Assembly: GCA_934096555.1 (NCBI GenBank)
Contig: CAKOMD010000002.1
Span: 67,128 to 131,127, forward strand
From: an uncultured Bacilli bacterium
GTDB lineage: Bacteria > Bacillota_I > Bacilli_A > RF39 > UBA660
Direction of reading: 5' to 3'
DNA length: 64,000 bases
Shown: in pieces, positions 1-64,000 of the stretch
Position numbering within the stretch: the stretch's first letter is position 1
Layout of the letters: every line of letters begins with the position of its first letter
Translations under genes and position numbers: made by a program
Notes under the pieces: model-generated
The model's database searches: none
Told to the model about the DNA's origin: nothing
Seen by the model: only the letters and a program-made list of their open reading frames with translations

Positions 1-1454
1 TGAATAAAAAAAGGATGTTAATTGTTACTTCAGTTATCTTATTAGTAGTTACAATTTCACTAGGAATAGTAAAATTATATCAAACTTACGCTTTAAGTAA
101 TTATATTGGTGCCGAGACTGATACTGGTATTGATGTATATATTAATGACGATTCCTATGCTTCAATACCTGCGAATGGTTCAAGTAATGTCTATTACATG
201 CTTACCAACACTAATCCAGGTACTGTAAAATATGGCGTAGCCTATCAAACAACTTCAGGAGTTACAGTAAAAGTGTATGATACATCAGAAGATCCGGCCA
301 CTGGTACAATTGAAGAAAATGGTAAGAAATATATCAAATTATATCTAGAAAACAAAAACAGTACAAATAAAACAATAGAACTATCTACAGTACTAGGTTA
401 TGAAAATGGTGGCGACTTAGTCGTCCCTAGTGGAGTAACATTAGTTACTGATACATATACTCCACCTCCATCAGCAGCAGAATATATAACCAAGCTTTAT
501 ACCGATGCATCAAAAACAACAGTAACAAATAATAGTATTACATATAACACAGCACCATCAGTATCATTAATGAACGATAGACTAGGAGGTACAACAACTA
601 GTTTAGATGGTGGTAATATAAGATATTATGGAGCAAACCCAAATAATTATATATATTTTAATTGTTCTGATTATAACAATCAATCTTCAAGTACATGTGA
701 AACATGGCGAATAATAGGTATATTTGATGGTAAATTAAAAATAATAAGAAACGAATCAATCGGAGGTTATGCTTGGGATAACAAAAATAAAAGTACGGGT
801 GCAGAAAATGATCTTGGTAAAAATGACTGGACTACAGCAAGATTAATGAAACTTTTAAATCCGAGTGACTATTATACAACAGATTCTAATGATAATGGTT
901 TAGGACAGAGTTTGTATTGGAATAGTGCATCGGGTAAATGTTATAGCGGTAAAAATAATGCAACAGTAGATTGCAATTTTACAAGTACAGGAATAAAAAA
1001 TGATGTTACAAGAAATCTTATATCTGAAGAGACATGGAATATTGGCGGATGGAATAGCAACTCTGTATATTCTAATCAAATTTATGAATATGAAAGAGGA
1101 ACAACAGTATATTCTGGAAGAACAACAACGTGGACTGGGAAAATAGGACTAATGTATCCATCAGATTATGGTTATGCAGCAGATTTAAGTAAATGTACAC
1201 AAAACTTGCGCGATTATGATAATTCAACTTGTAAAATTAATGATTGGTTATTTAATAGTAATAATAAGTGGACTTTAACCCATTATTCCGGCTATTCCGC
1301 CTATGCGTGGTATGTGACTTCGACGGGCTTTGTGTACGGCAACTACGGTGCGTTTAATACTCTCGGCGTGCGTCCAGTCCTTTATCTAGATTCTGATGTG
1401 GCAATGGGTCCAGGAGATGGAACTTCGAGCAATCCGTACAAATTAAGTGCGTAA
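1..1454 (+). CDS. Membrane-anchored secreted protein with Cys-containing C-terminal domain; paralog of 57046-58626; 5' end cut by the window edge
   Basis: ORF 15-1454. The frame stays open back to nt 3 and the window begins 'tg aat aaa aaa agg', so the true ATG probably starts 1 nt before the window. Hydrophobic N-terminal anchor followed by QTYAL. Residues ~163-385 closely match the 57046-58626 product. Confidence 0.7.
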   Translation, partial: NKKRMLIVTSVILLVVTISLGIVKLYQTYALSNYIGAETDTGIDVYINDDSYASIPANGSSNVYYMLTNTNPGTVKYGVAYQTTSGVTVKVYDTSEDPATGTIEENGKKYIKLYLENKNSTNKTIELSTVLGYENGGDLVVPSGVTLVTDTYTPPPSAAEYITKLYTDASKTTVTNNSITYNTAPSVSLMNDRLGGTTTSLDGGNIRYYGANPNNYIYFNCSDYNNQSSSTCETWRIIGIFDGKLKIIRNESIGGYAWDNKNKSTGAENDLGKNDWTTARLMKLLNPSDYYTTDSNDNGLGQSLYWNSASGKCYSGKNNATVDCNFTSTGIKNDVTRNLISEETWNIGGWNSNSVYSNQIYEYERGTTVYSGRTTTWTGKIGLMYPSDYGYAADLSKCTQNLRDYDNSTCKINDWLFNSNNKWTLTHYSGYSAYAWYVTSTGFVYGNYGAFNTLGVRPVLYLDSDVAMGPGDGTSSNPYKLSA

Positions 1455-1498
1455 GCAATTAATTTGAAATAACTTTGGTAGGAAAAACTTGATAATAG

Positions 1499-1585
1499 GC
1501 ACCTTAAACGGGCGAAGTCCGTTAGGTGCAAGGGCGGTAACGAAAGTTAGTCGCCCTAGGATTTATTCCTGAGAGGATAATTTTC
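1499..1585 (+). ncRNA. GC-rich three-hairpin element of unknown function
   Basis: Hairpins gcacct..aggtgc (1499-1529, with inner aacgg/ccgtt), agggcg..GAAA loop..cgccct (1531-1557), and ttattcc..ggataa followed by TTTT (1563-1584). About 50% GC in a ~25% GC background. Lies directly after the stop of the first ORF. Confidence 0.3.
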
Positions 1586-1809
1586 ATAATAAGATTGACA
1601 CCACTACACAGAAGTTCTGACAATTCAAACAATAATTATCTTTGGATATTTTCTCTGTTGAATTATAGACTGTTTATATCAATAAATATACTTATAACTG
1701 TTTTTCAAAAAAATAAAGTAGAATAATTTATAAATACTTCTTAAAAAATAAGAAGTATTTTTTGATATCATTTTAGTTAATTTGACATATAATTTAATAG
1801 GTGATAATC

Positions 1810-2187
1810 ATGACAAAAATAGATAATTTCAAATTATTTGTTAAAAATAATCCTAATTTAATTACATATGTTAGAAATAATACTATGTCATGGCAGAGTT
1901 TTTATGAATTATATGATTTATATGGTGAAGATAATAGTGTTTGGAATGAGTATTTAAATACTAAAAGTTCTGCAAATAATACTAAAGAGAGCGAAACTAA
2001 AAAAACTAGTAAGTTTTCTGATATATTAGATATGGCTAAAAATATTGATACAAATAAATTACAAGATAGTATAAGTTCAGTACAAAAAGCTATTGGTTTA
2101 ATAGGAGATATGCTTGTAAAAGATAAAGCTCCAGGTACTGGTAGTACTTATAATCCTAGACCTATTTACCGAAGGTTCGATGATTAA
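1810..2187 (+). CDS. ylbD: YlbD-like putative spore coat protein
   Basis: N-terminus FKLFVKNNPNLITYVRNNTMSWQSFYELYDLYGEDNSVWNEY resembles B. subtilis YlbD as I recall it. RBS aggtga lies 6 nt before ATG 1810. Followed by a ylbE-like gene, as in Bacillus. Confidence 0.55.
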   Translation: MTKIDNFKLFVKNNPNLITYVRNNTMSWQSFYELYDLYGEDNSVWNEYLNTKSSANNTKESETKKTSKFSDILDMAKNIDTNKLQDSISSVQKAIGLIGDMLVKDKAPGTGSTYNPRPIYRRFDD

Positions 2188-2408
2188 TGACAACAGAATT
2201 GCAACTTAAAATTAGTTCTGATCCAAGACTAGTATCATTTATTAGACAGTATCCAATCTGGTATAAAAGACTAAATAGGGATCCTTTATTATTTAGAGAA
2301 TTTACTGAAGATATGAAGGATAAATTTAAAATAAAGCCTAGCGATAGATTAAATAAAACTTTAGAAAATATTAGTATGATACAAACATTTTTAAATGTAT
2401 TAAAATAA
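2187..2408 (+). CDS. ylbE: YlbE-like small protein
   Basis: 73-aa ORF translationally coupled to the ylbD-like gene (TAATG overlap). Size and position match ylbE. Confidence 0.5.
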   Translation: MTTELQLKISSDPRLVSFIRQYPIWYKRLNRDPLLFREFTEDMKDKFKIKPSDRLNKTLENISMIQTFLNVLK

Positions 2409-2419
2409 AAAACTTAAGA

Positions 2420-3550
2420 TTAATTTTTGAATCTTAAGTTTTCATTTGATATATTAAATAACATTCCAATTAATATCATGTATGATAGTAGTGAAGAACC
2501 ACCATAAGAAATAAATGGAAGAGTAATACCCATTATTGGAAGCAGTCCAATAGTCATACTTATATTATGTATCTGCTGGAAGAGTAAAACTGATATTATT
2601 CCTCCAGTAAGTAATTTATCGTTGTTATTATAAGATTTACTACCTAGTTTAATAATACTAATATCAAAGTATACAATAAGTAATAAAAGACCAAGTACCC
2701 CAACAAAACCAAAGTTTGAAGCAAATACTGCAAATATAAAGTCAGTTTGCATCTCAGGGAAATATATTGGTGTATGATTAAATCCATGCCCTAATAATCC
2801 CCCAGAACCTATTGCTGTAAGCCCATTAGTAAGTTGTAAGCCACTAGAATTAGACCAATTAAGAATTCTATCCATTCGGTAAAAGAAGCTAGTACCAAAT
2901 ATCTTAATAAATAAATCTTGTTTTAAAAAATATAATCCTAAAAACATACCACCAAGTACAGCAATAGTGCCAATAGTAATAATAAACCATCTACCTCTAA
3001 AACCACCTACAAAAAGCATTACAATGGTAATAATAAAATAAATAAGTACAGCACCAGTATCTGGTTCAATAAAAGTTAATATTGAAGGAATACCAACTAC
3101 AATAAGTACTTTAATAAGAAACCTAAATTCTTCACTAACATCATTACTTCTTCTTTCTTCATTAAAATCATTTATCATTCTTGATAAGGTAATCATTAAA
3201 AATACTTTCATAAATTCAGAAGGCTGAAAACTACCAATATAAGGAATAATAAACCAACATCTAGCATTATTAATAGGCTTACCTAAGAATAATACCAGTA
3301 TCAGGAGAATAACTCCTATTATATAAAATATATAAGCATTATTATAAAGAAATTTATTACCAAATAACATCATAATATAAGCAATAGCAAATCCCAGTAA
3401 ATACCAAAGACATTGCTTAATAAACAAATTTTGATAATCACTAGCGAGTAAATCTCTCGTACAATATATAGTAATAATACTAATAATAGCAAATAATATT
3501 ATTGGTATTAAAATACAATTTTCTACTTTAAATCTTGATTCTTTTTTCAT
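2420..3550 (-). CDS. SEDS-family peptidoglycan glycosyltransferase (FtsW/RodA/SpoVE)
   Basis: About 10 TM segments and the C-terminal motif GITLPFISYGGSSLL typical of FtsW/RodA. Confidence 0.85.
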   Translation of the reverse strand: MKKESRFKVENCILIPIILFAIISIITIYCTRDLLASDYQNLFIKQCLWYLLGFAIAYIMMLFGNKFLYNNAYIFYIIGVILLILVLFLGKPINNARCWFIIPYIGSFQPSEFMKVFLMITLSRMINDFNEERRSNDVSEEFRFLIKVLIVVGIPSILTFIEPDTGAVLIYFIITIVMLFVGGFRGRWFIITIGTIAVLGGMFLGLYFLKQDLFIKIFGTSFFYRMDRILNWSNSSGLQLTNGLTAIGSGGLLGHGFNHTPIYFPEMQTDFIFAVFASNFGFVGVLGLLLLIVYFDISIIKLGSKSYNNNDKLLTGGIISVLLFQQIHNISMTIGLLPIMGITLPFISYGGSSLLSYMILIGMLFNISNENLRFKN

Positions 3551-3638
3551 TTAATCAACTCTCTCTTTAATATAATACCACAAAAAAATAAAATAATAAA
3601 TATATATTAGTATCATATAATAAATTAGAGGTGAATAT

Positions 3639-3965
3639 ATGAAAGAACTACCAAAAATGTATCATAATAACATAGATAAAAATATTAATAATAATGAAAA
3701 AATATTTTCTACTATGTATAATAATGATATAGAATTAAGGAGTACCAATAACTTTATTAACAATAAAAATAATTATACAGTAGAACAAAAAATATATAAT
3801 ATATTTAATTCTCCTAATTATATTTATAAAATAGATGTTATTATTGTTACAGATAAAGGAAAAAGTAAAAAGAGAATAGTAGGTAAAACTAAAACTAATT
3901 TAATTACTATGGATAATGAATATATCCCAATTAATACTATCAGAGATATTTATATAGATAATTAG
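3639..3965 (+). CDS. Hypothetical Asn-rich protein
   Basis: 108-aa ORF with RBS agaggtga upstream. No recognisable motif. Confidence 0.4.
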   Translation: MKELPKMYHNNIDKNINNNEKIFSTMYNNDIELRSTNNFINNKNNYTVEQKIYNIFNSPNYIYKIDVIIVTDKGKSKKRIVGKTKTNLITMDNEYIPINTIRDIYIDN

Positions 3966-3984
3966 GTTAGTATCCTAAATATAG

Positions 3985-4065
3985 CTTATATATAATAGAT
4001 ATGTAGATATATTATTTATAGACCTTAGGCTATAAATAACACTATGAGACCATAGACTCATAGTG
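3985..4065. repeat. Composite intergenic repeat: 29-nt box plus two loop-conserved hairpins
   Basis: Box cttatatataatagatatgtagatatatt (3985-4013). Hairpin atttatag[ACCTTAGG]ctataaat (4014-4037). Hairpin cactatgag[ACCATAGA]ctcatagtg (4040-4065). Confidence 0.85.
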
Positions 4066-4141
4066 AAATAACCAAAAGAAGTTATAATACGACTTCTTTT
4101 TTATAATAATTTGTGGTATTATTATATTACAGGTGATAATT

Positions 4142-4924
4142 ATGAATAGAGTATTCTTAAAATTAGGCCCAATTACTATATATTGGTATGCCGTATTAAT
4201 AGTATCCGCAATTTGTATAGGAATATATTTTTCAACCAAAGAAGCCAAAAGGAATGGTTTAGGAAGAGACTTCTTAATGGATTTAATATTCTATGTAATA
4301 CCAATAGGTATACTAGGAGCAAGATTATATTATGTAATATTCAATTTCTCAGTATTTAAAGATAATCTATTAGATATATTCAAAATATGGGAAGGCGGTC
4401 TAGCCATATATGGAGCAGTAATCTCTTGTATAGTATTCGTAATATATTATTGTAAAAAGCATAATAAAAATATCCTATTAACTATTGATACATTAGTACC
4501 ATATCTAATACTAGGACAAGCCATCGGTAGATGGGGTAACTTCATAAATAAAGAAGCCCATGGAGCAGTAACTACTCTAGGACACTTAAAAAGTTTACAT
4601 CTCCCAGATTTCATAATAAACGGTATGTATATTAATGGTAACTACTATATACCAACATTCCTATATGAATCATTATGGTGTCTCTTAGGATTTATAATAT
4701 TATTAATTATCAGAAAGAAAGATAAATATAAACATAATGGTTTATTAGTAAGTTTTTACTTTATATGGTATGGTATAGGTAGATTATTTATCGAAGGATT
4801 AAGAACAGATAGCCTATATTTAGGAGCATTCAGAATAAGTCAAATTGTATCAGTTATACTAATATTAATAGGTATAATAGGAATTATCTATATAAGGAGG
4901 AAATCATGGAAAAATACAAAGTAG
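4142..4924 (+). CDS. lgt: Prolipoprotein diacylglyceryl transferase
   Basis: Polytopic membrane protein with the GRWGNFINKEAHG motif. RBS aggtga before ATG 4142. Confidence 0.85.
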   Translation: MNRVFLKLGPITIYWYAVLIVSAICIGIYFSTKEAKRNGLGRDFLMDLIFYVIPIGILGARLYYVIFNFSVFKDNLLDIFKIWEGGLAIYGAVISCIVFVIYYCKKHNKNILLTIDTLVPYLILGQAIGRWGNFINKEAHGAVTTLGHLKSLHLPDFIINGMYINGNYYIPTFLYESLWCLLGFIILLIIRKKDKYKHNGLLVSFYFIWYGIGRLFIEGLRTDSLYLGAFRISQIVSVILILIGIIGIIYIRRKSWKNTK

Positions 4925-5778
4925 TAATAGTAGGAGCAGGAATAGCCGGTATGAGTGCTGCAATTAATCTCAAAAGAGCCGGTATAAACCCATTAATAAT
5001 AGAAAATAACGCCCCAGGAGGCACTCTAAATTATATACCAAATATCGAGAATTATCCTGGTTATGAAAGTATATCAGGCCCTGATCTAGCTATGAATATA
5101 TATAATCAAGTAAATAATCTAGATATAAAAATAAAATCTGTAAATATCAGCAATATAGATTTAGATAAAAAAATAATCAATAACGATATAGAATTTGAGT
5201 ATTTAATAATAGCTACAGGTAGAAAGAGTAGACTTCTAGGACTAGATAAAGAAAAAAAATTACTTGGAAGAGGAATAAGTACTTGTGCTTTATGTGACGG
5301 AATGTTCTATAAAGATAAAGATGTTATCATTGTCGGTGGTGGAAATTCTGCTTTAACAGAAAGTCTATACTTATCTAATATCTGCAACAAAGTAACTATT
5401 ATCATAAGAAGAGATAACTTTACTGGAGATAAATATCTAATAGATAGAGTAGGTAATAAAAAGAATATTAAAGTAATAAATAATAGTAACATCATAAGTT
5501 ATAATACTAAGAATGATACTCTGGTATCAGTAACATTAGATAACAAAAAGAGAGTTAAAACAAGTGGAGTATTCTTAGCTCTAGGTGGAATACCAAATAG
5601 TCAGTCTTTCAATGTCGAAAAAGAAAATGATTATATTCTAGTAAATGATAAGTATGAAACAAACATCCCTTATGTATATGCCATAGGTGATGTAATAAAA
5701 AAAGACTATTACCAGCTTACTACCGCAGTAGCAGATGCCGTAATAGCCTCAAATAATATCATAAGAATAAATAAGTAA
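4906..5778 (+). CDS. Thioredoxin-reductase-like FAD/NAD(P) oxidoreductase
   Basis: GAGIAG dinucleotide fold, redox motif CALCDG (canonical CATCDG), GGGNSA second fold, and GDV near the C-terminus. Confidence 0.7.
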   Translation: MEKYKVVIVGAGIAGMSAAINLKRAGINPLIIENNAPGGTLNYIPNIENYPGYESISGPDLAMNIYNQVNNLDIKIKSVNISNIDLDKKIINNDIEFEYLIIATGRKSRLLGLDKEKKLLGRGISTCALCDGMFYKDKDVIIVGGGNSALTESLYLSNICNKVTIIIRRDNFTGDKYLIDRVGNKKNIKVINNSNIISYNTKNDTLVSVTLDNKKRVKTSGVFLALGGIPNSQSFNVEKENDYILVNDKYETNIPYVYAIGDVIKKDYYQLTTAVADAVIASNNIIRINK

Positions 5779-5876
5779 TATAGTCATATATTAAAGTAAG
5801 AAAAGAAATTCAACAAATATTTACATTAACAAAAAACAATGATATAATTTATATATAGTATGAAAGGAGAATAAAT

Positions 5877-6440
5877 ATGGAACCAAGTTCAATAATAATC
5901 ATTGTAATAGTAGGAGTAGTATTACTATTAGTCTTTTATGTAATCGGAGTATATAACAAACTAGTAAATGCCAGAAACAAAGTAAAAGATCAGTTCGCTC
6001 AAATAGATGTACAACTAAAGAGAAGAAGTGATATGATACCAAATCTAGTAGAAACAGTAAAAGGTTATGCTAAGCACGAAGAAAATACCTTCAAGGAAGT
6101 AGTTGAAGCTAGAAATAAAATGAATACTGCTGGTAACATTAATGAAGAATTAGAAGCATCAAATGCTGTTACTGGAGCTTTAAATAAACTATTTGCTTTA
6201 TCAGAAGCATATCCAGAACTAAAAGCCAATGAAAACTTCTTATCTCTTCAAAAAGATTTAAGAGAAACCGAAGACAAACTTAGTTATGCTAGACAATTTT
6301 ATAATGATTCTGTCTTAATGTATAACAATACAAGAGAAAAATTTCCGTCAAATATCGTAGCAAACATATTTGGATTTAAGGAAATTAACTTCTTTAAAGC
6401 TTCAGAAAAAGATAAAGAAGTACCAAATGTTAAATTTTAG
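5877..6440 (+). CDS. lemA: LemA family membrane protein
   Basis: N-terminal TM followed by YNKLVNARNKVKDQFAQIDVQLKRRSDMIPNLVE and ..FYNDSV..YN, typical of LemA. Promoter TTTACA-17-TATAAT upstream. Confidence 0.85.
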   Translation: MEPSSIIIIVIVGVVLLLVFYVIGVYNKLVNARNKVKDQFAQIDVQLKRRSDMIPNLVETVKGYAKHEENTFKEVVEARNKMNTAGNINEELEASNAVTGALNKLFALSEAYPELKANENFLSLQKDLRETEDKLSYARQFYNDSVLMYNNTREKFPSNIVANIFGFKEINFFKASEKDKEVPNVKF

Positions 6441-6473
6441 GACTAATATAGTCCTTTTTTGATAGGAGAATAT

Positions 6474-8183
6474 ATGAAAAAAATAAACTTATTAATTCTT
6501 GGTATTATATTATTAGTACCAAGTATCGCAATGGCTAATTCAATCAAAAATATAAATATGGATATCTATGTAGATAGTGCAGGTACAGCTCATGTAACAG
6601 AGGCCTGGGATACATATCTAGACGAAGGTACTGAGGGATATAAGCCATACTATAATTTAGGTAATAGTGAGATATCTAATTTCAAGGTAAAACTAAATAA
6701 TAAAGAATACACATTTAACGATAACTATAATATAAATGCTTCATTTGATAGTAAAAAACATACTAATGGTTTTCATTATATTGATAATGGTATAGAATTA
6801 TGTTTTGGTATCAGTAAATACGGAAATAACACTTATTATATTTCATATGATATCAGTAATTTCGTAGTCAAAACAAGTGATGACTATCAAATGATCTACT
6901 GGACTTTATTTCCATATGATTATAATCCAAGTCCAAGTAATATAAACATCAAAATACATAGTGATTTTAAGTATGCAGATACCCTAGATGTATGGGGCTA
7001 TGGTAAATATGGAGCACCCTGCTACGTATATGATGGAGTAATAGAAATGACTTCTGATGGAAGTATTTCTAGTAGTGAATACATGACTATCCTAGTAAAG
7101 TTTCCAAAGGACACATTTAATTTAGACATCACTTTAGATAAGACATTTGATGAATTTTTAAATATGGCAAATGAAGGAGCTACTAATTATTCAGGCAATC
7201 ACAACGATTATGATAATTATAATGCCACAAGTATAATAGATAAAATATTTATGGGATTCACTATGATTATATCATTCGCATTTCCAGTTACAATTATAGT
7301 AGTTTCAATAATAGTAGCCCAAAGAAACGGTTATGGCTATAAAAACAATAAGGTAATAAGCAAAAAAGATACCCCGTTCTTTAGAGAAATACCATGTAAC
7401 AAAGATATATATTATGCCAATACTTTAACAAATCTAAACAAAAATCTGTATTCAGCATACAAAGAAACAAACATATTCGGTGCCATAATATTAAAATGGG
7501 TAAAAGAAGGCAAAGTAAAATTCACTATAGCCAGCGGATCTTCAAATAAAGAAAAAGGTAGCATTGATTTAACCTTAAATCCAACCTTTGATAACGTACT
7601 AGAAAAGGAATTATTCGATATAATGCATGAAGCTAGCAAAGATGGTATATTAGAAACAAAAGAATTTGAAAAGTGGTGCAGAGACCACTATAGCAAGTTC
7701 TTCGGACTATTTACCAGAATAAATAATGTCCAGCTAGAAAAATTAAAAATTGATAATCACATATACAAAAGAACAAATAAAGAAGAATGCAAATGCAAAA
7801 ATGTAATGGACGATACCATATATAAAGATAGTAAAGAGTTATATGGCCTAAAACTATATTTAAACGAATTCTCTAGTATCAATACCAAAGAAGTAATGGA
7901 AGTCCATCTATGGGATGAATACCTAATGTTTGCCTATATATTCGGTATTGCTGACAAAGTCGCTAAACAGCTTAAAAATCTATACCCTGAAGTAATAAAA
8001 GACTACAATATCGACTTTGATACCCTTTTATACATAAACTATATCAGTACAAGAAGTGTTAATGCTGCGAGCAATGCAAGGTCAAGAGCAGAATCATACT
8101 CTTCTGGTGGAGGCGGCTTTTCTTCCGGTGGCGGAGGAGGAGGATCCTTCGGAGGAGGAGGTGGCGGAGGTGGTTTCCGCTAA
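6474..8183 (+). CDS. DUF2207-type membrane protein with Gly-rich C-terminus
   Basis: Signal peptide, central TM segments and a C-terminal GGGGFSSGGGGGGSFGGGGGGGGFR tail. Classic neighbour of lemA. RBS taggag before ATG 6474. Confidence 0.7.
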   Translation: MKKINLLILGIILLVPSIAMANSIKNINMDIYVDSAGTAHVTEAWDTYLDEGTEGYKPYYNLGNSEISNFKVKLNNKEYTFNDNYNINASFDSKKHTNGFHYIDNGIELCFGISKYGNNTYYISYDISNFVVKTSDDYQMIYWTLFPYDYNPSPSNINIKIHSDFKYADTLDVWGYGKYGAPCYVYDGVIEMTSDGSISSSEYMTILVKFPKDTFNLDITLDKTFDEFLNMANEGATNYSGNHNDYDNYNATSIIDKIFMGFTMIISFAFPVTIIVVSIIVAQRNGYGYKNNKVISKKDTPFFREIPCNKDIYYANTLTNLNKNLYSAYKETNIFGAIILKWVKEGKVKFTIASGSSNKEKGSIDLTLNPTFDNVLEKELFDIMHEASKDGILETKEFEKWCRDHYSKFFGLFTRINNVQLEKLKIDNHIYKRTNKEECKCKNVMDDTIYKDSKELYGLKLYLNEFSSINTKEVMEVHLWDEYLMFAYIFGIADKVAKQLKNLYPEVIKDYNIDFDTLLYINYISTRSVNAASNARSRAESYSSGGGGFSSGGGGGGSFGGGGGGGGFR

Positions 8184-8805
8184 TGAGTACATTTATAATG
8201 AACAGAAATACAGTATTGAAGTAATTAAAAAAACAAACAAAAATACTTATTTAAGAGTAAAAGATAACAAAATAGTGGTAACCACTAGTTACCTTACCAC
8301 CAGTAGACAAATAACCAAACTAATCGAAGATAATACAACCTTTATCAATAAAGCCTTAGATAAAAGTATTAAGAAAAAAGAAGACGACACATTCAAACTA
8401 TTTGGTAATAGTTACGATATAATATATGGCCCATTTGATACGGAAATAAATAATAATAAAATATATACCAAAGACGAAAAAACATTTAATAAATACTATA
8501 CAAAATACATAACCAATATATACAGTGAAAGATTAAATTATTGGTATAATATCTTCGAAGAAAATATCCCATACCCCAACTTAAAAATTAGAAAAATGAC
8601 TAGTAGATGGGGAGTATGCAATATAAAAAATCACAATGTTACTCTAAATTCAGAACTATCAAAGTATGATATAAGTGCATTAGATTATGTTATAGTCCAT
8701 GAACTATCCCATTTTATTCACCATAATCACTCTAAAGACTTTTGGCTTTTAGTATCAAAGTATTGTCCAAATTATAAAGATATAAGAAAAATGTTGAGAA
8801 GTTAA
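8161..8805 (+). CDS. DUF45/YgjP-like zinc metallopeptidase (start uncertain)
   Basis: RWGVC...VIVHELSHFIHHNHSKDFW (HExxH) motif. The ATG-started ORF (8056) overlaps the preceding gene, so a GTG at 8161 or 8170 after GGAGG runs is more plausible. Confidence 0.6.
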   Translation: MAEVVSANEYIYNEQKYSIEVIKKTNKNTYLRVKDNKIVVTTSYLTTSRQITKLIEDNTTFINKALDKSIKKKEDDTFKLFGNSYDIIYGPFDTEINNNKIYTKDEKTFNKYYTKYITNIYSERLNYWYNIFEENIPYPNLKIRKMTSRWGVCNIKNHNVTLNSELSKYDISALDYVIVHELSHFIHHNHSKDFWLLVSKYCPNYKDIRKMLRS

Positions 8806-9026
8806 GAATATAGTTTAAATTATATTCTTTTTTTCATGATCAATAATCAAAATGCCACATATCTAATAATTCTTGGTAATAATCAAATAATTTAAACTTT
8901 TTTTCAAAAAAATGGCAAAATCAAACATTAATTCTTGTATATAAGTATGAAGGGATAAAAAGGAAGGAAAGGAGAATATAAATATGAGCTAAATAACAAA
9001 GAAAAATACTATATGCAAATTAAAGA

Positions 9027-10196
9027 ATGGAGATGATAACAATTTACAAAGGATTTAAATTTAGACTATATCCCAATAGCTCGCAGGAAGAAAAAATAAA
9101 CAAAACTTTTGGATACAATAGATTCGTTTATAATCATTATCTAAATCAAATAAGAAAGGAAGGTTATAAAAATGTTAATTATTATATCAAAGATTACACA
9201 ACCAATTTAAAATATACTTACCCCTTTTTAAAAGAGGCTAATCCAATACTTATTAGAAAAACATTATATAGACTTGAAGATAATTATAAAAGATATCTTA
9301 ATAGTAGTTTTGGCTATCCAAAGTATAAAAGTAAATATGCCAAAAACTCCTATAGTATAACTTTTGACAGTAGTAATGTAGGCACGAACTATCAAAATGT
9401 AAGCCTAGATTTAAAAAACAAACGAGTCGAGGTGCCAGAGTTAGGAAGATTAAAAATAAAAGGTTATAGGCATATTCAGCAGATAAATGGTAGAATAGCC
9501 AATTACACAATTTCAAGAGAAAAGAATGGTAAATACTATATAAGTTTTTTATTTGAATTAGCTAACATTAATAAAATAGTACCCAGTGTAGTAGTGGGCT
9601 TAGATCTTGGTCTAAAAAAATTAATAACGCTATCAGATGGTATAACCTATAATAACAACAAATATATAGCAAAATATGAAACCAAAATAAAAAAAGAACA
9701 GCAGAATTTATCAAGAAAACAAAAAGGAAGCAAAAACTACTACAAAAATTTAAAAAAGTTAAATGTACTCTATGTAAAACTATCAAATTCTAGAAAGTAT
9801 TATACTCATAGTATAACCAAAGAAATAACGGACAATTACGATATTATAAGTACAGAATCCTTAACCACAAAAAAGATGATAATGAATAAACAAAATCATT
9901 TATCAAAAAATATCGTTGATGTTACACTAGGTGAAATATTAAGGCAGCTAGAGTATAAATCAAACGAAAAAGGTAAATATTTTTATAAAATAAGTCCATA
10001 TTATCCATCCAGCCAAACGTGCAGTGTATGCGGTAATATAGATAGAAAATATAAAAATTTAGATAAAAGAATCTACAAATGTAATAAGTGTCAAAGCATA
10101 TTAGATAGAGACTATAATGCTAGTATAAATATTATGTTTGAAGGATTAAAATTATATATGAAAGATGCCAAAGAAAAGACTATAACTACAAGTTAA
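9027..10196 (+). CDS. tnpB: TnpB (OrfB) RNA-guided nuclease-like transposon protein
   Basis: N-terminal YKGFKFRLYPN. RuvC-like residues GLDLG, ..TESL.., DRDYNASINI. Zn ribbon CSVCG..x..CNKC. Confidence 0.85.
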   Translation: MEMITIYKGFKFRLYPNSSQEEKINKTFGYNRFVYNHYLNQIRKEGYKNVNYYIKDYTTNLKYTYPFLKEANPILIRKTLYRLEDNYKRYLNSSFGYPKYKSKYAKNSYSITFDSSNVGTNYQNVSLDLKNKRVEVPELGRLKIKGYRHIQQINGRIANYTISREKNGKYYISFLFELANINKIVPSVVVGLDLGLKKLITLSDGITYNNNKYIAKYETKIKKEQQNLSRKQKGSKNYYKNLKKLNVLYVKLSNSRKYYTHSITKEITDNYDIISTESLTTKKMIMNKQNHLSKNIVDVTLGEILRQLEYKSNEKGKYFYKISPYYPSSQTCSVCGNIDRKYKNLDKRIYKCNKCQSILDRDYNASINIMFEGLKLYMKDAKEKTITTS

Positions 10197-10315
10197 AAAG
10201 CACTATTTCTTTAGGCAAAAAAATAAAGTACGGTAGCCAATATCGGAATTAATGTCTGCGAGTGAAGTTAATGCTAACTATCACAAACAGAAATATATCA
10301 CCTTGAGGTGATAAT
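10120..10315 (+). ncRNA. Putative omega/right-end RNA of the TnpB element
   Basis: Overlaps the tnpB 3' end. Locally GC-rich segment gtacggtagccaatatcggaattaatgtctgcgagtgaagttaatgc plus a terminal hairpin. Inferred from known TnpB biology; boundaries not determined. Confidence 0.35.
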
Positions 10316-10353
10316 AAATATTTTAATACTTAAGGCAAAGATATTGCAAAAAA

Positions 10354-10386
10354 TGTCGATGATATATTTTAGCTAGTTTTGTCGAA
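10354..10386 (+). promoter_or_regulatory. Two Spo0A-box-like motifs upstream of the spoIIAA-like/sigF-like operon
   Basis: TGTCGAT (10354-10360) and consensus TGTCGAA (10380-10386), 55-85 nt upstream of the start at 10441. Confidence 0.4.
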
Positions 10387-10440
10387 TTAGTATAAATAAA
10401 AATATTTATGTGCTAAATTATAAAAGAGAGGTGAATATTA

Positions 10441-10749
10441 TTGCTGAGGACCTATATGGAGTTTAGGAAGGGGATTCTGTTTATTAGATTAAAAGGAGAC
10501 CTAAATAAGAATACAATAAAAGGAGTGATAGATGAAGACTTTAAGTACGTCGTGTTAAATCTTGACGATATGTATTCAATAGATAGTTACAGTATAAAAT
10601 ATATAAACAAAATATACAAAAATATTGAATGCACAGATGGAAAGATGATTATTTGTGATAAATTCAATATCACAAAGAAACTATTAAAGGACATCCCAAA
10701 AATAGATAATGAATACGATGCATTCAAATTATTTGAAAGGATGATATAA
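10441..10749 (+). CDS. STAS-domain anti-sigma-factor antagonist (SpoIIAA-like)
   Basis: 102 aa. LNLDDMYSIDSYS aligns with the SpoIIAA phospho-serine region DLSGVSFMDSSG. RBS agagaggtga, TTG start. Abuts the sigma gene. Confidence 0.6.
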   Translation: MLRTYMEFRKGILFIRLKGDLNKNTIKGVIDEDFKYVVLNLDDMYSIDSYSIKYINKIYKNIECTDGKMIICDKFNITKKLLKDIPKIDNEYDAFKLFERMI

Positions 10750-11418
10750 ATGAACAAATATGAAGAAGTAATAGCCTCCACTAGTGGCATGGTATATATG
10801 ATAATAAATAAATATTTCAAAGGCTATGATAAAGAAGACCTATATCAGGTTGGTGTAATAGGAATAATCAAAGCATATAATAACTATAAAAAAGAACACA
10901 ACACAAAATTCTCTACATATGCCTATACATATATCTATGGTGAAATATATACATATATAAACAATTTAAGAGGAATAAAGCTAGCTAGAGAAAATTACTC
11001 TTTATATAAAAAAATAAATGAAGCTCAAAACATATTAAGACAAAAATTAATGCGAGAGCCATCAACATATGAATTATCTTCATTTTTAGAGCTTGATTAC
11101 AAATTAATAGAAAATATAATCACTAGCATGCAAAGTATAGATAGCCTAGAGCGAACTATATCAAATAGTGACAAAGATTTATCACTATTTGATACTGTTA
11201 GTGATAACAAAGACTATTATAATATTGACTTTTTCATGTTAAATGAAGAAATAAATAGTCTTCCAGAGCCTTGGAAAGAAGTAATAAAACTAAGGTATTT
11301 TGAAGACAAAACCCAAAGCGAGGTAGCAAGAATGCTCGGCATGAACCAAGTAGAAATATCCAGGGGAGAAGCAAAAGTATTACAAAAAATACGAAAGAGT
11401 TACCAAAATGTAACCTAA
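10750..11418 (+). CDS. Sporulation sigma factor, SigF/SigG group
   Basis: Region 2 DLYQVGVIGIIKAYNNY..FSTYAYTYIYGEI. Region 4 LRYFEDKTQSEVARMLGMNQVEISRGEAKVLQKIRK, close to the B. subtilis SigF region 4 as I recall it. Confidence 0.8.
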   Translation: MNKYEEVIASTSGMVYMIINKYFKGYDKEDLYQVGVIGIIKAYNNYKKEHNTKFSTYAYTYIYGEIYTYINNLRGIKLARENYSLYKKINEAQNILRQKLMREPSTYELSSFLELDYKLIENIITSMQSIDSLERTISNSDKDLSLFDTVSDNKDYYNIDFFMLNEEINSLPEPWKEVIKLRYFEDKTQSEVARMLGMNQVEISRGEAKVLQKIRKSYQNVT

Positions 11419-11504
11419 ATAAGCAACAAATCCTCAAAATGTAACCAAATGGTTTACATAAAAAATATGCATTTTATGAGAAAATAAATTTAAGGTGATG
11501 TTTT

Positions 11505-11759
11505 GTGAAAAGAAAAGATAAACACTTGGATATTTATGAACTTATTGCAAAAAATATTAAATACTATCGCAAGAGTAGAAATATGACGCAGGCTGAATTA
11601 GCAGAAAAAACAGAATATTCTCATGAGTTCATAAGAAGAATCGAAGCCCCCAACAGCAAAAAAAACTTTTCAATAGATGCTGTTAGCAATATAGCAAATG
11701 CCCTCGATATTGATATAAACTTATTATTTGAAAAAAGAGAAGATAAAGAAGGAAAATAG
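11505..11759 (+). CDS. XRE-family HTH transcriptional regulator
   Basis: YYRKSRNMTQAELAEKTEYSHEFIRRIE helix-turn-helix. GTG start with RBS aaggtga. Confidence 0.7.
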   Translation: MKRKDKHLDIYELIAKNIKYYRKSRNMTQAELAEKTEYSHEFIRRIEAPNSKKNFSIDAVSNIANALDIDINLLFEKREDKEGK

Positions 11760-11837
11760 TCAAAAAAAGACTATTTTTTTCTTATATATATTTTATTAAT
11801 TAACAAAATATAGTATAATTATGGGGTAGGTGATCAG

Positions 11838-12092
11838 ATGTATAAAAGTCAAGAAGAATTATTTAACTTTTTATCCGGTGCATTTAATGTTAAATTAAGA
11901 TTAATAAATAAAGAATATAATTATATAAGAAAAATTGATATATGGAACTATCTAAAAATAAACAAATGGAGTAAAGCCAAAAATTTAACTCTATCAGAAA
12001 TGGTCAACGATATTATCGAAGTAGACATAACCAAAGTAGATTTATTTTTAAAAGACCATCTAAAAAAAGAAAATAAAAATGTAGTAGATTAG
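11838..12092 (+). CDS. ComN-like post-transcriptional regulator
   Basis: The DIWNYLKINKWSK...LSEMVNDI motif resembles the ComN/YrzD family. Position upstream of relA. Confidence 0.45.
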   Translation: MYKSQEELFNFLSGAFNVKLRLINKEYNYIRKIDIWNYLKINKWSKAKNLTLSEMVNDIIEVDITKVDLFLKDHLKKENKNVVD

Positions 12093-12103
12093 AAGGTGAA
12101 ATC

Positions 12104-14269
12104 ATGAGTATAAAAACAATAAACATAACAATCGATGAATTAATCGAAAAATTCAAAAAATACAACAATAATGAAAAAGATATGGATTTAATAAGAAGAG
12201 CATATGACTATGCCGAAAAAAAACATTTCGGTCAAAAGAGAATATCCGGCGACGACTATATATTACATCCACTTAACGTTGCCCTAATATTAACCGAAAT
12301 TTCTGCTGATGCTCCATGCATGGCCGCTGCTCTCCTTCACGACACCATTGAAGATTCAGATGCCACTAAAGAAGAAATAGAAAAACTATTCGGTAGTGAA
12401 GTCGCCCTTCTAGTAGACGGCGTAACAAAAATAAATAAAATAAACTTCAATTCCGATTCCGAAGCTTCAGCAGCATATCAAAGAAAAATCCTCGTAGGCC
12501 TATCCGAAGATGTAAGAGTAATAATAATCAAACTAGCGGATAGACTTCATAATATGCGCACCCTCGACGTCATGTCCGAAGAAAAGCAAAAGAAAAAGGC
12601 AAAAGAAACCCTTGAAATACTAACTCCCGTAGCTCATAGATTAGGCATATACAAGATCAAAAGCGAGCTAGAAGATCTATCCTTACGATACCTAAAGCCC
12701 GATGCTTATTTTGACATTGTAGAAAAACTAAATCAAAAGAAAGTCGAACGAGATGCCGCTGTTAGTAAAATGATGGACGAAGTATCAAGTCTTCTAAAAG
12801 AACACAACATTCCTCACGAAATCAAAGGCCGAAGCAAGAGCATATACAGCATCTATAACAAACTATCCAAAGGCAAACCCTTTAGCGATATCTACGACAT
12901 ATTAGCCCTTAGAGTATTCGTAGACACAGAGCAGGAGTGCTACATAGCCCTTGGCCTAATACATTCCAAATACAAACCTGTTCCTAAAAGATTCAAAGAC
13001 TACATAGCCATGCCTAAAACAAACCTATACCAATCACTACATACGACAGTCTTCGGTATCGATGGAGAACTATTTGAAATCCAAATCAGAACCTATGACA
13101 TGGATAAAATAGCAGAATACGGTATTGCCTCCCACTGGTCATATAAAGAACACAAAGACGGCGCCGCTGCTTCAAAAGACATCATGGAACAGAAACTTCA
13201 AATATTCCGAAACATCATTGAACTAAACGAAGACTCATCAACTCCCGAGGAATTTGTGTCCTCAGTAAAAAAAGACATTCTCTCAAGTGATGTAATTTAC
13301 GTTTACACCCCAAAGGGCGATGTCATGGAATTACCCGAAGGCAGCACCCCAGTAGACTTTGCCTACAAAGTTCACAGCGAAGTAGGTGACCGCATGATAG
13401 GAGCCATCGTCAACGACAACATAGTTCCCCTAGATTACAAACTAAGCAATGGCGACATCATAAAAATAAACACCAATAAAGCTAGCACACCAAGCAAAGA
13501 CTGGCTATCATTCGTCGTAACAACAGGCGCCAAAAACAAAATAAGAGCCTATTTCAGTAGACTTGAAAAAGACGAAAATATCGAAAAAGGTAGTGACACT
13601 CTAGAAAAAGAATTACGAAAAAGCAATCTATCAATAAACGAATTCCTAACAAACAAAAATATTGATACCATTTTAGACGAACTAAAGCTAAATGACGTCG
13701 ATGATTTATACGTCAACATCGCCCTAGGCAAATACACACCTAGCCAAATAATCAAAATCGTCAACAAGCCTGAAGAGGAAAAAGTAGACATCGCCGCTAA
13801 AATTAATGAAACAAACTACAGCAAAGCAAGTTTCTCCAACAACGACGTCCTAGTAGAAGGTATGAATGAAATAAAAGCTAGCCTAAGTTCCTGCTGCAAA
13901 CCAATCCCAGGAGACAACATCATAGGATATATCACCAGAGGATCAGGCATAACCGTCCACCGCAGTACTTGCCGAAACATCATTGACATCGACGAAAGAC
14001 TAATCAACGTCAAATGGAACGATAACGTTACCAAAAAATATCCATCAGACATCTTGGTATACACAAATGCCTTTGACAACCTATTAGACATAATAACCAA
14101 AGCCTCTTCCAGTGGTATCATTATTGACAGCATTTCCACAATAAACAAAAGTGATTACAAAGTCTACAATATGACTGTCTTAGTAGAAAACAAAGAAAAA
14201 CTAGAAAAATTTATCAACGATTTACTAAATTTAAAATTTGTACAAAAAGTAGAAAGAAGTGTTAATTAA
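12104..14269 (+). CDS. relA: Bifunctional (p)ppGpp synthetase/hydrolase
   Basis: HD domain (HPLNVALIL..LHDTIEDS), synthetase YQSLHTTV, then TGS and ACT regions. 721 aa. Confidence 0.92.
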   Translation: MSIKTINITIDELIEKFKKYNNNEKDMDLIRRAYDYAEKKHFGQKRISGDDYILHPLNVALILTEISADAPCMAAALLHDTIEDSDATKEEIEKLFGSEVALLVDGVTKINKINFNSDSEASAAYQRKILVGLSEDVRVIIIKLADRLHNMRTLDVMSEEKQKKKAKETLEILTPVAHRLGIYKIKSELEDLSLRYLKPDAYFDIVEKLNQKKVERDAAVSKMMDEVSSLLKEHNIPHEIKGRSKSIYSIYNKLSKGKPFSDIYDILALRVFVDTEQECYIALGLIHSKYKPVPKRFKDYIAMPKTNLYQSLHTTVFGIDGELFEIQIRTYDMDKIAEYGIASHWSYKEHKDGAAASKDIMEQKLQIFRNIIELNEDSSTPEEFVSSVKKDILSSDVIYVYTPKGDVMELPEGSTPVDFAYKVHSEVGDRMIGAIVNDNIVPLDYKLSNGDIIKINTNKASTPSKDWLSFVVTTGAKNKIRAYFSRLEKDENIEKGSDTLEKELRKSNLSINEFLTNKNIDTILDELKLNDVDDLYVNIALGKYTPSQIIKIVNKPEEEKVDIAAKINETNYSKASFSNNDVLVEGMNEIKASLSSCCKPIPGDNIIGYITRGSGITVHRSTCRNIIDIDERLINVKWNDNVTKKYPSDILVYTNAFDNLLDIITKASSSGIIIDSISTINKSDYKVYNMTVLVENKEKLEKFINDLLNLKFVQKVERSVN

Positions 14270-14706
14270 TGAAAGTATTAGTACAAAGAGTAACATCTGC
14301 AAATGTCAAAGTAAACAGCAAAGTAGTAGGAGAAATAAACCACGGACTCCTCCTTCTCGTAGGCTTCACACAAAGTGATACGTCAAAAGAGATAGACTAC
14401 ATGGTAGACAAAGTAATAAATCTTCGTATATTCGACGACGAAAATGGAGTAATGAATAAGAGTCTCCTTGACACTGAGGGTAGCATCCTATCAGTTAGTC
14501 AGTTCACTCTATATGCCGATAGTTCCAAAGGCCGCAGGCCATCATACATAAATGCCCTAAATGGAGACGAAGCCATAGTTCTATATGATGACTTCAATAA
14601 AAAGTTAAAAGAAAAAAACGTCAAGGTAGAGACCGGTATCTTTGGCGCTGATATGCAAGTAGAACTAATAAATGATGGTCCAATTACCATAATGCTAGAG
14701 AAGTAG
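14269..14706 (+). CDS. dtd: D-aminoacyl-tRNA deacylase
   Basis: MKVLVQRV...GLLLLVGF...SVSQFTL..GRRPS motifs. Coupled to relA as in Bacillus. Confidence 0.9.
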   Translation: MKVLVQRVTSANVKVNSKVVGEINHGLLLLVGFTQSDTSKEIDYMVDKVINLRIFDDENGVMNKSLLDTEGSILSVSQFTLYADSSKGRRPSYINALNGDEAIVLYDDFNKKLKEKNVKVETGIFGADMQVELINDGPITIMLEK

Positions 14707-14731
14707 AGTTATCTACTTTTTTCTTTTATTC

Positions 14732-14810
14732 CTCTCGTGCCTATAGTCACTCAAGGTTTTCTAATGCCTAAGGTCATTAGAAAAAAGTTTAGAGCCTGTA
14801 GTCTCTAAAC
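14732..14810. repeat. Loop-conserved hairpin repeats (three units)
   Basis: Degenerate cctctcgtg[CCTATAGT]cactcaagg. Then ctaatg[CCTAAGGT]cattag (14761-14780) and gtttagag[CCTGTAGT]ctctaaac (14787-14810). Confidence 0.8.
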
Positions 14811-14822
14811 TTAAGTATTATT

Positions 14823-15365
14823 TTATTTAGTTCTTTTTAAAGTATATGCATTTTTAGAAATTTTTTCTAGTCCTTCATCTTGTGGTAACTGTAGTCCCCG
14901 TATTGATAAATAATTAGTATAATCATTGCACTCATTAATTTGTTTAATAAATTTCTTAGCTTCTCTTAATGCCTTTTTGTCATTTTTATTTTCTAAATGA
15001 ATTGAAACATCTTTAATAACATCAAACCAGCCTCCACCATTATGAATAGCTCTAAATTCTTTTGCTAATAAATAGGTTATAACATAACTATGATTTTTAA
15101 AATATATATTTTTTGTTTCTAAAGTATCTACAGTCATATGATATTTAGATTTACCAATATAATATTCATCTATACTTTGAGAAGCTTCTTCAGTTTGTTT
15201 TTCAATTTCACCATCAGTGATTATTATTGTTTTAATACGTTCGTCTTCTATAGGTTTAGCATCCTTATCTACTTTACCAGTACTTGGATCAGGCCAAGCG
15301 GGAAAATGGTATGTTACCCTTGTTACTTTTAATGGTTCATTTTCTTTTAATTCTCTAATCCTCAT
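14823..15365 (-). CDS. Hypothetical protein
   Basis: 180-aa ORF with RBS aggagg upstream. One of the few minus-strand genes in the left half. No recognised motif. Confidence 0.5.
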   Translation of the reverse strand: MRIRELKENEPLKVTRVTYHFPAWPDPSTGKVDKDAKPIEDERIKTIIITDGEIEKQTEEASQSIDEYYIGKSKYHMTVDTLETKNIYFKNHSYVITYLLAKEFRAIHNGGGWFDVIKDVSIHLENKNDKKALREAKKFIKQINECNDYTNYLSIRGLQLPQDEGLEKISKNAYTLKRTK

Positions 15366-15506
15366 AATCTTCCTCCTATGACAATTTAATATTATATCAG
15401 ATCTATATTTTTTTGTAAACCATAATTATTATTAAAATTATAAAATAGCTAACCTGTATTATTGTCATAATATAAAAAATATTATATAATTAACTAGGAG
15501 GCTAAC

Positions 15507-16259
15507 ATGATAAAAGTAGAAAAAATCTCAAAAAAATTTACTAAAGAAATAAAAAATAAAGAGAAGATAGAGTTCTATGCCGATAAGGATATTACTTTTG
15601 AAGCAAAAGATGGAGAGATACTAGGTATCCTTGGCCCTAATGGAGCAGGAAAAACAACATTACTAAGAATGATATCTGGTATTATGACTCCTTCCAGTGG
15701 TACAATTACCATTGACGACTTAAACTACAAAGAAAATGAATTAGAAATAAAGAAAAGAATATCATTCCTAACAGGTAATACCAAACTATATAAAGATTTA
15801 TCAGCTTATGAATTACTTACCATGTGTGGTGAATACTATGGCCTAAGTACAAAAGAAATAAAAAGTAGAATTAAAGAGCTAACTGATAGATTCAAAATGA
15901 AAGACTTTTTATATCAAAGAATAAGCTCACTATCTACTGGCCAATCCCAAAGAGTATCAATAGCAAGATGCTTAGTGCATAGTCCTAAATACTATATCTT
16001 AGATGAACCCACTAGCGGGTTAGACATCATATCTAGCAAAGTAATATTAGATACCATCAAAGAAGAAAGAGAAAAAGGAAACTGCATTTTATATTCAACT
16101 CATTATATGGAAGAAGCCGATACCATATGTGACAGAATAATATTTATAAATAAAGGCACAATCATTGCCACAGGTACTCCAAGTGAGATAAAAAAGAAAA
16201 CCGATACTAATAATTTAAGAGATGCCTTTTTCGTATTAGCAGGTGATAGCAATGAATAA
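15507..16259 (+). CDS. ABC transporter ATP-binding protein (NatA-like)
   Basis: Walker A GPNGAGKTT, signature LSTGQSQR, Walker B YYILDEP. Confidence 0.85.
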   Translation: MIKVEKISKKFTKEIKNKEKIEFYADKDITFEAKDGEILGILGPNGAGKTTLLRMISGIMTPSSGTITIDDLNYKENELEIKKRISFLTGNTKLYKDLSAYELLTMCGEYYGLSTKEIKSRIKELTDRFKMKDFLYQRISSLSTGQSQRVSIARCLVHSPKYYILDEPTSGLDIISSKVILDTIKEEREKGNCILYSTHYMEEADTICDRIIFINKGTIIATGTPSEIKKKTDTNNLRDAFFVLAGDSNE

Positions 16260-17394
16260 CATAAAAATAACCATTAAAAAAGAATTAAGATCAGTAATAA
16301 GAGATAAAAAATCATTACTTATGATGGCCTTAACACCCTTATTTATTCCCATATTTGTAATATTAATGTCTTACATGTACGAAACACTAACCAGTGATAG
16401 TAAAGAGACAAAATATCAAGTGGGAGTCAATTATTCACTAAATAACATTGAAAAAGAATTATTAAACCCTGATATAGAAGTAATTAAATATAGTAGTCTA
16501 AATGATATGGAAGACGCCTACAAGAAAGATAAAATAATAGCCTATATTACAAAAGAAAATAATAGTTATAATATATATGCAAACAGCAAAACAGAAAATG
16601 GTAGTATGGCTCTAATGTACTTAACAAGCTATCTAGATAGTTATAATAGTTATCTAGGTCAAAACTATCTATTAGAAAACAATATCGACATAAATAAAGT
16701 ATATAATAATATTAATTATACCACTAATGAATTAGAAGGAGAATCAATGTTTGCCAGTGAGGTAGTTCTAATGGCAGTAACCTTTACCATAATGGCTATA
16801 ACACTATCAAGTATTTATGCTTCAACAGATAGTACTGCCGGTGAAAAAGAACGTGGTACTCTAGAAACACTTTTAACATTTCCAATAACCAGAAAAGAAC
16901 TAATACTAGGAAAATATCTATCCATATGCATATCCGGTATTATCACCATGTCAATAGGAGTAATCTTATCTATAACATCATTATTCTTTGTAAAAAATAA
17001 CTTTACCATCTATGATAATGTAATATTCAACATAACACCTAACACAATAGTTCTAACTATCATAATATTATTATTTTATACATTATTCATATCAGGCCTA
17101 TGTATAGCAATAGCTAGTTTTACCAAGACCTTCAAAGAAGCCCAAAGTGCTCTTACTCCAATAAGTCTTATCACTTGCATACCAATGTTTTTAAGTATTC
17201 TAAACATTAACTTAACCAGCGGTTTAAATCTCATTCCAATAGTCAATCACACCATAGTGATAAATGATATTTTAACAGGTACTATAAATACTACTAATAT
17301 CTTACTAACTATCGTATCCTCAGTACTTTATATAACAATATTAATATCAGTAATAAGTAAGATATACAAGAGTGAAAAAATTCTATTTAATTAA
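16252..17394 (+). CDS. ABC-2 family permease (NatB-like)
   Basis: N-terminal KKELRSVIRDKKSLLMM, a large extracytoplasmic loop, then about 5 C-terminal TMs. Overlaps the ATPase gene. Confidence 0.75.
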   Translation: MNNIKITIKKELRSVIRDKKSLLMMALTPLFIPIFVILMSYMYETLTSDSKETKYQVGVNYSLNNIEKELLNPDIEVIKYSSLNDMEDAYKKDKIIAYITKENNSYNIYANSKTENGSMALMYLTSYLDSYNSYLGQNYLLENNIDINKVYNNINYTTNELEGESMFASEVVLMAVTFTIMAITLSSIYASTDSTAGEKERGTLETLLTFPITRKELILGKYLSICISGIITMSIGVILSITSLFFVKNNFTIYDNVIFNITPNTIVLTIIILLFYTLFISGLCIAIASFTKTFKEAQSALTPISLITCIPMFLSILNINLTSGLNLIPIVNHTIVINDILTGTINTTNILLTIVSSVLYITILISVISKIYKSEKILFN

Positions 17395-17402
17395 AAATAC
17401 AA

Positions 17403-17431
17403 TTGACAATACCCCAAATAAATTATATAAT
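17403..17431 (+). promoter_or_regulatory. Sigma-A type promoter of the aspS leader
   Basis: TTGACA (17403-17408), 17-nt spacer, TATAAT (17426-17431). Confidence 0.7.
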
Positions 17432-17437
17432 AAGTAT

Positions 17438-17585
17438 AGATTTTCTGTTACTATGAGTGACAAATAGTATATAAAAAGATAGAAACGGTTGGTTCCGATA
17501 AAAACCAAATAAAAGAGCACATTAGTGAAGTAGGGTGGCACCGCGGATATATATTCGTCCCTATAGATTATTAATGTGTTTTTAT
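17438..17585 (+). promoter_or_regulatory. T-box riboswitch leader (Asp specifier)
   Basis: Conserved T-box sequence agggtggcaccgcgg (17532-17546). GAC in a specifier-like context (17459-17461). Terminator stem cacatta../..ttaatgtg plus T-run before aspS. Confidence 0.8.
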
Positions 17586-17608
17586 ATTATTAGAAGGGAA
17601 AGATAAAT

Positions 17609-19351
17609 ATGAAAAACAAATACAGAACAATCTATTGTGGTGAAGTATCTACCACAAACATTGGTGAAGAAATAAGAGTAGCGGGCTGGCTTGAACAAAA
17701 GAGAAATCTAGGTAGTCTAGTATTCATGACACTAAGAGATGAAACAGGTGTAATACAGTTAATTAGTGAAGATATCGAAAGTTTTAAAGATATCACAAGA
17801 GAAAGCACTATGACCGTAACTGGAACAGTAAGACATAGAGCAGAAGGTATGACTAATCCAAATATGAAAACAGGTGAAGTAGAAGTTCTAGTATCCTCTT
17901 TTGAAGTACTAGGAGAAGCTCTAAATGTCTTACCATTTGAGATTAACAGAAGCACAGATGCCTTTGAAGATACTAGATTAAAATATAGATATCTAGACTT
18001 AAGAAATCCTAAAGTACATGATAGAATACTATTTAGAACAGAAGTATTAGATTACATGAGAAAAATAATGAAAGATATGAAGTTTACTGAAATACAAACT
18101 CCAATTATTACGGCTTCCTCACCAGAAGGAGCAAGAGACTTCATTGTACCATCAAGAAAGTACAAAGGAAAATTCTATGCACTACCTCAAGCACCACAAA
18201 TATTCAAGCAATTACTTATGTGTTCAGGATTTGATAGATACTTTCAAATAGCCCCATGTTTTAGAGACGAAGACCCAAGAAGTGACAGACTATATGGCGA
18301 GTTCTATCAGCTAGACTTAGAAATGTCTTTCGCAACAGATGAGGATGTCTACGAAGTAGGAGAAAAAATCTTTTATGATATATTTACTCACTTTAGTGAT
18401 AAAGAAGTATCTCCAAGACCATTCAGAAGAATACCATATAGAGAAGCCATGTTAAAATATGGTTCAGATAAACCAGACTTAAGAAATCCATTAATAATTG
18501 AAGATATTACTGATATCTTATCTAAGAGTACTTTTGAACCATTCAAAACATCTTACATCAGAGGTATAACAGTAACTAATATAGATAAATCAAATTCATG
18601 GTACAAATCTATTGAAGAATATATGAAGAGCGTTGGCGCCGTAGGTCTATCATACATCAAAGTAAATGAAGATATGACTTTCAAGTCTTCAATTGATAAA
18701 TTCCTAGATGATAGTCTAAGAAAAGAACTAATAGATAAATGTCATCTAGTTCCAGGTAGTGCTTTATTCGTACTAGCGGACTCTAAAAATAAAATTAACA
18801 AACTAGCAGGTCTTCTTAGAATAAAACTAGGAAGTGAACTAGATCTAATTGATAAGAATAAATATGAATTCTGCATAGTAAATGATTTCCCTATGTATGA
18901 ATATAATGAAGAAGATGGTAAGTATGACTTCGGACACAATCCATTTAGTATGCCTCAAGGTGGCCTAGATGCCTTAAAAGAGGATAATCTAGAAAATGTC
19001 CTTGCATATCAATACGACTTTGTATGCAATGGTTACGAGATGGCTTCAGGAGCCGTTAGAAATCATGACATCAAAATAATGAAGAGAGCCTTCGAACTAG
19101 CAGGCTACACTGAAGAAGATGTCGAAACAAAATTTAGAAGTCTATACACAGCCTTCCAATATGGTGCTCCACCTCATGCAGGAATGGCTCCTGGTATTGA
19201 TAGAATTCTAATGCTACTTAAGGATGAAGAAAACATAAGAGAAATGGTAGCCTTCCCACTAGGAGCTAATGGCGCTGATGCTATGATGGGCTGTCCTGGT
19301 GAAGTATTTGAAAAACAACTTAGAGAAACACATATCAAGGTAAGAGACTAG
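17609..19351 (+). CDS. aspS: Aspartyl-tRNA synthetase
   Basis: OB-fold N-terminus, class II motifs (FRDE.., GEFYQLD, GGLDR-like PGIDRILM). 580 aa. Confidence 0.92.
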   Translation: MKNKYRTIYCGEVSTTNIGEEIRVAGWLEQKRNLGSLVFMTLRDETGVIQLISEDIESFKDITRESTMTVTGTVRHRAEGMTNPNMKTGEVEVLVSSFEVLGEALNVLPFEINRSTDAFEDTRLKYRYLDLRNPKVHDRILFRTEVLDYMRKIMKDMKFTEIQTPIITASSPEGARDFIVPSRKYKGKFYALPQAPQIFKQLLMCSGFDRYFQIAPCFRDEDPRSDRLYGEFYQLDLEMSFATDEDVYEVGEKIFYDIFTHFSDKEVSPRPFRRIPYREAMLKYGSDKPDLRNPLIIEDITDILSKSTFEPFKTSYIRGITVTNIDKSNSWYKSIEEYMKSVGAVGLSYIKVNEDMTFKSSIDKFLDDSLRKELIDKCHLVPGSALFVLADSKNKINKLAGLLRIKLGSELDLIDKNKYEFCIVNDFPMYEYNEEDGKYDFGHNPFSMPQGGLDALKEDNLENVLAYQYDFVCNGYEMASGAVRNHDIKIMKRAFELAGYTEEDVETKFRSLYTAFQYGAPPHAGMAPGIDRILMLLKDEENIREMVAFPLGANGADAMMGCPGEVFEKQLRETHIKVRD

Positions 19352-19373
19352 TAAATCAAATAGGGGGAATATT

Positions 19374-20762
19374 ATGAAAAAAGATTATGCAGCAATATTT
19401 CAAAAGATTGAGCAAGACGATGTTACCTATTATGTACCAATTGATGTCGCTGAAGGCATATATTCAGAAAGAAACAATACCTTTACTGCCCACAATGTTG
19501 CTTTAAAACATATAATAGCAGGAGAAGACTATGGCTATTGTAATAGAGAAAACATAACAGCATTAATAAATAAACATAAATATATGTCTATGTTTATAGC
19601 TAAAAAAATAATATTAAATGAATTAAGAAAAGGTACTTATATTAGAATCAAACATGAAAGTGACCCTCCATTTATTAGATATATAAAAAAAGATGAAAAT
19701 AAGGTGTTAATGGAAGACGACATTACAAATTACTATATAAGATATTTTTCTGAAATTATTACATATGAAAATAGTGAAAAAGAAACACCGCAAAATATAG
19801 AAATAGACATAAATAAAATATATAGTGAAATAAAAAAGAAAATTCCAAATCAAGATAATCATATCAAAGAAATATTATCTATTATCTGGAGAGACTTCAA
19901 CAACTATCAAAATATCAAATCAAGAAGTATACTAATTAATGGTGAAAAAAGTTCTCCTAAAAAAGAAATATTTAATATAATTGAAGACAATATAAATATT
20001 CCAGTACTAAATACAAGTGCTATAAATAAATATAAAAATAATGTAACACTAAATACAGTTAATGATATCTTAATTAGTCTCTTAAAGAAATGTAATTATG
20101 ATATAAAGAAAGCCGAGACAAGTATTATTGTAATAGATGATATAGATACCATAACAATATTAGATCAAAACGACGCTAGGTTATTTGGTGAATATCAAAC
20201 AGATCTAATTAGATTAATTAATGGTCTACCATTTACTATAGAAATAGATGGTGATAGTTACACAATAGATACTAGTAAAATGCTTGTAGTTCTAATGGGA
20301 GATTTCATGAAATATGAAGAAGAAATACCTACAATTAAAGGCTTTTCTAATACTTCAAATAATCAAAGTAAACAAATGACAAGAATTGATTATCTTAATG
20401 AAGGACTACTAGAAGATTTAGTAATATCTATTCAGAATATTATTGAATTAGATAAGCCTACTACTAAAGAATATATTGCAAATATAAATAAAGATGAAGA
20501 TAATTCTTTAAATATTTCTAAGAAATTTCTAGAAAGTTTAAATATTAGGTTAACTGTAGAAGAAACTGCTATTAAGAGAATATCTGAAGTTATAGAGAAG
20601 AATGGTTATGCTGAAGGTCAAATTAATGAAATAATTGATAAGGCTTTAGCATTAGCGGCTTTTGAAATTGCTACTAATCCAAATACTTACGAAGAACTTA
20701 TTATTAGTGAAGATACTATTAGTGATAATAGTAAATATAAATTAATTAAGAGAAAGAAATAA
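19374..20762 (+). CDS. ClpX/HslU-like AAA+ fold protein with degenerate Walker A
   Basis: IVIDDIDT (Walker B-like), LVVLMGDF, and a C-terminal lid-like LTVEETAIKRISE...ALALAAFE. The position expected for GxxGxGKT reads LINGEKSSPKKE. Confidence 0.4.
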   Translation: MKKDYAAIFQKIEQDDVTYYVPIDVAEGIYSERNNTFTAHNVALKHIIAGEDYGYCNRENITALINKHKYMSMFIAKKIILNELRKGTYIRIKHESDPPFIRYIKKDENKVLMEDDITNYYIRYFSEIITYENSEKETPQNIEIDINKIYSEIKKKIPNQDNHIKEILSIIWRDFNNYQNIKSRSILINGEKSSPKKEIFNIIEDNINIPVLNTSAINKYKNNVTLNTVNDILISLLKKCNYDIKKAETSIIVIDDIDTITILDQNDARLFGEYQTDLIRLINGLPFTIEIDGDSYTIDTSKMLVVLMGDFMKYEEEIPTIKGFSNTSNNQSKQMTRIDYLNEGLLEDLVISIQNIIELDKPTTKEYIANINKDEDNSLNISKKFLESLNIRLTVEETAIKRISEVIEKNGYAEGQINEIIDKALALAAFEIATNPNTYEELIISEDTISDNSKYKLIKRKK

Positions 20763-20781
20763 TTTCTCTTTTTCTTTATAT

Positions 20782-20834
20782 CCCCTTAAGCCTGTAGTCT
20801 TTCGGGGCATAAGTGAGCCTAAGGTCTCACTTAT
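20782..20834. repeat. Loop-conserved hairpin pair
   Basis: ccccttaag[CCTGTAGT]ctttcgggg (imperfect) and ataagtgag[CCTAAGGT]ctcacttat. Confidence 0.8.
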
Positions 20835-20877
20835 AAAAATATTTTTGTATAATTATTGTCAAATAATGATAAATATA

Positions 20878-20906
20878 TTGAATATAAAATATACCTATGA
20901 TATAAT
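20878..20906 (+). promoter_or_regulatory. Promoter of the ncRNA downstream of aspS
   Basis: TTGAAT (20878-20883), 17-nt spacer, TATAAT (20901-20906). Confidence 0.55.
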
Positions 20907-20911
20907 TAAGA

Positions 20912-21095
20912 TACCTAGAGGATACGACATCTTTAGTATAAAACCGACTAAAGATATTAAACGGGGAGCTAATATAGTTTATGTGTTGAATACCTATCAT
21001 TGATAGGGATCCTAATTAGACTATTGTGCTGACCCACCTGTGACTTACGCCGCGGGTTTTATCTTACAGAGTCGGTCCATCTGGGTCTTTTTTTT
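20912..21095 (+). ncRNA. Structured ~185-nt ncRNA, candidate 6S RNA
   Basis: No ORF and locally GC-rich. The 5' gatacctagagga can pair with the 3' tccatctgggtc. Also accgact/agtcggt and cctatc/gatagg helices; ends in T8. Lies between aspS and the tcdA (yrvM) homolog, where I recall B. subtilis bsrA being located. Confidence 0.4.
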
Positions 21096-21138
21096 ATTTT
21101 GAAATTATGCTATACTAATATGCGTGAGGTGTAATAAT

Positions 21139-21642
21139 ATGAAAGAAATTAAAAATAAAACAATATATACTCCCGATAACGTTAAGAAGTTTCTTGAAGT
21201 ATATTATTTTGAAAAAGTAAAAGTACCAAGATTAATAATAAATATTTTAATACTATTAGTAATTATCTATTTCTTTACTAAAGATAATAAAGTATTCTTA
21301 GACTATACAACATTTATATTTTGTTTATTTGGGGTTATAGAACTAAATACCACTATGTTACCAAAATTAAATTATCATAAATTAGAAAAAGCTAAAGATA
21401 GTGTCTTAAATACCAAGATAGAATATCTATTTAAAAAGAATAACTTCAAACTAAGTTCTAACAAAGATGAATATATAGATTATAATTCATTATACAAAGT
21501 ATTAGAAACAAAAGAAGCATATTATTTATACATAAATAAATCTAGAGCATTAATCGTAGATAAAAAAGATATGTCAGATAGTGATATTACTAATCTTACT
21601 AATACTTTAAAAGAACAAGTATCAAGATATAAGGAAAAATAA
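21139..21642 (+). CDS. YcxB-like membrane protein
   Basis: Two TM helices, then a domain ending ..EAYYLYINKSRALIVDKKDMS. RBS gaggtg before ATG 21139. Confidence 0.45.
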   Translation: MKEIKNKTIYTPDNVKKFLEVYYFEKVKVPRLIINILILLVIIYFFTKDNKVFLDYTTFIFCLFGVIELNTTMLPKLNYHKLEKAKDSVLNTKIEYLFKKNNFKLSSNKDEYIDYNSLYKVLETKEAYYLYINKSRALIVDKKDMSDSDITNLTNTLKEQVSRYKEK

Positions 21643-21643
21643 T

Positions 21644-22318
21644 ATGTTTGAAAGAGAAATAAATCTAATTGGTGAAGATAATTATCTTAAATTAAAAAAT
21701 AGTAATATCCTAGTAATAGGAGTAGGTGGGGTAGGCGGCTATGCTGTTGAAGCATTAATAAGAAGTGGTATCGAAAATATTACCCTAGTAGACTATGATA
21801 ATATTGATATATCAAATATTAATAGGCAAGTAATAGCACTATCTTCAAATATTGGTAATAGTAAGGTAGAAGAATTTAAAAAAAGAATAATGAGTATAAA
21901 TAGTAATGTTAAAGTAAAAATAATCAAAGAAAAAATAAATGAAGATAATATAAATTTATTATTTGAAGAAGATTATGACTATATAATAGATGCCTGTGAT
22001 ACTATGATTGTAAAGAAAATGTTAATAAAAATGTGTCATAAGAAGCATATAAATCTAATAACTGTCTGTGGTATGGGTAAGAAATTAGATCCATCTAAAG
22101 TAAAAGTTAGTGATATCAGAGATACTAATTATGATCCGCTAGCTAAAGCCTTAAGAAAATATGTCAAAGATGAAAAGATTAGAGATAAAGTAATATGTGT
22201 ATCAAGTACCGAAGAACCAAGAAAAACAAATAAAACAATGATTACTTCAATGATAATGGTACCAAGTACTGCTGGTATATATGCAGCATCTTATGTAATA
22301 AATAGTATTATAAAATAA
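21644..22318 (+). CDS. tcdA: tRNA threonylcarbamoyladenosine dehydratase (ThiF/E1-like)
   Basis: VIGVGGVGGYAVEALIRSGI..TLVDYD.I..SNINRQ motif, 224 aa, YrvM-like synteny. Confidence 0.8.
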   Translation: MFEREINLIGEDNYLKLKNSNILVIGVGGVGGYAVEALIRSGIENITLVDYDNIDISNINRQVIALSSNIGNSKVEEFKKRIMSINSNVKVKIIKEKINEDNINLLFEEDYDYIIDACDTMIVKKMLIKMCHKKHINLITVCGMGKKLDPSKVKVSDIRDTNYDPLAKALRKYVKDEKIRDKVICVSSTEEPRKTNKTMITSMIMVPSTAGIYAASYVINSIIK

Positions 22319-22411
22319 GAACTATGTTTAATGCATAGTTTTTTTAAGGTTCTTGAAATTAATCAAATAATATGATATTATTAAAATAGAGAAAGGAGTA
22401 ACGAGAATAAT

Positions 22412-23272
22412 ATGAATAATGAAAATAATAAACCTAATAATTTAGGACAAGGCAAAATTATATTTGTAATAGTGGCCATAGCAGTAATAATATTACTATG
22501 TATAGGAGGCTATTTACTAGGATATAAAAAAGGTAGTAATAACACTGATTTAGATAATAATGATATAAATAATAATGATAAAGATAATCAAAACATACCA
22601 TATCAATTAAAAAACAAAGAAATATTAGAACTATATAATATTGTAAAAAATGGTGAATATTATCCTGAATATTTAAAAACTAGTTTAGAAGACTTAAATG
22701 AAAATACATTATTATCAATTGTTGCTAAAAGTTATGGAGAAGATTATCTAGAAAATATTACTGAAGAAATGTACGATAAATTACAAAATGGTCCATATGG
22801 TAGTGCTGATATATTAAGTACTTTTGCAGGTTCAAAATATTTATCAGTATCAAGTGATGAATTAATAAATAAAACTAACCAAATATTTAATAAAAACATT
22901 ACTAAAGAAACTTTGAAAGACACAACAATATATATTGGTGAAAAAGCACCTTCATGTTTTAGTTTTACATATGACAAAAATACTGATAAGTTTTTAAGAT
23001 TTGATCATTGCGGAGGTAATTACCCTGAATGTCAAGAAATAATTTATAATGGTGAAGAAACATCTAATGAATTTATTTTATATACTCATGTGACAAAGTA
23101 TAAGAATAATGGTGTTGAACTTGTATATGTAGATAATTTTGATAAAGAATATTCTATATACACATTTAAATTAACTACTGATAATATGTCATCATTTCCC
23201 ATTATTAAATATGTATTTACTAAAGATTCAAATAATAAATATTATGTATCATCAATAATGGAGGAAAAATAA
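22412..23272 (+). CDS. N-terminally anchored extracytoplasmic protein
   Basis: 286 aa, one TM, Asn/Asp-rich linker. Paralogous architecture to the next gene. Confidence 0.5.
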   Translation: MNNENNKPNNLGQGKIIFVIVAIAVIILLCIGGYLLGYKKGSNNTDLDNNDINNNDKDNQNIPYQLKNKEILELYNIVKNGEYYPEYLKTSLEDLNENTLLSIVAKSYGEDYLENITEEMYDKLQNGPYGSADILSTFAGSKYLSVSSDELINKTNQIFNKNITKETLKDTTIYIGEKAPSCFSFTYDKNTDKFLRFDHCGGNYPECQEIIYNGEETSNEFILYTHVTKYKNNGVELVYVDNFDKEYSIYTFKLTTDNMSSFPIIKYVFTKDSNNKYYVSSIMEEK

Positions 23273-23273
23273 C

Positions 23274-24004
23274 ATGAATAATGAAAGAAAAAGTACTATA
23301 TTAGTTATCCTAATAATAATATTATCTTTATTAATATTAGGATTAGGAGGATATATAATTTATGATAAACTAAATACTACTACGGAAAATAAAGAAAATC
23401 TTATAATAAATAATGTTAATTTATCATCAAATGATTTAAATATAATTTTAGATATTCTAGGACTTGATGAAGCAAAATCTCTCGGTAATAATTGTATGAA
23501 TGCTTACATTTCTGATAATAATTTTAAAAACAATAGTAAAAAAATATTTGCATGGTATATTATTTCACATAAGTTAGACACAAATAATGGCCAGAGCCAA
23601 ATAATTATTGATACTAATGAAGATGGAACTCCAGATGTACCAGCTTGTGGTGGAGCTGCTGACTGCGGGAGTATAAAAAAAGTGATGCCGATAAAATTAT
23701 AAAATTATATGGACTAATCAATATAGAAAATCAATTAACAGAAATGCCTGAGCCATATACAGATGAATATATTATTAATTATTTTAACTTAACTAATCAG
23801 CATCCAATATCATGTAATATTTCCGCTAAACATGCCATGACCATTAAAGAGAATAATAATATAGTGGTAGTTACTGATAAACAGGATGTTACTGAACATG
23901 ATGAATATGAAAATATTAAATTACAAAAAAAGCAAACTGTTACTTACAATTTAAAAAAAGATATTAATGATAACTACTATTTAGATAGTGTAAATGTTAA
24001 ATAA
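23274..24004 (+). pseudogene. N-terminally anchored protein split by a frameshift at an A7 run (or -1 frameshift site)
   Basis: ORFs 23274-23702 and 23744-24004. The second frame is open back to 23663. A -1 shift at A AAA AAA G (23675-23682) fuses them into one ~245-aa protein with the same layout as 22412-23272. Confidence 0.5.
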
Positions 24005-24034
24005 AGAGAATAAAACTTAGTTATTCTCTTTTTA
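24003..24034. terminator. Bidirectional intrinsic terminator
   Basis: aagagaata / tattctctt stem flanked by A and T runs, between convergent genes. Confidence 0.6.
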
Positions 24035-25237
24035 CATCGTATCAAGTTTATCCATAATATCCTTAAGTACTTTTTCATTTTTATTTTCTTTAGGATGATA
24101 ATATTTCTTACCAAGTAATACATCAGGTAAATACTGCTGTTTAACATAATCATTTTTATAATTATGAGGATATTTATAATCATTAGAAGGATTTCTTAAA
24201 TGTTTAGGAACATCACCAATATTACCGCTTCTAACATCATTTAAAGCTTCATCAATCGCAGCTTCCGCACTATTACTTTTAGGAGATAATGCAAGTTCAA
24301 TAACAATTTCCGCAAGTGGAATTCTAGCCTCAGGTAGTCCCAGCCTTAAAGCACTATTAATTGCTGCATCTACTCTTGGTCCCATACTGGGATTAGCAAG
24401 ACCGATATCTTCATAGACAATAACAGATAATCTTCTTACAATAATATCTAAGTCTTCAGCCTCAAGTAATCTAGCCAAATAATGCAAACTAGCATTAACA
24501 TCACTACCTCTAATAGATTTTTGAAAAGCTGAAATAATATTATAATAATTGTCACCATTCTTATCAATAAATAAATTAGGTTTATTATTAATCTTCTTAA
24601 TCAAATCAATATCTATCTTCTTATCAGAACTACTATAATAGGCTATTTCAAGAATATTATAAGCAAATCTTAAGTCTCCTGAAGAAATACCCGCTAGATA
24701 ATTAATAGTGTCTTCGTCCATACTAATACCCTCTAAAATATTAGATTTAATAGCTCTATTAATACCATCTTTAATATTATCAATACTAAGTTCTTTTAAT
24801 TCAAATAATTGGCATCTACTCCTAATCGCAGGATTAATAGCATGATATGGATTAGCAGTAGTCATGCCAATCAAAGTAATAAGACCAGACTCTAAATATG
24901 GAAGTAATATATCTTGTTTATCTTTATTTAATCTATGTATTTCATCTACTAGTAAAATCATACCATTATATAACTTGGCTTCTTCAATAACAACATCAAA
25001 ATCTTTCTTATTATTAATAACAGCATTAAGTGACCTGTAATTCATTTCCATTTCATTAGCAATTGCTGTTGCTATACTAGTCTTACCAATACCAGGGTGA
25101 CCATATAATATCATTGAAAATAGTTTCTTATTCTTAACCAAATTATAAATAATCTTATCTTTTCCTACTAAATGTTCTTGACCAATAATATCGCTAATAC
25201 ATTTTGGTCTTAATTTTACTGATAATAATTCTTCCAT
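24032..25237 (-). CDS. rarA: Replication-associated recombination protein A (MgsA/RarA)
   Basis: LRPKCISDIIGQEHL, Walker A GHPGIGKTS, Walker B LVDEIHR, C-terminal MgsA domain. Confidence 0.9.
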   Translation of the reverse strand: MEELLSVKLRPKCISDIIGQEHLVGKDKIIYNLVKNKKLFSMILYGHPGIGKTSIATAIANEMEMNYRSLNAVINNKKDFDVVIEEAKLYNGMILLVDEIHRLNKDKQDILLPYLESGLITLIGMTTANPYHAINPAIRSRCQLFELKELSIDNIKDGINRAIKSNILEGISMDEDTINYLAGISSGDLRFAYNILEIAYYSSSDKKIDIDLIKKINNKPNLFIDKNGDNYYNIISAFQKSIRGSDVNASLHYLARLLEAEDLDIIVRRLSVIVYEDIGLANPSMGPRVDAAINSALRLGLPEARIPLAEIVIELALSPKSNSAEAAIDEALNDVRSGNIGDVPKHLRNPSNDYKYPHNYKNDYVKQQYLPDVLLGKKYYHPKENKNEKVLKDIMDKLDTM

Positions 25238-25338
25238 AACATCACCTAAACATATTAATTATACCATTTTAAGATATTATTGACAACAAATATATTCTGT
25301 TATATAATAATTATCCACGAAAGGACGAGGAAAAAATA

Positions 25339-25812
25339 ATGAAAAAATATAAATTACAGCAGCAAATGCCAGAGTTTGAAGAATATTCTGATGGTGCAAC
25401 AATCGATAATATAGATAATATGTTATATTTAATAGAGACAAGTATCGGAAAAATAAAGACTTCATTAAACTTAAACACTATAGGAACATTAGTCTTTTCA
25501 TTAAGCGGATCTTATATGATAAGTGAAGCCTTGAATTCAGTTCAAAAAAACAACACATCATATTTAATTTCCATTGGTGCCGTAGGTTTAGGATTTGCCT
25601 TTCTTGAAACTATCCAGTTAAAGAAAAAAATAAATAGTATAACTGAATTAAGTGAAGCTAAAGGTAAACTATTACAACTAAAAAAATTTGCTGAAAGTTA
25701 TATCTGTGGTTATAATTATGAATGGTATGACTATGATGATGAAATATCACGTATTAAAAAACATGAAGAAAAATATCTACCTAATAAATCAAAAACAAGA
25801 AAGAAAAAATAA
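25339..25812 (+). CDS. Hypothetical membrane protein
   Basis: 157 aa with two central TM segments and a basic tail. Confidence 0.45.
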   Translation: MKKYKLQQQMPEFEEYSDGATIDNIDNMLYLIETSIGKIKTSLNLNTIGTLVFSLSGSYMISEALNSVQKNNTSYLISIGAVGLGFAFLETIQLKKKINSITELSEAKGKLLQLKKFAESYICGYNYEWYDYDDEISRIKKHEEKYLPNKSKTRKKK

Positions 25813-25887
25813 AGAAAATAATTAAAGTAAATAGAATTGCAACTATTTACTTTTTTTGGTATAATTTATTTTGAAAGTAGTGAGTGT

Positions 25888-26439
25888 ATGAAGTATAGTT
25901 TTGATAAAAGAACCAAAGTATTAATAATATTATTATCCATGTTTATAGGAGCAGTATTTGGATATATTTATGAAGTAATCTTCTATAAAATAGATACAGG
26001 TCATTTTATTAATCGTGGTACTACTTTTGGACCATGGATACCAATATATGCCTACGGAGCATTACTAATATATTTAACTACTAGTAAAATAAAAGATAAA
26101 CCTATGTATGTATTCTTAATTAGTACTCTAGTATGTGGTATATTAGAATATACTATTGGTTATCTTTTATATCGTATAAGTGGTACAAGACTATGGGATT
26201 ATAATACAGAGATATTAAACTTTGGTAATATAAATGGTTTTGTCTGCCTAAGATCAGTATTATTCTTTGGTCTATCAGGATTGCTTCTAATGTATCTAGT
26301 AGTACCAACAATAGAAAAACTAGCTCTAAATATATCCAAAAAGAAGTTTAGTATTATCAGTATAGGTTCATTTTCAATATTCTATGCTGATACTATCTAT
26401 AATCATATAATAGCCAAAATAATAAACTACATAAAATAA
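25888..26439 (+). CDS. Polytopic membrane protein (putative ABC-transporter type IV-like family)
   Basis: The GYLLYRISGTRLWDYN motif is reminiscent of PF06541-type proteins. Start taken at internal Met 25888. Confidence 0.45.
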   Translation: MKYSFDKRTKVLIILLSMFIGAVFGYIYEVIFYKIDTGHFINRGTTFGPWIPIYAYGALLIYLTTSKIKDKPMYVFLISTLVCGILEYTIGYLLYRISGTRLWDYNTEILNFGNINGFVCLRSVLFFGLSGLLLMYLVVPTIEKLALNISKKKFSIISIGSFSIFYADTIYNHIIAKIINYIK

Positions 26440-26444
26440 ATATC

Positions 26445-26497
26445 ATAATGAAGACCTTAGGCTTCATTATGCCTCTTAAGACTACAGGCTTAAGAGG
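26445..26497. repeat. Loop-conserved hairpin pair (reverse orientation)
   Basis: ataatgaag[ACCTTAGG]cttcattat and cctcttaag[ACTACAGG]cttaagagg. Confidence 0.85.
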
Positions 26498-26519
26498 TAA
26501 TAAGAAAGTAAGTGATATC

Positions 26520-27434
26520 TTGATAAATATAGATAAATTAAATGCTAAGAATAAAAAACTATTATCAGACTATATAATAGAACTAAAAACAATCAAGCAA
26601 AGAGATAAAGATACAACAGTTAATTCATATAGTGAAGATATATATAAATATTTAGAATATATGGAAAGTAAAAATATATCTAGTGCTTTAGATATAAGCT
26701 ATAATAATTTATTAGACTATTTAAAGTACTTAGACGATAATAAATATGAAGTATCTTCAGTAGCTAGAAAAATAGTATCTATAAAAGCCTTTCATAAGTA
26801 TTTAAGTGAAAATTATAAAGTAATAGATATAAGTACCAAGATAAATACCCCTAAATTCTATAGAAAACTACCTAATATCTTAACTATTGAAGAAGTAGAT
26901 AATCTTTTAGATATAAAGTTAGATACTCCTTTTGATTACCGAAATAAGGCTATGTTAGAACTAATGTATTCCTCAGGACTTAGAGTAAGTGAATTAATTA
27001 ATCTAGAACTTAGTGATATAGATTTAAATAATAACTATGTAAGATGTTTTGGTAAAGGAAGTAAAGAAAGAATTGTACCAGTAGGAGAATACTCTTCTAA
27101 ATATTTAAGTATTTATATTAATGAATACCGAGATAGTATGAAGAAAGGTTATTATACTGAGAAGATATTTTTAAATAATCATGGCAGAGAAATGACTAGA
27201 CAAGGTTTCTTTAAAATTATTAAGAAAATTGCTAAAGATAAAGATATTAATAAGAATATAACACCGCATATGTTAAGACATTCTTTTGCTACACATCTAC
27301 TAAATAATGGAGCAGATCTAAGAACAATCCAAGAGATGTTAGGACATTCTAGTATCTCTACTACACAAATATATACTAATGTAACAAATGACATATTAAA
27401 AGAAAACTACGATTTATATAAAAGAAGGGACTGA
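26520..27434 (+). CDS. xerD: XerD/XerC-type tyrosine recombinase (start uncertain)
   Basis: RNKAMLELMYSSGLRVSE, HMLRHSFATHLLNNGADLRTIQEMLGHSSISTTQIYT. The first ~24 codons of the ATG-started ORF (26448) are made of the hairpin repeats, so TTG 26520 or nearby is proposed as the start. Confidence 0.75.
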   Translation: MINIDKLNAKNKKLLSDYIIELKTIKQRDKDTTVNSYSEDIYKYLEYMESKNISSALDISYNNLLDYLKYLDDNKYEVSSVARKIVSIKAFHKYLSENYKVIDISTKINTPKFYRKLPNILTIEEVDNLLDIKLDTPFDYRNKAMLELMYSSGLRVSELINLELSDIDLNNNYVRCFGKGSKERIVPVGEYSSKYLSIYINEYRDSMKKGYYTEKIFLNNHGREMTRQGFFKIIKKIAKDKDINKNITPHMLRHSFATHLLNNGADLRTIQEMLGHSSISTTQIYTNVTNDILKENYDLYKRRD

Positions 27435-27439
27435 TTACA

Positions 27440-28807
27440 ATGAAATTAAATAAATTAATGTTTAGAGAATATGATATAAGAGGAATATGGAATGAAGATA
27501 TAACAGAAGAAATATCTTATTATATTGGTAGAGCTTATGCTACTAAGTTATTAAGTTTAAAGAAAAATAAAATGATTGTCGGCTATGACAATAGATTAAG
27601 TTCTCCTATTATCGAGAAGAACCTAGTAAAAGGACTTACTGATGGTGGAGTAGATGTAGTAAGATTAGGTCTAGTTACTACTCCTATGTACTATTATGCT
27701 TGGGATAAATTAAATATCCACTGCGGTATAATGATAACAGCTTCACATAATCCAAAAGAATATAATGGCTTTAAAATGTCATATAATGGCATTCACAACT
27801 GTTTTGGTAATGAAGTAGTAGAATTATACTATATAATACTAAACGGCATCTATAGCGAAGGAAACGGCTCTATATCAAGTGCCAATATAAAAGAAGATTA
27901 TATAAAGATGATAAATAGTCATATCAATATGGGTAATAATAAATTAAAAGTAATATATGACTGTGGTAATGGTACTACATCTATTGTAGCCAAAGATATC
28001 TTTGTAAGTAATGATAATATTGAATATATTCCATTATTTGCTGAATCAGATGGAACATTCCCTAATCACCATCCTGACCCAGCGGTAGAATCTAATCTTA
28101 CTATTCTAAAAGAAAAAGTAAAAGAATTACACGCTGACTGTGGTATAGCCTTTGACGGTGATGGTGATAGAGTAGGAGTAGTTAATGAAAAAGGAGAGTT
28201 TGTTTCAATAGATAAATTCATGGTTATAGTATGGCGTGATATCTATAATAAAATAGATAAAAAAGAAGGCTTCTATGACGTAAAATGTTCTAGGGTAGTA
28301 AGTGATGAAATGATAAAACTAGGACTTAAACCAGTTGAAGTAAGATCAGGCAATTCTTATACTAAAAAAATATCAGTAGACAATAATTACCCATTCGGCG
28401 GAGAATTATCGGGACACTTATATTTTAGAGATAAGTTTATTGGTACTGATGATGGTATATATGCAGGCCTAAGACTAGTAGAAATACTATCACGTAATCC
28501 TAAAAAAGTAAGTGAACTTCTTGAAGGTATAACTAAGTATTATGATTATCCTGAAGAAAAGTTAACAGTAGAGGACTCTAAGAAAGATATCATTGTAAAT
28601 AGAGTAGAGAAGTACTGCATGGAAAAAGGATATAACTATTCTAAGATAGATGGTATTAAAGTGTTATATGATGATGGCTTTGCTCTAGTCAGAAAATCTA
28701 ATACAGGTCCTAATATAACCACTAGATATGAATCATCAAATAAAGAAAAATTAGAACTAATTAAGAAAGAGTTTGATAGTTTAATTATTAAGTATAGCAA
28801 GGAATAA
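27440..28807 (+). CDS. Phosphohexomutase (phosphomannomutase/phosphoglucomutase family)
   Basis: Active site TASHNPKEYNGFK, metal loop FDGDGDR, GELSGH. Confidence 0.85.
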   Translation: MKLNKLMFREYDIRGIWNEDITEEISYYIGRAYATKLLSLKKNKMIVGYDNRLSSPIIEKNLVKGLTDGGVDVVRLGLVTTPMYYYAWDKLNIHCGIMITASHNPKEYNGFKMSYNGIHNCFGNEVVELYYIILNGIYSEGNGSISSANIKEDYIKMINSHINMGNNKLKVIYDCGNGTTSIVAKDIFVSNDNIEYIPLFAESDGTFPNHHPDPAVESNLTILKEKVKELHADCGIAFDGDGDRVGVVNEKGEFVSIDKFMVIVWRDIYNKIDKKEGFYDVKCSRVVSDEMIKLGLKPVEVRSGNSYTKKISVDNNYPFGGELSGHLYFRDKFIGTDDGIYAGLRLVEILSRNPKKVSELLEGITKYYDYPEEKLTVEDSKKDIIVNRVEKYCMEKGYNYSKIDGIKVLYDDGFALVRKSNTGPNITTRYESSNKEKLELIKKEFDSLIIKYSKE

Positions 28808-28816
28808 GAAAGTATG

Positions 28817-28853
28817 AATAAAAGAATAGAGTAGAGTACCCTATTCTTTTATT
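28817..28853. terminator. Bidirectional intrinsic terminator
   Basis: Perfect 13-bp stem aataaaagaatag / ctattcttttatt between convergent genes. Confidence 0.65.
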
Positions 28854-28854
28854 A

Positions 28855-29028
28855 TTAAAATAAATCTTTAGAACTATTGTTATTCTTTTTACATGACTTA
28901 CAATCATCTTTATGACATTCACAAGTAGTATCGTCATGTGTTTCATCATCTTTATGACAATTACAGTCAAAAGTGTTAGACTTATCTAATTTATTATCAG
29001 TTTTAGATTTCTTATCTTTTTTACTCAT
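28855..29028 (-). CDS. Small Lys/Asp-rich protein with two CxCHKDD repeats
   Basis: 57 aa from ATG 29028, with GGAGG 8 nt upstream. Sequence ..CNCHKDDETHDDTTCECHKDDCKSCKK.. Confidence 0.5.
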   Translation of the reverse strand: MSKKDKKSKTDNKLDKSNTFDCNCHKDDETHDDTTCECHKDDCKSCKKNNNSSKDLF

Positions 29029-29126
29029 TTTAATTACCTCCATTAATATTATTAACAATAGGTAATATATTTATTCTTTAATTACTTAATATGAAAAAAT
29101 TGGCATATTGTTCTTCTATTTATAGA

Positions 29127-29154
29127 AGTTAACATAATATTGATTATAGGAACA
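29127..29154. other. dif-like Xer recombination site (best chromosomal-type copy)
   Basis: AGTTAACATAA-TATTGA-TTATAGGAACA. The reverse complement of the left arm, TTATGTTAACT, matches the E. coli XerD arm TTATGTTAAAT at 10 of 11 positions. Overall 22 of 28 to the B. subtilis dif as I recall it. Located at the coding-strand switch. Confidence 0.6.
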
Positions 29155-29177
29155 TCAATATTTTTTAAAATAGGCCA

Positions 29178-30083
29178 TTATTTGCCCGTCTGAATTAATT
29201 CTATAAAATCAATATCATTTCCAGTATATATATCTTTATATTGGGAAGAATAATCAATAGAACAATTACTAATTAAATTATTAAAATATTTTAAATCATT
29301 TTCATTTGATAAATCTAAATATTCTTCACAAGGCTTATTTAAGTTTTGGGAGTTAAAGTATCTATGCTTACCAAATAATTTATTATCTATATCTTTAGTC
29401 ATATATTTACAGATATATGAATAAATCTTTTTATAATCTCCTTTTATAAAATCAACTCTAGCAAAACCTTTTGACCAATACTTAACATCAAATAGGGTAG
29501 TTAAATCTTTAGTTTTTTCGGTTCTTTCTTTTTGAGGAATAATAATATTAGTATCTCCCCTACCTAGATTTGATAATATATGATAATGAACAGCACCTCT
29601 TTTTTGAAACTCTGGAACTGCTATATATTTAAAATCTTTTTTTAATCTACGAATGTTTGATGCCCAATTATGAAAAATCTTATTAGCATAAACAATATCA
29701 GTAATATTTTCTTTAAAAGTTAAAGTAATAAAACTTTCCCAACTATCTCTATTTGATTTAGCAATTCTTTGACAATTCATATTGCTACGAATTGCATTAG
29801 AAAGCAATATTGATTTAACTTCCTCTACTCTATCAGGTTTATATAAATTATCAGTATCAATATCTTTAATACTCATTTTTGGTAATTCTTTATCTCTAAT
29901 GTTATCTTTTGACCTAGAAACTGGGAACTTGTAAACTTGTAAAGTGTCTCCACAATGAATAATTTTTACATCATAAATTATTCTACTTTCTACATCTTTA
30001 TACGCAGATATGAGACTACTATCAAGTAAAGGAGCAGCCGGGTGTTTCACACCCTCGCTCGTAGTCTCATTTATATGTATCAT
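29178..30083 (-). CDS. HUH rolling-circle replication initiator
   Basis: Motif 1 FITLTF, motif 2 GAVHYHIL (HUH), motif 3 YSYICKYMTKD (catalytic Tyr). Confidence 0.8.
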   Translation of the reverse strand: MIHINETTSEGVKHPAAPLLDSSLISAYKDVESRIIYDVKIIHCGDTLQVYKFPVSRSKDNIRDKELPKMSIKDIDTDNLYKPDRVEEVKSILLSNAIRSNMNCQRIAKSNRDSWESFITLTFKENITDIVYANKIFHNWASNIRRLKKDFKYIAVPEFQKRGAVHYHILSNLGRGDTNIIIPQKERTEKTKDLTTLFDVKYWSKGFARVDFIKGDYKKIYSYICKYMTKDIDNKLFGKHRYFNSQNLNKPCEEYLDLSNENDLKYFNNLISNCSIDYSSQYKDIYTGNDIDFIELIQTGK

Positions 30084-30104
30084 ATTATCACACTCCTATT
30101 AAAT

Positions 30105-30235
30105 TGAAGGCTGTCGCCCTCGTGGGGAACCCCTGCCCCACTTCACCTACTTTAGTATAGGGGCAAGCCCCTATTACCCCATTTTATAAAATTATCGCTA
30201 TAGCTTACTCGTCCGCTTCGCTCCCACTGACGATA
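30105..30235 (-). other. GC-rich intergenic region of the prophage (candidate origin/packaging region)
   Basis: Hairpin ataggggc-aa-gcccctat (30157-30174), ggggaacccc (30124-30133), palindrome gctatagc. Lies between the rep and ATPase genes. Strongly GC-enriched versus flanks. Confidence 0.4.
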
Positions 30236-30243
30236 TAAGTTAT

Positions 30244-30891
30244 TTATGTTTTTATTTGTTCAAAAGTATCATAAGAGTTAGCAACAGATAAATTACATTT
30301 ACTTATAGTGGTTTCAGTCAGAGGAGCAATATACTCATTATCTTCTTGAGACCATTTCATTTGTTCAGCATCATACATACTTTTTATTAATACACCTAAA
30401 CCAAGAAGGTTTAACATTTTGCAATCTATTTGATATCTACAGTATCTACGAAGAGTTATATTAATCTCAAGCCACTCTTGAGCAGTAGTAATAAATATAA
30501 TTCTTCTCTTTCTCATTTGTGATAAGAAATCTAAAACATCAGTATTAATCTTGCTAGATTTAGTTAATGCAGTAAATATTTCGTCATAAAATATAATACA
30601 ATCGTGTTCATTTCTTAATTTAAGCAAATTATCAAAACCAGTAAAATAAGTGTAGTTAACGCCTTTAATAGTAGAAACATTAGCATAAATAGGCATATGA
30701 GAATTATTAAGAATAAACTCTACTGCAGAATAAGTTTTACCAGAACCTTGTTTACCGCAATAACAATAAACCCCAAACTTACCTCTTTTAGGAGCAAAAC
30801 CTTTTTTAAAAAAAGTTTTCCATTTAATTTTAGTATGTCTAAATCTAATAAGTAAAATAACAATTAAAATAATTAAAAATAAATAAATCAT
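30244..30891 (-). CDS. Zot/pI-like assembly ATPase
   Basis: N-terminal TM, Walker A GKQGSGKT, Walker B CIIFYDE. 215 aa. Confidence 0.65.
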   Translation of the reverse strand: MIYLFLIILIVILLIRFRHTKIKWKTFFKKGFAPKRGKFGVYCYCGKQGSGKTYSAVEFILNNSHMPIYANVSTIKGVNYTYFTGFDNLLKLRNEHDCIIFYDEIFTALTKSSKINTDVLDFLSQMRKRRIIFITTAQEWLEINITLRRYCRYQIDCKMLNLLGLGVLIKSMYDAEQMKWSQEDNEYIAPLTETTISKCNLSVANSYDTFEQIKT

Positions 30892-30933
30892 AATATTCCT
30901 TTCTTAAGCCGAGCGGCTTATATATAAAGCCGC

Positions 30934-31233
30934 TTACGGCTTTAACTTGTTATACCATCTTAATGCTAACTTAATCATATAAAAGAGCATTGGAGCAGTT
31001 AATTTAAATGTAAAATATAATACAATTAAAGAAAGTGTTTCATTTGATAAACCTAATGTACTTATACCCCAACCTATTGATTGACCTACTAGATTAAAGA
31101 AATTACCCACTGCAGTTAAAGCATTTGATAAATCTGGCAGAGCAGTTTCTATTAATGCATCAATTGGGGCAAGAAGTAAACTAACTAGACCAATAATAAG
31201 TTTCATTATACCCATTAAGATTTTATTAATCAT
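30934..31233 (-). CDS. Phage membrane protein
   Basis: 99 aa with 3 hydrophobic segments. Start overlaps the stop of the upstream gene. Confidence 0.5.
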   Translation of the reverse strand: MINKILMGIMKLIIGLVSLLLAPIDALIETALPDLSNALTAVGNFFNLVGQSIGWGISTLGLSNETLSLIVLYFTFKLTAPMLFYMIKLALRWYNKLKP

Positions 31234-32633
31234 AAATCTAACACCTCTATTCTATCTTCGTCTGGGTTTTTAAACTCTTTAACTAAAGCAAATATACGAA
31301 CACAAACCCAGTAAGCAACTATACCAAAAGTAATGGTCTGATAAATAGTAAGAAAAGAACCGAAATTCTCTTGATATATAGAACTCATACAAGGTAGTGT
31401 TAATTTATTATTCTTAGATAAAAAGGGTATATCTAGAGCTAAAGGACTACAAGTACTAGATGTTATGCTACCAATTAAAGTTAAAGGAGCGGTAATTATA
31501 GAAGTTAAGCCAAATGTTTCAGTAGTAAAACCACTAAAAAATTCGTTTGCTTTATTAGTACTATCGGTAGTATTGTCATCATTTAAAGTATCATTTACCT
31601 CGCCTATTTTTTCATTAGTTTTATCAATCTTACTAGTACATTTTTTATTTAAAATTATTTTACCAGAGTATCCTTCAATTTTAGAATTTAAACGAATGTA
31701 TTTTACATTAGAATCTGTTATAGTAAAAGTTTCTTGTCTTAATGAAGAAATCTTTTTATAATTTGAATCATAGGTTTCAACAAATAAAGAAGTAAAACCA
31801 GATTGAGTATAAGAATAACCATACTTTACAGGTATATATGAAGTAATTAACCAATTACTATTTTCTTCTGCATTTCCATCTCCTATTAAATCATAACCAT
31901 TTATTACAGAAAATGAAATATTTTGTTCTGGCTCACAATCATTAAAATTATCATTTATAGAATCTTTAATATTGTTTTCGCTATCTTTAACAGTTGTAGA
32001 AATATTGTTAAAGTTATTATTAATGATAGTATTAATTTTATCACTAGTAAGAGTATCTCCTAAACCTAAAGAAGTAATATTATAACCATAAAGATAATAA
32101 ACATCAGTACATCTTGAAGCCATGGTAAAAGGTAATGTTATATAATTACCACTAGCACCAGCAACAAAAACAAAAGATAATCCTTTATTACCAGATACAG
32201 AATAATCACTAAACTTAATTACTGAATTGCCCCCATTTTGATAAGCATTTTTTGAAGAATTTAAAGAGCCACCAATACCAATACGATTAACACTAGACAA
32301 ATTAGTATAACCACAACCAGTAGCTCCAACAGAAACAGTTAAAGAATAAGCATAACCAGACATTAAAGGCTCATTAAGGTAAAAACCTACTGCTCCACCT
32401 GAAGTACCAGGAATTGTAATAAAAGAATCAGACATAAAAAACATATCATTACCACCATTATTAATTAAATCAGTAGACTTAGCAGTTAAAGAACCATTGT
32501 TATTATCATAAAACTGAGCAGATGACGGAACTATAAGACCATCAGTTGAAAGAGCATTAACAAATAAAGTATCGACCAAAAAGAAAGATACAAAACATAA
32601 TAAAATTGATAATATTTTTTCTTTTTTACTCAT
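31230..32633 (-). CDS. Secreted, C-terminally anchored phage protein (pIII-like adsorption protein candidate)
   Basis: Signal peptide, 400-aa Asn/Ser/Gly-rich ectodomain, C-terminal TM. This is the topology of inovirus minor coat proteins. Confidence 0.5.
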   Translation of the reverse strand: MSKKEKILSILLCFVSFFLVDTLFVNALSTDGLIVPSSAQFYDNNNGSLTAKSTDLINNGGNDMFFMSDSFITIPGTSGGAVGFYLNEPLMSGYAYSLTVSVGATGCGYTNLSSVNRIGIGGSLNSSKNAYQNGGNSVIKFSDYSVSGNKGLSFVFVAGASGNYITLPFTMASRCTDVYYLYGYNITSLGLGDTLTSDKINTIINNNFNNISTTVKDSENNIKDSINDNFNDCEPEQNISFSVINGYDLIGDGNAEENSNWLITSYIPVKYGYSYTQSGFTSLFVETYDSNYKKISSLRQETFTITDSNVKYIRLNSKIEGYSGKIILNKKCTSKIDKTNEKIGEVNDTLNDDNTTDSTNKANEFFSGFTTETFGLTSIITAPLTLIGSITSSTCSPLALDIPFLSKNNKLTLPCMSSIYQENFGSFLTIYQTITFGIVAYWVCVRIFALVKEFKNPDEDRIEVLDL

Positions 32634-32968
32634 TAGTTAAACCTCCTAAATAACCTCATAAATATCTTGAAAGGTATATAAAAACTAAATATAACCATAA
32701 TTACAAAAATAATTAAAATACTATCTATATCATTACGATAAAAAACATTATCAGTAACAACATCTGTTGATAAACAAACTGGTAAATAAGTTTGATAATT
32801 ACCAAATGACTGGGTATTATCTTTATAAATGTAATTACTATTTATATAATAATCTCTATACTCAACTTCAGTATTTCTTTGAGGTACTTCTTTATATGCT
32901 CTTATAATATCAGAAGACTGAACTACAAAGCATTTATAATTTTGAATATCAGGAACATAAATATGCAT
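32633..32968 (-). CDS. Phage membrane protein
   Basis: Start at ATG 32968 with AGGAGG upstream. C-terminal TM. Stop/start overlap with the next gene. Confidence 0.5.
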   Translation of the reverse strand: MHIYVPDIQNYKCFVVQSSDIIRAYKEVPQRNTEVEYRDYYINSNYIYKDNTQSFGNYQTYLPVCLSTDVVTDNVFYRNDIDSILIIFVIMVIFSFYIPFKIFMRLFRRFN

Positions 32969-32972
32969 AATA

Positions 32973-33086
32973 TTACCTCCTACCAAATAATAGACTACCG
33001 ATAAAGTCAAATAATATATAAATGGCAATAACTGGTACTATTAAGTCAACCATTTCTTTCATAAAAGCTATAGCAATATCAAACAT
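32973..33086 (-). CDS. Small hydrophobic phage ORF (37 aa)
   Basis: MFDIAIAFMKEMVDLIVPVIAIYILFDFIGSLLFGRR. Overlaps the upstream ORF by ATGTTTGA. Not in the supplied ORF track because it is under 60 aa. Confidence 0.45.
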   Translation of the reverse strand: MFDIAIAFMKEMVDLIVPVIAIYILFDFIGSLLFGRR

Positions 33087-33222
33087 CTTTATCACTTCCC
33101 CAAATATCAGTATCTATATGTAATTTATTAAAAATTAATTCAAAACTAAGAGAAATCTTTTTATATAAATAAATTATTAGAATACCTAATAAACTAACCA
33201 TAAGCCCAATTAAATAAATCAT
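33079..33222 (-). CDS. Small hydrophobic phage ORF (47 aa)
   Basis: MIYLIGLMVSLLGILIIYLYKK... RBS AGGTGG 5 nt upstream. ATGA overlap with the preceding ORF. Confidence 0.5.
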   Translation of the reverse strand: MIYLIGLMVSLLGILIIYLYKKISLSFELIFNKLHIDTDIWGSDKDV

Positions 33223-33374
33223 TTATTCCACCTATCCTTTCTTTTAAATGAAAATAAAGGTCTACATTCTAAATCTATAAATAAATCTTTGTTTGTTTTA
33301 ACTTCCCATTTTACTAATAAAAAATGAATTAATGTATAAATAACTATAAATATTAACAATTGATAAACTGTCAT
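33219..33374 (-). CDS. Small hydrophobic phage ORF (51 aa)
   Basis: MTVYQLLIFIVIYTLIHFLLVKW... Strong RBS gaaaggag. Confidence 0.5.
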   Translation of the reverse strand: MTVYQLLIFIVIYTLIHFLLVKWEVKTNKDLFIDLECRPLFSFKRKDRWNK

Positions 33375-33430
33375 AATATTATCTCCTTTCTAAAAAAATA
33401 AGGAGTAGGCTTTTCCACCTACCCCCATGA

Positions 33431-33637
33431 CTAAAATCTAACTTTACCTTTACTAGCACCCTTGATTAACTTTCTTAGGAAATATAAACCAAGAGAAGCG
33501 ATAGTAAGAGTTATAACCCAAGGCATTAAATCAGAAACAGTACCGAATAAAGTACTTGAAGTAATACCGGTATTTAATTTACTAACTACTTCACTCATTG
33601 AACCAGTAGGAGCAACAGTATCTAAAGCATACAACAT
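33431..33637 (-). CDS. Major coat protein-like (pVIII-like)
   Basis: 68 aa with a central hydrophobic helix WVITLTIASLGLYFL and a basic C-terminus RKLIKGASKGKVRF. RBS aggaggaaaagg. Confidence 0.6.
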   Translation of the reverse strand: MLYALDTVAPTGSMSEVVSKLNTGITSSTLFGTVSDLMPWVITLTIASLGLYFLRKLIKGASKGKVRF

Positions 33638-33688
33638 ACCCCTTTTCCTCCTTTCTCCTTAATTTCTATCTAAATTGATTATTATCAA

Positions 33689-33868
33689 CTAAAAAGGCAT
33701 TTTTGATTTTTTATCACTATCATTAGATAATTTAACTAATTCTAGTTCAGCAGGCTTTAAAAATACTTTCATTGAATATGTTGGAGTTAACTGAATAACT
33801 AAACATTGATAAGTACCTGAGCCATCTTTTTTATTTAGTGTTTCTAATGTACATTTAACTTCTTTCAT
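33689..33868 (-). CDS. Small soluble phage protein (ssDNA-binding protein candidate)
   Basis: 59-aa ORF MKEVKCTLETLNKKDGSGTYQCLVIQLTPTYSMKVFLKP.. with RBS aaggagag. Its position just upstream of the coat gene matches gene V in inoviruses. Function is inferred only from position and size. Confidence 0.4.
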   Translation of the reverse strand: MKEVKCTLETLNKKDGSGTYQCLVIQLTPTYSMKVFLKPAELELVKLSNDSDKKSKMPF

Positions 33869-33871
33869 TTT

Positions 33872-34123
33872 TTACACTCTCCTTTCTAACCATTTAATGA
33901 TTTTATTAATTAAAATCTTTTTTTTAGAATATTTAGTTTTAAAATAATCAGAAGAGCTATCGCAACTAATTAATTTACCTTTATCAGTTATAAAAAACAT
34001 ACATACAATTTTATGATTATATTGATTTTCATAACCTATCTGATACTTATTATTCCAAAAAGCAGATTTAATTTTTTTAGCATAATAACATTTTTTATGA
34101 GGATTGAAATAAATTACTACCAT
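33872..34123 (-). CDS. Hypothetical phage protein
   Basis: 83-aa ORF with no convincing RBS, so the start is uncertain. Confidence 0.35.
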   Translation of the reverse strand: MVVIYFNPHKKCYYAKKIKSAFWNNKYQIGYENQYNHKIVCMFFITDKGKLISCDSSSDYFKTKYSKKKILINKIIKWLERRV

Positions 34124-34273
34124 ATAGGAGTATATAGGGCTGTTTCTTTTTCCGTAAAGACATTTACCTAAACCATAGCACCCTATTACTAACCAAGTCT
34201 ATTTATTATTAAAATAGTAGATATAATTAATTCTAAATAAAATATTATTATGCCTTTATTTTGTTTTAATAAT

Positions 34274-34450
34274 TTAATCATAGTAACCACCATCTAAAAA
34301 GATTTCATTACCATAAATAATTTGAAACTCCAAATCTTTATCATATACTCTAATTAAATCGTCAAGAACTTTAATTAAATTAGATAATTCAATAAAGAAA
34401 TCTATATGAGTATCTTTATAGCCTTTCCAAATTAAATAATATTTTTTCAT
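34274..34450 (-). CDS. Hypothetical phage protein (58 aa), first gene of the leftward operon
   Basis: MKKYYLIWKGYKDTHIDFF.. with RBS agaaaggag. Lies downstream of the TTGACA-17-TATACT promoter. Confidence 0.45.
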   Translation of the reverse strand: MKKYYLIWKGYKDTHIDFFIELSNLIKVLDDLIRVYDKDLEFQIIYGNEIFLDGGYYD

Positions 34451-34468
34451 TTCTTATACTCCTTTCTG

Positions 34469-34544
34469 GGACATCTTTGTCCTATACAACCAAAGTATAT
34501 CATAATGGGGCAAACTTGTCAATGTAAAAATGAGACAAAGTTGC
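34469..34544. promoter_or_regulatory. Prophage immunity region: leftward promoter and three operator-like imperfect palindromes
   Basis: ggacatctttgtcc (34469-34482), gcaaacttgtc (34510-34520), gacaaagttgc (34534-34544). Minus-strand promoter TTGACA (34522-34517), 17-nt spacer, TATACT (34499-34494). The middle site overlaps its -35 and spacer. Confidence 0.45.
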
Positions 34545-34569
34545 TACAATTTTATTAGAGGTGTAAAGT

Positions 34570-34767
34570 ATGCTAAAAGAATATAGAAAAAGAGCAAAGA
34601 TATCACAAGAAAAATTAGAAGAAATAACTAATATTGACAGAAAAACAATATTTAGAATTGAAAATGATTTAAATATGCCATTACTAGATAATTTTGCAAA
34701 AATAGTAATAGCATTAAAATTAACAGACAAAGAGATAGCAGAAGAAGTTAAAAAGACAATAAAATAA
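34570..34767 (+). CDS. XRE/Cro-CI-type repressor of the prophage
   Basis: The 65-aa sequence KEYRKRAKISQEKLEEITNIDRKTIFRIEN forms an HTH. Divergent from all other phage genes. Confidence 0.7.
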   Translation: MLKEYRKRAKISQEKLEEITNIDRKTIFRIENDLNMPLLDNFAKIVIALKLTDKEIAEEVKKTIK

Positions 34768-34774
34768 AAAAACA

Positions 34775-34814
34775 CCCGTAGATGGCATTTATTTGCTTTC
34801 TACGGGACTTTTTT
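34775..34814 (+). terminator. Intrinsic terminator of the repressor gene
   Basis: cccgtaga / tctacggg stem followed by a T-run, ending 1 nt before the second dif-like site. Confidence 0.65.
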
Positions 34815-34842
34815 AGTTTACCTTATATTGATTATAGGAACT
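34815..34842. other. Second dif-like site with a degenerate XerD-type arm
   Basis: AGTTTACCTTA-TATTGA-TTATAGGAACT. Central region and right arm are identical to the site at 29127-29154; the left arm differs. Confidence 0.55.
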
Positions 34843-35151
34843 TAAATATTTTATTAAAAGATGATTAGTTGTTAAGCTAAAAATTACCAATAAAATATAC
34901 TTATTTTATATATTAATAAATTATCTCTAAATATCTATATTCTTTAATTATAAATTATATTTATATTAATATTATTCTACATATATTTATCTTTTATGTA
35001 TATAATAAAATTAACTACAATTATTTGCTTTATAGTTAATTTTAAATGTATAATAGTTAACCTAAATAATTTTAAATTCTTTAGAATCACCATTTAATTT
35101 TATTATCTATTACTTCCCTATTCTTTAGTTAAAATTAAAGTAGGGGACTTA

Positions 35152-35493
35152 TTATTCATTTTCAGGATGGTTTCCTTGTTCGAATCTTATATACTTTGAA
35201 TCGACTATATTATTTTTAAACCATTCTTGTTCTTCTTTACTATTGTTTACTAATCCAACAACAACAACCATATCTTTTTCATCTACATAGTTATAACTGT
35301 AATTGTTATATATGGATGCGCCATTGTCATTAAAATAGTAGATTATTTTATTGTTAATATCATTTAATTCTTCAATACTTACATTACCTACTCTATTATC
35401 TGTTTCCACTTTACTACCACATCCAGTAAGTGTTAATGTCATAAGAGTACATACTAAAACTGCAAATAATGTTTTTTTCATAAGTTTAATCAT
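35152..35493 (-). CDS. Lipoprotein
   Basis: Signal peptide with lipobox LTLTGC. Confidence 0.65.
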   Translation of the reverse strand: MIKLMKKTLFAVLVCTLMTLTLTGCGSKVETDNRVGNVSIEELNDINNKIIYYFNDNGASIYNNYSYNYVDEKDMVVVVGLVNNSKEEQEWFKNNIVDSKYIRFEQGNHPENE

Positions 35494-35517
35494 CTCCCAT
35501 ATAATTAAATATTTTAG

Positions 35518-36303
35518 TTAAAACTTTTGGGCCATAATCTCGGCAATTTTATCTAAAACTTCACTAGCATTTCGCTCATCAATCTTAGTATAACCAAGTT
35601 CTCTTAATGCCTGTATTTTAGCGGTATTTAATTCCTGTGTACGTGATAATTTTTCTTCTTTTTTAGAGGCAAGCATATTTTCCCATTTTTTATGTGATTC
35701 TGCAAGTCTTGTACGTGAGGCTCCCCCATTACTATATAACGTCATCGCAGAGAACATAATGCTTTCAAAAACATATTGATTGTTTTCATCAAAAGCAAAT
35801 TTATTTGGATCTGTATATCCATAGTTCTTTGAAAAATATGCTAAAATATATTTTAATTCTTTGATAGCATTTAAATTTTCTATAAAGTGATGCAAATAGG
35901 TAACTGTAGCCAATGCCTCCCCTTCTCTACCCTTATTTTCAAGGAGAATATTCTTAGACATCAAAGCAATATCATTTATTAATTCAATTTCATCCTTATT
36001 TAAACCTGTCAAATCAATACAAGTTTTTTCTTTCTTTTCTTCTTCTTTAGCACTATCAAAAATTTTACTACCAACGTTTTGTAAATATTCTTTATTCACA
36101 TCTAAAGCAAGTATTTCGTCAGCACTCTTTACATTTAATAACTCAAATAATAGTTGACACTTTTCATTAGGTAGTTTTGACAAATCAGTACTATCTAAAT
36201 AATTGTAAACCATTTGTCTAGATACTCCTAAATACTTAGCTAAATTAACCTTAGAAATATTTGCTTGTTTTAATATTAAATTTATTTTTTCTACAACATT
36301 CAT
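35518..36303 (-). CDS. HTH-domain protein with an uncharacterised C-terminal domain
   Basis: N-terminal ISKVNLAKYLGVSRQMVYNYL helix-turn-helix. 261 aa. Confidence 0.6.
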   Translation of the reverse strand: MNVVEKINLILKQANISKVNLAKYLGVSRQMVYNYLDSTDLSKLPNEKCQLLFELLNVKSADEILALDVNKEYLQNVGSKIFDSAKEEEKKEKTCIDLTGLNKDEIELINDIALMSKNILLENKGREGEALATVTYLHHFIENLNAIKELKYILAYFSKNYGYTDPNKFAFDENNQYVFESIMFSAMTLYSNGGASRTRLAESHKKWENMLASKKEEKLSRTQELNTAKIQALRELGYTKIDERNASEVLDKIAEIMAQKF

Positions 36304-36407
36304 AATTATGTTAAGCCTCCTATTGTTACCTATATATATTGTAACATTATTACTAAAAATATGTCAAGTAGTTTAATAAATTTAAAAAAACATTAACTAT
36401 TTACAAA

Positions 36408-37106
36408 TTAATGTTTTCTATAAAAATAGTCTACAGTTTTATCATAACCAGCTAGTTTTCTCTTTAATGCCATAGGAGTAGGATTACATGTAAATAATTG
36501 TGAAGCCATCTTATTATATTCTGAAGATAATCTAGCTTTATTTATAGCCTCTTGAAGCATTTTGATTAAAGCATAATAAAGGGCACTCATATTTAATTCA
36601 AATAAGACTTCATAAGATTTATTTTTCTCTATACGATATTTATCGAAATCAAGTAATACTATTTTATTGTCAGTTAAAACCATATTTTTATTATGCAAAT
36701 CTACTACTAAAACTAAGTCTCTAGCTAGTTTTTCCATTGAAGTATATATATCATTAAAGTTATCTAATAAATAAGTTGTTGGCATAAGTAATATATTATC
36801 AATTGTAGATTTATAATACTGCATAGTATAAGCCGCTACTTTATTGTCTTTATCATATAATAGTTCATATAACTTACAGAAATTAGGATTATTAAAGTTT
36901 TTAAAATATTTAAATATATCTTCACTAATAACAGTAGGCACATCGTCAAATATTGTCAGAGGACGCATCTCTGTCTCTTTTAACTTTTTTAAACAGATAC
37001 CATTATCTTCTGTTACTTTATATATATTCCCATAGTTTCCTACTTTATTAATCTTTTCTTCAAGACTATATTCTACTTCTTTACCTTCTTTATTATAATA
37101 CTTCAT
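36408..37106 (-). CDS. Small protein-kinase-fold protein
   Basis: G-loop-like GNYGNIYKV, ICLKKL (Lys), VVDLHNKNMVL (D-x4-N catalytic loop), LLDFD (DFG-like). 232 aa. Confidence 0.5.
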   Translation of the reverse strand: MKYYNKEGKEVEYSLEEKINKVGNYGNIYKVTEDNGICLKKLKETEMRPLTIFDDVPTVISEDIFKYFKNFNNPNFCKLYELLYDKDNKVAAYTMQYYKSTIDNILLMPTTYLLDNFNDIYTSMEKLARDLVLVVDLHNKNMVLTDNKIVLLDFDKYRIEKNKSYEVLFELNMSALYYALIKMLQEAINKARLSSEYNKMASQLFTCNPTPMALKRKLAGYDKTVDYFYRKH

Positions 37107-37207
37107 AATATCCCCCTCTTATTGGCGAATATTATATCATAAACAAGTGTTTGTGTCAAGCACCATAAAATTTATCTAATAACTGTAGTTTATGTATATA
37201 CCCTATG

Positions 37208-37292
37208 CTTATATATAATAGATATGTAGATATATTTATTAGAGACAATACTTTGGCTCTAATAAACACTCTAGAACCTTAGATCTAGAGTG
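37208..37292. repeat. Composite intergenic repeat: 29-nt box plus two hairpins
   Basis: Box identical to 3985-4013. Hairpins tttattagag[acaatactttgg]ctctaataaa and cactctaga[ACCTTAGA]tctagagtg. Confidence 0.85.
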
Positions 37293-37314
37293 TCATAACA
37301 TATAATAAATAATA

Positions 37315-38391
37315 TTATTTTACTTCTTTAATAATTCCTCCACCTAGACAAATATCTCCATCATATAATACACAGAACTGTCCAGGAGTTACAGCTTTAG
37401 ACTTTACATAATTAAGTCTAAGCATATTATTATCTAGATATTCAACTTCCGTATCAATATCAGGCTGTCTATATCTAAATTTACAAGTACATTTACTAGG
37501 TCTTTCATCAGTTAAAAAGTTAAAGTCTTCAATAACAGCGGTATTAGAGAATAAATACTTATTCTCGTCGCCAATAGCAATATATAGAATATTCTTATCT
37601 AAATCTTTCTTTACAACAAACATTCTATCTTCAGTACCACCAATATTTAACCCTCTTCTTTGACCTATTGTATAGTACATAAGACCAATATGTTTACCAA
37701 GTACTTCCCCAGTATCGATATTTACAATATCACCAGGAGTATTAGGTAGGTAATTTTCTAAAAACTGTGTAAAGTTTCTTTCACCAATAAAACATATTCC
37801 CGTAGAATCTTTCTTCTTCGCTGTAATTAAATCGTACTCTTCAGCAATCTTTCTAACTTCAGGCTTCTCGATATCGCCAAGTGGAAATAAAACATTCTTA
37901 AAGATATCTTTATTAACGTAGGCTAAGAAATAAGACTGATCTTTATTTTTATCTTTCGCCTTGGCAAGTTTACCATCGATTAACTTAGCGTAGTGGCCGG
38001 TAGCTACATAATCCGCACCTAGTTCCTTAGCTTTCTTAACAAATAAATCAAACTTAATATATTTATTACACATAACATCAGGATTAGGAGTTCTTCCCTT
38101 CTTAAGTTCGTCTAGGAAATAGGTAAAGACAAAGTCCCAGTACTCTTTAACAAAGTCTACTCTATGTAATGGAATACCAATTTTATTGCAGACTTCTAAA
38201 GCATCATTATAATCTTGTTCCTGAGGACATATATTGTTATTTAAATTAGGATTACCTAAATAATCATTATTAATAGTACTATCCCAATTTCTCATAAATA
38301 AACCTATTACATTATATCCTTGCTTCTTTAGGAGGATGGCCGCTACTGAACTATCTACTCCTCCAGACATACCTATTACTACAGATTTCAT
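37315..38391 (-). CDS. mnmA: tRNA 2-thiouridylase
   Basis: PP-loop GMSGGVDSSV, ..NPDVMCN.., and a C-terminal barrel. 358 aa. Confidence 0.92.
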   Translation of the reverse strand: MKSVVIGMSGGVDSSVAAILLKKQGYNVIGLFMRNWDSTINNDYLGNPNLNNNICPQEQDYNDALEVCNKIGIPLHRVDFVKEYWDFVFTYFLDELKKGRTPNPDVMCNKYIKFDLFVKKAKELGADYVATGHYAKLIDGKLAKAKDKNKDQSYFLAYVNKDIFKNVLFPLGDIEKPEVRKIAEEYDLITAKKKDSTGICFIGERNFTQFLENYLPNTPGDIVNIDTGEVLGKHIGLMYYTIGQRRGLNIGGTEDRMFVVKKDLDKNILYIAIGDENKYLFSNTAVIEDFNFLTDERPSKCTCKFRYRQPDIDTEVEYLDNNMLRLNYVKSKAVTPGQFCVLYDGDICLGGGIIKEVK

Positions 38392-38434
38392 TTAATACAC
38401 CTCTTCAGCTAATAATTATATCATATTTTATAGT

Positions 38435-39067
38435 TTAAATAAATAGTTTTATCATTACTTTTAATAGAGATGGTACTAAATAAGCTTCACATAATGCAGA
38501 TATTAGACATAGTAGAATACATATACCAAATACTAGAACATATTTTTTGAAGAACTTACCTAGATTTACTGTTTTATCTTTGAGAAATATCATTTTAAAT
38601 AAATACTTAGAGAATAGGAGTGTATATACTCCTAGTATAAGGATTATAAGGATATTAATTAACTGACTAGGAACAGTGTATACTAGTGAAGATAGTATTC
38701 CTTTATATTTATATACTAAGATAAAGGAAGATATCGAAAAGCCTATGGTAAAACTTTTCATATATATAAAGAAGATATTAAAGATAACACCAATAATAGA
38801 CATACCAAGTATCCAAGATAATATTATGAGTATCATACCTTCAATTAAACTATTTTTAAAAGAATTAAGATTATTAATGTTGTTAGTATTGATATTAGTC
38901 ATAAAAGTACTAATTTCATTAATAACTTCTGATTTATCATTCTCATTTAATACCATTAGAAAAAGAGAGCCTGATATTATTCCGAGTACCACTATAAATA
39001 TTACAAATAAATTTACTTTCTTATTAGGTAAAATTAGAGCAAGTCCACTATTTAATTTCTTATTCAT
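38435..39067 (-). CDS. spoIIM: Stage II sporulation protein M-like membrane protein
   Basis: 210 aa, ~5 TMs. N-terminal layout resembles SpoIIM. Confidence 0.65.
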   Translation of the reverse strand: MNKKLNSGLALILPNKKVNLFVIFIVVLGIISGSLFLMVLNENDKSEVINEISTFMTNINTNNINNLNSFKNSLIEGMILIILSWILGMSIIGVIFNIFFIYMKSFTIGFSISSFILVYKYKGILSSLVYTVPSQLINILIILILGVYTLLFSKYLFKMIFLKDKTVNLGKFFKKYVLVFGICILLCLISALCEAYLVPSLLKVMIKLFI

Positions 39068-39151
39068 TTCTTATCACCAATAAAGTATATTAATTAATAG
39101 TTGAAAATATGCTTAATATTTAGTATAATTAAATAGAGGTGTATAAATAAA

Positions 39152-39268
39152 ATGAGTAAGAAAAAGAAAAAAGCCAAGGATATCGGCTCTAAGATATTTG
39201 CTTATGTAATGCTTGCCCTAGCGGTAGTATCTGCATTAACATCAATAATAGCGTATATGTTGCACTAG
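39152..39268 (+). CDS. Small Lys-rich, single-TM protein (38 aa, DUF4044-like)
   Basis: MSKKKKKAKDIGSKIFAYVMLALAVVSALTSIIAYMLH. Promoter TTGAAA-17-TATAAT and RBS agaggtg. Not in the ORF track. Confidence 0.5.
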   Translation: MSKKKKKAKDIGSKIFAYVMLALAVVSALTSIIAYMLH

Positions 39269-39331
39269 TATAGACTAAGTGCTTTTTATTTTATACATTA
39301 AAAAAGTATACCTAAAATAGCATACTTATTT

Positions 39332-40081
39332 TTATCTAATAAATAGGAATAGCAATAATAAAGATACCGCAAAGCTAACTACTCCAAGAAGGATATAAGA
39401 GACAAAGCCAGCATTATTTTTAGTATCGTTAGTACCAGTCTTCTTCTTAGGTTCAGTATTAACAATATCTCTAGTCATACTATTAAATGTTTCTGTTTCT
39501 ATTTCTACTGTTTTATCAAGTTTAGGTTCTTCATTCTTACCTACAACGAAATTAATACTAGGAGTCTCTACCATATCATAACTATTAAAGTGATCACTTT
39601 GCTTAACTAATTCTAAAATAGTTTTGTATTCTATTCTATTATTATATCTAGATACAAACCAATTAGTAAATGTTTTAAATGAGTCATTATTTATTATATA
39701 AATATTACTATTTACTTTAATATTATTCTTAGTAAGAAAAGCATAAGCATTATTAAAGATATTACCTAAGTATCCATCTAATCTTTGGTATAATACTAAA
39801 TCTTCAACAATTCTTACTCTATCTAATATACCATCATAAAATATAGGTAATACAAGGGTTACATTATAATTATCAATACTCTTGTAATAATTAATAAGTT
39901 CATTTGTAACACTTTCTAATGAGTTTTTATTTAAATCATATGACTGGTAATTACCCTTTAATCTAAGAACAATATTAGTATCTGTATAATCAGTAAATGG
40001 AACTAGTATATAAAAGCCATAACTTGGTGTACTTATATAATAAATATTATGTTTATTTAATTTATAAATTAGTGTCTCTTT
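39332..40081 (-). CDS. Hypothetical C-terminally anchored protein
   Basis: Start at ATG 40081 with RBS taggagag. C-terminal TM FVSYILLGVVSFAVSLLLLFLF. Confidence 0.5.
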   Translation of the reverse strand, partial: KETLIYKLNKHNIYYISTPSYGFYILVPFTDYTDTNIVLRLKGNYQSYDLNKNSLESVTNELINYYKSIDNYNVTLVLPIFYDGILDRVRIVEDLVLYQRLDGYLGNIFNNAYAFLTKNNIKVNSNIYIINNDSFKTFTNWFVSRYNNRIEYKTILELVKQSDHFNSYDMVETPSINFVVGKNEEPKLDKTVEIETETFNSMTRDIVNTEPKKKTGTNDTKNNAGFVSYILLGVVSFAVSLLLLFLFIR

Positions 40082-40162
40082 CATAATCTCTCCTACTCTA
40101 CTATATAAGTATAACACATTCAAAGTAACTTGTCATTACTTTTTATTAATTTTTTTTATGTT

Positions 40163-40258
40163 CACTATAAGCCAGTAGACTGTCTTATTAGTGTTTATTT
40201 GAGCCAATATGTTATATTGTCTCAAATAAATATATCAGCCATATCTATTATATATAAG
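40163..40258. repeat. Composite intergenic repeat (reverse orientation)
   Basis: Hairpins cactataag[..]cttattagtg and tttatttgag[ccaatatgttatattgt]ctcaaataaa, followed by box variant aatatatcagccatatctattatatataag. Confidence 0.8.
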
Positions 40259-40277
40259 AGAGATTTATATATTTAAA

Positions 40278-41036
40278 TTAAAACAAAAACTTAAAGAGCA
40301 TAAATACTACTCCTATTACAAAGAATAATAGTAGATACTTCTTATTATTATACCTTCTAGCGGTCGGTAGTAGTTCACAAAAAGATATTTGAAGCATAAT
40401 ACCCGCGATTAATGAGAATAATATACCAAGTACTATGTCATTAATAAAGTTCTTTAAAAATATGAATGCTAAAAGAGCTCCTAGTGGTTCTGATAAAGCA
40501 GATACTAATGTATAGAAGATAGCTCTTTTTCTACTACCAGTAGAATAATAAATAGGTACCGATATACTAATACCTTCAGGTATATTATGCATAGCAATGG
40601 CTATTGCAAGAGATAGTCCTAGTTTAATATCACTTGAAGTAGCTACAAAGGTAGCGATACCTTCAGGTAAGTTATGTAATATTATTGCTATCATTGATAT
40701 TATACCTATTTTAAATAAGGATTTATCTTTAGTATCTTGAGGTGGTTTGTCTGGTAGATAGTAATCAATTATCATTGATATTACTATACCTAAAAGTAAG
40801 CCTAAAAAACTAATTACTATGGTAGTTATTTTGCTTAGATTATTACTAAGTAATATTAATGATTCTGGTACTAAATCAGTTACTGATACTGTTATCATAA
40901 CACCCGCTGCAAAAGCAAGTGAAGCCATAACTATCTTATCATGATTTTTCTTTTTTATAAATATTACTAGTACTCCAATCATTGTAGAAAACCCTGCGAA
41001 AAAAGTAAGTAAGAATGCTAAAAAAGTATTATTCAT
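40278..41036 (-). CDS. zupT: ZIP-family zinc transporter
   Basis: HNLPEGIATF and HNIPEGISISVP motifs, 8 TMs. Confidence 0.85.
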   Translation of the reverse strand: MNNTFLAFLLTFFAGFSTMIGVLVIFIKKKNHDKIVMASLAFAAGVMITVSVTDLVPESLILLSNNLSKITTIVISFLGLLLGIVISMIIDYYLPDKPPQDTKDKSLFKIGIISMIAIILHNLPEGIATFVATSSDIKLGLSLAIAIAMHNIPEGISISVPIYYSTGSRKRAIFYTLVSALSEPLGALLAFIFLKNFINDIVLGILFSLIAGIMLQISFCELLPTARRYNNKKYLLLFFVIGVVFMLFKFLF

Positions 41037-41178
41037 TATATCACCTATTTAACTATATGAAAAAAAATACTATCTATACTAAGTATTTTTTAAATAAAAT
41101 GTAATGTATAAGAATATATTAATATCATATAATATTAATGCAAATAAAATAATATTTGCCTATTTTTGCATAGTCATA

Positions 41179-41207
41179 TTGACTTTTTATGTAAAATATA
41201 GTATATT
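41179..41207 (+). promoter_or_regulatory. Promoter of the type III antitoxin RNA / toxN operon
   Basis: TTGACT (41179-41184), 17-nt spacer, TATATT (41202-41207). Confidence 0.6.
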
Positions 41208-41213
41208 ATTATT

Positions 41214-41382
41214 GCATTTGAAAGAGTGCTTAATATGTAAATGTTTCTCGCTTACGGGTGGTGCGAGTAATAAATGATCCCGATTGACAATGTTTCTCGC
41301 TTACGGATGGTGCGAGTAATAAATGATTCCGAAGGAAAATGTTTGAAAACTCTGTTAATATAATGGAGTTTTCTTTTGTTTT
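41214..41382 (+). ncRNA. Type III antitoxin RNA (ToxI/CptI-like), 2.1 x 49-nt repeats plus terminator
   Basis: Repeats at 41241-41289, 41290-41338 and a partial one from 41339. Each contains the hairpin ctcgc-ttacggRtggt-gcgag. Terminator aaaactc/gagtttt plus T-run (41346-41382) directly before toxN. Confidence 0.7.
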
Positions 41383-41415
41383 GTGGTAAAATGTTGTACA
41401 TAGGGAGTTGATTAT

Positions 41416-41883
41416 ATGAAAGTAGAAACTGGATATTTATATCATATTAAAGATGAGTTTTTTGATATTGTTAATGATGATAATCTTATGGCTAATCATG
41501 AACGTGGAAAGAAAAGGCCTACATATTTTACTATTAAGGATAAAGATATATTATGGTTTATTCCTTTGAGTAGTAAAGTTGAAAAATATCAAAAAATCAT
41601 AGATAAAAAAACTGAAAAGTATGGTTTTTGCAACACTATTTTTATTAGGAGAATATTGGAAAAAGACTCTGTTATATTGTTTCAAAATGCATTTCCTACA
41701 TTAGAAAAATATATAGATCATATCCATACTTTAAATGGTGCGCCTGCTAGAGTTGCGGATAATTTAAAAGAGGAAATATTAGAAAACTTTGAAAAATTAT
41801 TAAAACTTAAAAATCACGGTCATAATGTGTTCTTTACTGATGTAGATAAAATTAAAAAACAAATGCTAGAAGAATTAAAATAA
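41416..41883 (+). CDS. toxN: ToxN/AbiQ-family endoribonuclease toxin
   Basis: YLYHIKDEFFDIV..RPTYFTIKDKDILWFIPLSSKVEKYQ parallels ToxN FYTISSKYIEYL..AFIGIVLEIQGHKYLAPLTSPKKWH as I recall it. 155 aa. Preceded by a tandem-repeat RNA and a terminator. Confidence 0.7.
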   Translation: MKVETGYLYHIKDEFFDIVNDDNLMANHERGKKRPTYFTIKDKDILWFIPLSSKVEKYQKIIDKKTEKYGFCNTIFIRRILEKDSVILFQNAFPTLEKYIDHIHTLNGAPARVADNLKEEILENFEKLLKLKNHGHNVFFTDVDKIKKQMLEELK

Positions 41884-41916
41884 AAGTTAATGATAAAAAA
41901 TCAGTTTTGTGTTATG

Positions 41917-42016
41917 TTGACTTTTTATGTAAAATATAGTATATTATTATTGCATTTGAAAGAGTGCTTAATATGTAAATGTTAATCGCTTACGGATGGT
42001 GCGAGTAATAAATGAT
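41917..42016 (+). repeat. Second copy of the promoter, leader and one antitoxin repeat, downstream of toxN
   Basis: 100-nt direct repeat of 41179-41278 with about 4 substitutions. Two of them (tttctcgc to ttaatcgc) weaken the repeat hairpin. Confidence 0.8.
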
Positions 42017-42059
42017 CTCAGTTGTAAATAAAAGAATTATAAAAAGGAATACAAGTATC

Positions 42060-42374
42060 TTAGTATTTCTTTTTTCTTTTCCTAATCTTACTGTTTTTAA
42101 CTTCTAATGCAGGTTTAACTATTGGTACAATATGATCTTCACCATCATGTACAATAAAAGGACAGTCAATAGTACACGATGGCATTAAATAGTATTCGTC
42201 AGTTAAAAGCTTATCATATACATCTTTAGACATATCAATAAATAGTGGAAACATTCTATCAAACTTTTCATAATGACCTACTCTCATAGTATAAATAATA
42301 TCATTATTATTAAGATTAATAGTTTCATTCTTCTTTTTCCAGTATTCTACTTTATAAATATAAATATTTTCCAT
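42060..42374 (-). CDS. Hypothetical protein
   Basis: Start at ATG 42374 with RBS taggag. Basic C-terminal tail. Confidence 0.45.
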   Translation of the reverse strand: MENIYIYKVEYWKKKNETINLNNNDIIYTMRVGHYEKFDRMFPLFIDMSKDVYDKLLTDEYYLMPSCTIDCPFIVHDGEDHIVPIVKPALEVKNSKIRKRKKKY

Positions 42375-42462
42375 AATTTCTCCTATTTGGTTAAGATTAC
42401 TTAACACTAACTATTATAACATATTCTATGCTAAATAATATACAAAATTAAAAACATTGGTA

Positions 42463-42747
42463 TTATTTTCTATTAAAACTATACCAATGCTTCTTTTTAC
42501 TTTTTACCATACCATTACTATATCTATAAAGTAAATAATTATAATCTTCTTTAAAATCATTAGTATCGGTAGGTATTAGACTATCTTCGATTACATAGTC
42601 TTTTTCATTTGTATCCGTAGTATATTCTCTTTCATTTAATAAATCAATATACACTACTCTATCTTTTGAATATAATACTGCTTTTTCTATTTTACTATTT
42701 CTTTTTTTAGAATGAAATATATCTCCGACATAGAAATTATCTTCCAT
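42463..42747 (-). CDS. Hypothetical protein
   Basis: 94-aa ORF overlapping the upstream membrane-protein gene by 11 nt. Confidence 0.45.
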   Translation of the reverse strand: MEDNFYVGDIFHSKKRNSKIEKAVLYSKDRVVYIDLLNEREYTTDTNEKDYVIEDSLIPTDTNDFKEDYNYLLYRYSNGMVKSKKKHWYSFNRK

Positions 42748-43066
42748 AATTAAACATTCCTTTAAATAAATTGTTACTTAAAACATTAAGATCAAGTTCA
42801 AAAGATAAATCTATATTAAGAGTATCTCTAATATCTTCAATTATATACATATAATTTTTAATAATATTATATATACTAATAAATGATATAATAGTACAAA
42901 TAATGGCTATAATATTAATTATTAAGTAATTAAAGATACTACTTAGTAAAAGAATAAAAGATAACTTAAAACATACTTGAAGTACTTTAATAATCATTTT
43001 CATAAAAAAGTAATTATAATTATATTTAGCTTCTTCTAACTGATTAGCTATATAACTCATATTCAT
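42737..43066 (-). CDS. Hypothetical membrane protein
   Basis: 109 aa with two TM segments. Confidence 0.45.
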   Translation of the reverse strand: MNMSYIANQLEEAKYNYNYFFMKMIIKVLQVCFKLSFILLLSSIFNYLIINIIAIICTIISFISIYNIIKNYMYIIEDIRDTLNIDLSFELDLNVLSNNLFKGMFNYGR

Positions 43067-43228
43067 ACTATCACCTCTTCATAGGCTAATATTTTACAAT
43101 AAAATAGTTGTAAAGTCAAGTAAATCAAGGTAATTTATGAATATGGTAAATATTATCTTTCATAATTTTATCTATAAGAGAGATACTAATAATGTAGTCT
43201 GTGAATATAGTTAAAGGAGATGTATTTT

Positions 43229-44224
43229 ATGTTTTTTAAAAAAATAAAAAACAATGTTATTCTGCTGATACTCTCATTATTTATTATTCCCACTTATGCC
43301 CTTGCTTATTCAGATTATGTAATAGCGGGAGGAGAAAATATTGGTATTGAACTTAATTCTAAAGGTATAATTATCGTAGGTACTTATAGTGTTAATAATA
43401 CTAATCCTGCTAAAGAGGCTGGACTACAAAATGGTGATAAGATAATTAAAATTAATTCTAAAGATGTAGATACTATTAAAGATATGATAACCACTATTGA
43501 GAATAGTAATAATAAAGATAATTTATCTATTACCTATTTAAGGGGAAGTAAAGAGAATACTACTAATATTAAATTAGTTAAATCTGAAGGTGATATCTAT
43601 AAGACAGGACTATATGTTAAAGATAGTATAACTGGTGTTGGAACACTTACCTACATTGATCCTAATACTAAGCTATTTGGGGCATTAGGACATGAAATAA
43701 TTGAAAAAAATACTGGGCAAAAACTTGAAATAAAAGATGGTAAAATATATAGTTCTACTGTAACAGGAGTTACCCGAAGTAGTATTGGTAGTCCTGGTGA
43801 AAAGAATGCTAGATATGATAGTTCTAAGGTATTTGGTAATGTATTTGAAAATACTAATAAGGGTATATTTGGTACATATACTAGTGATATTCCCAATAAG
43901 AAACTATATGCTGTAGCTAAAGATAGTGATATTAGTACTGGTAAAGCAAGTATTTTTACTGTAGTTAATAATGATAAAGTAGAAGAATTTACTATTAATA
44001 TTATTAAAATTAATAATAATGATGCTGTTACTAAGAATATATTATTTGAAGTGACTGATAAGAATCTACTTGATTTAACTGGTGGTATTGTTCAAGGAAT
44101 GAGTGGTAGTCCAATAATTCAAGGTGATTATATTATTGGAGCAGTAACTCATGTAGTAGTAGATGATCCTACTAAAGGATATGGTATATTTATTACTAAA
44201 ATGTTAGAGGAAGCAGAAAACTAA
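43229..44224 (+). CDS. spoIVB: SpoIVB peptidase (S55) with PDZ domain
   Basis: PDZ AGLQNGDKIIKINSKDV, catalytic-region GALGHEI and GMSGSPII. Confidence 0.85.
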   Translation: MFFKKIKNNVILLILSLFIIPTYALAYSDYVIAGGENIGIELNSKGIIIVGTYSVNNTNPAKEAGLQNGDKIIKINSKDVDTIKDMITTIENSNNKDNLSITYLRGSKENTTNIKLVKSEGDIYKTGLYVKDSITGVGTLTYIDPNTKLFGALGHEIIEKNTGQKLEIKDGKIYSSTVTGVTRSSIGSPGEKNARYDSSKVFGNVFENTNKGIFGTYTSDIPNKKLYAVAKDSDISTGKASIFTVVNNDKVEEFTINIIKINNNDAVTKNILFEVTDKNLLDLTGGIVQGMSGSPIIQGDYIIGAVTHVVVDDPTKGYGIFITKMLEEAEN

Positions 44225-44254
44225 AGAGGATATTATTCCTCTTCTTTTATATAT

Positions 44255-44307
44255 CCTCTTAAGCCTTGGTCTTAAGAGGCAATTTGAAGCCTAAGGTCTT
44301 CAAATTG
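44255..44307. repeat. Loop-conserved hairpin pair
   Basis: cctcttaag[CCTTGGT]cttaagagg and caatttgaag[CCTAAGGT]cttcaaattg. Confidence 0.85.
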
Positions 44308-44522
44308 ATACTCTTTGTTTAGTGTAACGATCATATTAAAAAAACTAGAGTGAAGTCTCTAGTTTCCGCAAATGATGTTTCAAATTTATTTATGTCGAAT
44401 TGGTATAATGACGCTTTTTTAGTTTCCAATTTAATGGATGGATACACCACTTTTTTTAATTTTAGTGAGTTTCTCTTACACAGCATAATAAAACTATATA
44501 TTTTTATGCTTATCAATATTTT

Positions 44523-44753
44523 TTATTCACTTACAGTGAAATCATCTAATTTACCATTTTCAAGCATAATTTTATTTACTTTTTCAGTTACTTTGTTTAA
44601 CTTATCAGAGCATTCTTTAGCTAGTTTCATAGCTTCAGTATATTTATTTATTGCTTCATCAAGTGGTACTTCTCCTGTTTCTAATTCTTTTACTATTTCT
44701 TCAAGTAATTTAATTTTTTCTTCAAAAGTCATTTCTTCTTTTTCTTTTGCCAC
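44523..44753 (-). CDS. xseB: Exodeoxyribonuclease VII small subunit
   Basis: FEEKIKLLEEIVKELETGEVPLDEAINKYTEAMKL is typical of XseB. Follows xseA. Confidence 0.88.
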   Translation of the reverse strand: MAKEKEEMTFEEKIKLLEEIVKELETGEVPLDEAINKYTEAMKLAKECSDKLNKVTEKVNKIMLENGKLDDFTVSE

Positions 44754-44755
44754 TT

Positions 44756-46033
44756 TTATTCACCTACCTTAATTATTTTACTTTCAATATTACCATCTTT
44801 AAGTGCTATAGTAATTACTTCATCTTCTTTTACATCTTTAATACTAGATAATACTTTATCTTCTTTTTTAACAATAGCATATCCTCTATTTAATGTATTT
44901 AATGGATTTAATACTTCTAACTTAGATATAATATGATCTAGTCTTTGACTACTATATTTATATAGCATACTAGGATTATTTAATATATAACTATTTTTTA
45001 CTGTATATAATCTTATCTTAGTATTATCTAATGTTTTATTTATTACTTTATCTAAATTATCCATTAGATTATCTAGTTTTTGTTCTTTTACTTCATACAT
45101 AGATAAAGGTTTAGTTAATATATAACTATTCTTTATATTATCTAGTCTTTTATAATTTATACTAATAATATTATTTAAAGCATTATAACTTCTGTTAACT
45201 GCTGTATCTAAATATGTAATTATAGTATTAATATCAGGTACTGCAAGTTCTCCTGCAGCAGTAGGAGTTGGCGCTCTAAGATCTGCAACATAATCTGATA
45301 TAGTAATATCTATTTCATGTCCAACAGCTGATATTACTGGTATTTCACTATCATAAATAGCTCTAGCTACTACTTCTTCATTAAAAGGCCATAAGTCTTC
45401 AAGTGAGCCACCACCACGGCCAACAATTAATGTATCAAGTTTAAGTTCATCTTTTAAACTATTAGCTAGTCTTATTTTATTAGCAATGTCATTAGCGGCC
45501 ATATCACCTTGTACTAGTGCTGGAAATAAAACTGTCTCACATATTGGATATCTTCTTTTAATAGTAGTTAGTATATCCTTAATAGCGGCCCCAGTAGGAG
45601 ATGTTACTATACCTATTCTATTTGGTATTCTTCTAATCTTTTTCTTTTTATCTTTATCAAATAAGCCCTCGCTAGATAATTTCTTTTTTAATTGTTCAAA
45701 GGCGACATATAATGCTCCTATTCCATCTTCAAGCATTTCTTCTACATATATTTGATAAGAACCACTTGCTTCATATACATCTATTTTACCAGTAACTAAT
45801 ACTTTCATACCATCATAAGGCATAAACTTCATATTTTTGTTATTAAAAGAAAACATAACAGCATTTATTCTACTATTCTCATCTTTTAAAGTAAAATAAA
45901 AGTGTCCTCTTGAATGAGCCTTAAAGTTAGATATTTCACCTTTTAGATACACTTTCTTTAGTAATAAATCTTCGTTAATAACTTCTTTTATATATTTATT
46001 TACTTCAGTTACAGTAATATAATTATTATTCAT
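44756..46033 (-). CDS. xseA: Exodeoxyribonuclease VII large subunit
   Basis: N-terminal OB fold (TVTEVNKYIKEVI..GEISNFK..SGHFYFTLKD), central GRGGGSLEDLW.FN motif. Confidence 0.9.
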   Translation of the reverse strand: MNNNYITVTEVNKYIKEVINEDLLLKKVYLKGEISNFKAHSRGHFYFTLKDENSRINAVMFSFNNKNMKFMPYDGMKVLVTGKIDVYEASGSYQIYVEEMLEDGIGALYVAFEQLKKKLSSEGLFDKDKKKKIRRIPNRIGIVTSPTGAAIKDILTTIKRRYPICETVLFPALVQGDMAANDIANKIRLANSLKDELKLDTLIVGRGGGSLEDLWPFNEEVVARAIYDSEIPVISAVGHEIDITISDYVADLRAPTPTAAGELAVPDINTIITYLDTAVNRSYNALNNIISINYKRLDNIKNSYILTKPLSMYEVKEQKLDNLMDNLDKVINKTLDNTKIRLYTVKNSYILNNPSMLYKYSSQRLDHIISKLEVLNPLNTLNRGYAIVKKEDKVLSSIKDVKEDEVITIALKDGNIESKIIKVGE

Positions 46034-46035
46034 AA

Positions 46036-46482
46036 TTATTCCTCAGTATTATTATCTAATTTTTCATGATATATTTTATCTAGTACTCCATTAATCATTT
46101 TAGATACTTTTTCATCTGAATATTTTTTAGATAATTCTATTGCTTCATTTATACATACTAAGTCTGGAGTATCGGTATAAATAAGTTCATATACTGATAT
46201 TCTAAGTATTGCTTGATCTGTTAATCCTAGTCTATCTATAGACCAAGACTCTATATATTTTTCTATACTTTTATCAATATCATCTATATTATTTAATACT
46301 CCATTAATTAAAGTATTTAAATATTCTGTATCTATTTTCTTTCTATCTTCAATTATAGTATTTTCTAATACTTCTTCTATAACATTATTTATATCATAAT
46401 TTATTTTATTTTTTTTATATAAAAAGATTTGGTATAAAATAGTCATAGCTTTTTCTCTAGTAATTGTTCTGTTTGTCTTCAT
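46036..46482 (-). CDS. nusB: Transcription antitermination factor NusB
   Basis: RTITREKAMTILYQ.. and the nusB-xseA-xseB order. RBS aagaggtg before ATG 46482. Confidence 0.85.
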   Translation of the reverse strand: MKTNRTITREKAMTILYQIFLYKKNKINYDINNVIEEVLENTIIEDRKKIDTEYLNTLINGVLNNIDDIDKSIEKYIESWSIDRLGLTDQAILRISVYELIYTDTPDLVCINEAIELSKKYSDEKVSKMINGVLDKIYHEKLDNNTEE

Positions 46483-46560
46483 AAAAATACACCTCTTATT
46501 AATTCTACCACAAAATATTAATATTTTAAATATATTATCATAAGTTTTTATATCTTTTTT

Positions 46561-46641
46561 CACTTAGAATTGCTATCTCTAAGTGTCATTTATAGCCTGT
46601 AGTCTATAAATGATATATCAGCCATATCTATCATATATAAG
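46561..46641. repeat. Composite intergenic repeat (reverse orientation)
   Basis: Hairpins cacttaga[attgctatc]tctaagtg and tcatttatag[CCTGTAGT]ctataaatga, then box variant tatatcagccatatctatcatatataag. Confidence 0.85.
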
Positions 46642-46679
46642 AGAGGTTATTATACCTAAAAAATTTGTAATAAAAAGAT

Positions 46680-46708
46680 TTGACAAAGAGATAAAAATAC
46701 AGTATAAT
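46680..46708 (+). promoter_or_regulatory. Perfect consensus sigma-A promoter
   Basis: TTGACA (46680-46685), 17-nt spacer, TATAAT (46703-46708). Confidence 0.7.
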
Positions 46709-46713
46709 GTAAT

Positions 46714-46767
46714 TGTAATTAATTACAGAACTGGTCGTGACCCGTAGGGTTGCGGCTGGTTTTTTTA
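46714..46767 (+). ncRNA. Very short (~55 nt) sRNA candidate: 5' hairpin plus strand-specific terminator
   Basis: gtaatt/aattac hairpin. 13-bp stem ctggtcgtgaccc-gta-gggttgcggctgg containing 5 G-U pairs, which would be A-C mismatches on the other strand. Followed by T7. Confidence 0.5.
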
Positions 46768-46784
46768 TAAATTAATATTACATC

Positions 46785-47273
46785 CTAATTCTTTTTGACA
46801 ATAACCTTATCTACCCAATTAGTAGTTTTTGAAATATATATTTTTTCAATTTGAAATAACAAACTTTCTAGTTCCATTTTACTATTGGTAATATCAAATA
46901 TAAAATTGTTTGATTGTTTTCTTTTCTTTTTTATTGCATCTTCAATACTTCTTTTTCCTGAGCCTTTAATTGTTTTTAAATCCCAATATTCATTCTTAAA
47001 AAGATAATCGGCGGTCATAATACCATTTGGATAATTAATTCTTGGCATCATATATACATTACTACCAAATGTGTTACATAACCATAATGCAATTCTTCTT
47101 TCTTGTTTTGAATAGTCTAATATAACATTCTTTTTGTCTACATTATATTTAATATTGTTATAAACATAATATTTAGCATCAATTACATTGCAATTGTTAT
47201 GACCATACTGCTTATTTTTTAGCCAAGAATTAGTAATATCAGTATATTTGTCTGTTTTAATTGTATCAATCAA
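46785..47273 (-). CDS. PD-(D/E)xK-like nuclease-fold protein (toxin-domain-like), function unknown
   Basis: Motif string QERRIALWL ... TADYLF..EYWDLKT fits E / D / (D/E)xK spacing. Own promoter TTGACA-17-TAAAAT, RBS aaggag, TTG start. Confidence 0.45.
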   Translation of the reverse strand: MIDTIKTDKYTDITNSWLKNKQYGHNNCNVIDAKYYVYNNIKYNVDKKNVILDYSKQERRIALWLCNTFGSNVYMMPRINYPNGIMTADYLFKNEYWDLKTIKGSGKRSIEDAIKKKRKQSNNFIFDITNSKMELESLLFQIEKIYISKTTNWVDKVIVKKN

Positions 47274-47412
47274 TATTAAAATCTCCTTCCTTCTTTATGC
47301 TTGATTTTAATGTTTATTTTATCATTATGTAAGAATGTTGTCAATCAAAATATAGAAGAAAGTTTCAATAAAAATTTAAATTTAAAAAAGACAATATCAT
47401 AAATATTATCTT

Positions 47413-47472
47413 TTATTCATTTGTTACAGGAGCACCACTACATATTGGTTCTTGAAGTTGTTCAAGTTTCAT
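47413..47472 (-). CDS. 19-codon ORF coupled to the sortase gene
   Basis: MKLEQLQEPICSGAPVTNE. RBS aaaggag overlaps the sortase stop. An intrinsic terminator on the minus strand follows immediately. Confidence 0.3.
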   Translation of the reverse strand: MKLEQLQEPICSGAPVTNE

Positions 47473-47485
47473 TCAACAATCTCCT

Positions 47486-48481
47486 TTACTTAGGACTTCT
47501 CTTAATTAGTTTAGCATGAACTACTGTTCTTTCTGTATCAGAATAACAGGTACTAAGAGTAAGTATTTTATCATTAGCATCTAAATTAGTATTAAAATTA
47601 TGAATACTTCTTTGTTTTATAGTATTTAAAAATTTAGTATATTCTTTATTACTATTAAAATTAGTAGTAATATAATAACTCTCTTCAGGTATTTTGTATA
47701 CTGAGAATATCTGCCACAAAGTATTTTCGGTATCCGTAGATAATCTAATAATATGATTATCTTTATTATTATACCAAGATGATTTTAATACCTTTGAAAG
47801 AGAACCAAACATAGTTTTATCAAGTCTACTATGGGCATATAAAATAGTATTTTTATTATTTAAATCATTATTATTTCTATAATCTAAAAAAACCCAGCCA
47901 GCTTCATTATATTTTTTATCAAAAGAATGATTCAAATAATAAGAATTATCTTTAGTCTGAACAAACGGATAGTTTATATTAGTATTATTTACATTAATCC
48001 ATCCCACAGTATCTGAATTTTTTTCTTTTAATTCTGTTATATCTACATTTATTAAAGGAAACTTTATATAATACCAATAATCACTAGTTTCTTCTTCATT
48101 AGTATCATTAACTAATTCAGTATTATCATCATCATCTCTCAAAGTAACATTAACCGCATTAGTAATATCATTTATTACTTTAGAAGTATCTTTATTATCT
48201 TTACCCCAAATAAATATTTTAATTAGGCAAAATACTATTATAGATATAAATATAGAAAATAATATTACAAAAATCCAAGTAGTATTTTTTTTCTTTTTTC
48301 TTTGATTTTTTTTATTATTTTTATCATTATTTATTGTATCTAAAATATTATCAGCATTAGTATATATATAATTTAAATTGTTATCAATAATTAAATCATT
48401 TGAACTGTTTTGATAGAAATCATTTGCATGTCTTGGAGTATATTCATCATCTTTATTATAATCATTATATTCGTTATTCAA
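47486..48481 (-). CDS. srtB: Class B sortase with extended N-terminal region
   Basis: GWINVNNTNINYPFVQTKDNSYYLNHSF, NTILYAHS, catalytic LTLSTC. Confidence 0.8.
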   Translation of the reverse strand: MNNEYNDYNKDDEYTPRHANDFYQNSSNDLIIDNNLNYIYTNADNILDTINNDKNNKKNQRKKKKNTTWIFVILFSIFISIIVFCLIKIFIWGKDNKDTSKVINDITNAVNVTLRDDDDNTELVNDTNEEETSDYWYYIKFPLINVDITELKEKNSDTVGWINVNNTNINYPFVQTKDNSYYLNHSFDKKYNEAGWVFLDYRNNNDLNNKNTILYAHSRLDKTMFGSLSKVLKSSWYNNKDNHIIRLSTDTENTLWQIFSVYKIPEESYYITTNFNSNKEYTKFLNTIKQRSIHNFNTNLDANDKILTLSTCYSDTERTVVHAKLIKRSPK

Positions 48482-48566
48482 TTACTATCACCATATTAAT
48501 TATACTAATAATTTAAAATATTTACAAGGTAATAAAAAGAAAAAGAGGAAAATTCCTCTTTTAATA

Positions 48567-50108
48567 TTATCTAGTTACTTTAGCAGATATTTTCTTTGAA
48601 GTAATAACTACACCAATAGTACTTATTACTATTGCACTAATAATTAATGCTAAGTTAATATCAGCAGTACCTGGATTCTTTTCTGGTTTAGTTTCTGTAG
48701 GAGTTTCAGTAACATTGTTATATCCAACAACACCATAAGTACTTAAGTGAGATGTAGTAAATACTACTTTACCATCTACTAATTTAGCTTCAAGAGTTTC
48801 AACTAATTTTCCTTCTTCATCAAAGTATACTACTTTATAAGCATCATATTTTTGCTCACTTTCAGGAATTGCAATGGCAATTGTAAATTTACCATCTTCT
48901 AATTTTTCAATTCTGCCATCACCGTTTAAAACATCAATTTCATATAAATTAATTAATTTAACTTCTTTAACTTTTTTATTATCTTTATATGCATCAGTTA
49001 CTTTTTCAGTACCTTTTTTAATTTCATCATCAGTTTTTTCAGTTACTTTTAAACTTAAATCTTTTCTAATAGCTTCTTCACTTTCAAAAATAACTTTTTC
49101 ATCATTAGTTTCTAATACTTTATTTTCTACTACTGCATATGTGTTACCATTTTTGTTAACTACATATTTATCTCCAACAAATTTTGCAACATCTGTATTA
49201 AATGTTCCACCAGTTACTGTAACATTAACTTTAGCCCATGCTGTAGTAGGATTTCCTTGAGTATTATTTACATATAATGCTTCAGCACCAGTAATAGTAC
49301 CACCTGTAATATTAACTTCAATAGGTAATTGTGTAGTATGCTGTACAACAGCAATACCAGCTCCTGCTGTTGTAGCACCTTTACCATTTGCTTTAGAAAC
49401 TAATTCTTTAGCAGTACCAGTAATTGTTCCACCTTTAACATTTAATTTACCAGATCTAACTTCAATACCAGTAGCACCAGTAAGTTTTACACCATCTTCA
49501 ATATTATAAGTACCATTGCCTGCACAATATACAGCAATACCATCATTTCCAGTAGCAGTTATAACAGAACCTTTTTTAATATTTACTACTGGACCATTTT
49601 CGTTTTTAATTATTCCATTTGTTGTAATACCATAGTCTTCTGCTATAATTGTTCCTGCAAAATTAACTTCAGTATTATAAGCATTTTTTTCAGATTCATA
49701 TATTGCAATACCTGTAGAACCCTTAATAGTAACATCCTTTTCTACATTTAAAATAGACTTCTCTTTTGATGTACTTTCTTCAATTCCCCAAACATTAATA
49801 TATAAGTCATTCAAATTAACGGTTCCTTTTCCTGTAATTGTTAATTCGCCGCTTACAACAAACAATGTTTTACCATTAGTAAAATTTAAATTATGCCCAT
49901 TTAAATTAATTGTTAACTTTCTACCATCAGTAAGTGGCAAATGATTAGTAGAATCAATATCTGCAGTTAATTTAATTGTATCACCAGTAGCAGTTTCAGA
50001 AAACGCTTTAGTTAATTCTTCTTCTGTACCAGCAGTTTTTTCGGCAGCCATTACACTAGGAACAAATAATGCAAGTACTGCAACTAGAAATAATAATTTC
50101 TTTTTCAT
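48567..50108 (-). CDS. Cell-wall-sorted surface protein (beta-helix-like repeats)
   Basis: Signal peptide MKKKLLFLVAVLALFVPSVMAAE from ATG 50108. Repeated G-T/I-T-G motifs. C-terminal NPGTAD, then a hydrophobic segment and a KKISAKVTR tail. Confidence 0.75.
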   Translation of the reverse strand: MKKKLLFLVAVLALFVPSVMAAEKTAGTEEELTKAFSETATGDTIKLTADIDSTNHLPLTDGRKLTINLNGHNLNFTNGKTLFVVSGELTITGKGTVNLNDLYINVWGIEESTSKEKSILNVEKDVTIKGSTGIAIYESEKNAYNTEVNFAGTIIAEDYGITTNGIIKNENGPVVNIKKGSVITATGNDGIAVYCAGNGTYNIEDGVKLTGATGIEVRSGKLNVKGGTITGTAKELVSKANGKGATTAGAGIAVVQHTTQLPIEVNITGGTITGAEALYVNNTQGNPTTAWAKVNVTVTGGTFNTDVAKFVGDKYVVNKNGNTYAVVENKVLETNDEKVIFESEEAIRKDLSLKVTEKTDDEIKKGTEKVTDAYKDNKKVKEVKLINLYEIDVLNGDGRIEKLEDGKFTIAIAIPESEQKYDAYKVVYFDEEGKLVETLEAKLVDGKVVFTTSHLSTYGVVGYNNVTETPTETKPEKNPGTADINLALIISAIVISTIGVVITSKKISAKVTR

Positions 50109-50248
50109 TTTTTTCTTTCTCCTTTTCTTATTTTTTGAGTAGCTTACTTCTCCTACCCTACAATCCAATTATAACATTAATTTTATCTTTTACAAGACTT
50201 TTTTCTACAAAAAAAATATTTTACAGATAAAATGTCAAATAAAAAACA

Positions 50249-51436
50249 CTAACTCGTAGTGTCTTCTTCATTAATAATAACTTCCCTATATTCAGTAATA
50301 TCTTCATAAGCCTTGACAAATAAGGTTAAATTAAGTTGTTCATCATTACTTATCTCATTGACAATGGTAACATCTTTTACTTCTTTGATATTACTATATT
50401 TAAGTAGTAACTTCTCTGTAGCGGTCTCTACTGCTTTATTCTTAGCTTCTTCTTTAGTATATATATCATCAATTACTTCAGTTTCATATTGATATTCATA
50501 ATTTAATGATATTGGAGTTACATTATTATCAAATATACTTTTTATATTTTTATCAAAAGTTTTATACTTCTTAAAGTCAAATAGTGATATTCTTTTATTG
50601 ATAAAGTTAAATACTAATACTTTTTTCTTATTACCAGTATATTTTACTTCATGATGATAATATGGATAATTTATATCTATTGTATACCAAACTTCTCCAA
50701 TTACCTTTCCTCTTGCGGTACTTAGTATCTTCTCTTCACTTGGAGTGCTAATATATGCTGAAATTATAGTTTCACCTTTTTTAACATAAGTATTAATATC
50801 TCGTACTTTTTCACCAGACTCTGCTTCAATAACTCTAATAACAGCATTTTTGGAGGAGACTATATCATAGTTTTTGTTATTATCTATTTCTTTATTAATA
50901 ATTCTCTCTTCTACTCTAACAGTATATTTAGTACCATTTCTTATTATTTCAAGCCATTCTAAATTATCTTTATTATTATTAAGTATTTCTTTTTCTATTT
51001 TTTCTACTTCACTATAACTCTTAGCAAAAGCATATTTCTTAATACCATGATCTTTTAACTCTTCAGTCACTAATTTAATTATTTTACTATTTGAATGTAT
51101 TACTTCAACACTAAATATCATATTTGATAATATAAATACTATTATCATACTAAGTAATAAGAATAATAAAATAAATCTATTCTTTTTTAAGAATTTAATT
51201 ATATGTAGTTTCCCATAATATCTAACTATTTTAATATCATAAATAGTTTTATATTTTTCTATTTCTTCTAAATCATTATAATCAATTATTAAATCTACTT
51301 CTTTATGACTTCTTGGAGTTAACTTAACTATCTTGATATTATTTTTTATTATTCTTTTAATAAAATTATTAATATTTCTACCACTAACTCTAATTTTAAT
51401 ATTACTAGAAAATATTCTAAATATTTTTTCTTTCAT
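50249..51436 (-). CDS. yqfD: Sporulation protein YqfD
   Basis: IRVSGRNINNFIKRI.., one central TM, ~395 aa. Follows the yqfC-like gene. Confidence 0.75.
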   Translation of the reverse strand: MKEKIFRIFSSNIKIRVSGRNINNFIKRIIKNNIKIVKLTPRSHKEVDLIIDYNDLEEIEKYKTIYDIKIVRYYGKLHIIKFLKKNRFILLFLLLSMIIVFILSNMIFSVEVIHSNSKIIKLVTEELKDHGIKKYAFAKSYSEVEKIEKEILNNNKDNLEWLEIIRNGTKYTVRVEERIINKEIDNNKNYDIVSSKNAVIRVIEAESGEKVRDINTYVKKGETIISAYISTPSEEKILSTARGKVIGEVWYTIDINYPYYHHEVKYTGNKKKVLVFNFINKRISLFDFKKYKTFDKNIKSIFDNNVTPISLNYEYQYETEVIDDIYTKEEAKNKAVETATEKLLLKYSNIKEVKDVTIVNEISNDEQLNLTLFVKAYEDITEYREVIINEEDTTS

Positions 51437-51450
51437 AATATCAACTCTTT

Positions 51451-51702
51451 CTATTTATTAAAAGAAATACCTTCAATATTACCAGTTATTAATACTTCTT
51501 CTTCAAGCATTTTAGATATAACTAAATTAGTACCTGTTATTATATATTTACTATCTAAGTAACTAATACTAATTTTAGTATCAGAGAAGTCCATAATTTT
51601 AGTATAATTAATAATATCTAGTTTGCTATTCTTATATAATATACTAAACTTTTTATCATTAATATAATTATCTATTGATCTAACTAATTTTAATTTTTTC
51701 AT
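51451..51702 (-). CDS. yqfC: Sporulation protein YqfC (YabP family)
   Basis: 83 aa with ..ITGTNLVISKMLEEEVLITGNIEGISF at the C-terminus. Confidence 0.7.
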   Translation of the reverse strand: MKKLKLVRSIDNYINDKKFSILYKNSKLDIINYTKIMDFSDTKISISYLDSKYIITGTNLVISKMLEEEVLITGNIEGISFNK

Positions 51703-51822
51703 ATTAATATATATGATTTATAATTAAAATTTATGAAAATATTAACTTATATAGGTATTCGTAGTGCATTTTTATTTACTTTTGTCATAAGTTATATTGA
51801 ATACAAAAAAGGGGTGGATTAT

Positions 51823-52242
51823 ATGTGTAATAATGAAAATAATACTTGCGAGAATTGCATCGCGGATATCCTTAAAGTTATCCTTATACTTCAGCAAAGT
51901 GTATGTCAAAATGACTGCTGCCTAGAGACTTGTGATAGAGGCTTCTTAGGACAAAATAGTAGTTTCTGCTACAACACTAGACCTATACAGTTATATACTT
52001 GTTCAGGAGGAAATACTCCATTAGCAATGCCAATTAGTAAAGATCCAGCAGTTACTACTACAAGTACTGTCTTTAGACTAGAAAAATTAGATGGCTGCTG
52101 TGCTACCTGCAGAGTACTTGCACCTAATACTGATGAGGCTAGTGTATTTCCATACGAAGCTACAAACTCATTCTTTACTATTAATTTAGGCTGCTGCTGC
52201 ATACTAAGATGTCTAGATGATACAGTTGTTGAAAGCATATAA
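51823..52242 (+). CDS. CotZ/CotY-family Cys-rich spore coat/exosporium protein
   Basis: The start is at ATG 51823 after RBS aaggggtgg. VFRLEKLDGCCATCRVL and LGCCCILRCL resemble the CotZ motifs FRVERVHGSCATLSLL and DLDCFCAINCL. Confidence 0.65.
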   Translation: MCNNENNTCENCIADILKVILILQQSVCQNDCCLETCDRGFLGQNSSFCYNTRPIQLYTCSGGNTPLAMPISKDPAVTTTSTVFRLEKLDGCCATCRVLAPNTDEASVFPYEATNSFFTINLGCCCILRCLDDTVVESI

Positions 52243-52270
52243 AAAACAGGCTCTATAACCTGTTTTTTTA
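52241..52270. terminator. Bidirectional intrinsic terminator
   Basis: aacagg / cctgtt stem flanked by A6 and T7, between convergent cotZ-like and pheT. Confidence 0.6.
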
Positions 52271-52315
52271 ATTGCTCATTCGTTCATAAAAAAAACAGAA
52301 CACAAAAGTTCTATT

Positions 52316-54682
52316 TTAATTATTTCTTAATTTAGCATTATGTTTCTTTTCTACATCTATTGCTATTCTATCAAATATTTCAGTTATTTCATCTAGAGTA
52401 AGAGTCTTATTTGGATCTTCAAAATATAATGAGAAGGCTAATGATTTATTATTTTCTCCTAATGAAGAATCTACATATAAGTCAAATACTTCTATCTTAG
52501 TAAGAAGTTTACCTCCAGCTTTCTTGATAGTTTTAATTACTTCTTCTGAAGTTATATTTTTATCAATAACAAAGGCTATATCTTTACTAATACCAGGGAA
52601 TTTACTTATTTCTTTATATTTCATCTTAGATACTTTAATATCTTTTAATAAGGATAAATTAAGTTCTATAACAAAGATATTATCTTTAGTAACATTAGGA
52701 TGTATCTTACCAATAATACCTACTTTTTTATTATCTATATAGATACTCGCAGCTACTCCTGGATGTAATTCTTTAGGTAAATCTTCCTTTTTATAATAAT
52801 ATCTATTATTATATCCTAAATAGTTAAGTACTTTTTCTAGTATACCTTTTGTTATATAGTAGTTTATTTCTCTATTACTACCTAATTTATTATAATAAGT
52901 ACCACTCATTAAAATAGTTAGTTTTTCATCTTCATAATGAATATTATCTTTTACATAATAACTCTTTCCTATTTCAAATAGATTGATATTATTATTACCA
53001 CGATTAGTATTATAGTCATATACTGAAAGTAAACTTGGTATTAAACTATATCTTAAAGTACTTCTCTCTTCCGTCATAGGATCTTGTAGTCTTATGCTAT
53101 CAAAAGTATCGTTAGTATATTTATGTACTTCACTTTCTTTTATTAGTGAGTAAGTAAGTGTTTCAGATAAACCTAAAGTGCTAAGTAAATGACGAATACT
53201 TCTATTAGTTTTATCTACCTTACCCATTCTAACTGGAAGAATCATCTTTCTACCTTCAATATTATCTATACCATATATTCTTCCTACTTCTTCAACTAGA
53301 TCCTCTTCAATAGCAATATCTATTCTTCTACTTGGAACTGTAACTAATACTGTATCTTCTTTATCTAAAGTAGTAAAATCTAGTTTTCTAAAGATATCTA
53401 GAATAGTATTTTTATCTAGTTCTATTCCTAGTATTTTATTTATTTTACTATATGCTATTTCTATTTCTTTATCTTTGATATCAATATTTTTATGTTCTAG
53501 CATACCTCCTACTACAGTGGCAGATGCATACTTTCCAAGTAAGTTAAGACTTCTTTCTATAGCCATATATGTTCTCTTTGGATCTAGGCCTTTTTCAAAT
53601 CTATTTGAAGCTTCGCTTCTTAATACTTTCTTACTTGTCTTTCTAATTAATACTGGATCAAAGATGGCACTTTCAATAACGATATTTTTAGTATCATTTT
53701 CTACTTCAGTAGATAGTCCTCCCATAATACCTGCTAGACCAATAGCACCAGTATTATTATATATTACTATATCTGAATTAGATAGAGTTCTCTTTTGATT
53801 ATCTAAAGTAGTTAATTCTTCATTATCATTAGCCATTCTTACTCCAAGTGTGCTTCCTAATCTATCAGCGTCATAGTAGTGAAGTGGCTGACCAGTTTCT
53901 AACATTACATAATTAGAAATATCTACAACATTATTAATAGGTCTAATACCTGAGGCTATTAGTCTATTCTTAATAAAATTAGGACTTTCTTTTATCGTAA
54001 CATTTACTACTTTTCTAGCAAGGAACAAAGGACATGCTTCAGTATCTACTTTTAATTCCAATTCATCTTTTATATTTCCAATACCTTCTTTATGTGATAA
54101 ATCTATATCTCTTACTTTTTCGTCATAGATTGCTCCAAGTTCATAAGCCATACCTAGTATACTAAGTAAGTCTCCCCTATTTGAAGTTAATTCAAAATCT
54201 ATTACTTCGTCATCTAATTCTAAATATTTGATAGGATCTTCTCCTACTGGAGCATCTTCTGGTAATTCATGAATACCATTTATATCATCTTCTTTTAGGA
54301 ATTTATGATCTAAACCTAGTTCAGCAATAGAACATAACATACCATTTGATTCTACTCCTCTTATAACGCCTTTTTTAATAGTACCACCAGGAAGTTCTGC
54401 TCCAGGTAAGGCTACTATTGCTTTTAATCCTTTTCTTACATTAGGAGCACCACATACTATTTGAAGTACTTCTGTGCCTATATTTACCTTACATACATGT
54501 AAATGATCTGAATCAGGATGCATATCACACTCTAATACTTCACCAATTACTAAATTAGAGGCATTTATTAATTTACCAGCGCTATCGTATTCGTTGCCGA
54601 CACCAGTCATTTTTTCTGCTACTGTATTAATATCATCATTTATATCAATATAATCGCTTACAAATTTTCTTGATAACTTCAT
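52316..54682 (-). CDS. pheT: Phenylalanyl-tRNA synthetase beta subunit
   Basis: 788 aa with a tRNA-binding N-terminal domain plus B3/4, B5 and FDX-ACB regions. Follows pheS. Confidence 0.92.
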   Translation of the reverse strand: MKLSRKFVSDYIDINDDINTVAEKMTGVGNEYDSAGKLINASNLVIGEVLECDMHPDSDHLHVCKVNIGTEVLQIVCGAPNVRKGLKAIVALPGAELPGGTIKKGVIRGVESNGMLCSIAELGLDHKFLKEDDINGIHELPEDAPVGEDPIKYLELDDEVIDFELTSNRGDLLSILGMAYELGAIYDEKVRDIDLSHKEGIGNIKDELELKVDTEACPLFLARKVVNVTIKESPNFIKNRLIASGIRPINNVVDISNYVMLETGQPLHYYDADRLGSTLGVRMANDNEELTTLDNQKRTLSNSDIVIYNNTGAIGLAGIMGGLSTEVENDTKNIVIESAIFDPVLIRKTSKKVLRSEASNRFEKGLDPKRTYMAIERSLNLLGKYASATVVGGMLEHKNIDIKDKEIEIAYSKINKILGIELDKNTILDIFRKLDFTTLDKEDTVLVTVPSRRIDIAIEEDLVEEVGRIYGIDNIEGRKMILPVRMGKVDKTNRSIRHLLSTLGLSETLTYSLIKESEVHKYTNDTFDSIRLQDPMTEERSTLRYSLIPSLLSVYDYNTNRGNNNINLFEIGKSYYVKDNIHYEDEKLTILMSGTYYNKLGSNREINYYITKGILEKVLNYLGYNNRYYYKKEDLPKELHPGVAASIYIDNKKVGIIGKIHPNVTKDNIFVIELNLSLLKDIKVSKMKYKEISKFPGISKDIAFVIDKNITSEEVIKTIKKAGGKLLTKIEVFDLYVDSSLGENNKSLAFSLYFEDPNKTLTLDEITEIFDRIAIDVEKKHNAKLRNN

Positions 54683-55716
54683 TACTCCTCATCCTTTCTA
54701 TCGAATTGTCTTAACATTCTAACATCATTAGTATATAAATATCTAATATCTGGAATGTTATATTTAAACATTGCTAATCTATCTAATCCTGTACCAAAAG
54801 CAAAACCAGTATATACTTCAGGGTCGTAGCCGCCCATTCTAAGTACATTAGGGTGAACCATACCTGCTCCTAGTACTTCTATCCAGCCAGTATTTTTACA
54901 TAGTGCACAGCCTTTACCACCACATTTAAAGCAAGATAAATCTACTTCAACACTAGGCTCAGTAAATGGGAAATAACTAGGTCTAAATCTAACTTTGGTA
55001 TTATCTCCAAGAATCTTTTTAGCAAATATTTCTAGCGTACCTTTAAGGTCTGCTAATGAGATATCTTTATCAATAACTAATCCTTCTACTTGACCAAATT
55101 GATGTGAATGAGTAGCATCATCATCTCTTCGATATACTTTACCAGGGCATATTATTCTAATAGGGCCTTTATCTTCATTTTCTTCCATAGTATGTGCCTG
55201 TGCACAAGATGTTTGCGTACGAAGTAAATACTCAGTATCAATATAGAAAGTATCTTGGGCATCTCTTGCGGGATGACCTTCAGGTACATTAAGTCTTTTG
55301 AAACAATATTCATCAGTTTCTACTTCATTGCCTGGTACTACATCATAACCCATACTAACAAATATATCTTCTACTTCTTCAATTATTCTATTAAATGGAT
55401 GTAAACTACCAGTAGCTATTTCTTCACTAGGAAGAGTAATATCAATAGCCTCTTTCTCTAACTTTCTATTAATTTCTTCAGTCTCTATTCTTGTTTTAAC
55501 CTCTTCAAATAGAGTATTAAAGTATGTTCTTACTTCATTAACCTTAATACCATACTCTTTCTTTTCTTCATTAGGTATTTCTCTTATTTTACTTTGAAGT
55601 AAAGTAATTACTCCTTCTTTACCTAAATACTTACTTTTGATATCATTTAGTTCATTTTGTTTAGTAATATGCTCTAAATCAGTATCAATACTCTTCTTTA
55701 TTTCTTCTATATTCAT
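54682..55716 (-). CDS. pheS: Phenylalanyl-tRNA synthetase alpha subunit
   Basis: HPARDAQDTFY, class II motifs, GFAFGTGLDRLAM. RBS AAGGAGGA before ATG 55716. Confidence 0.92.
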   Translation of the reverse strand: MNIEEIKKSIDTDLEHITKQNELNDIKSKYLGKEGVITLLQSKIREIPNEEKKEYGIKVNEVRTYFNTLFEEVKTRIETEEINRKLEKEAIDITLPSEEIATGSLHPFNRIIEEVEDIFVSMGYDVVPGNEVETDEYCFKRLNVPEGHPARDAQDTFYIDTEYLLRTQTSCAQAHTMEENEDKGPIRIICPGKVYRRDDDATHSHQFGQVEGLVIDKDISLADLKGTLEIFAKKILGDNTKVRFRPSYFPFTEPSVEVDLSCFKCGGKGCALCKNTGWIEVLGAGMVHPNVLRMGGYDPEVYTGFAFGTGLDRLAMFKYNIPDIRYLYTNDVRMLRQFDRKDEE

Positions 55717-55726
55717 AATATCCTCC

Positions 55727-56014
55727 TTAAGCATTTTCATATAATGCTATTATTTCTTTCTTATTTAAATTCTTTTCTAAAGATTTAATATCTTTTATAA
55801 ATTCATCATGATCTTTAGTTATATCTTCAGTCTTAGTTAATATTACTTTTTCTATATCTGATACTCCATATCTAATTAAATATAGACAGTTTAGATTAAC
55901 ATTTCTAGAGTTATTTATAAGTAATTCTAATAAGTATTTATTTTTACTATTAATTAATTCTTCATAACTAGCATAAGATATAAACTTAAATAAATAGTTT
56001 AGTTTATCTTCCAA
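55727..56014 (-). CDS. Hypothetical 95-aa protein between the T-box leader and pheS
   Basis: TTG start 56014 with RBS gaaggaagg 8 nt upstream. No recognised motif. Confidence 0.5.
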   Translation of the reverse strand: MEDKLNYLFKFISYASYEELINSKNKYLLELLINNSRNVNLNCLYLIRYGVSDIEKVILTKTEDITKDHDEFIKDIKSLEKNLNKKEIIALYENA

Positions 56015-56024
56015 TTTAATACCT

Positions 56025-56240
56025 TCCTTCTAAAAAAGAAAAAAGATAGTACCATAAAAGGACGAATTAATATCCGCGGTACCACCTTTCTTTATAACAT
56101 AAGTTATACTCTTAAATCTTTAACCTGATTAACGGTATAAAACTAAAGGGTGAATTCATACTAAATAATTAACTCTTCTTTCACCCTCTAAGAGCTCGCT
56201 AATAATTATTTTTATAGTATTACTACTTCCTCATCACTGT
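56025..56240 (-). promoter_or_regulatory. T-box riboswitch leader (Phe specifier)
   Basis: The minus strand reads ..gaaUUCAccc.. (UUC specifier followed by a purine). Conserved aaaggtggtaccgcgg (complement of 56078-56093), then terminator and T-run. Confidence 0.8.
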
Positions 56241-56244
56241 CTTA

Positions 56245-56787
56245 TTATATAGTCATTAAATCTTTTTCTTTCTCTTTTAATTTTTCATCTACAATTTTAT
56301 TATATTCATTAATTAAATCTTGTACTCTTTCATTACCTCTTTTTTCTTCATCCTCAGGTAATTCTAAGTTTTCTAATGCTTTATTAGCATCTTGTCTAAT
56401 ATTTCTAAGAGCTATTTTTGCTTCTTCTCCCAATCCTTTAACTTGTTTTACTAGTTCTTTTCTTCTATCTTCAGTAAGTGGCGGTATTACTATAAACACT
56501 ATTTCTCCATTGTTATTAGGAGTTACTCCTAAATTAGCTTCGAAGATAGCTTTTTCTATTGCTCCAAGACATGATCTATCAAATGGTTTAATAGATAATT
56601 GTCTAGCTTCAGGTATAGATATATTTGCTAAACTTTTAAGTGGTGTTGGTACTCCATAATACTCTACCATAATACCATCTAACATATTAGGATTAGCTCT
56701 ACCTGCCCTTACATTAGTAAACTTGTTTTCTAAAGATTCAATTGTTAACATCATCTTTTCTTCTGTACTATTTAATATTTCTTCCAT
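56245..56787 (-). CDS. frr: Ribosome recycling factor
   Basis: RAGRANPNMLDGIMVEYYG.PTPL..LANISIPEAR.L.I.PFD; 180 aa. Confidence 0.92.
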   Translation of the reverse strand: MEEILNSTEEKMMLTIESLENKFTNVRAGRANPNMLDGIMVEYYGVPTPLKSLANISIPEARQLSIKPFDRSCLGAIEKAIFEANLGVTPNNNGEIVFIVIPPLTEDRRKELVKQVKGLGEEAKIALRNIRQDANKALENLELPEDEEKRGNERVQDLINEYNKIVDEKLKEKEKDLMTI

Positions 56788-56871
56788 ATAATCTCCTTTT
56801 TTACATTAAATAATATAACATACTTTTATGATTTATACAATATTTTTTATTATTTTTATATTCTTTTTATT

Positions 56872-56965
56872 CAGTTCAAGCCTTAATAAATTAAGTCTTT
56901 CACTGTTATCTTAAGCCTTATTCTAAGTCTTAAGATAATATATCTACATATCTATTATATATAAG
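56872..56965. repeat. Composite intergenic repeat (reverse orientation)
   Basis: Degenerate hairpin, then hairpin ttatcttaag[ccttattctaagt]cttaagataa, then box aatatatctacatatctattatatataag (56937-56965). The box is the exact reverse complement of 3985-4013. Confidence 0.85.
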
Positions 56966-57045
56966 CCATATCTATATACTAAAAGAAAGATATTAGTCAT
57001 ACCTTTCTTAGTAAAATATTTATAAAGAGGATTGTTATTTTATTA

Positions 57046-58626
57046 TTAAACAGATAACTGATATGGCTTGGTTGAAGAACCATCTCCTGACACAATTATT
57101 GGTTTAGCGCTGAGATATAGGACTGGAAAAACACCATGAGTAATGTACACAGGAATGATGCCCTCATAGCCAGACGACAGTACAATCCATGCACCGTACG
57201 AATCACCAGAATTAGGAGTTAATAACCATCCCCAATTAGAAGTGCCTAAAATTGCTTTCATCCAATTATATGATGTACAAGTAGAATTACTATAATTATT
57301 CAAGTTCTGTTTACACTTGTTCAAATCGACTGCATAGCCATAATCGCTTGGATATGCTAGTGCTATCTTTCCTGTCCATGCTGTTGGTCTTCCGGAATAT
57401 ACTGTCGTTCCTCTTTCATATTCATAAATTTGATTAGAATATATAGAACTACTACTATAACCTCCAATATTCCATGTTTCTTCAGATATAAGTTCCCGTG
57501 TTACATCATTTTTTATTCCTGTACTTGTAAAATCACAATTCTTCGTAGCATTATTTTGCTCATAATAACATTTGCCTGATGCACTATTATAGTATAAGCT
57601 CTGTCCTAAGCCATTATCATTAGAATCCGTTGTATAATAGTCACTTGGATTTAAAAGTTTCATTAATCTTGCTGTCGTCCAGTCATTTTTACCAGAATCA
57701 TCTTCTGCACCTGTACTTTTATTCTTGTTGTCCCATGAATATTGTCCTATTTGACTACCTCTTATTAGTTTTAATTTGCCATCAAATACTCCTATTATTC
57801 GCCATGTTTCACATGTACTAGATGTTTGATTACTATAGTCAGAGCAATTAAAATAAATATAATTTTTTGGACTTGCTCCATAATATCTTATATTACCACC
57901 ATCTAAATCAGTTGTAGTACCTCCTAATCTATCATTCATTAAGGATACTGATGGTGCTGTATTATATGTAATACCATTATTTGTTACTGTTGTTTTTGAA
58001 GCGTTAGTATATAACTCTACAATAGTGTCTGCAGCCGTTGGTGTTTTAACTACTGCTCCTTCTCCATCAGCATGTAATTTAAAACTAAATGTTTTATTCA
58101 TCATAGTATTTGGATTAGTATAGTTAGCACCATCTATCCATATGTATAATGTATATGATGTCTTTGATGTAGATATACTTTCATTAGTTAATAATACTAT
58201 ATGATTAGTATTATTCTTAGTACAAGTAACTGTATTACTAGTTAGATAACTATCACTAAAGTTTCCTTCTTTTACTTTGGTTGTACCTTTATATAATTCA
58301 TATCTAAAACTTTTATCTTTTAATCCTGTATCTATACTAGTTATATCTAAATACATATTAAATACTAATCCTGCAGTATCTGCCTTTACACTTATATTCT
58401 TTATTATACCTTTACTTTTATCTGATACTGGTCTTAGATTAGCATTTATATCACTTCCTCCATTAAAGGTAACTGTAGCTGCTCCTATTCCTGCAACTAT
58501 TTTTGTAGTATCACTATCAGAAGTAGTCCACACATAATAAGCATAAGTACTACTTACTGCGATAGTTATTACTAATACTATTAAACCAAATAGCATAAAT
58601 TTCTTTGCTTTATTATTTTCTTCCAT
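57046..58626 (-). CDS. Membrane-anchored secreted protein: TasA/camelysin-like N-terminal module plus Cys-containing C-terminal domain
   Basis: N-terminal anchor ..AVSSTYAYYVWTT (resembles SipW-type signal peptides). YTLYIWIDG beta-sandwich-like segment. C-terminal 320 aa paralogous to ORF 15-1454. Confidence 0.65.
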   Translation of the reverse strand: MEENNKAKKFMLFGLIVLVITIAVSSTYAYYVWTTSDSDTTKIVAGIGAATVTFNGGSDINANLRPVSDKSKGIIKNISVKADTAGLVFNMYLDITSIDTGLKDKSFRYELYKGTTKVKEGNFSDSYLTSNTVTCTKNNTNHIVLLTNESISTSKTSYTLYIWIDGANYTNPNTMMNKTFSFKLHADGEGAVVKTPTAADTIVELYTNASKTTVTNNGITYNTAPSVSLMNDRLGGTTTDLDGGNIRYYGASPKNYIYFNCSDYSNQTSSTCETWRIIGVFDGKLKLIRGSQIGQYSWDNKNKSTGAEDDSGKNDWTTARLMKLLNPSDYYTTDSNDNGLGQSLYYNSASGKCYYEQNNATKNCDFTSTGIKNDVTRELISEETWNIGGYSSSSIYSNQIYEYERGTTVYSGRPTAWTGKIALAYPSDYGYAVDLNKCKQNLNNYSNSTCTSYNWMKAILGTSNWGWLLTPNSGDSYGAWIVLSSGYEGIIPVYITHGVFPVLYLSAKPIIVSGDGSSTKPYQLSV

Positions 58627-59180
58627 TACTTATCACCACTTTCTATACTAATAGTTATATTTCCTTTGTATATGCTAGATAGTATATCACTAGAATTACT
58701 ATCATTTACTAGACTTCCATCTAACCATACATATACTGTTAATTCTTTTACTGTACTTGTTATTGCTATATCTTTATATATAGCTAAACTACCAGTTTTT
58801 GTTACTGTACCATTAGCTACTTTATTAGTACCATCTAATACTTGATACTTTAATACTCCACTTGTTAATAAGATACTACTTGTTGTTGTATCAGTATTTA
58901 AATATAATGTACCAGTACCATTACTAATAGTACAAGTATCTTTTAAATTAACTTTAATTACCGAAGATAAACCTCCAGTATAAGTACTTGCTAAACTAAA
59001 ATTAGCAGGATTACTATCACTACCTATATCTTGTCCTTTAACATAATTAACATCAAAACATTCACTAGTACCTCCAATATTAACACTACTACTCCATGAT
59101 AACCAAGCATAAGTAATACTTACTGATACTATTACTATTAATAATACTATTAATAAACTATATAATAATTTTTTATTCAT
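58626..59180 (-). CDS. TasA/camelysin-like small secreted protein
   Basis: MNKKLLYSLLIVLLIVIVSVSITYAWLSW.. and ..LTVYVWLDG... ATGA overlap with the downstream gene. Confidence 0.55.
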   Translation of the reverse strand: MNKKLLYSLLIVLLIVIVSVSITYAWLSWSSSVNIGGTSECFDVNYVKGQDIGSDSNPANFSLASTYTGGLSSVIKVNLKDTCTISNGTGTLYLNTDTTTSSILLTSGVLKYQVLDGTNKVANGTVTKTGSLAIYKDIAITSTVKELTVYVWLDGSLVNDSNSSDILSSIYKGNITISIESGDK

Positions 59181-59308
59181 TCTAATACCTTCTTTCTATA
59201 ACATAAAAAGACTATAAAGAAAGACTAATATTTCTATTAGTTCTCTTTATAGCCTTTATATTACTTAATAAATTACTTGTAAAGTCTTTATTTGTAAGAG
59301 TTAATAGA

Positions 59309-59368
59309 CTAACAAGCCCCCCCCCTAATTAACAAATAGTTAACGTTTCTATTTATCATTTTTTTCAT
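59309..59368 (-). CDS. 19-codon ORF containing a G9 tract
   Basis: GGAGG lies 8 nt upstream of ATG 59368. MKKMINRNVNYLLIRGGAC-stop. The C9 run on the + strand is at 59317-59325. Confidence 0.35.
   Translation of the reverse strand: MKKMINRNVNYLLIRGGAC
59317..59325. repeat. Homopolymeric C9/G9 tract
   Basis: Nine consecutive C on the + strand. It is the only long G/C homopolymer I noticed in the window. Confidence 0.95.
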
Positions 59369-59495
59369 AAGAAGGGCCTCCTTTCTCATATAATTTATAG
59401 TTTTCATACATAAATTATATCTATTACCTTACGTATAAAATGATACCATAAGTAATGATATTTTGCAATAAGTATTTAAAAAATAAATAAACTTT

Positions 59496-59547
59496 CATAA
59501 CATAGATCCTAGGCTATGTTATGCCTCTTAAGACATTAGCTTAAGAG
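59496..59547. repeat. Loop-conserved hairpin pair
   Basis: cataacatag[ATCCTAGG]ctatgttatg and ctcttaag[ACATTAG]cttaagag. Confidence 0.8.
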
Positions 59548-59585
59548 AAAAAAGAAAAGAGATACCTAAATTAATAGATATCTCT
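59547..59585 (-). terminator. Intrinsic terminator after rplQ
   Basis: Minus strand: agagata..tatctct stem followed by tttcttttttc. Confidence 0.6.
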
Positions 59586-59590
59586 ATATA

Positions 59591-59932
59591 TTAAACTAGT
59601 TCTAAAATAACTTCTAGAGCAGAATCTCCTTTTCTTTCAGTCATCTTAATAATTCTAGTATAACCACCATTTCTATCTTTGTATCTAACTGCTAAATCAT
59701 TAAATACTTTATCAACGGCTTTCTTATCATTATGTAAAAATGCAAGGGCAAGTCTTCTTGATACTAAAGTACCTTTTTTACCATAAGTTACCATTTTATC
59801 AAAACTCTTTCTAACTTCTTTAGCTCTAGTTTCAGTAGTAACTATTCTTTCATTTTCAATTAGTTGTTTAGTTAAAGTAGCTAACATACTTCTTCTATGT
59901 TTATTATCTCTACCTAATTTTCTATATGCCAT
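59591..59932 (-). CDS. rplQ: 50S ribosomal protein L17
   Basis: [20 protein letters not shown].. ; follows rpoA. Confidence 0.93.
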
Positions 59933-59946
59933 AATTACCTCCTCTA

Positions 59947-60909
59947 TTAATTTTCATCCTTAAATGTAAGACCCATGTCTTTAACTTTATCCATTACTTC
60001 TTTTAATGACTTCTTACCAAGATTTCTAATCTTCATCATTTCATTTTCAGTCTTATCAACTAAATCTTTTAAAGTAAGAATATTAGCTCTCTTTAAGCAA
60101 TTATATGCTCTTACAGAGAAGTCTAAATCATCAATAGAAGTTTCTAATATCTTAACAGCAGGGTCTTCACTCTTAGATATCATAAGTCCTGTTTCATCTG
60201 CAATTGAGTTAAGTTCAGTTAATACTTCAAAATGCTCAATTAAGATTCTAGCAGCTAGTGCTAAAGCTTCTTCAGGAGTAATTGAACCATTAGTCCATAC
60301 TTCAAGAATTAATTTATCATAATTATTATTTTGACCTACTCTAGCATTTTCTACTTCATAGTTAATTCTTTCAATAGGAGAATATAAACTATCAATAGCA
60401 ATTGCTCCTACTTTAGTCTTATTATTTTGAGCAAGTATCTTCTTATTATCTTCTGCTACTATATATCCTCTTCCTGATCCAATAGTCATTTCCATGTTTA
60501 ATTTTCCACCTTCAACAAGTGTAGCAATAACATGATCAGGATTTAATATCTCTATATCAGCATCAGCTTCGATATCACCAGCAGTAACTACTCCTGGAGT
60601 ATCCTTTTTAAGTCTTAATATTTTATCAGTATCTTTAGAATGATTCTTAATTACTACTCCCTTTAAATTTAATACAATAGCAGTAACATCTTCGATAACT
60701 CCATCAATTTTTTGAAATTCGTGAGCTACTCCATCTATTTTAACTGAAGTTATAGCATCACCAGGAAGTGATGATAACATAACTCTTCTAAGTGCATTAC
60801 CTAAAGTTGTTCCAAATCCTCTTTCTAGTGGTTCAAGTTCAAATTTACCATAGAAAGAATCTTTTACATATTCTTTTACCTTATAATCAGGTTTTTCAAA
60901 TTTTAACAT
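59947..60909 (-). CDS. rpoA: DNA-directed RNA polymerase alpha subunit
   Basis: [27 protein letters not shown].. and a C-terminal domain. Start at ATG 60909 with RBS aaggaag. Confidence 0.93.
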
Positions 60910-60929
60910 TAGACACGCTTCCTTTCTTA

Positions 60930-61316
60930 TTATCCACGTCTTCTTTTTGGTGGACGACAACCATTATGTGGAATTGGTGTTACATCAGTTATTGATTCTA
61001 TTTCTAATCCAGCAGTTTGTAAAGATCTAATTGCAGCTTCTCTACCAGAGCCTAAACCTTTAACTTCAACTTTTACTTTCTTCATACCAGCTGCTACTGC
61101 ATCTCTTCCAGCAGCTTCAGCAGACATACCAGCAGCAAATGGAGTAGATTTCTTACTACCTTTTACTCCTTGTTTTCCAGAAGAAGCCCAGCTTACAACA
61201 TTTCCTTCTAAGTCAGTAATAGTTACGATTGTGTTGTTGAATGTTGAATGAATATGAGCTACACCAGCAGGAATATTCTTTTTAGTTTTTCTTTTTCTTG
61301 AATTATATTTTCCCAT
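60930..61316 (-). CDS. rpsK: 30S ribosomal protein S11
   Basis: [23 protein letters not shown]; C-terminal [12 protein letters not shown]. Confidence 0.93.
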
Positions 61317-61329
61317 ATTTTCCTCCTAA

Positions 61330-61695
61330 TTATTTTTTCTTATTAGCAACAACTTTTCCTTTACCTTTACGAGTTCTAGCATTTCTATTAGTTCTTTGTC
61401 CTCTTACTGGTAAATTCTTTTTATGTCTTGTACCTTGATAAGAATTAATTTCCATCTTAGTTTTAATATTTAAGTTAATTTCTCTTCTTAAATCACCTTC
61501 GGTTAAGTATTTATCTACTTCTTTTCTGATTCTAGAAAGTTCATCATCAGTTAAATCCTTAGCCTTTTTATTTAAGTCAACTTTAGCATCATTAAGAATT
61601 GTTTTAGATAATTGTCTTCCAATACCATAAATGTATGTAAGAGATATCTCAATTCTTTTATCGTTAGGTATATCTACACCTTTAATTCTTGCCAT
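61330..61695 (-). CDS. rpsM: 30S ribosomal protein S13
   Basis: [26 protein letters not shown].. Confidence 0.93.
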
Positions 61696-61713
61696 ATTAT
61701 TATTTCCTCCCTA

Positions 61714-61827
61714 TTAACCTTGTTTTTGTTTGTGTTTTGGATTTTCACAAATAACCATTACTTTACCTTTTCTTTTAATAATTTTACATTTGTCGCATAT
61801 TTTCTTTACGGATGCTCTTACTTTCAT
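61714..61827 (-). CDS. rpmJ: 50S ribosomal protein L36
   Basis: Hand translation gives [37 protein letters not shown]. Not in the ORF track because it is under 60 aa. Confidence 0.9.
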
Positions 61828-61839
61828 TATTCATCCCTC

Positions 61840-62067
61840 CTATTTCTTATTATATACAATACGCCCTTGTGTTAGATCGTATGGTGACATAGCTAAAACC
61901 ACAGTATCACCTGGTAAGATACGTATGTTGTTCATGCGCATTTTACCAGAAACATGGGCAACTACTATGTGGCCTCCATCAAGTTCAACTTTGAATTTTC
62001 CTTGAGGTAAATTATCAAGTACTTTTCCTTCTACTTCGATTAACTCTTCTCTACTCACATTTATCAT
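61840..62067 (-). CDS. infA: Translation initiation factor IF-1
   Basis: ..IEVEGKV...LP.GKF.VEL..GH.V.AH.SGKMR...IRILPGD.V...SPYDL..GRI.YN. The true start may be GTG 62058, which gives 72 aa. Confidence 0.9.
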
Positions 62068-62809
62068 CTCCTGTTAGTATTTCATAACCATCGTCAGTAA
62101 CAATAATTGTATGTTCAAAATGAGCTGATGGTTTATTATCACCTGTAACTATTGTCCAATCATCATCAAGTAAGTATACTTTAGCAGTACCTAAATTAAG
62201 CATAGGTTCTACGGCAATAGTCATTCCTTTTTTTAAAATTATTCCAGTACCAGCTTTTCCATAGTTAGGTACTTCCGGATCTTCATGCAAGTGTGATCCA
62301 ATACCATGACCTACTAGTTCTTTAACAACTCCTAGTTTATGCTTTTTAGCATATTCTTCAATAGCATTAGATACATCACCAAGATGAACTCCATCTTTAA
62401 CTTTACTTAATCCTTCATATAAAGCCTTCTCAGTATGAGTAAGTAAATATTCCTTCTCTTTTGATACAGTTCCTACTCTATAACTCCAAGCAGAATCACC
62501 ATGATATCCTTTGTAGCAGGCACATATATCTAAAGTAACAATATCACCATTCTTAAGTTTTCTCTTTCCTGGTATACCATGTACTACTTCTTCATTAACT
62601 GAAATACATATACTCGCAGGATAACCTTCATATCCTAAACATGATGGCGTAGCATCTCTACTTATGATATAATCATGAGCTAGTTTATCTAACTCACCAG
62701 TAGTAATACCAGGTTTTATATAAGGTTTTAAATACTGATGAGTATCATAAACAATTCTTCCTGCCACTCTCATTAAGGATAATTCATAATCACTTTTAAT
62801 AGTTATCAT
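62051..62809 (-). CDS. map: Methionine aminopeptidase type I
   Basis: ..VHGIP....L..GDIV..D......GY.GD...T..VG.. and ..GHG.G...HE.P.. motifs. 252 aa. Confidence 0.92.
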
Positions 62810-63459
62810 TTTATTACCTTCTCTACTTCTTCAAAAACTTCATCTGAACTTTTATCATTAACATTAATTTTAACTAAATTATTCTTCTTCTCATAATAGT
62901 TCACTAGTGGAAAAGTCTCTTCTATATAGGTATCAAATCTATGTTTAAAAGTCTCTTCAGTATCATCACTTCTAGATTTCAAAGGGCCACCACAGTTATC
63001 ACATATTCCCTCTCTAACTGGAGATAAATCTTTATCTTCTAAGTTATAAGAAAGTTCACATCGAGGGCATACCAATCTAGATAATGCTCTTTTCATTGCA
63101 GTATCTTTATCAATATCTAGGAATATTACCTTACCTAAATCAAACTCTAGTTCCTCAAGTAATTTATCATAGACAACTGCCTGATTAACATTTCTAGGAT
63201 AACCATCTAAGATATAGCCTTTTTTACAATCTTTATTTGATAATCTCTTTTTTAATAATTTAGTTATTACTTCATCTGAAACAAATTCTCCCTTAGCCAT
63301 AGCATCTTTAATTTCAATACCAAGCTTAGTAGAGTTCTTTATTTCGTCTCTTAAAAGGTCACCAGTGGATATATGAGGAATATTATATTTTTCACAGATT
63401 CTCGCAGATACTGTTCCCTTACCCGCAGCAGGTGGGGCAATAAATATAATATTCTTCAT
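62806..63459 (-). CDS. adk: Adenylate kinase
   Basis: P-loop APPAAGKGT, and a LID with CPRC..x..CDNCG zinc knuckles. Confidence 0.92.
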   Translation of the reverse strand: MKNIIFIAPPAAGKGTVSARICEKYNIPHISTGDLLRDEIKNSTKLGIEIKDAMAKGEFVSDEVITKLLKKRLSNKDCKKGYILDGYPRNVNQAVVYDKLLEELEFDLGKVIFLDIDKDTAMKRALSRLVCPRCELSYNLEDKDLSPVREGICDNCGGPLKSRSDDTEETFKHRFDTYIEETFPLVNYYEKKNNLVKINVNDKSSDEVFEEVEKVIK

Positions 63460-64000
63460 TATCTAGCTCCTTTATAATTTCTATTAATTAAACTACTTTC
63501 TAATTGTTTACAAGTTTCAATAGCAACTCCTACAACGATAAGCACTCCTGTACCACCAATACTAACTGATGCTGGAAGTCCAGTAGATATAAAACTACTG
63601 AATACTATCGGAAGTCCTGCTATTACAGCAATAAATGTTGAACCTAAGAAAGTAATTCTATAAAGTATTTTCTTAATATACTTCTCAGTTTCTATTCCAG
63701 GTCTAATACCAGGAATATATCCACCACTCTTATTTAAGTTCTTAGCAAGTTCTTTTGGATTAATTTGCATATTAGTATAGAAGTAACCAAATACAAATAT
63801 TAATATTATATAAAGTACAAATCCTGTTGGAGTAGTATAATTTATATAATTAGTTACAAACTTAGTAAATCCAGAATCACTACCTAAGATACCACCAATA
63901 AAAGTAGGTATTGATAATATTACTGATGCAAAGATTACGGGCATTACACCAGCAGAATTTAATTTAAATGGAATATAACTTTGTTTTTGACCATAAGCAG
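63459..64000 (-). CDS. secY: Preprotein translocase SecY (C-terminal part; continues beyond the window)
   Basis: C-terminal TM helices, ..KSGGYIPGIRPG..T..YI motif, position upstream of adk. The ORF is open to the window edge. Confidence 0.9.
   Translation of the reverse strand, partial: AYGQKQSYIPFKLNSAGVMPVIFASVILSIPTFIGGILGSDSGFTKFVTNYINYTTPTGFVLYIILIFVFGYFYTNMQINPKELAKNLNKSGGYIPGIRPGIETEKYIKKILYRITFLGSTFIAVIAGLPIVFSSFISTGLPASVSIGGTGVLIVVGVAIETCKQLESSLINRNYKGAR

What the first reader, a model, noticed from the sequence alone, without database searches (positions are those of the whole stretch)
14732..14810. Dispersed hairpins with variable stems but conserved 8-nt loops (CCTAAGGT / CCTGTAGT), usually in pairs
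**Seen.** At least 20 hairpins occur at 10 intergenic loci: 4014-4065, 14732-14810, 20782-20834, 26445-26497, 37235-37292, 40163-40230, 44255-44307, 46561-46613, 56872-56938 and 59496-59547.
- Stems are 6-10 bp and differ in sequence between copies while staying perfectly complementary. Examples are ctaatg/cattag, gtttagag/ctctaaac, ataagtgag/ctcacttat and caatttgaag/cttcaaattg.
- The loop and closing pairs are conserved as AG-CCTAAGGT-CT or AG-CCTGTAGT-CT, or their reverse complements ACCTTAGG / ACTACAGG.
- The two loop types tend to occur as an ordered pair, the GTAG type then the AAGG type, in either orientation relative to flanking genes.

Ordinary repeats (REP, MITE) conserve stem and loop together. 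A conserved loop with covarying stems points to selection for a structure with a sequence-specific loop, such as a protein or RNA recognition site, a processing or termination signal, or the target or footprint of a DNA-level process. One pair forms the first ~17 codons of the annotated xerD ORF, which argues that that start is wrong.
Basis: seen in the sequence. Interest (0 to 1): 0.7.

Follow-up and report, generated by a model that had tools for sequence, protein, structure and literature searches.

The report
Tip-conserved hairpin repeats in gut Bacilli
The window carries ten copies of a previously undescribed family of small repeated DNA hairpin cassettes, found only in a narrow group of uncultured low-GC gut bacteria, in which the stems change freely but stay paired while the hairpin tip, including one fixed mismatch, never changes; they behave like REP-type mobile repeats but do not fit any defined family.

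Summary
There are 21 hairpins at the 10 listed loci and none elsewhere in the window: 16 perfect hairpins (stem ≥9, loop 8) against 1.4 in shuffles.

The anatomy needs correcting.
- The invariant part is not an 8-nt loop. It is the tip: A-T, G-C, a C•T mismatch, a C-G pair, then a loop starting with T. The loop is usually 4 nt but ranges up to 13.
- Hairpins sit head-to-tail in cassettes of 2-3, in two architectures:
  - Type B: hp1, hp2 and an AT tail.
  - Type A: hp1, hp2 and an invariant 28-mer, TATATCnnCCATATCTATTATATATAAG.
- The two loop types interconvert and have no fixed order.

The family occurs in about 25 species-level low-GC genomes related to Clostridium sp. CAG:302. It is absent from more distant relatives, IMG/VR, phage and plasmid records, and Rfam.

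Stems covary strongly (89% paired against 61% shuffled). Identical cassettes lie at unrelated loci. Closest relatives have empty sites, and different cassettes occupy one site in different lineages. I found no target duplication, terminal inverted repeat, gene-strand rule or replication-strand rule.

Best reading: a REP-like, non-autonomous repeat recognised as a folded single strand at its tip by an unidentified protein. It fails the membership tests for REP/REPIN, IS200/IS605 derivatives, MITEs and terminators. The xerD start is indeed wrong; the true start is TTG at 26520.

The parts
3964..4066 (-). Type A cassette. Reading the minus strand: hp1 4066-4040 (tip TCTATGGT), hp2 4039-4012 (CCTAAGGT), 28-mer 4011-3985, then an AT-rich right part to about 3964. 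It lies between the ORF 3639-3965 and a bidirectional terminator at 4075-4105.
14732..14812 (+). The focal locus, a three-hairpin cassette. It holds a decayed hairpin at 14732-14756 (CCTATAGT, 6 of 9 pairs), a hairpin at 14757-14784 (CCTAAGGT, closing TG/CA) and a hairpin at 14785-14812 (CCTGTAGT). It follows the dtd terminator, between convergent genes.
20782..20846 (+). Type B cassette: hp1 20782-20807 (CCCCTTAAG/CTTTCGGGG with a TT/TC internal loop, tip CCTGTAGT), hp2 20808-20835 (CCTAAGGT) and an AT tail. It lies between the terminator of ORF 19374-20762 and the 6S RNA promoter.
26436..26498 (-). Type B cassette. Reading the minus strand: hp1 26498-26472 (CCTGTAGT), hp2 26471-26444 (CCTAAGGT), tail ATATTTAT 26443-26436. 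It is inserted in the 80-nt spacer between the CmpB-like gene and xerD. It is absent in L004 and L041, and L072 has a different cassette at the same site.
37186..37293 (-). Type A cassette. Reading the minus strand: hp1 37293-37266 (TCTAAGGT), hp2 37266-37235 (12-nt CCAAAGTATTGT), 28-mer 37234-37208, then the right part.
40163..40280 (+). Type A cassette: hp1 40163-40193, hp2 40194-40230 (17-nt palindromic 'loop'), 28-mer 40231-40258, and a weak AT hairpin (TATATAA/TTATATA) to about 40280.
44254..44307 (+). Type B cassette: hp1 44254-44280 (CCTCTTAAG, 7-nt CCTTGGT) and hp2 44280-44307 (CCTAAGGT). It lies directly after the SpoIVB-gene terminator.
46561..46662 (+). Type A cassette: hp1 46561-46585 (decayed tip), hp2 46586-46613 (CCTGTAGT), 28-mer 46614-46641, then the right part. 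It abuts the 5' end of nusB.
56872..56985 (+). Type A cassette upstream of frr: hp1 56872-56905, hp2 56906-56938, 28-mer 56939-56965, then the right part. Within-species variants show compensated stem changes, with the intermediate states also present.
59496..59549 (-). Type B cassette. Reading the minus strand: hp1 59549-59523 (7-nt tip CTAATGT), hp2 59523-59496 (CCTAGGAT). It lies directly after the rplQ terminator.
26520..27434 (+). xerD-like tyrosine recombinase gene with the corrected start, TTG at 26520. The longest ORF, starting at ATG 26448, runs through the cassette.

Best explanation
These are copies of a lineage-specific family of small, non-autonomous repeated hairpin cassettes. 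They are REP-like in behaviour.

**Shown**
- A cassette is 2-3 hairpins, head to tail on one strand.
- It is followed either by a short AT tail (Type B, about 70 nt) or by an invariant 28-mer and an AT-rich segment (Type A, about 115-125 nt).
- Cassettes duplicate to new intergenic sites as whole units, are lost or replaced, and persist at orthologous sites across species.
- Only two things are kept across all copies: base pairing of the stems, and the tip 5'-AG C C T..R G T CT-3' (A-T, G-C, C•T mismatch, C-G, T-first loop).

**Inferred**
- The cassette acts as a folded single strand.
- A trans-acting protein reads the shape plus the mismatched tip. Stem sequence is therefore free as long as it pairs.
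- Copies that lose the tip or the pairing stop propagating.
- The most likely kind of partner is a structure-specific single-strand DNA enzyme of the HUH/Y1-transposase type, encoded elsewhere in the genome. This is a guess by analogy.
- Insertion favours T-rich spacers just past intrinsic terminators and leaves no duplication.
- Any effect on host RNA ends is secondary.
For: **Real and non-random**
- Searches show the hairpins are present and far exceed shuffles.

**One family, restricted distribution**
- It occurs in about 25 low-GC assemblies.
- In frr-anchored metagenome loci it appears only where RRF identity is ≥88%. There are 36 perfect tip hairpins in those loci and 0 in the loci of ≤83% identity.

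**Structure kept while sequence varies**
- The closing AG..CT is present in 183 of 192 hairpins.

**The mismatch is a feature of one strand**
- Stem mismatches are mostly pyrimidine•pyrimidine on the AGCC strand: T•C 52, T•T 48, C•T 36, against 31 purine•purine.

**Moves as a unit**
- The same hp1, hp2 and 17-nt tail lie at three unrelated loci, two of them in one genome (UROI01).
- A near-duplicate Type A pair lies 490 bp apart in L103.

**Gain, loss and replacement**
- The cassette at 26444 is absent in the closest relatives L004 and L041 (91-93% nt). A cassette of different sequence sits at the same site in L072 (83%).
- At the 20782 locus L072 has no cassette, L004 has an extra Type A and L041 has a truncated one.
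- Different cassettes lie upstream of frr, and between the same terminator and promoter, in different lineages.

**Insertion signature**
- There is no target-site duplication signal: flank longest-common-substring 4.39 against 4.39 shuffled.
- An intrinsic terminator lies directly upstream on the same strand in 38 of 91 Type B cassettes, against 20 of 111 for the opposite-strand control.

**Pairing restored in place**
- Within one species, three stem pairs changed on both sides, and the intermediate states are also seen (C-G, C•T, A-T). The 28-mer and the left flank stay fixed.
Against: **No partner protein found**
- There is no Y1/HUH transposase in the 0.77 Mb sampled.
- No small gene is flanked by cassettes.
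- No long version of either type was seen.
- This sample is only a few percent of each genome.

**No replication-strand bias**
- The window spans the terminus: cumulative GC skew peaks near 28 kb.
- The AGCC strand lies on the lagging-strand template in only 4 of 10 cassettes. Known IS200/IS605 elements show a strong bias, as far as I recall.

**Ends not pinned**
- The exact element ends and any fixed target are unresolved. TTAT is enriched at the left flank (46% against 12%) but is not invariant.

**Signs of a host-level or DNA-level constraint**
- Many cassettes are retained at orthologous sites.
- Stems there vary less than the tetraloop (about 4% against 9%).
- That fits a host-level function, or a DNA-level correction process, as well as a selfish element.
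Confidence: 0.5

Rival explanations
1. These are host-selected RNA elements. Transcribed cassettes would act as 3'-end or intercistronic stabilisers, or as processing sites, or as binding sites for an RNA-binding protein that reads the C•U-mismatched tip. The repeats would then spread or be kept because they are useful.
For: - Cassettes persist at orthologous sites, and stems are more conserved than loops.
- Compensated changes occur in place within a species.
- 63% of Type B cassettes follow a gene in the sense orientation.
- The 26444 cassette sits inside a probable operon spacer.
Against: - Both orientations are common: >E> 38, <E< 26, >E< 15, <E> 8.
- Many cassettes lie after a terminator and before the next promoter, where little RNA is expected.
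- G•T is not favoured over A•C in the stems (24 against 24), unlike most structured RNAs.
- There is no Rfam match.
- Closest relatives do without a given cassette.
Confidence: 0.2
2. The perfect stems are a by-product of a DNA-level process rather than of selection. Template switching or intrastrand repair within quasi-palindromes would copy one arm onto the other, so any arm mutation is either reverted or made 'compensated'. The tip would be kept for some unrelated reason, for example as a double-strand DNA binding site AGMC-N4-GKCT.
For: - Intermediates and completed double changes occur among strains of one species.
- In four strains the tip C became A, which makes a perfect pair (AGAC...GTCT), as such a correction would predict.
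- There is no wobble excess.
Against: - The C•T tip mismatch and the recurrent pyrimidine internal loop of hp1 survive in well over a hundred distinct hairpins across about 25 species. An unselected correction process should erase them.
- In 30 orthologous groups, uncompensated changes (11) outnumber compensated ones (2).
- This process does not explain identical cassettes at unrelated loci.
Confidence: 0.12
3. These are ordinary MITEs moved by a DDE transposase, or simply intrinsic terminators with a favoured loop.
For: - TTAT-like words occur on both sides of the two insertions that have a known empty site.
- Three hairpins pass a loose terminator pattern.
Against: - There are no terminal inverted repeats.
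- There is no duplication signal over 80 cassettes.
- The hairpins are AT-rich and mostly lack a T-tract.
- They sit beside separate terminators.
- They occur in both orientations.
Confidence: 0.05

Closest known systems
REP / BIME / REPIN elements with RAYT transposases (Proteobacteria; PMC3733652, PMC3116915)
   Same: - Both are short extragenic palindromes at high copy, grouped in clusters.
- Complementary changes occur in the stems.
- Copies persist at orthologous sites, with lineage-specific families.
- There are no inverted ends and no duplications.
   Different: - REPs are defined by a conserved GTAG or CGTC tag at the foot of the stem. Here the foot varies and the tip is invariant.
- REPINs and most BIMEs are inverted pairs. 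Here all hairpins of a cassette point the same way.
- No RAYT was found.
- The host is a low-GC spore-forming Gram-positive lineage.
IS200/IS605-derived palindrome-associated elements (ends recognised as hairpins by the Y1 transposase TnpA; PMC6006769)
   Same: - Two differentiated hairpins lie on one strand, and hp1 has a fixed unpaired pyrimidine patch.
- There is no duplication and there are no inverted ends.
- Loss looks precise.
- A TnpB gene of this IS family is present in the window.
   Different: - No related full-length IS or tnpA was found.
- The ends of the window's TnpB element do not share the tip.
- There is no fixed target word and no replication-strand bias.
Composite Gram-positive repeats such as pneumococcal BOX and RUP (from memory, not tested here)
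   Same: Both are modular intergenic repeats built from hairpin-forming units, with a variable number of modules.
   Different: Those families conserve the module sequence. Here only the tip, the pairing and, in Type A, a 28-mer are conserved.

Membership tests
REP / REPIN-RAYT | Short imperfect palindromes, extragenic, many copies per genome | tested here: met
   There are 21 hairpins at 10 intergenic loci in 64 kb, and more than 200 in related loci.
REP / REPIN-RAYT | Conserved GTAG (or CGTC) tag at the foot of the stem (PMC3733652) | tested here: not met
   All eight outer stem columns vary. The invariant bases are A9 G10 C11 C12 ... G17 T18 C19 T20 at the tip.
REP / REPIN-RAYT | Two REPs in inverted orientation forming the mobile unit | tested here: not met
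   All hairpins of a cassette are head to tail on one strand: 92 doublets and 10 triplets.
REP / REPIN-RAYT | Single-copy RAYT gene flanked by its REPs | tested here: inconclusive
   None was found in 0.77 Mb. Whole genomes could not be read with these tools.
IS200/IS605-derived non-autonomous element | No terminal inverted repeats and no target-site duplication | tested here: met
   Flank longest-common-substring is 4.39 observed against 4.39 shuffled. No inverted ends are visible.
IS200/IS605-derived non-autonomous element | Insertion 3' of a fixed tetra- or pentanucleotide | tested here: inconclusive
   TTAT occurs in the last 10 nt of the left flank in 36 of 79 cassettes, against 12% genome-wide. 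It flanks both insertions that have a known empty site, but it is not invariant.
IS200/IS605-derived non-autonomous element | Ends homologous to a full-length IS carrying tnpA; lagging-strand-template orientation bias | tested here: not met
   No parent element was found. The ends of the TnpB element are unrelated. Only 4 of 10 cassettes have the predicted orientation around the terminus, which is a small sample.
DDE-type MITE | Terminal inverted repeats plus a fixed-length target duplication | tested here: not met
Intrinsic terminator | G+C-rich hairpin followed directly by a T-tract, oriented with the upstream gene | tested here: not met
   Only 3 hairpins pass a loose pattern in 14-27 kb. 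Cassettes follow separate terminators (38 of 91) and occur in both orientations.
Any Rfam 15 RNA family | Match to a curated covariance model | tested here: not met
   At gathering score only T-box and 6S match, and both lie elsewhere. Permissive scans give only noise-level miRNA-like hairpin hits.

The most novel reading that the evidence does not exclude
The cassettes are the substrates of a not-yet-recognised structure-specific enzyme or binding protein in this gut lineage. That protein would read a mismatched hairpin tip rather than a foot tag. This would define a new class of hairpin repeat system, with differentiated hp1 and hp2 modules and an optional 28-mer module. It might also have a host role at the boundaries between terminators and promoters.
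Probability: 0.25. Interest if true: 0.7.

Novelty: new variant of a known kind. Interest (0 to 1): 0.55.

Why it matters
- REP-type repeats and their enzymes are known almost only from Proteobacteria and are defined by a foot tag. This family lives in uncultured, low-GC, spore-forming gut bacteria and keeps the hairpin tip and a fixed mismatch while the stems drift. It would widen the known ways in which bacteria or their selfish DNA use folded single strands.
- It offers a clean comparative handle for finding the partner protein, because the family is present at ≥88% RRF identity and absent at ≤83%.
- There are practical consequences:
  - Cassettes mislead ORF callers, as with the xerD start.
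  - A related short-read contig ends about 57 nt past the gene, where the window has a cassette.
  - Cassettes mark hot spots of intergenic turnover.

Tried and rejected
**Searches that found nothing**
- Literature search for the tip words returned only primers.
- REP/RAYT papers describe no matching family and no Firmicutes or Tenericutes families.
- The IMG/VR pattern scan gave three loci; the one I could read (L114, 68% GC) is an unrelated tandem repeat, and L115 and L116 could not be read.
- BLAST of a Type A cassette against phage and plasmid records gave no match.

**Search for a partner gene**
- A regex and a tblastn search for a Y1 transposase in all fetched low-GC DNA found nothing. 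The tblastn query was written from memory.
- The only genes flanked by cassettes are two large ORFs of 1,554 and 983 aa.
- The multi-copy ORF6N and YhcG-nuclease paralogues near some cassettes gave no consistent link.
- Pfam annotation of most window ORFs gave no candidate. The exceptions are a TnpB gene and an inovirus-like Rep, and neither shares the hairpin tip.

**Ideas dropped**
- A promoter reading of the 28-mer's reverse complement (TATAAT) was dropped. The spacing to any -35-like word is poor and not conserved (inspection).
- RNAalifold finds no conserved structure in the Type A right part.
- De novo snap-back copying of local flanks was rejected. Stems do not derive from empty-site sequence, and identical cassettes occur at unrelated loci.

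**Searches for more empty sites**
- Strain-level empty sites via identical-protein look-ups yielded too few contigs.
- A second empty-site screen in the frr-anchored loci found none.

Full report
**Observation**

It finds no further copy, so the window holds 21 hairpins at 10 intergenic loci.
- This is far beyond chance. There are 16 perfect hairpins with stem ≥9 and loop 8, against a mean of 1.4 in 60 dinucleotide shuffles. Eight have a CC....GT loop, against none in any shuffle.
- Folded as single strands, the cassettes reach z-scores of -4 to -7.5.

**Anatomy, corrected**

The invariant part is the hairpin tip, not an 8-nt loop.
- The tip reads 5'-AG C C [T..R] G T CT-3'. That is an A-T pair, a G-C pair, a C•T mismatch, a C-G pair, and then a loop that starts with T.
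- The loop is usually the tetraloop TAAG, TGTA, TATA or TAAA.
- Longer 'loops' of up to 17 nt between the AG and the CT are mostly palindromic extensions of the stem that keep CC...GT.
- The closing AG..CT is present in 183 of 192 hairpins.

Hairpins abut head to tail on one strand, as doublets (92) or triplets (10). The two positions differ.
- hp1 has a 9-bp stem with a C-rich foot. It often has a recurrent pyrimidine internal loop, for example CCCC TT AAG / CTT TC GGGG.
- hp2 has a 10-bp AT-rich stem.

There are two architectures.
- **Type B** is hp1, hp2 and an AT tail (A-A-n-W-W-T-T-T-A-T, up to 17 nt in young copies). It occurs at 14732, 20782, 26444(-), 44254 and 59496(-).
- **Type A** is hp1 with foot CACT...AGTG, hp2, an invariant 28-mer (TATATC nn CCATATCTATYATATATAAG) and about 20 more AT-rich bases. 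It occurs at 3964-4066(-), 37186-37293(-), 40163, 46561 and 56872. RNAalifold supports only the two hairpins in Type A.

**Distribution**

- A pattern scan of one genome per species returned more than 112 loci.
- The 87 low-GC loci (22-31% GC) come from about 25 assemblies. Their records call them uncultured Bacilli, Tenericutes, Clostridium sp. CAG:302 or Firmicutes CAG:321.
- The high-GC hits are unrelated tandem repeats.
- The window is 91-93% identical in DNA to Clostridium sp. CAG:302 (L041) over 10 kb.
- The window encodes sporulation proteins.
- In 80 metagenome loci chosen only by the frr gene, the family appears where RRF identity is ≥88% and not at all at ≤83%.
- It is absent from IMG/VR, phage and plasmid records, Rfam and the searchable literature.

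**Structure is what is conserved**

- I took 150 distinct 28-mers chosen only by the 12-nt core. In them, 89% of cells pair against 61% after shuffling, and the covariation score is 0.68 against 0.16. No shuffle of 500 reaches the observed value.
- Sliding the partners by one to three columns drops pairing to 32-51%.
- Mismatches are strongly strand-asymmetric. On the AGCC strand T•C, T•T and C•T account for 136 of 221, so one strand's fold is the relevant one.
- G•T (24) is no commoner than A•C (24), which gives no sign of RNA wobble tolerance.
- Loop types interconvert at orthologous sites: GTAG, ATAG, AAAG and AAGG.
- Loop types have no fixed order, although mixed pairs are over-represented in a pattern-selected sample.

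**Mobility and turnover**

- The same cassette, hp1 plus hp2 plus AACAATTTTGTTTAAAT, lies at three unrelated loci, two of them in one genome.
- The cassette at 26444-26497 is missing from the two closest relatives. A cassette of different sequence occupies the same site in a more distant one.
- At the 20782 locus the distant relative has none, one close relative has an added Type A, and another has a truncated Type A.
- Different cassettes occupy the same terminator-promoter spacer, and the frr upstream region, in different lineages.
- Most cassettes are nevertheless retained at orthologous sites.
- In 30 orthologous groups about 4% of stem positions vary, against about 9% of tetraloop positions. 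There are 11 uncompensated and 2 compensated changes.
- Among strains of one species, the frr-upstream Type A shows three stem pairs changed on both sides, with the intermediate states present. Four strains have the tip C changed to A. The 28-mer and the left flank are fixed.

**Context**

- Orientation relative to genes is mixed.
- A separate intrinsic terminator lies just upstream on the same strand in 42% of Type B cassettes, against 18% for the opposite-strand control.
- Many cassettes sit between a terminator and the next promoter.
- There is no duplication signal.
- TTAT is enriched at the left flank and at the tail end but is not fixed.
- The window spans the replication terminus: cumulative GC skew peaks near 28 kb.
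- Cassette orientation shows no replichore rule, with 4 of 10 in the orientation a lagging-strand-template model predicts.

**Mechanism**

What is shown: this is a dispersed family of common descent that duplicates as cassettes, turns over, and keeps the pairing and a mismatched tip.

What is inferred: the cassette works as a folded single strand that a trans-acting protein recognises at the tip.
- A Y1/HUH-type single-strand DNA enzyme is the best analogy.
- None was found in the 0.77 Mb available.
- The lack of strand bias argues against a strict IS608-like mode.

Rivals:
- A host RNA role (0.2). Mixed orientation, non-transcribed positions and the lack of a wobble excess speak against it.
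- An unselected quasi-palindrome correction process (0.12). The universally preserved C•T mismatch and the hp1 internal loop speak against it.
- MITE or terminator (0.05). Both fail their defining tests.

**Comparison and novelty**

- The family behaves like REP/BIME/REPIN repeats, but it fails two of their defining features, the foot tag and the inverted pairing. The third, an associated RAYT gene, could not be settled.
- It resembles IS200/IS605 end-derived elements in having two like-oriented hairpins and no duplication, but it has no parent element.
- I therefore file it as a new variant of a known kind, not as a member of either family.

**xerD**

The ORF-caller start at ATG 26448 runs through the cassette.

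**Caveats**

- The GTDB-derived loci were selected with a loop pattern, so loop statistics from them are biased.
- The element ends are known only to within a few bases.
- The partner-gene search covered only a small fraction of each genome.
- The IS608 TnpA query was written from memory.

Noticed in passing
window 41173-42029: A type III toxin-antitoxin locus. A promoter-like stretch and two tandem 49-nt repeats (41240-41337) precede a 155-aa ORF (41416-41883). The ORF matches the NCBIfam CptIN toxin model at 159.5 bits against a cut-off of 90. A second copy of the promoter plus one repeat lies at 41911-42029 without a toxin gene.
   Followed up: partly
window ~26500-35500: The replication terminus lies near 28 kb: cumulative GC skew peaks there and gene strand flips. 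It is flanked by xerD (26520-27434) and a likely integrated filamentous-phage-like element. That element has a rolling-circle Rep (29178-30083, Pfam REP_ORF2-G2P) and a Zot-like ATPase (30244-30891). This suggests integration at dif. No dif site was searched for.
   Followed up: partly
window 9027-10196: A TnpB (IS605 OrfB / Cas12f-like) gene with no tnpA beside it. A hairpin, ATCACCTTGAGGTGAT, lies about 100 nt downstream at about 10299-10314. Its ends are unrelated to the hairpin family.
   Followed up: partly
window 22316-24002: A 1.7-kb segment with three ORFs that have no Pfam, NCBIfam or PADLOC match. It is cleanly absent from the three syntenic relatives L004, L041 and L072.
   Followed up: partly
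window 17418-17565 (+): A sub-threshold T-box match (49 bits, E 1e-7) directly upstream of an aspartyl-tRNA-synthetase-like gene (17609-19351). It is probably a real but divergent T-box. A full-score T-box lies at 56055-56246(-), upstream of pheST, and 6S RNA lies at 20909-21091.
   Followed up: no
window 57046-59590 and loci L118-L150: The region upstream of the frr block differs between strains with 97-99% identical RRF: different genes run into the same terminator. rplQ is within 10 kb of frr only in the window. This looks like a strain-level synteny breakpoint next to a Type A cassette.
   Followed up: partly
L028, L036, L018, L103, L024; L052, L079: ORF6N-domain genes occur as tandem paralogues, with up to three copies per 8 kb. 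In L018 and L036 the 3' end of a copy abuts a hairpin cassette. YhcG/DUF1016 nuclease paralogues also lie near Type A cassettes. The significance is unknown.
   Followed up: partly
window 46785-47273 (-): A 162-aa ORF with a CdiA C-terminal toxin domain (Pfam CdiA_C, E 4e-15) lies next to a sortase-like gene. It may be an orphan toxin module.
   Followed up: no

Follow-up and report, generated by a model that had tools for sequence, protein, structure and literature searches.

A probable filamentous prophage lacking its own integrase at the predicted dif site of an uncultured Bacilli bacterium

Xer-exploiting elements and filamentous phages

Mobile elements that lack a recombinase can enter a chromosome by borrowing the host Xer system. 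TLCphi of Vibrio cholerae and the gonococcal island have no integrase of their own; they keep the XerC arm and centre of dif, carry a divergent XerD arm, and upon integration leave one good dif and one weakened site (PMC5357621). Vibrio inoviruses that integrate at dif form tandem arrays (PMC5357621, PMC12715192), and among phages sharing one dif the 17-bp block of identity consists of the centre and one or the other arm (PMC12715192). VGJphi and CTXphi, both Vibrio inoviruses, carry Rep, Zot and a repressor and integrate at dif through host XerCD; the CTXphi attP is folded single-stranded DNA with two inverted sites.

Small inoviruses without a secretin gene, such as Propionibacterium phage B5 and Clostridium CAK1, infect single-membrane hosts. 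Together with the metagenomic inoviruses of Roux et al. 2019 they provide examples of inoviruses with Gram-positive hosts. The element described here is likewise a small inovirus-like one of a single-membrane host, and it has no secretin gene.

Insertion at the dif locus

The DNA analysed (the window, 64 kb in all) comes from a bacterium whose closest relatives are uncultured gut Bacilli of family CAG-302, which belongs to order RF39 in GTDB (cited in PMC7676259). SpoIVB and SpoIIM homologues are present in the window, and a spore-forming host is plausible. A first-pass annotation had proposed that the window holds an integrase-less, filamentous-phage-like element between two dif-like 28-mers; both 28-mers and all the features that it described were recovered. 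The sites and the nearby recombinase gene are as follows.

26448..27434, + strand: host XerD-like tyrosine recombinase gene, 1.7 kb upstream of dif; not a phage gene
29127..29154, + strand: attL, AGTTAACATAATATTGATTATAGGAACA, read as AGTTAACATAA-TATTGA-TTATAGGAACA (host XerD-type arm, centre, XerC-type arm)
34815..34842, + strand: attR, AGTTTACCTTATATTGATTATAGGAACT, read as AGTTTACCTTA-TATTGA-TTATAGGAACT, a hybrid site (phage-derived weakened XerD-type arm, 8/11; centre; host XerC-type arm)

Judged from the sequence, the target is the chromosomal dif at the replication terminus. The possibility had been raised that the GC-skew switch and best dif lie elsewhere; within the 64-kb window the cumulative G-C maximum falls at 28836, 291 nt from the dif site, and gene strands switch at dif, with 23 of the 26 ORFs to the left on the + strand and almost all of those to the right on the − strand. 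In 18 related species the dif 28-mer is retained in syntenic position while its flanks diverge, and its reverse complement in the empty site of relatives matches the B. subtilis dif at 23/28 positions. The values first reported for attL, whose reverse complement matches B. subtilis dif at 22/28 and the E. coli XerD arm at 10/11, were correct on recounting against the published references (PMC3025954).

Four close relatives without the insert (L002, L003, L004 and L006) carry a single site, AGTTAACATAATATTGATTATAGGAACT, at the syntenic position, so that the empty locus sought at first pass is available for comparison. Removal of 29155-34842 from the window gives an end-to-end alignment to the empty locus over 663/665 nt, with 95.4% identity to L003 and L006, and the flanking genes are syntenic on both sides. 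The single dif of these relatives is the left half of attL joined to the right half of attR. Insertion was precise, and its geometry is that of the attP x dif recombination product originally suggested. The two att sites differ from one another at 4/28 positions (three in the left arm and the last base), and attL matches the single dif at 27/28, the last base being the sole difference. We take attL to be the regenerated and presumably functional dif. The exact 17-mer shared by the two sites, ATATTGATTATAGGAAC, occurs only at 29137 and 34825, with 4e-5 extra copies expected. A 17-nt repeat alone is not rare in this AT-rich window, which holds about 15 families of repeats of at least 17 nt (a first-order Markov simulation expects about 3 repeated pairs); the real significance of this one comes from its context.

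The element is 5.69 kb long, with 12 of its 13 genes on one strand. Among close strains it is present in some and absent in others. The same prophage was found in another sample (L044) with 98.7-99.8% nucleotide identity over most of the element and identical att sites, and the attR sequence is also identical in L045 and L046. Every integrated case examined sits at the same dif locus.

Scans of the ten largest ORFs against Pfam and PHROGs (the remaining ORFs are at most 51 aa) gave no match to integrase, transposase or recombinase families, in agreement with the first-pass annotation; the only matches were to Rep, Zot/AAA and HTH families. Since the element has no integrase of its own and is inserted exactly in dif, a host Xer recombinase was most likely borrowed. 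Circumstantial pointers to such Xer dependence are the XerD-like gene nearby, the co-variation of the centre hexamer between phage and host, and targeting that is independent of the Rep family. The product of the XerD-like gene is the presumed catalyst; it scores 315.9 bits against NF001399, above the cut-off of 279. These data lead us to propose, with a probability of roughly 0.87, that 29155-34842 represents a small temperate filamentous phage (Tubulavirales, inovirus-like) in its integrated form, one that has no recombinase of its own and entered through a dif-like attP recombining with host dif under host Xer catalysis, making it an IMEX.

Genes of the prophage

The phage features, from attL to attR, are given below.

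29178..30083, − strand: Rep, rolling-circle initiator (HUH, gene-II-protein type) with motifs FITLTF, HYH and YICKYMTK; adjoins attL
30084..30243, − strand: GC-rich intergenic region (45.6% GC against 26.6% for the element) with short G+C hairpins
30244..30891, − strand: Zot/pI-like morphogenesis ATPase, 215 aa, with a P-loop and an N-terminal transmembrane segment (residues 1-23)
30934..31233, − strand: 99-aa protein with two transmembrane segments
31230..32633, − strand: 467-aa protein with hydrophobic segments at residues 5-30 (N-terminal, signal-like) and 433-452 (C-terminal anchor)
32633..33028, − strand: 131-aa protein, transmembrane segment at the C-terminus; conserved among inoviruses of the rodent gut
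32973..33374, − strand: overlapping small ORFs of 40, 47 and 51 aa, one transmembrane segment each
33401..33426, − strand: intrinsic-terminator-like hairpin and T-run, directly after the 68-aa gene
33431..33637, − strand: 68-aa candidate major coat protein, hydrophobic core LMPWVITLTIASLGLYFL and basic tail RKLIKGASKGKVRF
33689..34450, − strand: early-gene block of soluble 58-, 83- and 59-aa proteins and a 34-aa ORF
34494..34522, − strand: best sigma-70-like promoter, TTGACA, 17-nt spacer, TG-extended TATACT
34570..34767, + strand: XRE-family repressor, lysogeny regulator

Rep and the ATPase carry the assignment to filamentous phages. The HUH Rep recognised from its motifs matches Pfam PF23343 REP_ORF2-G2P (8e-18) and phrog_3419, "rolling circle DNA replication initiation" (9.4e-27); it has 1305 homologues in public data and is about 29% identical to the Reps of Ralstonia filamentous phages. 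The ATPase, described at first pass as a Zot/pI-like Walker protein, scores 24.1 bits against Pfam Zot (cut-off 20.3) in a match limited to the Walker A stretch, and 2.9e-7 against phrog_197 over residues 42-164. Matches to non-phage families had been named as the finding that would speak against a phage; Rep and the ATPase matched inovirus families instead. The divergent XRE gene likewise proved a good call, with a match to Pfam HTH_3 (6e-11) and to PHROG repressor families, and its terminator hairpin (34775-34814) abuts attR. The promoter, which agrees with consensus at 11/12 positions and is the top match in 29000-35000, is directed at the structural genes and divergent from the XRE gene. 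The GC-rich intergenic region is a candidate replication origin or packaging signal; its structure lacks statistical support, as the z-score of its single-stranded DNA fold is only −1.44.

The remaining roles are candidate assignments. The signal- and anchor-bearing 467-aa protein, the pVIII-like 68-aa protein and the chain of overlapping ORFs (in which the first-pass length of 37 aa is that of the 40-aa ORF counted from an internal ATG) are all present in the sequence. Coat and adsorption functions are suggested by size, hydrophobicity and position; the 68-aa and small membrane proteins have coat-type features with no match in Pfam or PHROGs, nor did the 467-aa protein match a family in either. 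This last protein may be the receptor-binding, pIII-like protein, the 99-aa protein (32% identical to a bajarodino virus 14 ORF) a minor component of the virion or an assembly protein, pVI-like in its position, and the 40-, 47- and 51-aa proteins minor coat proteins of pVII/pIX type. In the Ff arrangement, a terminator stands directly behind the major coat gene. No family match in Pfam or PHROGs was found for the 58-, 83- and 59-aa early proteins, which have homologues in the L012, L014 and L020 prophages; their position suggests a single-stranded DNA-binding or regulatory role.

Related phages at the same site

A sister phage, with a Rep 83-85% identical to that of the window, was found in both free and integrated states. 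Its contigs L031 and L032 are circular, their ends overlapping by 23 and 30 nt, and circular relatives measure about 5.7 kb. Both contigs carry the attP ATTATTTTTAA-TATTAA-TTATAGGAAGT at the predicted position, where Rep and the repressor face each other with their 3' ends. Nine integrated copies (L033-L041) lie at the same locus, flanked by a full dif and an attP-like site, and matching empty attB sites occur in L007-L010. L050 contains a tandem array at dif with an attP junction, an arrangement also seen for the Vibrio phages; the L050 array could be an assembly artefact merging circular and integrated forms. Of the circular or tandem forms sought at first pass, circles were found for the sister phage and a possible tandem in L050, but none for this exact phage, for which neither a circular form nor an attP junction was found in contigs L028 and L030, which terminate within the att core, or in metagenome scans.

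The centre hexamer changes in step in phage and host, being TATTGA for the window and for L044, TATCGA for L029 and L047, and TATTAA elsewhere. In L012 and L020 this dif is taken by prophages whose Rep belongs to a separate family (RepB/pMV158 type, PF01719). The XerC arm is kept by the window, L020 and P0007 phages and the XerD arm by the L012 and L014 prophages, which are inserted in the opposite orientation, mirroring the use of either arm reported for phages sharing a dif (PMC12715192). Those phages differ from the present ones in host phylum and dif, and their terminal genes are rstR/xafT or rstR/zot rather than Rep and XRE.

Alternative explanations

One rather unlikely alternative accepts the use of dif but has a single Xer recombinase, the XerD-like protein encoded 1.7 kb away, acting on both arms. 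XerS/difSL and XerH/difH are single-recombinase systems in which gene and site are linked, and here the linkage is tight, the order XerD-pgm-dif being kept in 18 related species. The protein narrowly misses the XerD equivalog cut-off (327.4 bits where NCBIfam TIGR02225 asks for 329.6), genomes of this group appear small (the one complete chromosome record is 1.46 Mb), and no second Xer gene (an XerC/CodV partner) was found as a paralogue within the 64-kb window, although that absence is judged from 64 kb of genome. Against a single protein, the two dif arms differ at 3/11 positions and each resembles its own B. subtilis arm (XerD 10/11, CodV 9/11), and phage lineages conserve one specific arm or the other, which is easier to understand with two proteins.

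Loss of virion formation, with the element being a satellite or what is left of a prophage that has decayed or been domesticated, is also unlikely. The host is uncultured, and the failure to find a circle of this exact element is in keeping with such decay. All ORFs, however, are intact; compared with L028 (Rep 97% identical; 40-aa and 47-aa ORFs 94-95%) they are 87-99% identical except for the 467-aa gene, at 65.6%, so that only the presumed adsorption gene has diversified. The near-identity of the L044 copy, the variable presence of the element among close strains, and the circles and tandem arrays of sister phages argue further against decay.

The first-pass annotation had drawn an analogy to CTXphi. 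On a route of the CTXphi type the substrate would be the folded single-stranded genome, integrated irreversibly by XerC only, rather than the double-stranded replicative form. The phage presumably has a single-stranded DNA genome, and in the reconstituted attP the XerC arm lies between the two copies of an 8-nt inverted repeat, ATATTGAT / ATCAATAT. The second inverted dif-like site required for a forked hairpin is nonetheless absent from the reconstituted attP region, which folds into the XRE terminator and an 8-bp hairpin with no forked dif duplex. Moreover, attP is a complete 28-bp duplex-type site with a 6/6 identical centre, whereas in CTX-type sites homology is missing beyond the centre towards the XerD arm (review PMC5357621). 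We consider this route improbable, and the analogy has to be replaced: the conserved XerC arm and centre with a weakened XerD arm on one duplex site resemble TLCphi and the gonococcal island, not CTXphi.

That the element catalyses its own integration, by the HUH Rep as strand transferase or by an unrecognised small-ORF recombinase with dif as an incidental target preference, is very improbable: DNA joining is within the ability of HUH enzymes, Rep abuts attL, and the p58, p83, p59 and p131 proteins match no Pfam or PHROGs family, but at 58-131 aa these fall short of the size of known recombinases, the junctions consist of exact dif halves around a common centre, phages with the unrelated PF01719 Rep use the same site with the same att logic, and the phage centre hexamer follows that of the host dif.

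A proposed model for integration and prophage activation

In the favoured reading, integration of a temperate filamentous phage by host Xer proteins, the double-stranded replicative form would carry the attP AGTTTACCTTA-TATTGA-TTATAGGAACA. Host Xer proteins would pair attP with dif, the 6/6 identical centre would allow strand exchange, and the crossover would fall inside the shared 17 nt. The pgm-proximal product would remain a working dif, and the weakened XerD arm of the distal product should, by analogy to TLCphi and the gonococcal island, make excision less likely while dimers are resolved normally. On paper, attR with 8/11 of the XerD arm and a perfect centre looks, like attL, recombination-competent, which counts against this model as regards stable maintenance of the prophage. 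The XRE repressor would silence the leftward operon; upon its relief Rep would initiate rolling-circle replication, and the Zot/pI ATPase and small membrane proteins would extrude virions with no need for a secretin, in line with a host that has a single membrane.

Comparison with described elements

The window element shares with TLCphi and the gonococcal island the absence of an integrase, a conserved XerC arm and centre, and weakening of the XerD arm. It differs in its host (Bacillota rather than Proteobacteria) and in an XerD arm that is only mildly degenerate (8/11); no XafT-like activator of the TLCphi kind was detected in it with Pfam or PHROGs, and the gonococcal island, unlike this phage, is a 57-kb non-phage element. 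In gene content it is like VGJphi and CTXphi, but at the sequence level the resemblance goes no further than remote membership of the Rep and Zot families, and the window element has neither secretin dependence nor toxin cargo.

The closest deposited genomes are those of the bajarodino viruses and porcine "Inovirus sp." (PQ0061xx, MT1352xx), circular gut-virome sequences of 4-6 kb with the same gene order: repressor, small proteins, large protein, Zot, Rep. Their annotated Zot proteins, from circular Inoviridae genomes, are 35-37% identical over more than 90% of the length of the window ATPase; p131 is 63% identical (for bajarodino virus 14, 62.6% in amino acids and about 70% in nucleotides) and the 68-aa coat-like protein 37% (bajarodino virus 14 ORF). 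Homologues of five window proteins are encoded by PQ006174, a circular Inoviridae record of 4.47 kb in which a weak candidate dif-like site, TTTTTACATTG-TATGTA-TTATACGAACT (L001 3084-3111), lies at the equivalent position. Unlike the window prophage, these viruses are represented by free circular virome sequences only, with no described integration.

The first-pass remark that a well-characterised Gram-positive inovirus IMEX did not come to light fits the literature examined: no description of Xer/dif use was found for B5, CAK1 or the inoviruses of Roux et al. 2019, where the main text and the 8 supplements examined contain no XerC, XerD or dif-site terms. IMEX are known as a kind, and the borrowing of Xer has so far been documented mainly in Vibrio and other Gram-negative bacteria; a filamentous-phage IMEX in the Bacillota, such as the one proposed here, is apparently undescribed.

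Precise insertion at the host dif

The two dif-like 28-mers reported to bracket the 5.7-kb element in the first-pass annotation are both present:
29127-29154, + strand, attL: AGTTAACATAA-TATTGA-TTATAGGAACA
34815-34842, + strand, attR: AGTTTACCTTA-TATTGA-TTATAGGAACT
When aligned, the 28-mers show four mismatches, of which three fall in the left arm and one at the final base, and a search of the window found no further occurrence of the 17-mer that they share. By itself this 17-mer is insufficient evidence, since exact repeats of 17 nt or longer are common in the AT-rich window: approximately 15 families were counted, with approximately 3 repeated pairs in a first-order Markov simulation of the window. 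For the attL/attR 17-mer in particular, however, the expected number of extra copies is 4e-5. A repeat-search statistic allowing up to 3 mismatches was uninformative.

Relatives that lack 29155-34842 and carry a single dif, as would be expected if the block were an integrated element, were indeed found. Four related loci (L002, L003, L004 and L006), whose phosphoglucomutase-like gene (pgm) is 95-97% identical to that of the window, each contain one site, AGTTAACATAATATTGATTATAGGAACT, composed of the left arm of attL and the right end of attR. After removal of 29155-34842, the window aligns to L003 and L006 over 663/665 nt with 95.4% identity and 2-4 gaps, and the flanks are syntenic: XerD, pgm, an ORF for a 67-aa His/Cys-rich protein, [dif], an ORF for a 113-aa lipoprotein-like protein, a gene for a 261-aa HTH protein, and mnmA. 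Comparison of attB, attL and attR, together with the deletion alignment, argues that the crossover lies inside the shared 17 nt, the position expected for exchange at the borders of the 6-bp Xer central region.

The proposal that these sites represent dif is borne out by the location of the skew switch. The cumulative G-C peak falls at 28836, 291 nt from attL, and is unchanged in position after removal of the insert, and, among ORFs encoding 110 aa or more, 23 of the 26 left of the site are on the + strand and almost all of those right of it on the - strand. The gene for a XerD-like recombinase (26448-27434) ends 1.7 kb upstream of dif; its product scores 327 bits against TIGR02225, just below the equivalog cut-off, and passes the threshold of NF001399, a model for a tyrosine-recombinase subfamily. 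When species-representative genomes were queried with the phosphoglucomutase-like protein encoded beside the site, for which exact look-up returned no identical entry on record, 26 loci were recovered; apart from Clostridium sp. CAG:302, all come from MAGs of uncultured gut Bacilli or 'Tenericutes'. Of these loci, 18 have, within a few hundred bases 3' of pgm, a 28-mer that fits the pattern A[GC]TTAACATAA-TATT[AG]A-TTATAGGAA[CG]T. In the closest genomes, which belong to GTDB family CAG-302, order RF39 (PMC7676259), the reverse complement of the site matches the experimentally defined B. subtilis dif (reference sequences from PMC3025954) at 23/28 positions, with 10/11 in the XerD arm and 9/11 in the CodV/XerC arm. 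On this sequence evidence, the insertion site of the element is identified as the host dif. Neither a second Xer gene nor a XerC partner was found in the 64-kb window; because the recombinase gene is tightly and conservedly linked to dif, the host may possess a single-recombinase system.

Several further observations concern the terminus and its sites. An exact 30-nt direct repeat, GCTTATATATAATAGATATGTAGATATATT, is found at 3984-4013 and 37207-37236, 33 kb apart and flanking the terminus. In host DNA 213 nt to the right of attR (35055-35065), the 11-mer AGTTAACCTAA matches the XerD arm at 10/11 positions with no centre or XerC arm adjoining it, and may be a chance occurrence or the relic of an earlier integration. 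The single unoccupied dif of a related species (L016, 8844-8871) ends in ...GGAACA, its last base being that of the window attL; either position 28 is polymorphic or this base is the footprint of a past integration and excision.

Gene content of the element

The ORFs described in the first-pass annotation were confirmed with respect to motif strings, hydrophobic segments, the GC-rich intergenic region and the divergent XRE gene, and HMM searches assigned the Rep and the ATPase to phage families. The Rep matches PF23343 (REP_ORF2-G2P, 8e-18) and phrog_3419 (9e-27) and shares approximately 29% identity with Reps from filamentous phages of Ralstonia; Spiroplasma phage records were also matched. 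The 215-aa P-loop ATPase scores above the Pfam Zot cut-off, but over the Walker A stretch only, and matches phrog_197 over residues 42-164. It shares 35-37% identity over more than 90% of its length with annotated Zot proteins of circular 4.4-5.4-kb Inoviridae genomes from rodent faeces, one of which, PQ006174 (bajarodino virus 14), has five genes in common with the element in identical order. The products p467, p131, p99, p68, p59, p83 and p58, named by length in amino acids, have no family match in Pfam or PHROGs, and ORF reading together with the same two databases revealed no secretin, integrase or transposase encoded in the element. Taken together, the gene content identifies the insert as a predicted inovirus-like phage.

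The top promoter match in the element is directed into the long leftward operon, divergent from the XRE gene, and a terminator hairpin lies 3' of the 68-aa coat-like gene, as in the Ff phages, where a terminator likewise follows the coat gene. The 467-aa protein, which carries a signal-like segment and an anchor, is 65.6% identical to its counterpart in a relative with a 97% identical Rep, while neighbouring products are 87-99% identical; it is the sole strongly diverged gene product, which fits a putative adsorption protein. The intergenic region 30084-30243 has a GC content of 45.6% versus 26.6% for the element; it is a candidate replication origin, with a fold z-score of only -1.44 when assessed for a structured origin.

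Related phages at the same dif

Homologues of the Rep number 1305 in public assemblies; many are carried by contigs of 5-6 kb and many others by contigs as long as 400 kb, with single Rep variants present on 60-70 contigs. For a sister phage whose Rep is 83-85% identical to that of the window, all four att sites are known. Two circular contigs (L031 and L032, with terminal overlaps of 23 and 30 nt) carry the attP ATTATTTTTAA-TATTAA-TTATAGGAAGT between the 3' ends of the Rep and repressor genes. In nine independent samples (L033-L041) the sister phage is integrated, each time with the 261-aa gene on one side and pgm/XerD on the other, a full dif marking the pgm side and an attP-like site the opposite end, and four loci (L007-L010) contain an empty attB matching the sister phage.

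The window prophage itself was found again in a gut sample from Nepal (L044), where most of the element is 98.7-99.8% identical and both attL and attR are unchanged. In another sample (L029 and L047), both junctions have the centre TATCGA, as against TATTGA in the window, indicating from these sequences that the phage centre hexamer tracks that of the host. Two Zot-encoding prophages at the same dif (L012 and L020) carry a Rep of the RepB/pMV158 type (PF01719), not the G2P type; Rep therefore cannot determine the target. Zot-encoding prophages are also found there in reversed orientation (L012, 11718-16738; L014, 11641-16957), and in their attP the XerD arm and centre are preserved (ACTTAACATAA-TATTAA), whereas the XerC arm is degenerate. 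In one further scaffold (L050, ERZ28616303 scaffold_313), two prophage copies that are 100% identical across 6279 aligned nt follow one another in perfect tandem at dif (2630-15235), and attP lies where the two copies meet. This is either a true array or the result of assembly merging circular and integrated forms, both of which are IMEX signatures. A dif could be recognised in 18 of the species-representative genomes, and in 3 of them it is occupied.

Two tandem XerC-arm modules were observed in sister phages (L048, 2420-2479; L050, 2630-2689 and 8919-8978; L031, 1-60). In L048 they read CATTGA-TTATAGGAAGT and, 32 nt on, TATTAA-TTATAGGAAGT; the second module of L031 has the centre TTTTGA. TATTAA is the only one used in the hosts seen, and the other module is a near match to the TATTGA centre of the window's host. 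Judged by sequence, the non-TATTAA module could serve as an alternative attP for hosts with another dif centre.

For the window phage, the attP junction in duplex form would read …GGGACTTTTTTAGTTTACCTTATATTGATTATAGGAACATCAATATTTTTT…. A circular form was looked for in L028 (5352 nt, Rep 97% identical), which is not circular and, like the related contig L030, ends inside the att core; metagenome scans for the attP-specific junction and for the phage-side flank returned nothing. Searches of IMG/VR, both with the Rep by itself and with a Rep alignment, yielded two loci only, one an integrated copy flanked by the same att sites and the other a distant circle with no site matching the dif of the window's host. 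In the reconstituted attP (window 29144-29167), the phage-side sequence ATCAATAT beside the XerC arm forms an inverted repeat of the centre region, ATATTGAT, such that in single-stranded attP the XerC arm would fall in the loop of a hairpin with an 8-bp stem. This repeat shows no co-variation in the TATCGA-centre strain. In the circular rodent-gut inovirus bajarodino virus 14 (L001), a weak dif-like 28-mer, TTTTTACATTG-TATGTA-TTATACGAACT, at 3084-3111 occupies the location equivalent to that of attP in the window phage, between the repressor gene and the 3' end of rep, overlapping the final codons of rep, and approximately 30 nt upstream the arm is partially repeated.

A model for integration

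The geometry of attB, attL and attR for the window phage, and of all four sites for the sister phage, as read from their sequences, has led us to propose a model whereby the double-stranded replicative form would recombine with dif through the host Xer proteins, a perfect 6-bp centre permitting strand exchange. The resulting attL, which matches the empty-site dif at 27/28 positions, would stay a working dif, while attR, with its XerD-type arm weakened to 8/11, would be a poorer substrate, so that excision would be limited. The first-pass annotation had likened the element to CTXphi-type phages, an analogy that does not extend to the substrate: the reconstituted attP contains no second inverted dif-like site, and a CTXphi-style folded single-stranded attP was rejected. 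Integration is best described as putatively Xer-catalysed on duplex DNA. In both attP geometries, the conserved arm lies beside the 3' end of rep and the phage operon is directed to the functional dif; phage transcription is therefore co-directional with replication.

Other features of the window

Two sporulation-associated genes and two structured RNAs were recognized, the RNAs through Rfam gathering-level matches:
43220-44224, + strand, SpoIVB peptidase homologue (PF05580, 5.6e-73)
38435-39067, - strand, SpoIIM-family protein (1.2e-14)
20909-21091, + strand, 6S RNA (61 bits)
56055-56246, - strand, T-box leader (95 bits)
The lineage, whose genome records bear the labels Tenericutes or Bacilli MAGs, thus has genes associated with sporulation. 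Because the window encodes SpoIVB and SpoIIM homologues, the earlier description of the host as a spore-former is possible, though unproven. In the interval 41179-42030, a promoter-like block of 67 nt is followed by two direct repeats of 49 nt (AATGTTTCTCGCTTACGGRTGGTGCGAGTAATAAATGATYCCGA) and then by a 155-aa ORF (41416-41883), and the block and one repeat recur directly after it. The 155-aa ORF has no Pfam match and no significant PADLOC match; by analogy, this arrangement is similar to a type III toxin-antitoxin locus, in which an RNA-repeat antitoxin is paired with an endoribonuclease.

Relation to known systems and significance

In its anatomy, the element most resembles the IMEX class of TLCphi and the gonococcal island, and the two arm geometries parallel the recently catalogued left-armed and right-armed attP sites of Vibrio; its nearest relatives in sequence are uncharacterised inoviruses of gut viromes. 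IMEX biology is established in Vibrio, Neisseria, Xanthomonas and the enterobacteria, where FtsK controls XerD and the phages evade or hijack this control. For Bacillota translocases, direct activation of CodV/RipX has not been demonstrated (Xer review, PMC5357621), and so the trigger of integration and the prevention of excision without an FtsK switch become questions.

The phage group has already been deposited as unannotated sequence, examples being a single contig in IMG/VR and an nr entry under the name Inoviridae sp. Full-text searches of the freely accessible literature yielded no account of dif/Xer use by Bacillota inoviruses or of a Gram-positive IMEX inovirus, and no paper on 'bajarodino'. 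We tentatively propose, at odds of roughly one in three, that these are the first documented Xer-exploiting filamentous phages in Bacillota and form a guild in which at least four Rep/Zot combinations use the same dif of uncultured RF39 gut bacteria through either the XerC or the XerD arm, with transcription towards the functional dif and, in some, tandem XerC-arm modules (TATTAA plus CATTGA/TTTTGA); the host system may likewise be unusual, in that a recombinase linked to its site might act alone.

The finding is of moderate relevance to Xer/IMEX specialists and to gut-virome annotation. It provides a rule for delimiting prophages in metagenome-assembled genomes, namely dif half-sites with Rep and XRE as terminal genes, and shows that dif-integrated elements can cause assemblies of such genomes to break at the terminus. 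For the uncultured RF39 lineage, the system also offers a natural module for site-specific integration. Exploitation of dif would explain lysogeny in a common class of integrase-less gut inoviruses and, if the proposal is true, dual-centre modules could let one phage integrate in hosts with differing dif centres.
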